Under the pieces are notes generated by a model, which was given only the letters and a program-made list of their open reading frames with translations, was not told where the DNA came from and made no database searches. Positions 1 to 19,131 of a stretch of DNA of 19,131 nt are shown one piece after another (within the stretch, counting starts at the first letter, position 1; every line of letters starts with the position of its first letter). Both the position numbers and the translations under genes were made by a program. The stretch comes from Lentisphaeria bacterium (lineage in GTDB: Bacteria; Verrucomicrobiota; Lentisphaeria; Oligosphaerales; JBFJXC01), in the NCBI GenBank assembly GCA_041623325.1, contig JBFJXC010000031.1, positions 1 through 19,131 of the forward strand. Reading direction: 5' to 3'.

Positions 1-127
1 GTGGAGTGCACTGCACTGCCGCGCGGGCCGGGGGCCGGATTCGCGCAACGGGGCAATGGCGTCTATCTTTTGAATGTGGGGCCTCGCGCACCGGCGTCGC
101 AGACGCGCAGCAAAGGGAGGAATCAGT

Positions 128-472
128 ATGGGGACCGTCTACCACGAAGCCAATCTGTCGGAGCAGACCAAGGACATCCACCGCGCTCTGGCCAGCCTTC
201 AGGAGGAGCTGGAGGCCACCGACTGGTACAACCAGCGCTTGGATGTGGCCGCTGATGCTGCCTTGAAGTCCGTTCTGGAACACAACCGCAACGAGGAAAT
301 CGAGCACGCCTGCATGCTGCTGGAATGGTTGCGTCGCCGGATGCCGGTCTTCGACCGCACCTTGCGGACCTACCTCTTTACCAGCGCGCCGATTACGGCC
401 CTGGAGGAGCAGGAGCCAGGTTCCGAGGCGAAGCCGGCGCCGGGCCGTCTCCGCATCGGGAACCTTCACTAG
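128..472 (+). CDS. Encapsulin-associated ferritin-like cargo protein (EncFtn) with C-terminal targeting peptide
   Basis: ATG at 128 preceded by the RBS AAGGGAGG. The 114-aa product carries the EncFtn hallmark motifs (EELEATDWYNQRLD, EHNRNEEIEHACMLLEWLRR, LRTYLFTSAPITA), matching my recollection of Rhodospirillum rubrum EncFtn. The C-terminal tail GRLRIGNLH resembles the GSLxIGSL cargo-loading peptide. The stop lies 23 nt before the shell gene. Confidence 0.8.
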   Translation: MGTVYHEANLSEQTKDIHRALASLQEELEATDWYNQRLDVAADAALKSVLEHNRNEEIEHACMLLEWLRRRMPVFDRTLRTYLFTSAPITALEEQEPGSEAKPAPGRLRIGNLH

Positions 473-495
473 TCAACCCAAGGGAGGGCCTATCA

Positions 496-1293
496 ATGGA
501 TATATTCAAACGTTCACTGGCGCCGGTTTCGGATTCTGCTTGGGAGGCCATCGGCCAGCAGACGGCCAGGACCCTGAAGGGGTGCCTATCGGCCCGCAAA
601 CTGGTCGACTTCGACGGCCCCCGCGGCCTGGAGTTGGGGGCGGTCAACTTGGGCAGGCTCAAGCCTGGCGAGAGCGAGCCGGTTTCGGGAGTGAGCTGGG
701 GCATCCGCCAAAATCTGCCCTTGGTCGAAATTCGGATTCCGTTCGCGCTGGAGATTTGGGAGCTGGACAATATTGACCGCGGCTCTTTGACGCCCGAACT
801 GGAGGCGGTGGGGGCGGCGGCCTACCAGGCGGCGTTGTTCGAAGAGAAGGCCGTGTACAACGGGCTGGAGGAGGCCTGCATTCAGGGAATCGCCCCGCAA
901 AGCCCCCATAAAGCGCTCCCCATGGCCAAGAGTGTCGACAAGGTGGTCGCCACCCTTGAAAAGGCGATGGTGACCCTGGAGAAATCCGGGGTTGGGGGTC
1001 CGTATGCCTTGGTTTTGGGGGAGAAATACTTCAGCATGCTGATGGCCGGCGACTTGCCGGATTATCCGCTAAAAAAGCGGATCGAGGAAATGCTGCGGGG
1101 TGGGATCCACTGGAGCCCGGCGTTGGAGGGCGGTCTGTTGCTGAGCCGGCGGGGCGGGGACTTTCGCCTGACGGTGGGGCAGGACCTGGAAGTAGGCTAC
1201 GCCAGCCACGATTCCAAGCGGGTGAACCTCTACGTGACCGAATCCTTCACCTTCCAGGTGTTGGAGGCCGCGGCGGCGGTGGTCTTGACCTGA
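496..1293 (+). CDS. Family 1 encapsulin nanocompartment shell protein (HK97-fold, linocin M18-like)
   Basis: ATG at 496 with the RBS AAGGGAGG 7 nt upstream. The 265-aa product aligns closely with my recollection of the Thermotoga maritima encapsulin: MDIFKRSLAPVSDSAWEAI, LPLVEIRIPFALEIWELDNIDRG, GGPYALVLGEKYFSML, SRRGGDFRLTVGQDLEVGY, YVTESFTFQV. Confidence 0.9.
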   Translation: MDIFKRSLAPVSDSAWEAIGQQTARTLKGCLSARKLVDFDGPRGLELGAVNLGRLKPGESEPVSGVSWGIRQNLPLVEIRIPFALEIWELDNIDRGSLTPELEAVGAAAYQAALFEEKAVYNGLEEACIQGIAPQSPHKALPMAKSVDKVVATLEKAMVTLEKSGVGGPYALVLGEKYFSMLMAGDLPDYPLKKRIEEMLRGGIHWSPALEGGLLLSRRGGDFRLTVGQDLEVGYASHDSKRVNLYVTESFTFQVLEAAAAVVLT

Positions 1294-1362
1294 CTTGGGG
1301 AGATCGGATCCGAATTTCAGCTTGTACCAGGGCCCGTTTTCCCTAGAATCCGGGGCTGGTTG

Positions 1363-1390
1363 TTGATTTCGCGGAATCTGGCAATAAAAT
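1363..1390 (+). promoter_or_regulatory. Sigma70-like promoter candidate (TTGATT, 16 nt spacer, TAAAAT) upstream of the purA leader
   Basis: Hexamers read directly from the sequence: TTGATT at 1363-1368 and TAAAAT at 1385-1390. The region is AT-rich, so this could be a chance match. Confidence 0.3.
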
Positions 1391-1421
1391 ACGTGGGCAA
1401 AATGAAAACCGTTTTCCGGCA

Positions 1422-1452
1422 GCCCGATCGCGCATGATCGGGCTTTTTTTTT
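1422..1452 (+). terminator. Rho-independent terminator-like hairpin after the encapsulin operon
   Basis: The 8-bp stem GCCCGATC (1422-1429) pairs with GATCGGGC (1436-1443) around a 6-nt loop, followed by T9 at 1444-1452. Confidence 0.6.
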
Positions 1453-1463
1453 GGAGTATCAGC

Positions 1464-1485
1464 GGCCGCTGCCCAGACAGCGGCC
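1464..1485 (+). promoter_or_regulatory. GC-rich 8-bp hairpin in the purA 5' leader
   Basis: GGCCGCTG (1464-1471) pairs with CAGCGGCC (1478-1485) around the loop CCCAGA, about 20 nt upstream of the purA ATG. Confidence 0.3.
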
Positions 1486-1505
1486 AGAAGCGGCGAGGTC
1501 CGAAT

Positions 1506-2786
1506 ATGGCGAATACCGTGCTAGTTGGCCTGCAGTGGGGCGACGAGGGAAAAGGCAAGATCATCGACGTGTTGACCAAACACGCCGACGTGGTGGTGCG
1601 TTTTCAGGGCGGCAACAATGCTGGACACACCGTGGAGATCGGGGACCAGAAGTTCGTCCTGCATTTGATACCCTCCGGCATTCTGCGTCAAGAGGCCCTC
1701 TGCGTGATCGGCAACGGCCTGGTCGTGGATGTGCTCGGCCTTCACGAGGAGATTCTGGGGCTGGAGGCCCGGGGAATCGAAGTGGACAGCCGCTTGCAAA
1801 TCAGCAGTCGCTGCCAGCTGGTGTTCAACTATCACCGCCGCCTTGACAGCCTCAAGGAGCTGAGCCTGGGTAGTGGCAAGATCGGCACGACTGGCCGAGG
1901 CATCGGACCGGCTTATGCCGACAAGGTCAACCGCGTCGGGTTGCGCGGCTCCGAGCTCTGCCATCCCAAGCGACTGGAGGAGCATTTCCGGGCTCAGTCG
2001 GAGGCTCACAACGCGATTTTCCGGCAGGCCGGGGTCGAACCGCTGGACATCGATGCCGAGTGGGAAAAGCTGCAGCCGGCCGTGGCCAAGCTGGCCCCCA
2101 TGGTGTGCGACACGGTCCTGACCGTGAACCGGGCTATCGAGGCCAATCAGAATGTGCTGTTCGAGGGTGCCCAGGGCACCTGGCTGGACGTGGACTACGG
2201 CACCTATCCTTTTGTGACCAGCAGCAATACCACCGTCGGGGGCGCCTGCACTGGCACCGGGGTGGCCCCCACCAGGATCGGACACGTGGTGGGCATTGCC
2301 AAGGCCTATACCACCCGCGTGGGCGAGGGGCCCTTTCCCACCGAGCTGTTCGATGAGGTCGGCAAGCACTTGGGCAAGGTCGGCCATGAATTCGGCGCCA
2401 CCACCGGACGGCCCCGCCGCTGTGGTTGGTTCGACGCCGTGGCCACCCGTTACGCCGCCATGCTCAACGGAGTGACCGACGGCCTGGTCGTGACCAAGCT
2501 GGACGTGCTCGATGGCCTGGAAACCATCAAGATCTGCACCGCCTACGAGTTGGACGGCCAGCGCATCACCGACATGCCCTCCGACAACGAGGACATCGCC
2601 CGGGTCGTGCCGGTTTACGAAGAGCATCCGGGCTGGATGCAATCCACCGAGAACGTCAACAGCTGGGATGACCTGCCCGAACTGGCCCGCAAGTACCTGT
2701 GTCGGATCGAGGAACTGCTGAAGGCCAAGCTGGAGATCGTGTCGGTGGGTCCGCGCCGCGCTCAGACGTTCAAGGTTTCGCGGTAG
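1506..2786 (+). CDS. purA: Adenylosuccinate synthetase
   Basis: ATG at 1506 with GAGG 8 nt upstream. The product carries the GTP-binding N-terminus LQWGDEGKGKIID, GGNNAGHTV, GTTGRGIGPAY and ATTGRPRRCGW. At 426 aa the length is typical. Confidence 0.95.
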   Translation: MANTVLVGLQWGDEGKGKIIDVLTKHADVVVRFQGGNNAGHTVEIGDQKFVLHLIPSGILRQEALCVIGNGLVVDVLGLHEEILGLEARGIEVDSRLQISSRCQLVFNYHRRLDSLKELSLGSGKIGTTGRGIGPAYADKVNRVGLRGSELCHPKRLEEHFRAQSEAHNAIFRQAGVEPLDIDAEWEKLQPAVAKLAPMVCDTVLTVNRAIEANQNVLFEGAQGTWLDVDYGTYPFVTSSNTTVGGACTGTGVAPTRIGHVVGIAKAYTTRVGEGPFPTELFDEVGKHLGKVGHEFGATTGRPRRCGWFDAVATRYAAMLNGVTDGLVVTKLDVLDGLETIKICTAYELDGQRITDMPSDNEDIARVVPVYEEHPGWMQSTENVNSWDDLPELARKYLCRIEELLKAKLEIVSVGPRRAQTFKVSR

Positions 2787-2810
2787 TCCGGAAGCCTCGA
2801 GGGAGCAGGT

Positions 2811-3533
2811 ATGGCTGACCAGGACAGTGCAGCTCCGCGCCATGTGGCCATGATCATGGACGGCAATGGCCGCTGGGCCCGGGAGCGCGGCTTGTCGCGC
2901 CTTGAAGGGCATCGGGCCGGGGCCGAGACGGTGCGCCGCATGGTCGAGGCCTGCGCCCAGTTGAAAATCCCCTATCTGACGCTCTACGCCTTCAGCACCG
3001 AAAACTGGCAGCGCCCCAAGGCCGAGGTGGCCGCTCTGATGCAGCTGCTGCAGAGCTTTCTGACCAAGCGGCTTCCAGACCTGCGGAAACACAAGATCCG
3101 CCTGAACGCCATCGGCGAGCTCGAGCGCTTGCCTCCCCGGGTGCTTGAGGCCCTGACCAAGGCCATGGAAGCCACCCGCGACGGCACCGGCGGCACCCTG
3201 ACCCTGGCCTTGAGCTACGGATCGCGCCTGGAAATTGTCGCCGCCGCCCGCGCCCTGGCCCGCAAGGTACAGGCCGGGGAACTGGCGCCCGAGGCGATTA
3301 CCGAAGAGCTGCTCAGCGCGCATTTGTACACGGCCGATTTGCCCGACCCTGATTTGATTATCCGCACTAGCGGCGAGCTGCGGTTGAGCAACTTTCTGTT
3401 GTGGCAGGCCTCGTATGCCGAATTGTGGGTCACCCCCACCTGCTGGCCTGATTTCAGCGCGGACGAGTTCCGGGGGGCCATCGCGGAGTTTAACCGGCGG
3501 CAACGCCGTTTTGGAGGAGTCGATCATGCTTAG
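2811..3533 (+). CDS. uppS: Isoprenyl transferase / undecaprenyl-diphosphate synthase
   Basis: HVAMIMDGNGRWA and AFSTENWQRP are the cis-prenyltransferase signatures. The 240-aa length fits. Confidence 0.9.
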   Translation: MADQDSAAPRHVAMIMDGNGRWARERGLSRLEGHRAGAETVRRMVEACAQLKIPYLTLYAFSTENWQRPKAEVAALMQLLQSFLTKRLPDLRKHKIRLNAIGELERLPPRVLEALTKAMEATRDGTGGTLTLALSYGSRLEIVAAARALARKVQAGELAPEAITEELLSAHLYTADLPDPDLIIRTSGELRLSNFLLWQASYAELWVTPTCWPDFSADEFRGAIAEFNRRQRRFGGVDHA

Positions 3534-4425
3534 AAAACGAATGGCCAGCGCCGCGGTTCTGGGAACCATGCTGGCGGCCGCCTTCTTCATTCCCGGCCAG
3601 GTCGGTGCCGGGATCTTCATGCTGCTGTCCGCCGCCATGCTGCTGGTGGGCATTCAGGAATTCTTCCGGTTGACCAAGCCGGTCAGCGGCGGCGGCTATC
3701 CGGTTCTGACCAGCGTCTTCGGGCTGCTGATTCTGCTGTCCATGGGCACCCGGGCCTTCTTCGGCATGCCCGCGGCCGTCACCGGCTGGCACACCGCCGC
3801 TCCCGCCCTGGTCTGCTTCATCCTCTGTGTCTTCATTCACATCTTCAACCATCCCGACCGACTCCGGGAGGGCCTGGACCGGCTCTTCACCTCCCTGGCC
3901 TGCATCATCTGGGTCTGCTGGAGCCTCAGCTTCATCCCCGCCCTCTATTTCAGTTCTCCGCTCGACCAGATGGCCGGGCGGCTGCTGGTGGTGTATCTGA
4001 TTATTGTCACCAAGTCCGGCGATGTGGGCGCCTACACGGTCGGTTCGCTGACCGCCAAGCGGCCCCAGGGCAACCACAAAATGGCTCCGGCCCTCAGCCC
4101 CAAGAAAAGCTGGGAAGGTTTCGCGGGGGGCATGGCAACCTGCGTGCTGACCGCCTTGGTCCTTAACGGACTTTTCGGCCGGCATTTGACTCTGGAAGGA
4201 GTGCGGGTGGTCGGTTTCTGGGGGTCCGTTCTGGTGGGCGTGATGGCCGCGGTGCTGGGCTTTATCGGCGATGTGGCCGAATCGACTCTGAAACGGGCGG
4301 CCAAGGCCAAGGATTCCGGCTGGATTCCCGGTTTGGGGGGGGTTCTGGACGTGGTCGACAGCCTGGTCTTCGTGGCCCCGCTGTTCTACGTCTGGGTTCG
4401 CTTGGTCGCCTCCCTGCCACACTGA
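3526..4425 (+). CDS. cdsA: Phosphatidate cytidylyltransferase (CDP-diglyceride synthase)
   Basis: ATG at 3526 overlaps the uppS stop by 8 nt and has GGAGGA upstream. The product is polytopic and carries the C-terminal CdsA signature KRAAKAKDSGWIPGLGGVLDVVDS. The uppS-cdsA order is conserved in many bacteria. Confidence 0.85.
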   Translation: MLRKRMASAAVLGTMLAAAFFIPGQVGAGIFMLLSAAMLLVGIQEFFRLTKPVSGGGYPVLTSVFGLLILLSMGTRAFFGMPAAVTGWHTAAPALVCFILCVFIHIFNHPDRLREGLDRLFTSLACIIWVCWSLSFIPALYFSSPLDQMAGRLLVVYLIIVTKSGDVGAYTVGSLTAKRPQGNHKMAPALSPKKSWEGFAGGMATCVLTALVLNGLFGRHLTLEGVRVVGFWGSVLVGVMAAVLGFIGDVAESTLKRAAKAKDSGWIPGLGGVLDVVDSLVFVAPLFYVWVRLVASLPH

Positions 4426-4529
4426 GCCCGGTCCCGGGGCGATGGGGGGGCCTCGACCGTGGGGGTCAGCGCCCAGGGCTGCAGGGCTTGGCACACGGCA
4501 AGATGGTCCGCCAAGCGCCCCGCCGTCGG

Positions 4530-5393
4530 CTACTCGCTTCCCATCAGGTACATGTTTTTGACTTCCTGTTCGGTGAGGGCGCGCTTCCAGTAGGCGATCT
4601 CATCGATCCAGCCATTGAAGGTGTTGTTGCCTACGGCCGGCTTGCCGGAACGAATGCGCCCGGTGAAGGCGAAATCCGTGGTCGGCGAGTAGGGCTTTTC
4701 GCCGACTTTTACGCCGTCCACGTAGAGTCTGGCCATGCCGCCGGTCTCGAAGGTCATCACCGCCTGGTGCCACTTGCCGTCGATTAATTTCCTGGTGTCG
4801 GAGAGCGTGCCTGTCCCCGTGTGGAAATAGGCTTGGACAGCGCCGGTCGAAGTCAGATTAAGGTGAATTTCGTCCTGGCTGCCGTAGCCGTCTCCGTCGT
4901 CGTCGGCACTGCCGTAGAAAAGCATCGCCTTGGCGTCCGATTTGACGCGCAGAACTTTAAAGGAGACCATGGCGGTGCCGTTGTCGTTTTTGTATTGGTG
5001 GCTGCCATCCTTCCCCAAGGTCATGAGACTGCTGGAGGTGCCGTTGAAGTATAGGCCGGCCTTGCTGGGCCACCGTCCTTTGTACCAGGCAGTGCCCGTC
5101 CCTTTGGCGCCATGGTGCCTCTCGGGATCATAGTTCTCGATATCGACCCCAACGGCCATGTTGGTCACCCGGCCAGTCTCGCGCGAGTCTTCGAAGGTCC
5201 AGTAGCCCACGAGCAGCTCATCGATTCGCATCTGGCTACTGTATCCCAGCCAGCGGCCGTACTTGGCCCGCTGCCGGGCCGTCGAGAGCGCCGGCAGCAG
5301 CATGGAGGCCAAAATGGAGATGATGCTGATGACCACCAACAGCTCGATGAGGGTGAACGGGGCAGCGGTCGGGCGAGTTCGTTTGAGTGACAT
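4530..5393 (-). CDS. Prepilin-type N-terminal cleavage/methylation-domain protein with C-terminal LamG (concanavalin A-like) domain, paralogue 1
   Basis: ATG (CAT at 5391-5393) is preceded by GGAGGA. The N-terminus MSLKRTRPTAAPFTLIELLVVISIISILASMLLPAL is a type IV pilin-like helix. The C-terminal region has the LamG pattern KWHQAVMTFETGG...RLYVDGV. Confidence 0.8.
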   Translation of the reverse strand: MSLKRTRPTAAPFTLIELLVVISIISILASMLLPALSTARQRAKYGRWLGYSSQMRIDELLVGYWTFEDSRETGRVTNMAVGVDIENYDPERHHGAKGTGTAWYKGRWPSKAGLYFNGTSSSLMTLGKDGSHQYKNDNGTAMVSFKVLRVKSDAKAMLFYGSADDDGDGYGSQDEIHLNLTSTGAVQAYFHTGTGTLSDTRKLIDGKWHQAVMTFETGGMARLYVDGVKVGEKPYSPTTDFAFTGRIRSGKPAVGNNTFNGWIDEIAYWKRALTEQEVKNMYLMGSE

Positions 5394-5571
5394 GCATAGT
5401 CCTCCAGGTTGGATGTGTGAAAGACCCACCGAGTGTGAGGGTACCCTATGGTGGAGGGCTAGAAACTTAAAATCGTCCTAAGATTGGCAACCACCTCTGA
5501 GCGCCCGCCACTAAAGGCTGAGCCGGTTCAAGAGTGGCCCTCGCGCGCAGGTCCTGTGCATAATGCAGTGG

Positions 5572-5599
5572 ATTATACACCGGATCGCCGCCGGGGCAA
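5572..5599 (-). promoter_or_regulatory. Sigma70-like promoter of paralogue 1 (-35 TTGCCC, 16 nt spacer, -10 TATAAT on the minus strand)
   Basis: Reverse complement of 5572-5577 reads TATAAT and of 5594-5599 reads TTGCCC. Copy 2 carries the same arrangement. Confidence 0.4.
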
Positions 5600-5836
5600 G
5601 TGCGGTGAGGAACACATTGACCGGTCCAGGCAGGCAGCGAGGGTGTTTTGGGTCGTGGACAGCGCCTTCGGCTACAGAAGGCCCGGGGGGAAACGAACGG
5701 CCTTGGGCGGTCAAAGCCAGCCGCCACCGGCGAGTTCGTGTGTCTTAATACCGGATGCCTCGATCGTGGGGGTCAGCGCTCAGGGCTGCAGGGCTTGGCG
5801 CACGGCAAAATGGTCCGCCAAGCGCCCCGCCGTCGG

Positions 5837-6709
5837 CTACTCGCTTCCCATCAGGTACATGTTTTTGACTTCCTGCTCGGACAGGGCGCGATTCCAGTAG
5901 GCGGCCTCGTCGATCCAGCCCTTGAAGCGGCGGTCGTTGTTGCCGGCCCTCCCGAGATAAATGCCACCGGTGAAAGCGAAATCGCCGGCCTTCTTGACGT
6001 AGTCCTTTTCGGCCACTTTGACGCCGTCGACATAGAGTCTGGCCTTGCCGCCGGTCTCGTAGGTCATGACGGCCTGGTGCCACTTGCCATCGACCAGGTT
6101 CCGGCTGTCGGAGAGCCTGCCTGAGCTCCCGTCCCCGAGGTGGAAATAGGCTTGGGCCGCACCGTTGTCCTGGAGATGCAGGTGCATTTCGCGTTCCGCG
6201 CTGCCCAATCCGTCTCCGACATCCTTACAGCCGTAGAAGAGCATGTAACGGTCAGAGGGCTTGTTTAAGGCTTTGAAGGAGACCATGGCCGTGCCGTTGT
6301 CGCTCTTGTACTGGTGGCGGCCCTTGGTGGCCAACGACACATTGCTGTTGCTGTAGCCGGGGAAATAGACGGCGGCCTTGCTGGGCCATCGCCCCTTGTA
6401 CCAGGCCGCGCCGGCGCCTTTGCTGCCATGGTGCCGTTCGGGATCGTAGTTTTCCACATCCACACCAGCGGCCATGTTGGTTACTTGGTCAGTTTCGCGC
6501 GCGTCTTCGAAGTGCCAGTAGCCCACGAGCAGCTCATCGATTCGCATCTGGCTACTGTATCCAAGCCAGCGGCCGTACTTGGCCCTTTGCCGAGCCGTCG
6601 CCAGCGCCGGAAGTAGCATGGAGGCCAAAATCGAGATGATGCTGATGACCACCAGCAGCTCGATGAGGGTGAACGGGGCAACGGTCCGGCGAGATCGCGT
6701 GATTGACAT
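5837..6709 (-). CDS. Prepilin-type N-terminal helix plus LamG-domain protein, paralogue 2
   Basis: ATG (CAT at 6707-6709) with the RBS GGAGGAT. The product begins MSITRSRRTVAPFTLIELLVVISIISILASMLLPAL and carries the LamG motif KWHQAVMTYETGGKARLYVDGV. The first 60 aa and the last 15 aa are near-identical to paralogue 1. Confidence 0.8.
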   Translation of the reverse strand: MSITRSRRTVAPFTLIELLVVISIISILASMLLPALATARQRAKYGRWLGYSSQMRIDELLVGYWHFEDARETDQVTNMAAGVDVENYDPERHHGSKGAGAAWYKGRWPSKAAVYFPGYSNSNVSLATKGRHQYKSDNGTAMVSFKALNKPSDRYMLFYGCKDVGDGLGSAEREMHLHLQDNGAAQAYFHLGDGSSGRLSDSRNLVDGKWHQAVMTYETGGKARLYVDGVKVAEKDYVKKAGDFAFTGGIYLGRAGNNDRRFKGWIDEAAYWNRALSEQEVKNMYLMGSE

Positions 6710-6889
6710 GTCTTATCCTCCAGTTCGGATGCGTGATAGACCCACCGAGTGTTAACGTCCACCCTGTGATGGGGCTGGAAACTTAAGATCGTCCTAGGAC
6801 TGGCCTTCAACCTGCTGAACGCCCGCCACTAAAGGCTGAGCCGGTTCAAGAGCGGCCCTCGCGCGCAGGTCTGGTGCATAATGCAGTGG

Positions 6890-6918
6890 ATTATACACCG
6901 GATCGCGGCAAGAGGCAA
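6890..6918 (-). promoter_or_regulatory. Sigma70-like promoter of paralogue 2 (-35 TTGCCT, 17 nt spacer, -10 TATAAT on the minus strand)
   Basis: Reverse complement of 6890-6895 reads TATAAT and of 6913-6918 reads TTGCCT. Confidence 0.4.
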
Positions 6919-7047
6919 GTAGAATCGTAGCCATTAGTCGACTTTAGGCAGTCAGCGGGGGTGTGCCGGGTGAATGGGGCATGGCCTTGGGAAAAGGCTT
7001 GGGGCGGCCGGTCTCTGGCCAAGGGCCATTCCGGGCGGGAAGCCAGA

Positions 7048-7950
7048 TTAGAGGGCTTGGGGCCGCCCGGTAGTAAAGGTCTGGCGCAAGTGCTTGCCGA
7101 CCAGCAGCAGGTAGCCGACGAAGCTGAAGACGAACAGGGTGGCCATGTTCAGGTAGGGAAGGTGGAGGCTGCCATAGATCGCGGCGACGATCAACGGGGG
7201 AATGCTGGCGTAGAGGTAGAAAGTCAGCATGCGCGTGAAGCCGGCGGCCGCGAGAGGGCTGCGCAGGACAAAGGGTATGAGGGTGAAGAGCAGCACGTAC
7301 AACACGATCTTGAAGAACATTTCCAAGGCCCCTTGCAGGGCCAAGACCGGGGCGGCCTGCAACATCAGCCGCCGCGTCTCCTGACTAAACTCCTCTCCCC
7401 TCAGGGAAAAACCGTCTGGACGCATCTGGGCCAGCTCGAAACGGTCGAGAAGCTTGCCATCCTTGAGCAGAATGATGGGTCTGGGCGGTTTGCCTTCGAG
7501 GCGCTCCCAGAAGAAGACCTCGGATGGGGTCAGCCATAGTCCCTGCTGCTCGGGGCCGGCAAAGGGCTCGGCAGGAAACGAACTGCCCTCGGCAGCGAAA
7601 TCCACGCGCCAGCCGCGATGGCGGGTTGTGTAGGGCAGGGCCTGGGGGCGTTCCCAGTGCAACTTGCCTTGGCGCCATTCCACCCGGACCAGCTCCCGGC
7701 TCATCCAGCGGCCCCAGTCATCGGCCGCCTTCAGCAGGGTGGGCAGCCGGGCCAGACTGACCAGAGCCCCGCACAGAAGACACAGCAGGGTGACCCGGCG
7801 AAAGGCCCGCCGCCAGGAGTCCGCTTGCAGCACGACCAGGACGGCAGGGTGGAAAAAGAGCCCGTAGAGCAGGTGGTGAAAGGGCACCGCCGTGGAAATA
7901 GCCCGCGGCTTGCGTTGGCGGGGGTCGGGGATGGGAGGCGGGGTCGGCAT
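7048..7950 (-). CDS. Hypothetical multi-pass membrane protein, translationally coupled to def
   Basis: A 300-aa ORF whose ATG (CAT at 7948-7950) lies 7 nt after the def stop. It has several hydrophobic segments (LLYGLFFHPAVLVVL, LLCLLCGALVSLA, IVLYVLLFTLIPFVL, LYASIPPLIVAAIYG, LFVFSFVGYLLLV). I recognise no known family. Confidence 0.55.
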   Translation of the reverse strand: MPTPPPIPDPRQRKPRAISTAVPFHHLLYGLFFHPAVLVVLQADSWRRAFRRVTLLCLLCGALVSLARLPTLLKAADDWGRWMSRELVRVEWRQGKLHWERPQALPYTTRHRGWRVDFAAEGSSFPAEPFAGPEQQGLWLTPSEVFFWERLEGKPPRPIILLKDGKLLDRFELAQMRPDGFSLRGEEFSQETRRLMLQAAPVLALQGALEMFFKIVLYVLLFTLIPFVLRSPLAAAGFTRMLTFYLYASIPPLIVAAIYGSLHLPYLNMATLFVFSFVGYLLLVGKHLRQTFTTGRPQAL

Positions 7951-7957
7951 GTCGCGC

Positions 7958-8572
7958 TCAGCCCCGGTTTTTTCGGCTTTTGAGCGTCCGCCGTTCGATC
8001 GCCTCCAACTGGTCCAGCACCTCGGCCTTGTCGGCAGGGCTCAGATGGTCCACGAACAGCACCCCGTTCAGGTGGTCGATCTCGTGCTGCAGACAGCGGG
8101 CCAACAACCCTCCGCACGCGGTCTCAATCATCTGTCCGTTCAGCAACTGGGCGCGAAGCACAATCGAAACCGGTCGGATCACGTCGCCGTTAAGCTCAGG
8201 GATGCTCAGGCAGCCTTCGCAGAACGAACTGACCTGTTTGGATGCCGATACAATCTCCGGATTGACCAGGGCCAGAGGCATTTGCGGCGCCAGCAGGCGC
8301 TCCCCAGGCAGGGCTGTGGGGGACAACTCCTCGTCTTCGGTGTGGGTCATCAGGGTGATGAGCCGGATGTTGCGTCCGACCTGAGGGGCGGCCAGGCCGA
8401 TGCCATTGTTCTTGAACATCGCCTCGATCATCTGTTCGGCGAAATCGCGAATCTGGCCGGTTATCTGCCCGACCGGTTCGGAGGTTGTGCGCAACACCTC
8501 GGAGCCATAGTGCTCGATTGGCAGTACCCGGCGCTTTTTGAAAAAGGGGCTGTTCAAAAGACTCGTTTCCAT
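7958..8572 (-). CDS. def: Peptide deformylase
   Basis: All three PDF motifs are present: GIGLAAPQVG, EGCLSIP and HEIDHLNG. The start was chosen at METSLL (CAT at 8570-8572). An upstream in-frame ATG at 8662 lacks an RBS. A roughly 17-aa insertion sits between motifs 1 and 2. Confidence 0.8.
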   Translation of the reverse strand: METSLLNSPFFKKRRVLPIEHYGSEVLRTTSEPVGQITGQIRDFAEQMIEAMFKNNGIGLAAPQVGRNIRLITLMTHTEDEELSPTALPGERLLAPQMPLALVNPEIVSASKQVSSFCEGCLSIPELNGDVIRPVSIVLRAQLLNGQMIETACGGLLARCLQHEIDHLNGVLFVDHLSPADKAEVLDQLEAIERRTLKSRKNRG

Positions 8573-8774
8573 TGGATTGATGCTGGCGGCTTTTCCAGCT
8601 ACCACTTTAGCACGCGGCAAGCACAACTCAACCCGCGGCGGGCCTTCCAAGACACAGGCCATCGGCGGGTCGTTCTCTAGCCTGACCGGCGTTTTGGGCG
8701 GATCCGACAGGCCGAAATCGCGAAAAGACGGGCTATCTTGGGGTTCACCCCCCCCCAATAGTCAGGACGGCAGA

Positions 8775-9587
8775 ATGTTTGAAGCCCATCGCATTTTTGA
8801 TTCGCATGTGCACATCTTCCCCGACCAGGTCGCCGCCGGCGCGGTCGGCCATCTGGCCGAGATGACCCGCTTGGAACCCGTCTACGACGGCACCCGCCAG
8901 GGTTTGCTGGCCCACATGCGGCAGGCCGGGGTGGAAGGGGCACTGAATTGCCCCATCGCCACCAAGCCCGAGCAGGTGGAGTCCATCAACCGCTGGGCCG
9001 CCGCCCAGAACCAGTGGCCGGTTTTGTCGCTGGGATCGGTCCATCCGGATCATCCGGACCCCCGCCGGGTCCTCAACCAACTGCGCACACTTGGCCTGAG
9101 GGGGGTCAAGATGCATCCCGAATACCAGCAGTTCAGGCTGGACGACCCGGCGGCGTGCCGTGTGTGGGCCATTTGTCAGGAGCTGGACCTATTGGTGCTG
9201 TTGCATGCCGGTGCCGACATCGGCTTTGCCCAACCTTTCCATTCCGACCCGGCGGCGGTGCGGGCCATGGCCCAGGCCTATCCCCGTCTGAGGATCGTGG
9301 CCGCCCATTTCGGTGGTTGGGGTATGTGGGATCAGGTCCAATCCCACTTGATCGGAACCCGGGTGCTGCTGGATTTGTCGTTCACCCTCGGCATCCTGGA
9401 CGATGCCACCCTGGTGGCGGCGGCAAGACGACACGGCACCGACCGCGTCCTGTTCGGCTCCGATGCCCCCTGGCGCGACCAGGCCGCCTATGTCAGGTAC
9501 TTTCTGGCCCTGGATTTCGCGCCCGAGGAGCAGCGCCGCATCCTCTGGGGAAACGCCGCCAGCCTGCTGGGTTTCAGTGGTTCCTAA
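8775..9587 (+). CDS. Amidohydrolase-2 family (TIM-barrel metal-dependent hydrolase)
   Basis: ATG at 8775. The N-terminus MFEAHRIFDSHVHIFPD has the metal-binding HxH. Later come HAGAD, AAHFGGWG and VLFGSDAPW. The 270-aa length fits PF04909-type proteins. The upstream in-frame extension from 8538 overlaps def and was rejected. Confidence 0.7.
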   Translation: MFEAHRIFDSHVHIFPDQVAAGAVGHLAEMTRLEPVYDGTRQGLLAHMRQAGVEGALNCPIATKPEQVESINRWAAAQNQWPVLSLGSVHPDHPDPRRVLNQLRTLGLRGVKMHPEYQQFRLDDPAACRVWAICQELDLLVLLHAGADIGFAQPFHSDPAAVRAMAQAYPRLRIVAAHFGGWGMWDQVQSHLIGTRVLLDLSFTLGILDDATLVAAARRHGTDRVLFGSDAPWRDQAAYVRYFLALDFAPEEQRRILWGNAASLLGFSGS

Positions 9588-9614
9588 GCGGCCGAGACCC
9601 GGCTGAGGCGACCG

Positions 9615-11303
9615 TCAGCGCGGCGCGCCGATTCCAGCCGGTTGGTGGATTCGCTCCATCAGCCGCCTCTTGCGTTCCAGCCAGATACCGGCCAAGAACA
9701 AGAAAAAGCCGGTGGCGACCAGAGCGCAGGCTTTGGCAAAGAGGTCGCCGTGGCGGGTGTACCAGGTCAGGCCGGGGGAGGGGTAGACGGGCACGCTGTA
9801 CTGGCGGAAACCGCGGACGAAGCGGTTGCCCGAGGCGTTGTCGTACAGCAGTCCGGAGACTCTGCCGTCGGGAAGGATCAGACAGGTGTCGCTGTTGTTG
9901 CCGGCCCGTAGCAGAGGCCTGGCGTTTTCAGCGGCGCGGAAGACCGCGTGGACCATGTGCTGACGGGAGCCCGAACTCTCGGCGTACCAGGCATCGTTGG
10001 TCAGGGTGACCAGCAGATTGGCCCCGGCCAGAACGAAGCGTCGGCTGATGGTCGGGAAAACATCCTCGAAACAGATGTTGATGCCGGCCTGGGCGCCCTT
10101 CCCCGTCCGGAAAATGGTGAATTCGCTTCCTGGGGTAAGGCTGCGGCCCATGCCGATCCAGCGGGTCAGCCAGGGCCAGAAGCGTTCCAGGGGTGTGTAT
10201 TCGCCGAAGGGGACGAGATGAGTCTTGTTGTAGGAGTCCAGGAGCCTGGCCTGGGCATCGAAGAGCATGGCTGAGTTGAAGGCCAGGAAATCGGGTTCGG
10301 CCCCGGCCGTTTCCGGCGGCAGGGTCTGGTAGTCCAGTGAGCCGAGCAGAACGGGAGTGCGGATGGTTTGCATCATGCCATGGAAGGCTGTGGCATACTC
10401 CTGGTTGTAGAGAATGGCGGCGGGAACGGCGGTTTCGGGCCAGACGATCAGGTCCGGCTTGGTTGCCGCGGCGATCCGGGAAAGGGCCGTGTAGACCTTC
10501 AACGAGTGGGTGAGCTGCTCGGGCGTCCACTGCCTGATCTGGGGAATGTTGCCCTGCATCGAGGCAACCTGCAGCGTGCCGCTGGGCTTGCCGAGTTGCG
10601 GACTGCTGTGCACCCCGACGACCGCCCCGGCAACTAACGCGGCCACGACCGGAGCCGACCAGGGCAGTCGTCGGCCGCCCTGCCCTCGGAAGCGGCCGAT
10701 TGTGCGCCGAGCCAAATGCCAGATCGCGATATTGACCGCCACGATCAAGAAACTGATGCCGTAGACTCCGGTGACCGTGGTCAGGCGCAGCAAGCCCAGC
10801 CGCTGCCACTGGCTGATTCCCAGCTGGTTCCAGGGCAGTCCGGTGAAGATCCAGGAGCGAACCCATTCCAGCGCCACCCAGACCGCAGGCAAGAGCAGCG
10901 CCTGCAGGATGTCGGCGCCGGCCGCGGAGTGGTCGGGGTTCGGGGATGAGTCGGTGGCCCGCGGCTGCCGCCGTGCCGTCGCCGCCCAGTACCAGACCGC
11001 AGGAAAGCAGGCGCAGACCGCCCCCATCAGGGGACCTAGCCCGATTCCGACCTGGTTGAGCCAGTTGAAGGTGGTGCCGAAATGGGCGAACCCGAAGATC
11101 CATCCCAAACCCAAGCGCCTGGCCGGGGTGGCGGGCACGGGCGCCAGCAGCAGGGGGAGCAGGGCCACCCAGGCCAGGTCGTCCATCTCCAGGGGCGGAA
11201 AAGCGGCGCTGAGCAGCAGGCCGGACAGCACGGCCGCGCCGAAACGCAGCCAGAGGCGGCGTGCACTCAGATACGCTTTCAGGTTGGGTTCCGCTTCAAC
11301 CAT
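9615..11303 (-). CDS. lnt: Apolipoprotein N-acyltransferase
   Basis: A 562-aa product with an N-terminal polytopic membrane domain and a C-terminal nitrilase-like domain. The catalytic E (VWPETA), K (YNKTHLVPFGEYTP) and C (INICFEDVF) are all present. The ATG lies 7 nt after the folD stop. Confidence 0.85.
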   Translation of the reverse strand: MVEAEPNLKAYLSARRLWLRFGAAVLSGLLLSAAFPPLEMDDLAWVALLPLLLAPVPATPARRLGLGWIFGFAHFGTTFNWLNQVGIGLGPLMGAVCACFPAVWYWAATARRQPRATDSSPNPDHSAAGADILQALLLPAVWVALEWVRSWIFTGLPWNQLGISQWQRLGLLRLTTVTGVYGISFLIVAVNIAIWHLARRTIGRFRGQGGRRLPWSAPVVAALVAGAVVGVHSSPQLGKPSGTLQVASMQGNIPQIRQWTPEQLTHSLKVYTALSRIAAATKPDLIVWPETAVPAAILYNQEYATAFHGMMQTIRTPVLLGSLDYQTLPPETAGAEPDFLAFNSAMLFDAQARLLDSYNKTHLVPFGEYTPLERFWPWLTRWIGMGRSLTPGSEFTIFRTGKGAQAGINICFEDVFPTISRRFVLAGANLLVTLTNDAWYAESSGSRQHMVHAVFRAAENARPLLRAGNNSDTCLILPDGRVSGLLYDNASGNRFVRGFRQYSVPVYPSPGLTWYTRHGDLFAKACALVATGFFLFLAGIWLERKRRLMERIHQPAGIGAPR

Positions 11304-11310
11304 TCACCAG

Positions 11311-12210
11311 TCACGATTCACCATCCGCCAGCCCATGGGCGCGCCTGGCGGATTCGACGGTGTTGTACAGGAGCATGGTGATGGTCATGGGGCCGACGCC
11401 GCCGGGCACGGGGGTGATTATGCTGGCTTTCTGCTTGACGGAATCGAAGTCCACGTCTCCCACCAGGCGGTAGCCGTTCTTGCGGCTGGCGTCCTCGACC
11501 CGGTTGACGCCCACGTCGATGACCACGGCCCCCTCCTTGACCATGTCGGCGGTCACGGTGCCCGGCCGGCCGGCGGCGGCGATGACGATGTCGGCCTGAC
11601 GTGTGAACTGGCCAATATCCGGAGTGCGGGTGTGGCAGACCGTCACCGTGGCATTGCCCAGTTCGCTTTTCTGCATCAGCAGGTTGGCCAGCGGCTTGCC
11701 GACGATATTGCTGCGGCCCACGACTACGGCGTGGGCGCCGGCGACTTTGGCCCCGCTGCGTTTGAGCATCTGCAAGACCCCGTGGGGGGTGCAGGGCAGG
11801 AAGGCATCCTGTCCGGTGACCATGCGGCCGACGTTCATGGGGTGGAAACCGTCCACGTCCTTATCGGGGTCGATGGCCAGCAGGACGGCATCCTCATCGA
11901 TCTGGGGGGGTAGGGGCAGCTGTACGAGAATGCCATTGATTTTGGGGTCGCGGTTCATCTGGTCGATGAGGGCCAGGAGCTGCTCCTGGGTGGTGTCGGC
12001 GCTCAGGCGGTTGTCGTCGGAATAGATGCCGATCTCGTCGCAGGCGCGCTCTTTGGCGGTGACGTAGGACTTGGAGGCAGGGTCGTCCCCGACCAAGATC
12101 ACCCCGAGTCCGGGGGTGATCCCTTTAGCCTTCAAACCGGCCACGGCCGTTTTGAGTTCGGCCCGGATATCGGCCGCGATCTGCTTGCCGTCGATAATGC
12201 TGGCTGACAT
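11311..12210 (-). CDS. folD: Bifunctional methylenetetrahydrofolate dehydrogenase / methenyl-THF cyclohydrolase
   Basis: Start chosen at MSASIIDGKQIA (CAT at 12208-12210) with the RBS AAGGAAA. Motifs: PGLGVILVGDDPASKSYV, GILVQLPLP, VVGRSNIVGKP and PVPGGVGPMT. Confidence 0.9.
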   Translation of the reverse strand: MSASIIDGKQIAADIRAELKTAVAGLKAKGITPGLGVILVGDDPASKSYVTAKERACDEIGIYSDDNRLSADTTQEQLLALIDQMNRDPKINGILVQLPLPPQIDEDAVLLAIDPDKDVDGFHPMNVGRMVTGQDAFLPCTPHGVLQMLKRSGAKVAGAHAVVVGRSNIVGKPLANLLMQKSELGNATVTVCHTRTPDIGQFTRQADIVIAAAGRPGTVTADMVKEGAVVIDVGVNRVEDASRKNGYRLVGDVDFDSVKQKASIITPVPGGVGPMTITMLLYNTVESARRAHGLADGES

Positions 12211-12300
12211 GGTTCGGATTTCCTTTGGTTTCGTCAAGTTTAGAAAGGAGGTCAGGCCTCCACTGGCCTTGTTCCGGCGGCGGCGCTGTGTTGGGAACCC

Positions 12301-14067
12301 TTAAAACAAACCGGTGACCTTGCCGGTGTCCAGGTCCACGTCGATCCGTCGGAAAGCGGGATCCGAACCGGTGCCCGGCAGCAAGTTGATGCCGCCGGCC
12401 ACCGGCACGACCAAGTCGGCCCCGTAATAGACCAGCACCTCGTCGATTGGCAAGGTCCAGCCGGTCGGTCGGCCCTTGAGGGCGGGGTCGTGCGAGAGGC
12501 TCAGTTGCGTCTTGGCCATGCAAACGCCCATGTGGGCGGTTTTGGGATCTTGTTCGAGTTCGGCCAGGCGTTGTCCGGCCCGGTCGGAATAGCTGATTCC
12601 GTCGGCCCCGTAGATCTCGACGGCGATGGCCTCCAGACGCTGGCGCAGAGGAGCTTGCGGATCGTACAGGGGTTTGAATTGGCTGGGCTCTTCGCAAGCC
12701 TCGGCCACGGCTTCGGCCAGCTCCAACGCCCCGTCGCCGCCCTGGGCCCAGTGGTTGGACACGGCCACTCGGGCCCCCGCGGCGCTGGCCAGGCGGCGTA
12801 CCAGGGCGATCTCCCCTTCAGTGTCGGTGTGAAAGCGGTTGAGGCAGACCAACGGGCGGATGCCGCTTTTGGCAACGATATCGATATGGGCCAGGAGGTT
12901 CTGGAAGCCCTTTTCCAGCAACTCCAGGTGCTCCTGGGTGTAGGCGCGGTCCAGTGGCAGCCCCGGCTTCACGATGGGGCCGCCGCCATGCATTTTCAGC
13001 GAGCGGATGGTGGCCACGATCACCACGCAGTCCGGGTGTAGTCCCGAGTGTCGGCACTTGAGGTTCCAGAATTTCTCGTAGCCCATGTCCGCCCCGAAGC
13101 CGCTCTCGGTCACGTGATAATCCGCCAGGCGGGTGCCCAGTTTGTCGGCAATGACCGAACTCTGCCCCAGGGCGATGTTGGCAAAGGGGCCGGCGTGCAC
13201 GAAGACCGGCTGGCCCTCCAGCGTCTGGATGAGGGTGGGGTTTAGAGACTCCACCAGCCAGGCCGTCATGGCGCCATCGACCTCCAGGTCCGCCGTGGTG
13301 ACTGGCCGGCCTGATTTGCTGTAGGCCACCGCGATGCGGCCGATGCGGCGGCGCAGGTCCGGCAGGTCGTTGGCCATGGCCAGGATCGTCATCAGCTCGC
13401 TGGAGACCGAAATCTGGAAGCCTGAAGGCATCTCCAATCCGTCCATCTTGCCGCCCCGGCCGATGGTGATGTGGCGCAAGGCCTGGGCGCAGAAGTCGAT
13501 GGCCCATTTCATCTGGACACGCGCGGGGTCGATGTCTAGGCGCTTGAGGCTGCGGGCGGCCAAAGCGTCGTCGTCGTAGTTGTGTTCGTGCTGCATGCGT
13601 GCGGTCAAGGCGACCATGGCCAGATTGTGGGCATTGGTGATGGCGTCGATATCGCCGGTCAGACGAATGGAAAAGGGGGCCAGGGGAATGCACTGGGCCA
13701 GTCCGCCGCCGGCGGCGGAGCCCTTGATGTTGAAGGTGGGCCCGCAGCTGGGCTGGCGAATGGCCCCGGTCACGGACTTGCCCAGCTTGGCCAGAGCTTG
13801 AATCAGGCCGATGGTGACGGTGGTCTTGCCTTCTCCGAGGGGGGTGGAGGTGATGGCGGTCACATCGATGTAGCGTCCTTGGGGGCGCTGCCCGAGGCGC
13901 TGCCAGACCTTGCGGTGGTCCACCCGGCCCAGAGAGCGTCCCATGGGGATCAGCTCCTCGTCCCGCAGGCCCAGCTCGGCCCCGAGTTGGCCGAAGGGCT
14001 TCATCCAGGCTTCGGCGGCCGCGGCGATTTGCCAGTCCTTGAGTTGGGTCGGGTCCAGTTGCTTCAT
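12301..14067 (-). CDS. fhs: Formate--tetrahydrofolate ligase
   Basis: Start chosen at MKQLDP (CAT at 14065-14067). The product carries the FTHFS signatures TPLGEGKTT, PSCGPTFNIKGSAAGGG and FHTDTEGE. It is 588 aa. Confidence 0.9.
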   Translation of the reverse strand: MKQLDPTQLKDWQIAAAAEAWMKPFGQLGAELGLRDEELIPMGRSLGRVDHRKVWQRLGQRPQGRYIDVTAITSTPLGEGKTTVTIGLIQALAKLGKSVTGAIRQPSCGPTFNIKGSAAGGGLAQCIPLAPFSIRLTGDIDAITNAHNLAMVALTARMQHEHNYDDDALAARSLKRLDIDPARVQMKWAIDFCAQALRHITIGRGGKMDGLEMPSGFQISVSSELMTILAMANDLPDLRRRIGRIAVAYSKSGRPVTTADLEVDGAMTAWLVESLNPTLIQTLEGQPVFVHAGPFANIALGQSSVIADKLGTRLADYHVTESGFGADMGYEKFWNLKCRHSGLHPDCVVIVATIRSLKMHGGGPIVKPGLPLDRAYTQEHLELLEKGFQNLLAHIDIVAKSGIRPLVCLNRFHTDTEGEIALVRRLASAAGARVAVSNHWAQGGDGALELAEAVAEACEEPSQFKPLYDPQAPLRQRLEAIAVEIYGADGISYSDRAGQRLAELEQDPKTAHMGVCMAKTQLSLSHDPALKGRPTGWTLPIDEVLVYYGADLVVPVAGGINLLPGTGSDPAFRRIDVDLDTGKVTGLF

Positions 14068-14329
14068 GGATGGGCCAGGCGCTCGCTGCGAAACTCCAAA
14101 TACCGGCCATCGTCGATGGCGCGGGCGGGAATGCCCAAACATACATCAAGTCGGATCAGACTCCAAGCCCAGGCGTCCGGATCAGGCCCGATCCGCCGAG
14201 GCCGCAAGGGACCCCAAAACCCTGCACGGGCAAGCGGCCGCGAGCATGCTATATTAGGCGCCTGATTTTCAGAAAACGAAGCCGGGATTCTCCCGCGGAT
14301 TTGGATCGAATCGGAAGGATGCAGGATAG

Positions 14330-15211
14330 ATGGACCAGAAACGTTTTGAATTAAATGCCCAGTTGGCCCAGATGCTCAAGGGCGGGGTGATCATGGATGT
14401 GACCAACGTGGAGCAGGCCAAGATCGCGGAGGAGGCCGGCGCGGTGGCGGTGATGGCGCTGGAGCGGGTGCCGGCGGACATCCGCAAGGACGGCGGCGTG
14501 GCCCGCATGTCCGATCCCGAGATGGTCGCCGAGATCAAAGCCTCGGTCTCCATCCCGGTCATGGCCAAGGCCCGCATCGGGCACTTCGTCGAGGCCCAGG
14601 TTCTGGAAGCGCTGAAGATCGACTACATCGACGAGAGCGAGGTGCTGACTCCGGCCGACGAGGAGTGCCACATCGACAAGAGCCAGTTCTCCATCCCCTT
14701 CGTCTGCGGGGCCCGCAATCTGGGCGAGGCCTGCCGCCGCATCGCCGAGGGCGCGGCCATGATCCGCACCAAGGGCGAGGCCGGCACCGGCGACGTGGTC
14801 GAGGCCGTCCGTCACATGCGCACCATGAACCGGGAGACCCGGATTCTGGTGAACATGCCGGTGGAGGAGGTGGTCCCCTTCTGCAAGGATAACGGCATCC
14901 CCTTCGAGCTGGCCATGAAGGTTCGCGAGCTGGGCCGCCTGCCCGTGGTCAACTTCGCCGCCGGCGGCATTGCCACCCCCGCCGACGCCGCTTTGATGAT
15001 GCAGCTGGGCTGCGACGGCGTCTTCGTGGGTTCCGGCATCTTCAAATCCGGCGATCCGGCCAAGCGCGCCCGCGCCATCGTCACCGCCGTGGCCTACTAC
15101 AACGACCCGGTCAAGATCATGGAAGTCTCCAAGGGGCTCGGCGAGCCCATGGTGGGCATCAACTGCTCCAGCCTGACCGGCGACGACAAACTGGCCGGCC
15201 GCGGCTGGTAG
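14330..15211 (+). CDS. pdxS: Pyridoxal 5'-phosphate synthase lyase subunit
   Basis: [46 protein letters not shown] and [29 protein letters not shown] together are highly diagnostic of PdxS/SNZ. Confidence 0.95.
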
Positions 15212-15229
15212 CGAGCGGACGGGGGCGCC

Positions 15230-15886
15230 ATGGCCGCATCATTGGGAATTCTGGATTTGCAGGGGGGGGTGCATGAGCACCTCGACCACCTGCACCGCCT
15301 TGGCGTCCCGACCGTCCGGGTCAAAAAGGCCGGCGATCTGGCCGGCCTGTGCGGCCTGATCATCCCCGGCGGGGAGAGCACCTGCCTGGCCCGTCTGCTC
15401 AAAATCTTCGATATGGAGCGCCCCATTCTCGAGGCTTTCCGCAACGGCATGAAGATTTGGGGCACTTGCGCGGGGGCCATTCTGGTGGCCACCGAAAATA
15501 TCGGGCAGGCGCCCCATTTGGGTCTGGTCGAGGTGGCCGTGCAGCGCAACGCCTTCGGCAGCCAGCTGGACAGCTTCCACTGCATGGCCACGATCCCGGA
15601 AGTCGCGCGGGAGCCCATTCCGCTGACCTTCATCCGCGCTCCTAAGATTGTCCGAGCCGGCCATGGCGTGAACGTGCTGCTGCGCATTGACGACTACATT
15701 GCCGCGGCCGAGAACGAGGAGGTTCTGGTGACCGTCTTCCACCCGGAGCTGACCCCCTCCCTGGCTTTCCACCGCTATTTCGCCCGCAAATGCGGCCTGC
15801 AGCCGGCAAAAGCAACCGAGACCAGCGCCTACGAACACGACTGGGACCGGGTTAGCTGGATGCGCCACGCCCGCATCGCCGGGTAA
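15230..15886 (+). CDS. pdxT: Pyridoxal 5'-phosphate synthase glutaminase subunit
   Basis: LGILDLQGGVHEH, LIIPGGESTC and GTCAGAILV (the catalytic Cys) are present. It begins 18 nt after pdxS. It has a C-terminal extension of about 30 aa relative to typical PdxT. Confidence 0.85.
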   Translation: MAASLGILDLQGGVHEHLDHLHRLGVPTVRVKKAGDLAGLCGLIIPGGESTCLARLLKIFDMERPILEAFRNGMKIWGTCAGAILVATENIGQAPHLGLVEVAVQRNAFGSQLDSFHCMATIPEVAREPIPLTFIRAPKIVRAGHGVNVLLRIDDYIAAAENEEVLVTVFHPELTPSLAFHRYFARKCGLQPAKATETSAYEHDWDRVSWMRHARIAG

Positions 15887-15908
15887 GTGCGCCACACTGG
15901 AGACGACC

Positions 15909-17570
15909 TTGAACATCGCCCACTACCTGCCTGACCTGGCCGCGGAGATGCCGTTCAAGCGGGCGGTCGTCTGCCCGGAAGGGCGCGACGGCAAGGGGCG
16001 GGTCGCCTACAGCCATCTGACCTTTTCCCAGCTGAACGCCCGATGCGACCACTATGCCTGGGCCCTCAAGGGCATCGGGGTCGAGCCGGGCATGCGGACC
16101 TTGCTGATGGTCCGCCCAGGCTTGGACTTCATGGCTCTGACCTTCGCCCTTTTCAAAATCGGGGCCATCCCGGTTCTCATCGATCCCGGCATGGGTTGGC
16201 GGGGCTTCCTGCGCTGCGTGGCCCAAGTCAAGCCGGAGGCCTTCCTCGGCATCCCGCTGGCCCACATCCTGCGCTGCGTCCGGCCCAAGCCCTTCAAAAG
16301 CATCCGCATCGCCGTCACCCTGGGCCGGCGCTGGTTCTGGGGTGGGTACGCCTTGGACAGGCTGAAGAGCGCCTCCGACCCCTTCCCGGTCCGGGCGGTC
16401 ACTCCCGAGGACACCGCGGCGATTCTCTTCACCACCGGCAGCACCGGCCCCGCCAAGGGCGTGGTCTACACCCACCGCATCTTCAACACCCAAGTCGAGA
16501 TCCTGCGCCGCGAATACCATATCGGCCCCGACGATGTCGACCTGCCTTGTTTCCCGCTCTTCGCCCTCTTCAGCGTGGCCCTGGGGGCCACGGCGGTCAT
16601 TCCGGACATGGACCCCACCCGGCCCGCCCAGGTCGATCCCCGGCGGATCATCGAGGCCATCCACGACCAGGGCGTGACCTACTCTTTTGGCTCGCCCGCC
16701 CTGTGGCGCACCGTCAGCGCCTACTGCGTGGGGCATGGCGTGACCTTCCCCAGCGTGAAACTGGTGCTGATGGCCGGTGCCCCGGTGCCGGCCTATCTGC
16801 ACGAGCGCATGCTGACCCGCATCCTTCCCGTCGGCGCCGAGGTCCACACGCCCTACGGGGCCACCGAGTCCCTGCCGGTCTCCACCTTTGCCGGCTCTCT
16901 GGTTCTGGCCGAGACCCTGGAGAAGACCCGGAAAGGCAAGGGCATCTGCGTGGGGCGTCCTCTGCAGGAGATCACCGCCCGAATCATCCGCATCACCGAC
17001 GACCCCATTGAACGCTGGGAGGACAGCCTGGTGCTGCCGCAGGGCGAGGTCGGGGAGATCGCGGTGAAGGGCCCGGTAGTCACGCCGGAATACGCCGACC
17101 TTCCGGACAAGACCCGGCTGGCCAAGGTCCACGAGAACGGGCAGATCTGGCACCGCATCGGGGACCTGGGCTATCTCGACAAGCAGGGTCGGCTGTGGTT
17201 CTGCGGCCGCAAGAGCCACCGGGTGATCACCGAGCAAGGCCTGATGCTGACAGTCTGCTGCGAGGCGATCTTCAACGAGCATCCGCGCGTGCACCGTTCC
17301 GCCCTGGTGGGAATCGGGCGCCACCGGTGCCGCCAGACGCCGGTGATCGTGATCGAGCCGGAAAAGGGCCAGTTCCCAAGGTCCGCGGCCGACAAGCAGC
17401 GGTTTGCCTCCGAGCTTCTGGAACTGGCTGCGAAGGCCGAGCACACCCGGAACATCCGCACGGTGCTCTTCCACCGTTCCTTCCCCGTCGACATCCGCCA
17501 CAACGCCAAGATCCGCCGCGAGGATCTGGCCGTCTGGGCAAGCGGGCAAGTTGTGAATGGTGAATGGTGA
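15909..17570 (+). CDS. AMP-dependent synthetase/ligase (fatty-acyl-AMP / acyl-CoA ligase family)
   Basis: It starts at TTG 15909 with GGAG 7 nt upstream, 22 nt after pdxT. The next in-frame ATG is at 15948. The product carries the adenylate-forming motif TTGSTGPAKGVVYTH and later YGATES and GDLGYLDKQGRLWFCGRKS. It is 553 aa. Confidence 0.8.
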   Translation: MNIAHYLPDLAAEMPFKRAVVCPEGRDGKGRVAYSHLTFSQLNARCDHYAWALKGIGVEPGMRTLLMVRPGLDFMALTFALFKIGAIPVLIDPGMGWRGFLRCVAQVKPEAFLGIPLAHILRCVRPKPFKSIRIAVTLGRRWFWGGYALDRLKSASDPFPVRAVTPEDTAAILFTTGSTGPAKGVVYTHRIFNTQVEILRREYHIGPDDVDLPCFPLFALFSVALGATAVIPDMDPTRPAQVDPRRIIEAIHDQGVTYSFGSPALWRTVSAYCVGHGVTFPSVKLVLMAGAPVPAYLHERMLTRILPVGAEVHTPYGATESLPVSTFAGSLVLAETLEKTRKGKGICVGRPLQEITARIIRITDDPIERWEDSLVLPQGEVGEIAVKGPVVTPEYADLPDKTRLAKVHENGQIWHRIGDLGYLDKQGRLWFCGRKSHRVITEQGLMLTVCCEAIFNEHPRVHRSALVGIGRHRCRQTPVIVIEPEKGQFPRSAADKQRFASELLELAAKAEHTRNIRTVLFHRSFPVDIRHNAKIRREDLAVWASGQVVNGEW

Positions 17571-17672
17571 ATGGTGGGGGGATCCAGCTTCCGCCTCTTT
17601 AGTGTGGCGCACTATTTAAGAAACTGGAGACCGTCGTCTCCTCATCAGGAATCGCAATCACGGCAACAGCCT

Positions 17673-17701
17673 TTTAGAAAATCCATTCTTGATGGTATAA
17701 T
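17673..17701 (+). promoter_or_regulatory. Extended -10 promoter candidate (TTTAGA, 17 nt spacer, TGgTATAAT)
   Basis: -35-like TTTAGA at 17673-17678 and TG-n-TATAAT at 17693-17701, about 60 nt upstream of the ATG at 17762. Confidence 0.4.
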
Positions 17702-17761
17702 GGCCGGGAACCATTCACCAACCGACCCTCGGGGATTATGGCAAAAAGCGGGAGGAACTGC

Positions 17762-19131
17762 ATGCACCGATACAAGACCCACGTGAACTACCGGCCGAGG
17801 ACGCGGGCCCGGAAAGCCGCCGAGGAGATCCTGGCCGAATTGCTGCTGGCATGTTTCGGCAAACGTCCCGACCCGATCCTGGTGGCCATCGGCGGCCCCG
17901 GTGGCACCGGCAAGAGCAGCTTCTGCCAGCGCCTGGCCGCCCGCCTTCCCGAGGCGGCCATCGTCACGCTGGACGACTACAAGACCGCCCGCGAGATCCG
18001 CGCGGGCCAGAATCTTTATGGTGCCCATCCCAACGCCAACAAGATGGATCTGATCGAGGAGCATCTGAAACTGGTCAAGGCCGGCATGCCCTTCGAAAAA
18101 CCCGTCTACGATGCCGTCAGCGGAGATGCCAAGGCCTCGGAGATCTACACCCCCGTTCGCTTCAATCTGCTCGACGGCGAGATCTCCACCTACCGGCAGT
18201 TCCGCGACCTGGTCGACTTCGCCGTCTTCATCGACTCCGACTGGAAGACTCAGCTTGAGACCCGCATCACCCGCGACATCCAGCAGCGGGGCTACTCTCG
18301 CGAGAAGGCCATCGCCACCTTCCTGCAGAGCAACTTGCGGGAGTTCGCCACCTACGGGGCCGAAAGCAAAAACTGGGCAGATGTGCATCTGTACTGCCAC
18401 GACGACTATCGTTTGGAGATCGAGTCGGTCGACCAGCAGCTATTCACGCGCTTCGATTCGCTGCTTGAAAAAGATCTTGCCCCTTTGGACCTGTCCGGCC
18501 TGATCGTGCCGGTGCTCACCCCTTTCGGCGAAAGCGACGCGGTTGACCAGGAGGCCTTTATCCGGCATCTGGAGTTTCTGGCCGAGCATGGCGTCAGGCG
18601 CATTCTGGTCAACGGCACCACCGGGGAGTTCTTCTCGTTGTCGCTGGCTGAGCGCAAACTGATGCTGACGCTGGCCCGGCGCTATTTTCCCGGCGCGGTG
18701 CTGTTCCAGGCCGGCAGCGACAGCCTGGTACAGACACAGTTGGAGGCCCGCTGGGGACAGGACTACGGCGCGGACGCCATCGTGGTTTTGCCCCCTTATT
18801 ACTTCGCCGAGGCGCCCGAACAGGGGCTGGTCGACTACTTCAACGCCCTGGCCTCCCAGATCGAGGTGCCCTTCATCCTCTACAATTTCCCATCGCACAC
18901 CCAGAACCCCCTCACTGCCGAGATCCTGAAAAAGGTCCATCATTTCGGGCTCAAAGACTCCTCCGCGGACCTGTCCCTCATTCATGCCACCCCCCATTAC
19001 TACTTGGGATGGGATCCACGCGTGATCGAGGCGCAGCAGAAGGGAGCCTACGGTTTCATCAGCAGTCATGCCAACATCTGCCCGGACCTGTTCGTCGGGC
19101 TGGAAAAGGCCCTGCGCCGCGGCGACGACGA
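17762..19131 (+). CDS. Fusion protein: N-terminal uridine-kinase/phosphoribulokinase-family P-loop kinase domain plus C-terminal DHDPS/NAL-family class I aldolase domain (3' end beyond the window)
   Basis: Translated by hand from ATG 17762, which has GGAGGA 6 nt upstream. The frame is open through the last base, which is why it is missing from the ORF track. The N-domain has the P-loop ILVAIGGPGGTGKSS, TLDDYK and DFAVFIDSDWKTQLETRITRD, all uridine kinase-like. From about aa 235 it reads LSGLIVPVLTPF...NGTTGEF...LPPYYF...ILYNFPSHT...GLKDSS, with the DHDPS-family GTTGE, both tyrosines and the Schiff-base lysine. Confidence 0.75.
   Translation, partial: MHRYKTHVNYRPRTRARKAAEEILAELLLACFGKRPDPILVAIGGPGGTGKSSFCQRLAARLPEAAIVTLDDYKTAREIRAGQNLYGAHPNANKMDLIEEHLKLVKAGMPFEKPVYDAVSGDAKASEIYTPVRFNLLDGEISTYRQFRDLVDFAVFIDSDWKTQLETRITRDIQQRGYSREKAIATFLQSNLREFATYGAESKNWADVHLYCHDDYRLEIESVDQQLFTRFDSLLEKDLAPLDLSGLIVPVLTPFGESDAVDQEAFIRHLEFLAEHGVRRILVNGTTGEFFSLSLAERKLMLTLARRYFPGAVLFQAGSDSLVQTQLEARWGQDYGADAIVVLPPYYFAEAPEQGLVDYFNALASQIEVPFILYNFPSHTQNPLTAEILKKVHHFGLKDSSADLSLIHATPHYYLGWDPRVIEAQQKGAYGFISSHANICPDLFVGLEKALRRGDD

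Follow-up and report, generated by a model that had tools for sequence, protein, structure and literature searches.

Modular pilins that carry PF13385 or lectin modules have already been described (PMC8179133, PMC9934059), and one lectin-module pilin, PilC of S. sanguinis, has been characterised (PMC9934059). In PilC and the wider IPR012902+PF13385 class (Raynaud et al. 2021, PMC8179133; Shahin et al. 2023, PMC9934059), a ConA-like/LamG beta-sandwich comes after a helix with Phe at +1 and Glu at +5. Within the PVC group, the N_methyl+SBP_bac_10/DUF1559 proteins of Planctomycetes have an FTLIELLVVI-type N-terminus, and their genes are dispersed away from secretion/pilus machinery (PMC8567305). 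Among bacterial paralogues subject to gene conversion (survey PMC6053082; M. tuberculosis repeat families PMC12046097, PMC13061034), near-identity at synonymous and non-coding sites is found beside diverged stretches. Here we describe a tandem pair of genes for modular pilin-like proteins, A and B, from an uncultured bacterium of the PVC group, in a window of 19,131 nt, the whole stretch of DNA that was analysed. We favor a model, with a probability of about 0.55, in which an old tandem duplication has been partly homogenised by gene conversion, together with purifying selection on the promoter motifs and the helix.

The pair occupies the minus strand as two head-to-tail units, each composed of a promoter-like site, a leader of about 175 nt, a coding sequence and an 80-nt GC-rich 3′ flank (Table 1). 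The tandem duplication proposed in the original prediction is borne out by direct-repeat families with a period of 1307-1318 nt and by alignment of the two units, with detectable homology from 6912 to 5757 in unit A and from 5594 to 4450 in unit B, about 1.15 kb in each. Both gene copies are complete, and their surroundings are unique: cdsA lies on one side of the pair and the membrane-protein/def genes on the other, on a contig that also encodes encapsulin, purA, uppS, lnt, folD, fhs and pdxST. Gene A has GGAGGA 7 nt before its ATG. We assign the start of gene B to the ATG at 5393, which has the same SD-like GGAGGA 6 nt upstream and agrees with a 287-aa database protein (P0002), and on these two grounds rejected the GTG at 5429 given in the list of open reading frames. 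Promoter-like sites with 10/12 consensus matches occur twice, at equivalent positions in the two units, compared with 0.5 expected in shuffles, and could serve as promoters, with predicted transcription start sites near 6882 and 5564; the hairpins of the 3′ flanks are likewise putative terminators.

Table 1. Features of the duplicated locus, in positions of the window.
Feature	Position	Strand	Evidence or remark
Repeat unit A (promoter, 5′ leader, CDS A, 3′ flank)	5757..6918	-	direct-repeat families D1-D4; global alignment to unit B
Repeat unit B (promoter, 5′ leader, CDS B, 3′ flank)	4450..5599	-	direct repeats; global alignment to unit A
Stretch upstream of unit A with decayed homology to 5628-5688	6946..7004	-	local alignment; core with 17/19 positions conserved, ~65 nt before the -10
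Predicted sigma-70-like promoter of gene A, TTGCCT-17-TATAAT	6890..6918	-	consensus scan
Predicted 5′ leader of gene A	6710..6889	-	alignment; 6806-6889 highly conserved, 6750-6805 diverged, SD-proximal 6710-6749 conserved
CDS A, 290 aa	5837..6709	-	TIGR02532 and PF13385 matches; AF2 model; Foldseek and PDB profile matches
High-identity tract 2, codons ~4-70 (partner ~5184-5384)	6500..6700	-	alignment; 48-nt perfect run 6562-6515
High-identity tract 3, last ~25 codons and 3′ flank (partner 4450-4605)	5757..5912	-	alignment; contains 66-nt perfect run 5875-5810
3′ flank of gene A	5757..5836	-	95% identical to 4450-4529; two GC-rich hairpins from 6 nt past the stop codon, no U-tract; consensus fold
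Spacer between units, without high-identity counterpart	5600..5756	-	alignment; holds terminator-like hairpin 5719-5698 and decayed homology 5688-5628
Predicted sigma-70-like promoter of gene B, TTGCCC-16-TATAAT	5572..5599	-	consensus scan
Predicted 5′ leader of gene B	5394..5571	-	alignment to leader A
CDS B, 287 aa, paralogue of A	4530..5393	-	profile matches; database protein P0002
3′ flank of gene B	4450..4529	-	takes up most of the 104 nt that separate gene B from convergent cdsA (end at 4425)

Protein A consists of a pilin-type N-terminal helix (residues 13-55) that leads straight into a LamG/ConA-like jelly-roll (about 60-290), an architecture foreseen from the sequence and supported here by profile matches, a structure model and fold comparisons. 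A TIGR02532 match scores 21.5 bits (cut-off 16.3), PF07963 reaches 20.1 bits (cut-off 21.2), and PF13385 (LamG) scores 76.6 and 70.8 bits in the two proteins against a cut-off of 27.6. The AF2 model (pLDDT 84) has a helix at 15-55 and a LamG sandwich from residue 61, directly after the helix and with no globular pilin head. Foldseek matches include clostridial neurotoxin Hc-N, a trans-sialidase lectin domain and arabinanase domain 4, with E values of 1e-10 to 1e-12. Profile searches of the PDB matched the N-terminal part to the N-termini of PilA, geopilin and PpdD and the LamG part to 4qvs, AbnA, neurexin LNS and pentraxins, with domain 4 of AbnA aligning to query residues 60-277. An NCBIfam match to TafC, a haloarchaeal Tat-fimbria subunit, was set aside as weak LamG similarity only (25.9 bits, cut-off 410). 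The LamG domain would bind a ligand, probably a carbohydrate, and the proteins may be displayed either in the inner membrane or as part of a type IV filament.

Prepilin peptidase requires Gly at -1. The leader peptides MSITRSRRTVAP and MSLKRTRPTAAP are short and positively charged (12 residues, 3 of them basic, in each), and FTLIELLVVISIISILASMLLPAL provides Phe at +1, Glu at +5 and a hydrophobic helix, with F13 and E17 invariant in alignment A1. The -1 residue, however, is Pro in both proteins (A-P/F-T-L-I-E), so that their class III signal is atypical; Gly holds this position in only 12 of 36 aligned family members. Pro in place of Gly at -1 also sets A and B apart from the modular lectin pilins, as do the lack of a pilin head or Ig-like module between helix and lectin domain, their much smaller size (290 aa, against 52.8 kDa for processed S. 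sanguinis PilC) and their location among housekeeping genes rather than in a pil locus; no prepilin peptidase, ATPase, platform protein or secretin is encoded on the 19-kb contig. With the N_methyl proteins of Planctomycetes the pair has in common the N-terminus, the PVC lineage and the dispersal of genes away from such machinery, and it differs in its C-terminal domain, LamG instead of SBP_bac_10 (PMC8567305).

Relatives of the two proteins are distant. Among 5.8 billion proteins we found no orthologue or outgroup of A or B, the next relative being 38% identical. Those with an organism name are a Lentisphaeria MAG protein of the same architecture and two Verrucomicrobia MAG proteins, more distant pilin-type matches that do not have LamG; the PurA of the window is closest to that of Victivallaceae, Kiritimatiellia and Verrucomicrobia MAGs. 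In PurA-anchored loci of PVC MAGs the order purA-uppS-cdsA is kept with no LamG-pilin gene within 10 kb, and on contigs carrying relatives of the adjacent membrane protein (at most 46% identity) def followed by the membrane protein is kept and the LamG-pilin gene is absent. In another locus (L090) a LamG member is followed downstream by one other gene and then by a DUF1559-like member.

Divergence between A and B is uneven. Overall identity is 74% in protein and 79% in nucleotides over the unit, above the roughly 70% first estimated. Identity reaches 89-97% in the leader between the -10 element and +95, in codons 10-75, and in the final 25 codons with the 3′ flank, compared with 50-70% in the leader middle, the centre of the gene and promoter-distal DNA. 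The 5′ leader had been described as nearly identical over about 170 nt; this is true of the 92 nt from the -10 element (95.7%), but identity drops to about 70% in the middle 56 nt, a block that carries indels, and recovers to 80-89% in the last 40 nt before the start codon. The 3′ flanks differ at 4 of 80 nt, one more than the approximate count made before. Outside these limits identity is low, 42% in the 80 nt beyond the 3′ flank and 49% upstream of the -10 element. The 66-nt perfect run covers the last 13 codons, crosses the stop codon and ends 24 nt beyond it; when the mismatch positions were shuffled 10,000 times, the longest run averaged 25 nt and never exceeded 60.

Silent sites follow the same profile. 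Nei-Gojobori dS is 0.22 at the N-terminus, 0.74 in the middle and 0.18 at the C-terminus, and among codons for identical amino acids synonymous differences number 11/72 (15%) at the ends and 42/122 (34%) in the middle (Fisher p=0.004). The excess of identity at the ends over a diverged centre thus holds at silent and non-coding sites, and the profile, dS and the synonymous counts together exclude uniform divergence. The suggestion that a surface-exposed lectin-like domain is diversifying finds no evidence here: central dN/dS is about 0.35, the single 30-codon block with dN>dS is not significant, and differences between A and B are not significantly enriched in loops (61% identity in loops versus 71% in strands, p=0.15).

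The original prediction offered gene conversion or selection as the cause of this pattern, and both find some support: the long perfect runs, the low synonymous divergence and the absence of the pattern in a control pair speak for conversion, and short promoter footprints in decayed upstream DNA for selection. If there had been no conversion, purifying selection on functional nucleotides would have to keep the ends identical through the promoter, a 5′ UTR with a regulatory role (RNA structure, binding site of a protein or sRNA, or uORF), mRNA constraint on the first ~70 codons, and terminator or stabiliser hairpins. At least three tracts that match functional elements (promoter/5′ UTR, SD and helix, terminator-like hairpins) are also expected under selection, and the conserved blocks do overlap such predicted elements. 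Although the DNA around them has decayed, a 17/19 motif at -65, a -35 TTGCC and a perfect TATAAT remain, and these short motifs are better explained by selection. On the 5′ side, moreover, identity falls off gradually, not abruptly, which counts against conversion. A 16-codon, near-leaderless uORF is likewise intact in both leaders, with one synonymous change and one replacement codon, and all four substitutions located in predicted stems of the two sequences compared keep pairing, which weakly favours a functional RNA structure. The leader consensus fold, drawn from two sequences only, has 0 compensatory pairs and 2 one-sided changes that keep pairing.

Several observations are nonetheless difficult to reconcile with selection as the sole cause, and we regard it as unlikely. 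Synonymous sites have been homogenised as well, the 66-nt perfect run crosses coding, stop-codon and non-coding sequence with loops included, and the entire 80-nt flank is conserved rather than its stems alone. Folding energies are no better than those of shuffles, with z-scores of +0.36 for leader A, +0.19 for leader B and about 0 for the flanks (all four between -0.1 and +0.6), and Rfam gives no match in the whole window at the gathering threshold. Two chance-level matches to the snoRNA sR32 (E>1, opposite strand), returned when 4300-7100 was scanned at E<=5, were discarded. Nor do the leader and flank recur in the sequences covered: there are no further copies in the 19-kb window, only chance-level matches in 1.4 Mb of fetched loci (blastn, nhmmer), and no similarity in the DNA up- and downstream of distant homologues (L001-L003). 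Exact-word scans of two large collections in which the source genome is absent returned 0 matches, for a leader 22-mer in genome_contigs and metagenome_contigs and for a second 24-mer in metagenome_contigs.

Evidence against a constraint common to the family comes from an independent tandem pair of LamG-pilin genes in an unrelated metagenome (L089), which served as a control. The two proteins of this pair are 70% identical to each other. Their synonymous difference fractions are 0.47/0.42/0.28, with no distinction between ends and middle (p=1.0), and their flanks are unalignable. Since this pair shows neither effect, the homogenised ends of A and B do not reflect a family-wide constraint on N-terminal codons or flanks.

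Whether the near-identical ends or the diverged centre record the true age of the duplication is a separate question. Upstream of the promoters, 7004-6946 and 5688-5628 align with a local score of 17 (shuffle mean 9.4, P~0.001), and this weak homology implies an ancestral unit of about 1.25-1.3 kb and a true tandem duplication. Sites that appear unconstrained (promoter-distal DNA, the leader middle, central synonymous sites) are only ~50-70% identical, which indicates that the duplication is old, and the residual upstream homology together with the diverged leader middle makes the high-identity tracts islands within it. The opposite reading, in which the duplication is recent, the ends give its true age, and one centre was replaced by a diverged allele or imported paralogue or else diverged very fast, draws on the sharp step in identity on the 3′ side, from ~62% to 92% near 5915, on the sharp outer boundaries of the repeat and on the multi-copy state of the LamG-pilin family in related organisms, which could supply donors. 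We consider a recent origin improbable, because the decayed but significant upstream homology and the indel-bearing leader block argue that the whole unit is old, and no candidate donor among the 5.8 billion proteins exceeds 38% identity to A or B. Rapid change in the protein would not by itself increase divergence at synonymous sites, and the central dN/dS given above does not fit it either.

An error of assembly, with strain variants or collapsed repeats joined in tandem, would make the duplication itself spurious. The window is a complete 19,131-bp contig of a metagenome-assembled genome, and nothing else speaks for such an error, which we think highly improbable. The two complete copies have unique flanks and differ by 21% over the unit, and the family also has a tandem pair in a metagenome unrelated to this one. 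Metagenome assemblers usually use k-mers longer than 66 nt, the length of the longest identical run.

We therefore return to an old duplication with partial gene conversion. We envision a scenario in which duplication produced two self-contained tandem expression units, each encoding a modular pilin-like protein, and later non-reciprocal homologous recombination between the neighbours (intrachromosomal gene conversion) would have made three tracts alike again: the leader between the -10 element and +95, the SD region with the first ~70 codons, and the final ~25 codons with the 80-nt 3′ flank. The helix and the short promoter motifs would in addition be under purifying selection, which adds to the pattern, and the centre may have escaped conversion, or converted variants may have been selected against. 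The outcome would be shared regulation and a shared membrane- or filament-anchoring module, with ligand-binding domains that differ by ~35%. The tandem arrangement favours recombination, as in known gene-conversion paralogues (PMC6053082); A and B differ from these in that only parts of the unit are homogenised and in that the comparison rests on two sequences. Since the databases hold no orthologues, we infer conversion here rather than prove it.

Antigenic variation through pilE and pilS of Neisseria also involves pilin-family genes in which the middle varies between conserved ends. By analogy, the identical flanks of A and B could guide recombination. Unlike the Neisseria system, the locus has only two copies and gives no evidence of directional or programmed transfer. 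Each copy is complete, with a promoter-like site, SD, ATG and full ORF, so neither is a silent cassette, and the window contains no promoter-less or 5′-truncated donor copies. We nevertheless raise, as a long shot, the idea that the near-identical ends are not passive and constitute either an undescribed cis-regulatory leader (-10 to +95, with uORF and hairpin) that co-controls pilin-like lectin genes in this lineage or recombination handles for swapping lectin cores. If they were handles, the locus would let a PVC bacterium vary a surface glycan-binding protein by means of two cassettes.

The pattern that we describe is real, but paralogues commonly evolve in this way, and it leaves current understanding unchanged. 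One caution follows from it, that such paralogues are phylogenetically uninformative at their ends. If our reading is right, the locus is a small, clean example of segmental concerted evolution, in which a regulatory and anchoring module is shared while the ligand-binding domains drift. It also provides a minimal modular pilin from a barely sampled PVC lineage, a helix joined to a LamG domain only, lacking the pilin head and carrying Pro at -1, a form that raises the question of whether prepilin peptidase processes it or the helix serves simply as a membrane anchor. Its value lies in offering a candidate for glycan-binding and processing experiments.

The tandem minus-strand pair between 4450 and 6918 comprises two head-to-tail units, A and B, each with its own promoter, leader, coding sequence and 3' flank. 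Repeat finding resolved 4450-6909 into four co-linear families of direct repeats, whose period is 1307-1318 nt, and no third copy of the unit, leader or flank was found within the window. The predicted sigma-70-like promoters occupy equal relative positions in both units (2 sites versus 0.5 expected in shuffled sequence), and each predicted leader, of about 175 nt, ends in GGAGGA, 6-7 nt 5' of the ATG. A GTG at 5429 was ruled out as the CDS B start; the ATG at 5393 is homologous, SD-preceded and in agreement with the database protein P0002, which equals the CDS B product. The spacer hairpin, with a partial T-run, sits some 40 nt beyond gene A's conserved 3' flank in the direction of transcription; nothing equivalent follows gene B, which instead adjoins the convergent cdsA. 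Both leaders also contain a uORF of 16 codons, at 6829-6879 and 5511-5561 on the minus strand (MHQTCARGPLLNRLSL and MHRTCARGPLLNRLSL, each followed by a stop); one synonymous and one replacement codon change separate its two copies. It starts 11 nt past the -10 hexamer in both leaders, has no SD, and would be near-leaderless provided the predicted transcription start is right.

Features of the tandem pair
Feature	Position	Strand	Details
Unit A homology	6912 to 5757	minus	global alignment of both units
Unit B homology	5594 to 4450	minus	global alignment of both units
Unit A sigma-70-like promoter match	6918-6890	minus	predicted; TTGCCT-17-TATAAT
Unit B sigma-70-like promoter match	5599-5572	minus	predicted; TTGCCC-16-TATAAT
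CDS A	5837-6709	minus	290 aa
CDS B	4530-5393	minus	287 aa
3' flank of each unit			80 nt, GC-rich; two hairpins can form, without U-tract
Spacer between units	about 5600-5756		contains terminator-like hairpin at 5719-5698

In 60-nt windows, identity between the units is 0.95 directly past the -10 element, about 0.72 in the leader middle and 0.88-0.95 across codons 10-70; it is 0.55-0.70 over much of the gene center, with one island of 0.83-0.90 at 6121-6002, and 0.88-0.97 from 5911 to the repeat end. Non-coding identity is 49% upstream of the -10 element, 89% from -10 to +95 (95.7% over the best 92 nt), 70% in the leader middle, 80% in the final 40 nt of the leader, 95% in the 3' flank and 42% in the 80 nt that follow. 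The longest perfect run, 66 nt at 5875-5810, spans the last 13 codons, the stop and 24 nt of non-coding sequence (26 counting the stop codon's last two bases); in 10,000 shuffles of mismatch positions the longest run averaged 25 nt and reached at most 60. Nei-Gojobori dS is 0.22 for codons 1-68, 0.74 for codons 69-270 and 0.18 from codon 271 to the end, with dN of 0.05, 0.26 and 0.08, respectively. Because multiply hit codons can inflate dS where sequences have diverged, we also compared codons for the same amino acid: 11 of 72 differ at the ends and 42 of 122 in the middle (Fisher p=0.004). The run-length, dS and codon tests bear out, with corrected numbers, the original prediction of duplicated units with near-identical ends and a diverged LamG middle. 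The contrast is real. An assembly artefact is scarcely credible.

Homology persists upstream of the promoters, where 7004-6946 ahead of unit A aligns on the minus strand with the spacer at 5688-5628 before unit B (local score 17, P~0.001; shuffled sequences averaged 9.4). Within this decayed homology, 17 of 19 positions are conserved in a core, ACACCCYCGCTGVCTGCCT, that lies about 65 nt ahead of each -10 element and may be a regulator-binding site. The residual homology points to an ancestral unit of about 1.25-1.3 kb and so to a genuine tandem duplication. Inside that unit, unconstrained sequence is now 50-70% identical, and the 89-97% tracts are islands within an old duplication, not remains of a recent one. 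It is accordingly quite improbable that the duplication is recent and that its center was imported or evolved fast, a reading that would take the near-identical ends as such remains.

The short conserved -65, -35 and -10 motifs, set in decayed DNA, look like ordinary selective footprints. As a negative control we took a separate tandem pair from this family (P0023 and P0018, 70% amino acid identity), likewise head-to-tail, at 839-2831 of L089, a contig of the unrelated JGI metagenome 3300001419. Its nucleotide identity is fairly even and its flanks are unalignable; the same-amino-acid codon test gave 0.47 at the N-terminus, 0.42 in the middle and 0.28 at the C-terminus (ends versus middle, p=1.0). 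On this evidence the family lacks a general constraint on helix-coding synonymous sites or flanking DNA, and we consider selection alone, without conversion, unlikely. Low synonymous divergence specific to this lineage, and long perfect runs that continue across the coding/non-coding border, make conversion the simplest explanation. We favor gene conversion between the adjacent copies combined with selection (probability roughly 0.55), whereby tracts at the ends of A and B would have been homogenized by conversion. The original interpretation is supported in part. Its most interesting extensions, a leader element of a new type or a system that swaps cassettes, are so far unsupported and of low probability. 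Rfam gave no match for leader or flank, neither folded better than shuffled sequence, and the two sequences yielded no covariation. All four substitutions within predicted stems (4/4) retain pairing through wobble changes. This evidence is weak, since these two sequences also served to fit the structure.

The closest protein outside the pair, among 5.8 billion sequences, is 38% identical. LamG-pilin genes are missing from the corresponding loci of distant relatives that keep the order def then membrane-protein gene, and of PVC MAGs that keep purA-uppS-cdsA. The cassette at this site is therefore lineage-specific, and no outgroup is available. The window PurA is nearest to Victivallaceae (61% and 57%), with Kiritimatiellia and Verrucomicrobia MAGs at 56%, which indicates a poorly sampled PVC lineage. 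The peptide deformylase (def) ORF at 7958-8758 (minus) encodes 266 aa from a TTG; its Pfam domain starts at residue 79 and homologous def genes in three other loci (L005, L006 and L008) are shorter, at 189-211 aa, which makes a start codon further downstream probable. Adjoining it at 7048-7950 (minus) is a membrane protein gene with a weak, sub-threshold DUF1189 match; synteny of the two is retained in relatives at 36-46% identity. At the start of the contig, which the window covers in full (19,131 bp), genes for an EncFtn-like protein and then an encapsulin (Linocin_M18) at 74-1293 (plus) make up an iron-storage nanocompartment pair.

Both proteins match Laminin_G_3 strongly; NCBIfam TIGR02532 (prepilin-type N-terminal domain) scores above cut-off and Pfam N_methyl just under. 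An AlphaFold2 model built from a family alignment of 36 sequences (pLDDT 84, pTM 0.81) has a single helix at 15-55 and a beta-sandwich from 61 to the C-terminus, with a short helix at the end; it contains no pilin head domain. Foldseek matched it to the clostridial neurotoxin lectin-like Hc-N jelly-roll, a trans-sialidase lectin domain and arabinanase domain 4. In a profile search of PDB sequences, residues 5-55 matched PilA, geopilin and PpdD. The part at about 60-277 matched an S-layer-domain protein, AbnA domain 4, neurexin LNS domains and pentraxins. Across the 36 members F13 and E17 are invariant and a GRW(L)G motif is conserved past the helix. The canonical residue before the prepilin cleavage site is Gly. 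Residue 12, just before the predicted site (-1), is Pro in CDS A (about 6674-6676) and CDS B (about 5358-5360), and Gly occurs there in only 12/36 members, which makes processing by prepilin peptidase uncertain in this subfamily; the modeled helix may be a simple membrane anchor. Distant LamG-pilin homologues adjoin a sulfatase and a sugar ABC-transporter operon (L003, 1-7741); in L090 (4456-8996) one precedes genes for a Tat-signal protein, a DUF1559-like N_methyl protein and a TRAP DctM transporter. These neighbors hint at a link with carbohydrate or substrate capture or uptake.

So-called modular pilins, which carry an additional functional module, are widespread, with N_methyl+PF13385 within the 15 commonest architectures (PMC8179133); the ConA-like lectin module of S. 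sanguinis PilC binds host glycans (PMC9934059), and Planctomycetes carry large, dispersed families of N_methyl proteins (PMC8567305). Compared with modular pilins, the proteins described here are a small variant, with helix and LamG only, Pro at -1 and a housekeeping neighborhood. That bacterial paralogues undergo gene conversion is well documented (PMC6053082), and the pair would be evolving in that known manner.

What the first reader, a model, noticed from the sequence alone, without database searches (positions are those of the whole stretch)
17762..19131. In-frame fusion of a uridine-kinase/PRK-family P-loop kinase domain to a DHDPS/NAL-family aldolase domain
A single uninterrupted reading frame of at least 456 codons joins a complete P-loop nucleoside/sugar kinase-like domain (GGPGGTGKSS, TLDDYK, uridine kinase-like lid region) to a class I aldolase domain of the dihydrodipicolinate synthase / N-acetylneuraminate lyase family (GTTGE, PPYYF, ILYNFP, GLKDSS). 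The linker ...FDSLLEKDLAPLDLSGLIVPVLTPF contains no stop and no internal start or RBS. I do not recognise this domain pair as a known architecture. A kinase fused to a Schiff-base aldolase suggests a channelled 'phosphorylate then cleave/condense' step, for example on a sugar acid or a nucleoside-derived substrate. The gene sits next to an acyl-AMP ligase and the pdxST PLP-synthase genes and has its own extended -10 promoter candidate.
Basis: partly seen in the sequence, partly recalled or inferred. Interest (0 to 1): 0.7.

Follow-up and report, generated by a model that had tools for sequence, protein, structure and literature searches.

The report
Conserved PRK-like kinase–aldolase fusion enzyme
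The reading frame is a real, widely conserved but uncharacterised bifunctional enzyme that joins a phosphoribulokinase-like sugar kinase to a pyruvate-dependent Schiff-base aldolase, probably two steps of one sugar-acid pathway in anaerobic polysaccharide-degrading bacteria.

Summary
ORF 17762-19131 (+) has 456 codons and is cut by the window end. It carries PF00485 (PRK/uridine kinase, aa 41-208) and PF00701 (DHDPS, aa 244-455) in one frame. It is not an artefact: the 120 best database clusters (500-540 aa, 49-65% identity) all have this architecture with a gap-free junction. They come from Kiritimatiellota/Pontiella, Lentisphaerota, Planctomycetota, Fibrobacterota, KSB1, Sumerlaeota and Ignavibacteriota. 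The architecture is catalogued, for example as WP_322607926.1 'dihydrodipicolinate synthase family protein', but I found no study of it.

The kinase half is PRK-like, not uridine-kinase-like. The residues that hold the Ru5P phosphate in PRK are invariant here, and the nucleoside-binding residues of UCK2 are absent. The aldolase half keeps GTTGE, the catalytic Tyr and the Schiff-base Lys, but has His where DapA has its essential Arg138. Gene context is not conserved and there is no riboswitch.

The family is modular: the kinase domain has been lost repeatedly (one case leaves a clean in-frame deletion footprint), some ~400-aa forms have a degenerate aldolase half, and stand-alone kinases exist.

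The best guess is phosphorylation of an anionic 2-keto-3-deoxy sugar acid followed by cleavage to pyruvate plus an aldehyde phosphate. The substrate remains untested. It is a new variant of known kinds and of moderate interest.

The parts
17573..17595 (+). Terminator-like hairpin after the upstream fatty-acid-CoA-ligase-family gene
   Evidence: Consensus scan found 8 stem pairs followed by a T-rich tail. It suggests the fusion gene is not co-transcribed with the upstream gene. It is a pattern match only.
17673..17701 (+). Promoter-like site TTTAGA-17 nt-TATAAT with TG (extended -10)
   Evidence: It matches 10 of 12 consensus positions. One site was found against 0.1 expected in shuffles. It is not experimentally verified.
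17750..17755 (+). Shine-Dalgarno-like GGGAGG, 6 nt before ATG 17762
   Evidence: Read directly from the sequence. Homologs start at the equivalent Met, MHKxKTHV.
17762..19131 (+). CDS of the bifunctional kinase-aldolase: 456 codons, with the 3' end cut by the window
   Evidence: It is 66% identical to the full-length 516-aa homolog P0002.
17762..18475 (+). N-terminal PRK-like P-loop kinase domain (aa 1-238), including the conserved N-terminal strand MH.YKTHV
   Evidence: PF00485. NCBIfam PRK subfamily scores 108 bits against udk 71 bits. PDB PRK hits reach E about 1e-20. The AF2 model has pLDDT 91.3 and pTM 0.89.
17891..17920 (+). Walker A / P-loop GGPGGTGKSS (aa 44-53)
   Evidence: G44, G45, G47, G48 and K51 are invariant in 28 homologs.
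17969..18001 (+). Acceptor-site segment LDDYKTAREIR (aa 70-80): catalytic Asp D71, plus R77 and R80
   Evidence: D71 aligns with TePRK D43 and UCK2 D62. R77 and R80 align with TePRK R50/R53, which are CrPRK R64/R67, the side chains holding the Ru5P phosphate. They are invariant or nearly invariant.
18248..18289 (+). Lid segment TQLETRITRDIQQR (aa 163-176)
   Evidence: R171, D172 and R176 align with CrPRK R159, D160 and R164. R168, R171 and D172 are invariant.
18455..18526 (+). Domain junction (aa 232-255), ...SLLEKDLAPLDLSGLIVPVLTPF
   Evidence: There is no stop. It aligns gap-free in all homologs. It is modelled with pLDDT 83-97 in P0002.
18476..19131 (+). C-terminal DHDPS/NAL-family class I aldolase domain (aa 239-456 present; truncated by the window end)
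   Evidence: PF00701 scores 118.9 bits. Foldseek gives TM 0.80-0.89, normalised to the target, against YagE, DapA, NanA and SsKDGA.
18614..18628 (+). GTTGE (aa 285-289), the 2-oxo-acid carboxylate-binding motif
   Evidence: G285, T286 and E289 are invariant. It aligns with DapA T44/T45 and SsKDGA T43/T44.
18881..18898 (+). YNFPSH (aa 374-379): catalytic Tyr374, and His379 at the position of DapA Arg138
   Evidence: Y374 is invariant and H379 is conserved in at least 90% of homologs.
18953..18955 (+). Codon of Lys398 (GLKDSS), the predicted Schiff-base lysine
   Evidence: It is invariant. It aligns with DapA K161 and SsKDGA K155.

Best explanation
The gene encodes a genuine bifunctional enzyme from a conserved but uncharacterised family.

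Shown or strongly inferred from conserved residues: the N-terminal domain is an active P-loop kinase of the PRK/uridine-kinase fold. It has a Walker A motif, the catalytic Asp (D71) and a lid (R168/R171/D172/R176). Its acceptor pocket keeps the Arg-Arg-Tyr cluster (R77, R80, Y116) that binds the phosphate of ribulose-5-phosphate in phosphoribulokinase. The acceptor is therefore an anionic sugar derivative, not a nucleoside.

The C-terminal domain is an active class I aldolase that uses pyruvate or another 2-oxo acid. K398 forms the Schiff base, Y374 relays the proton and GTTGE holds the carboxylate. It is not DapA, because the residue that binds aspartate semialdehyde in DapA (Arg138) is His here.

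Inferred, not shown: the two domains act consecutively on a 2-keto-3-deoxy sugar acid of the KDG/KDGal type. The kinase phosphorylates the terminal hydroxyl while the Arg-Arg-Tyr site holds the carboxylate. The aldolase then cleaves the phosphorylated acid to pyruvate plus an aldehyde phosphate such as glyceraldehyde-3-phosphate. This would be a non-orthologous, fused equivalent of the KdgK + Eda (or DgoK + DgoA) trunk of sugar-acid catabolism in anaerobic polysaccharide degraders of the PVC and FCB groups.

The confidence of 0.35 applies to this specific pathway. I put 'two catalytically active domains working in one pathway' at about 0.75.
For: The fusion is real and under selection. The 120 best clusters are all PF00485+PF00701 at 49-65% identity, the junction is gap-free with 54-59% mean column identity, and the composition is native.

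Kinase half:
- The NCBIfam PRK subfamily is the best kinase hit, at 108 bits against 71 for udk.
- The best PDB relatives are cyanobacterial PRKs.
- R77, R80 and Y116 align with CrPRK Arg64, Arg67 and Tyr103, which hold the sulfate that marks the Ru5P phosphate. They are conserved across fused and stand-alone members.
- UCK2's ribose- and base-binding residues (F83/D84, H117) are deleted or replaced by Gly.

Aldolase half:
- The catalytic triad motifs are invariant.
- The best NCBIfam model is archaeal KD(P)G aldolase.
- The best Foldseek hit is the 2-keto-3-deoxy-sugar-acid aldolase YagE.
- Pairwise E is 1e-30 to SsKDGA against 2e-24 to DapA. The K-D-[ST] motif, the G-x-D motif and a small residue at the A198 position are shared with SsKDGA.

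Other support: the AF2 model is confident with a defined domain arrangement (pLDDT 91.6, pTM 0.71). The host taxa are largely anaerobic polysaccharide degraders (from taxon names, plus general knowledge of these phyla). In Pontiella a PL11 rhamnogalacturonan lyase lies directly downstream.
Against: - No substrate has been tested.
- Gene context gives no support. No neighbour is conserved across phyla. The 124 flanking ORFs hit 171 Pfam families, with at most 4 ORFs in any one family and no uronate or sugar-acid set among the most frequent families.
- The stand-alone kinases also lack an adjacent aldolase.
- The residues that bind the KDPG phosphate in S. solfataricus KD(P)G aldolase (R106, R237) are not conserved here.
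- The two activities are separable. The kinase domain has been lost repeatedly and the aldolase half has degenerated in ~400-aa variants. That argues against obligatory channelling.
- One stand-alone-kinase locus carries a canonical Eda-type aldolase nearby, so the family need not replace Eda.
- Some hosts (Brocadiia, Omnitrophota, Competibacteraceae) are not typical uronate degraders.
Confidence: 0.35

Rival explanations
1. Both domains are active in one pathway, but not as 'phosphorylate then cleave'. One option is that the aldolase cleaves or condenses first and the kinase then acts on an acidic product or a later intermediate, following the logic of NanA then NanK, or of aldolase followed by glycerate kinase. 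Another option is that both serve an unrecognised biosynthetic route that condenses pyruvate with an aldehyde phosphate.
For: Both active sites are conserved. Fusions commonly link steps that are not consecutive. The free-standing, housekeeping-like context fits a biosynthetic or central role better than a substrate-specific catabolic one. PF00485 includes class III glycerate kinase (PMC2063504). The domains can be separated in evolution.
Against: A neutral aldehyde or sugar product such as glyceraldehyde or ManNAc would not need the conserved PRK-type anion site. NCBIfam, PDB sequence and fold searches return PRK, UCK and PanK, not a glycerate kinase. No candidate biosynthetic pathway is suggested by any neighbour or riboswitch.
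Confidence: 0.25
2. The kinase is the essential activity: a PRK-like ketose-phosphate or sugar-phosphate kinase making a bisphosphate. The DHDPS-like half then serves mainly as an oligomerisation or regulatory scaffold, or performs an unrelated reaction.
For: All PRK residues for binding a sugar-phosphate acceptor are kept. The ~400-aa variants in Lentisphaerota and Omnitrophota keep an intact kinase but have lost GTTGE and the Schiff-base Lys. Stand-alone kinases of the same family exist, in 15 clusters scoring 183-294 bits.
Against: In the full fusions every aldolase catalytic residue is invariant, which a mere scaffold would not require. Kinase-less aldolases have persisted after at least four independent deletions, so the aldolase has its own selected function. 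The protein fails the PRK cutoff (108 bits against 236) and lacks PRK's C-terminal domain. No RuBisCO or related genes were seen in the annotated loci or among the most frequent neighbour families.
Confidence: 0.15
3. It is an ordinary lysine-pathway DapA, or an ordinary uridine/cytidine kinase, that happens to be fused to a second domain.
For: Public annotations call members 'dihydrodipicolinate synthase family protein', '4-hydroxy-tetrahydrodipicolinate synthase' or 'uridine kinase'. Many of the best PDB matches are DapA enzymes.
Against: The DapA equivalog model scores 101 bits against a cutoff of 206, and udk scores 71 against 220. DapA Arg138 is His here. UCK2 D84 falls in a deletion, and H117 and F114 are replaced. 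Identity to DapA is only 27%.
Confidence: 0.04
4. It is an assembly or frameshift artefact joining two adjacent genes.
Against: The same architecture appears in more than 120 independent clusters and about 55 GTDB species loci from several phyla, including complete genomes (CP036201.1). The junction is conserved and gap-free. The two halves have identical composition.
Confidence: 0.01

Closest known systems
Archaeal bifunctional KD(P)G aldolase (S. solfataricus KDGA, PDB 1w37; NCBIfam NF040954), and E. coli YagE/YjhH 2-keto-3-deoxy sugar-acid aldolases (PDB 2v8z)
   Same: They share the DHDPS-family (beta/alpha)8 fold and the Schiff-base Lys in a K-D-[ST] motif. They also share the catalytic Tyr in Y-N-x-P, the GTTG motif, the G-x-D motif and a small residue at the A198 position. 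NF040954 is the best NCBIfam model and YagE the best Foldseek hit.
   Different: Identity is only 28%. The score of 116 bits is far below the equivalog cutoff of 390. The KDPG phosphate-binding residues R106 and R237 are not conserved, and Y132 is Phe. A nearly invariant His (H379) occupies the A135 position. The known enzymes are never fused to a kinase.
4-hydroxy-tetrahydrodipicolinate synthase DapA (TIGR00674; for example E. coli DapA)
   Same: Fold, GTTGE, Tyr133, Lys161 and the C-terminal R-x-P-L motif.
   Different: Arg138, needed to bind aspartate semialdehyde, is His here. The score is below cutoff (101 against 206) and identity is 27%.
Cyanobacterial/plant-type phosphoribulokinase (PDB 6gve, 6hzk, 6kev; CrPRK 6h7g)
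   Same: P-loop PRK/UK fold and the catalytic Asp after strand beta2. The Arg-Arg-Tyr cluster that binds the Ru5P phosphate (CrPRK R64/R67/Y103) and the lid residues R159/D160/R164 are all conserved.
   Different: Only the ~180-residue kinase core is shared, and the ~140-residue C-terminal part of PRK is absent. Lys replaces the His of DDYH. The score is 108 bits against a cutoff of 236. There is no CP12/thioredoxin cysteine pair. The hosts are heterotrophic anaerobes, and no RuBisCO was seen in the annotated neighbourhoods.
Uridine-cytidine kinase (human UCK2, T. thermophilus UK)
   Same: Same fold (Foldseek TM 0.68), Walker A, catalytic Asp, His-Pro motif and lid R..RD..ERG.
   Different: UCK2's ribose-binding F83/D84 fall in a 4-residue deletion. 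The base-reading H117 is an invariant Gly here and F114 is Ala. The R77/R80 positions are Thr and Gln in UCK2.
KdgK (PfkB family) + Eda (PF01081), or DgoK + DgoA: the classical kinase-then-aldolase pairs for 2-keto-3-deoxy sugar acids
   Same: The proposed chemistry: ATP-dependent phosphorylation followed by class I, pyruvate-releasing aldol cleavage.
   Different: There is no homology. KdgK is a ribokinase-fold enzyme and Eda belongs to a different class I aldolase family, and they are normally separate proteins. The functional equivalence is my inference and is untested.

Membership tests
DHDPS/NAL superfamily (Pfam PF00701) | Profile score above the Pfam gathering threshold | tested here: met
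   118.9 bits against a cutoff of 22.1, covering aa 244-455.
DHDPS/NAL superfamily (Pfam PF00701) | Schiff-base Lys, catalytic Tyr (Y-N-x-P) and G-x-T-G-E carboxylate-binding motif | tested here: met
   K398, Y374 and G285-T286-T287-G-E289 are invariant or nearly so across 28 and 70 homologs. They align with DapA K161/Y133/T44-T45 and SsKDGA K155/Y130/T43-T44.
DHDPS/NAL superfamily (Pfam PF00701) | (beta/alpha)8 barrel with a C-terminal helical domain | tested here: met
   AF2 model of the homolog P0002 has pLDDT 91.6. Foldseek TM (normalised to target) is 0.80-0.89 to YagE, DapA, NanA and KDGA.
DapA, 4-hydroxy-tetrahydrodipicolinate synthase (TIGR00674) | Equivalog score at or above the curated cutoff | tested here: not met
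   101.4 bits against a cutoff of 206.15.
DapA, 4-hydroxy-tetrahydrodipicolinate synthase (TIGR00674) | Arg138 (E. coli numbering), which binds the carboxylate of aspartate semialdehyde | tested here: not met
   It aligns with His379, which is conserved in at least 90% of the family.
Archaeal KD(P)G aldolase (NF040954) | Equivalog score at or above the curated cutoff | tested here: not met
   115.8 bits against a cutoff of 390, although it is the best-scoring aldolase model.
Archaeal KD(P)G aldolase (NF040954) | KDPG phosphate-binding residues R106, Y132, R237 and S241 (SsKDGA numbering, recalled from the literature; the sequence numbering was checked) | tested here: not met
   R106 aligns with a variable position (Asn in P0002, Glu in the window). 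Y132 aligns with Phe376. R237 aligns with a variable position.
PRK/uridine kinase family (Pfam PF00485) | Profile score above the gathering threshold, Walker A motif, and catalytic Asp after strand 2 | tested here: met
   64.3 bits against a cutoff of 22. GGPGGTGKS is present. D71 is invariant and aligns with TePRK D43 and UCK2 D62.
Phosphoribulokinase proper (EC 2.7.1.19; NF005655) | Family score at or above the curated cutoff | tested here: not met
   108 bits against a cutoff of 236.
Phosphoribulokinase proper (EC 2.7.1.19; NF005655) | Residues binding the Ru5P phosphate (CrPRK Arg64, Arg67, Tyr103) and lid residues Arg159/Asp160/Arg164 | tested here: met
   These align with R77, R80, Y116, R171, D172 and R176, all invariant or at least 90% conserved.
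Phosphoribulokinase proper (EC 2.7.1.19; NF005655) | Full-length ~330-aa architecture with the C-terminal sheet/dimerisation region | tested here: not met
   Only PRK residues ~3-186 align. The kinase domain ends at about aa 238 and is followed by the aldolase.
Uridine/cytidine kinase (TIGR00235, NF004018) | Equivalog score at or above the cutoff | tested here: not met
   71.2 bits against 220.3, and 69.4 against 180.
Uridine/cytidine kinase (TIGR00235, NF004018) | Nucleoside-binding residues (UCK2 D84 for the ribose hydroxyls; H117 and F114 for the base) | tested here: not met
   F83/D84 fall in a 4-residue gap. H117 aligns with the invariant G121 and F114 with Ala (the UCK2 sequence was supplied from memory, and its numbering is self-consistent).
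Class III glycerate kinase (PRK/UK-related; PMC2063504) | Specific similarity to the A. thaliana GLYK / S. cerevisiae YGR205W group | not tested
   No model for this group was available. It did not appear among NCBIfam or PDB sequence hits at E of 1e-3 or better, but no direct comparison was run.

The most novel reading that the evidence does not exclude
The fusion, together with its stand-alone kinase and aldolase relatives, defines an unrecognised metabolic module of PVC- and FCB-group anaerobes. It would comprise a new PRK-derived kinase activity on an anionic sugar (acid or phosphate), coupled to a new DHDPS-family aldolase specificity marked by His379. This would be either a third, non-orthologous form of the KDG-kinase/KDPG-aldolase trunk or a pathway for a metabolite not yet assigned to any enzyme.
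Probability: 0.3. Interest if true: 0.6.

Novelty: new variant of a known kind. Interest (0 to 1): 0.5.

Why it matters
Both domain families are textbook enzymes, yet this pairing has no characterised member. It occurs in at least ~55 species-level genomes and more than 120 protein clusters from environmentally important polysaccharide-degrading anaerobes (Kiritimatiellota, Lentisphaerota, Planctomycetota, Fibrobacterota).

A fusion is strong 'Rosetta-stone' evidence that a PRK-derived kinase and a DHDPS-type aldolase work in one pathway. That turns two generically annotated families ('uridine kinase' and 'dihydrodipicolinate synthase family protein') into a testable pair. It also flags systematic mis-annotation of these proteins as DapA or Udk in metagenome-based metabolic reconstructions.

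If the sugar-acid reading is right, it fills in how these organisms feed acidic-polysaccharide breakdown products into glycolysis. The repeated, cleanly resolved domain losses also make the family a good case study of fusion and fission in enzyme evolution.

Tried and rejected
- **Conserved gene neighbourhood.** All-vs-all clustering of ORFs from 84 loci found no partner conserved across phyla. Only Pontiella-lineage synteny appeared: gltB-gltD upstream, and PL11 lyase, a solute-binding protein and MMPL/DUF1302 downstream.
- **Functional theme among neighbours.** 124 flanking ORFs hit 171 Pfam families, none in more than 4 ORFs. I did not scan the second half of the neighbour set.
- **Context of stand-alone kinases.** Five look-ups gave heterogeneous contexts. 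The downstream ORF in L084 is not an aldolase.
- **Context of the ~400-aa variants.** Nothing informative.
- **Riboswitch or leader RNA.** No Rfam match even at E up to 5 in 17400-17900, and none at gathering score anywhere in the window.
- **AMP-binding gene as a conserved partner.** It recurs only in the Melioribacteraceae locus, in a different architecture, and does not cluster with the window's gene. In the window a terminator-like hairpin and a promoter-like site separate it from the fusion.
- **Literature.** Nine searches found no description of the fusion and no Kiritimatiellota reconstruction addressing KDG metabolism.
- **Fold searches.** They confirm the folds but do not discriminate. 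The aldolase is equally close to YagE, DapA, NanA and KDGA, and the kinase equally close to UCK2, PRK and PanK-I. AFDB was unavailable.
- **Defence-system role.** There are no PADLOC hits.
- **Ideas considered and set aside for lack of evidence.** A pantothenate-pathway reading (PanK-like kinase plus a 'ketopantoaldolase'), since no CoaA model hit appeared and identity to PanK structures is only 15-19%. Also DAHP/KDO8P-type condensations, a NanA/NanK-type order, and a glycerate kinase role.
Full report
**1. Observation**

The + strand from 17762 to the window end translates into 456 codons without a stop. Pfam places PF00485 (PRK/uridine kinase) at aa 41-208 with 64.3 bits against a cutoff of 22. 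It places PF00701 (DHDPS) at aa 244-455 with 118.9 bits against a cutoff of 22.1. The ORF is truncated by the window end. Full-length relatives are 500-540 aa.

ATG 17762 is the probable start. Homologs begin MHKxKTHV at that position and GGGAGG lies 6 nt upstream. An in-frame ATG also exists at 17738. A terminator-like hairpin at 17573-17595 follows the upstream gene. A strong -35/extended -10 match lies at 17673-17701, with 1 site found against 0.1 expected in shuffles. The gene therefore looks like its own transcription unit. GC3 is 0.83 for the kinase half and 0.82 for the aldolase half, within the 0.75-0.92 range of the neighbours. Nothing suggests a chimera.

**2. The fusion is real and widespread**

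A search of 5.8 billion protein clusters returned 120 best hits. All are 482-556 aa, all carry PF00485+PF00701, and all are 49-65% identical to the window protein. Alignments of 28 and 70 members have no gap at the junction (...DLSGLIVPVLTPF) and 54-59% mean column identity.

A scan of one genome per GTDB species found 158 loci encoding a relative, and I examined the best 80. Roughly 55 are full fusions. They come from Fibrobacterota (including Chitinispirillaceae and Chitinivibrionales), Kiritimatiellota (Pontiella), Lentisphaerota, Planctomycetota (including Brocadiia and Phycisphaerales), KSB1, Sumerlaeota, Melioribacteraceae and Competibacteraceae. The set includes a complete genome, CP036201.1.

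Public entries carry only generic names. Examples are WP_322607926.1 'dihydrodipicolinate synthase family protein' from Pontiella agarivorans, and QBG48328.1 'hypothetical protein'. JGI labels include 'dihydrodipicolinate synthase/N-acetylneuraminate lyase/uridine kinase'. The frameshift or assembly-artefact explanation is excluded. The architecture is catalogued, though nine literature searches found no description of it.

**3. The kinase half**

NCBIfam ranks a phosphoribulokinase subfamily model first among kinase models (108 bits), ahead of uridine kinase (71 and 69 bits). All are far below their cutoffs. The closest solved sequences are cyanobacterial PRKs, at E about 1e-20 for the single sequence and 1e-31 for the family profile. 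Uridine kinases score 1e-17 to 1e-15.

I mapped the alignment onto the published PRK active site. In Chlamydomonas PRK a sulfate marks the Ru5P phosphate position. It is held by Arg64, Arg67 and Tyr103, and Arg159/Asp160/Arg164 in the lid loop are catalytic or bind Ru5P (bioRxiv 10.1101/422709). T. elongatus Arg50 is equivalent to CrPRK Arg64 (PMC6800369). The window residues correspond as follows:

| Window residue | PRK equivalent |
|---|---|
| R77 | CrPRK Arg64 (TePRK Arg50) |
| R80 | CrPRK Arg67 |
| Y116 | CrPRK Tyr103 |
| R171 | CrPRK Arg159 |
| D172 | CrPRK Asp160 |
| R176 | CrPRK Arg164 |
| D71 | the Asp after strand 2 (TePRK D43) |

All are invariant or at least 90% conserved in the family, including its stand-alone members.

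The alignment with human UCK2 points the other way. The ribose-binding F83/D84 fall in a 4-residue deletion. The base-reading His117 aligns with an invariant Gly. R77 and R80 align with Thr and Gln. I supplied the UCK2 sequence from memory, and its numbering reproduces the published residues.

Fold comparison does not discriminate. UCK2, PRKs and type I pantothenate kinase all give TM about 0.65-0.75. PF00485 is known to span PRK, uridine kinase, pantothenate kinase and class III glycerate kinase (PMC2063504).

My conclusion is that this is an active P-loop kinase whose acceptor carries an anionic group. It is PRK-like in its pocket, but it is not PRK: the score is below cutoff, PRK's C-terminal ~140 residues are missing, and Lys replaces the His of DDYH. 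It is also not a nucleoside kinase.

**4. The aldolase half**

GTTGE, Tyr374 (YNFP) and Lys398 (GLKDSS) are invariant. They align with the catalytic residues of DapA and of S. solfataricus KD(P)G aldolase. An active Schiff-base enzyme using pyruvate or another 2-oxo acid is therefore strongly indicated.

It is not DapA. Arg138 is replaced by a nearly invariant His379, the equivalog score is 101 against a cutoff of 206, and identity is 27%.

The domain is roughly equidistant from DapA, KDGA, YagE, HOGA and NanA, with a slight lean towards sugar-acid aldolases. The best NCBIfam model is archaeal KD(P)G aldolase. The best Foldseek hit is YagE. Pairwise E is 1e-30 to SsKDGA against 2e-24 to DapA, and the K-D-[ST] and G-x-D motifs are shared. 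However, SsKDGA's KDPG phosphate-binding R106 and R237 are not conserved.

**5. Family architecture and evolution**

tblastn with each half separately shows three forms:
- full fusions;
- kinase-less aldolases of 262-291 aa, 50-57% identical to the window's aldolase half, with no kinase within ±10 kb (about 20 loci, for example Pontiella sulfatireligans F21);
- ~400-aa proteins from Lentisphaerota strain zth2, Omnitrophota and a Lentisphaeria MAG, which have an intact kinase but a shortened C-terminal part lacking GTTGE and the Lys.

In a neighbour-joining tree of the aldolase domain, the kinase-less forms sit in at least four or five separate places next to fusions (no support values were computed). 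In Pontiella the same syntenic slot after gltB-gltD holds either form.

One case shows the direction of change. L062 residues 2-12 (MSSQKMKTHVQ) match residues 1-11 of its sister fusion L009. Residues 13-274 match L009 residues 242-503 at 65% identity without gaps. This is a precise in-frame excision of the kinase domain.

A full-library phmmer search with the kinase half found 55 clusters at E of 1e-30 or better. They include genuine stand-alone kinases of 205-250 aa with all the family motifs. A profile built from these separates the family (183-294 bits) cleanly from ordinary uridine kinases (116 bits or less).

The two activities are therefore linked in most lineages but are evolutionarily separable. 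That argues against obligatory channelling.

**6. Structure**

AlphaFold2 on the closest full-length homolog (P0002, 66% identical) gives mean pLDDT 91.6 and pTM 0.71. The junction is well ordered, and the conserved N-terminal KTHV peptide forms a beta-strand. No solved structure covers both domains: the query-normalised TM is about 0.5 for all hits.

**7. Context**

The window's neighbours are housekeeping genes: encapsulin, purA, uppS, cdsA, def, lnt, folD, fhs, pdxS, pdxT and a fatty-acid-CoA-ligase-family gene.

Across 84 loci no neighbour is conserved beyond the Pontiella lineage. A bulk Pfam scan of 124 flanking ORFs shows no theme. The stand-alone kinases and the ~400-aa variants are equally uninformative. 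There is no riboswitch and no defence-system match. The only hints are a PL11 rhamnogalacturonan lyase directly downstream in several Pontiella loci and the polysaccharide-degrading lifestyle of most hosts, which I take from general knowledge.

**8. Interpretation**

Shown:
- It is a real, conserved, single-polypeptide pairing of two catalytically intact domains.
- The kinase pocket is built for an anionic acceptor.
- The aldolase uses a 2-oxo-acid Schiff base and is not DapA.

Inferred:
- The two domains act on one pathway (fusion logic).
- The simplest chemistry consistent with all features is phosphorylation of the distal hydroxyl of a 2-keto-3-deoxy sugar acid, followed by cleavage to pyruvate plus an aldehyde phosphate. 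In this model the carboxylate takes the place of the Ru5P phosphate in the kinase pocket. It would be analogous to KdgK/Eda without being homologous to them.

I give this specific reading about 0.35. I give 'both domains active in one pathway' about 0.75. Rivals, with evidence and refutation tests listed in the structured fields:
- a different order of reactions, or a biosynthetic role (0.25);
- a kinase-centred function with the aldolase as scaffold (0.15);
- plain DapA or Udk (0.04);
- artefact (0.01).

**9. Novelty and score**

The window copy is a new member of an existing database family, at most 66% identical to any other member. The family itself is an uncharacterised variant built from two well-known enzyme kinds. 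It is interesting as a Rosetta-stone lead and as an annotation trap, since members are labelled DapA or uridine kinase. It is not categorically new, and the substrate remains open. Interest is 0.5.

Noticed in passing
window 325-1293 (+): A family 1 encapsulin nanocompartment shell protein (NF041155, 266.6 bits against a cutoff of 100; Pfam Linocin_M18). The upstream region that might hold its cargo gene lies at or beyond the window start.
   Followed up: partly
window 4530-5429 (-) and 5837-6709 (-): Two paralogous proteins with a prepilin-type N-terminal methylation motif plus a LamG/concanavalin-like domain. From general knowledge I associate this type with PVC-group bacteria (Verrucomicrobiota, Lentisphaerota, Planctomycetota), which would hint at the window's taxonomic origin.
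   Followed up: partly
window 15909-17570 (+): The upstream 'acyl-AMP ligase' is a PRK09274-type fatty-acid-CoA-ligase family protein (699.5 bits against a cutoff of 478). It is closely related to OleC olefin beta-lactone synthetases (593 bits, below the cutoff of 900). No oleA, oleB or oleD is present in the window.
   Followed up: partly
window 17554-17577: The tandem repeat GTGAATG occurs three times and straddles the stop codon of the ligase-family gene (...VVNGEW*). A G-rich terminator-like hairpin follows immediately.
   Followed up: no
window 11311-15886: fhs-folD (formate-THF ligase and methylene-THF dehydrogenase/cyclohydrolase, minus strand) lie back to back with pdxS-pdxT (PLP synthase, plus strand). 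This cluster of cofactor and C1-metabolism genes is not conserved next to the fusion in other genomes.
   Followed up: partly
window 17738-17740: An alternative in-frame ATG lies 8 codons upstream of ATG 17762. Homolog N-termini and the GGGAGG at 17750-17755 favour 17762.
   Followed up: yes
L062 9965-10789, compared with L009 9992-11506: A stand-alone aldolase retains the fusion's first ~11 residues (MSSQKMKTHVQ) joined directly to the aldolase domain. This is a clean in-frame deletion of the ~230-residue kinase domain.
   Followed up: yes
L056 9935-11113; L057 3717-4928; L061 5262-6476; L078 9995-11194: These ~400-aa relatives have an intact PRK-like kinase, but their C-terminal half has lost GTTGE and the Schiff-base lysine. 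It still ends in the family's ...GxP..xRPPF motif. It looks like a pseudo-aldolase domain, possibly kept for oligomerisation.
   Followed up: partly
L029 and L065 (same Victivallales MAG, SRP332253_co1_127): One MAG carries two copies: a full fusion, and a 447-aa copy in which only about 140 residues of the kinase domain align. Paralogs with partly deleted kinase domains can therefore coexist with the fusion.
   Followed up: no
L088 8001-15214: A stand-alone kinase of this family lies convergent to a pyrimidine cluster (pyrK-like, pyrC, pyrB, pyrR/upp) that also contains an Eda-type (PF01081) aldolase and an Rrf2 regulator. It is a single occurrence and its significance is unknown.
   Followed up: no
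window 1521-3653 (-) and other long antisense ORFs: Many long ORFs lie antisense to real genes, for example a 710-aa ORF opposite purA/uppS with no Pfam hit. These are compositional artefacts of the 63.5% GC sequence, not genes.
   Followed up: yes
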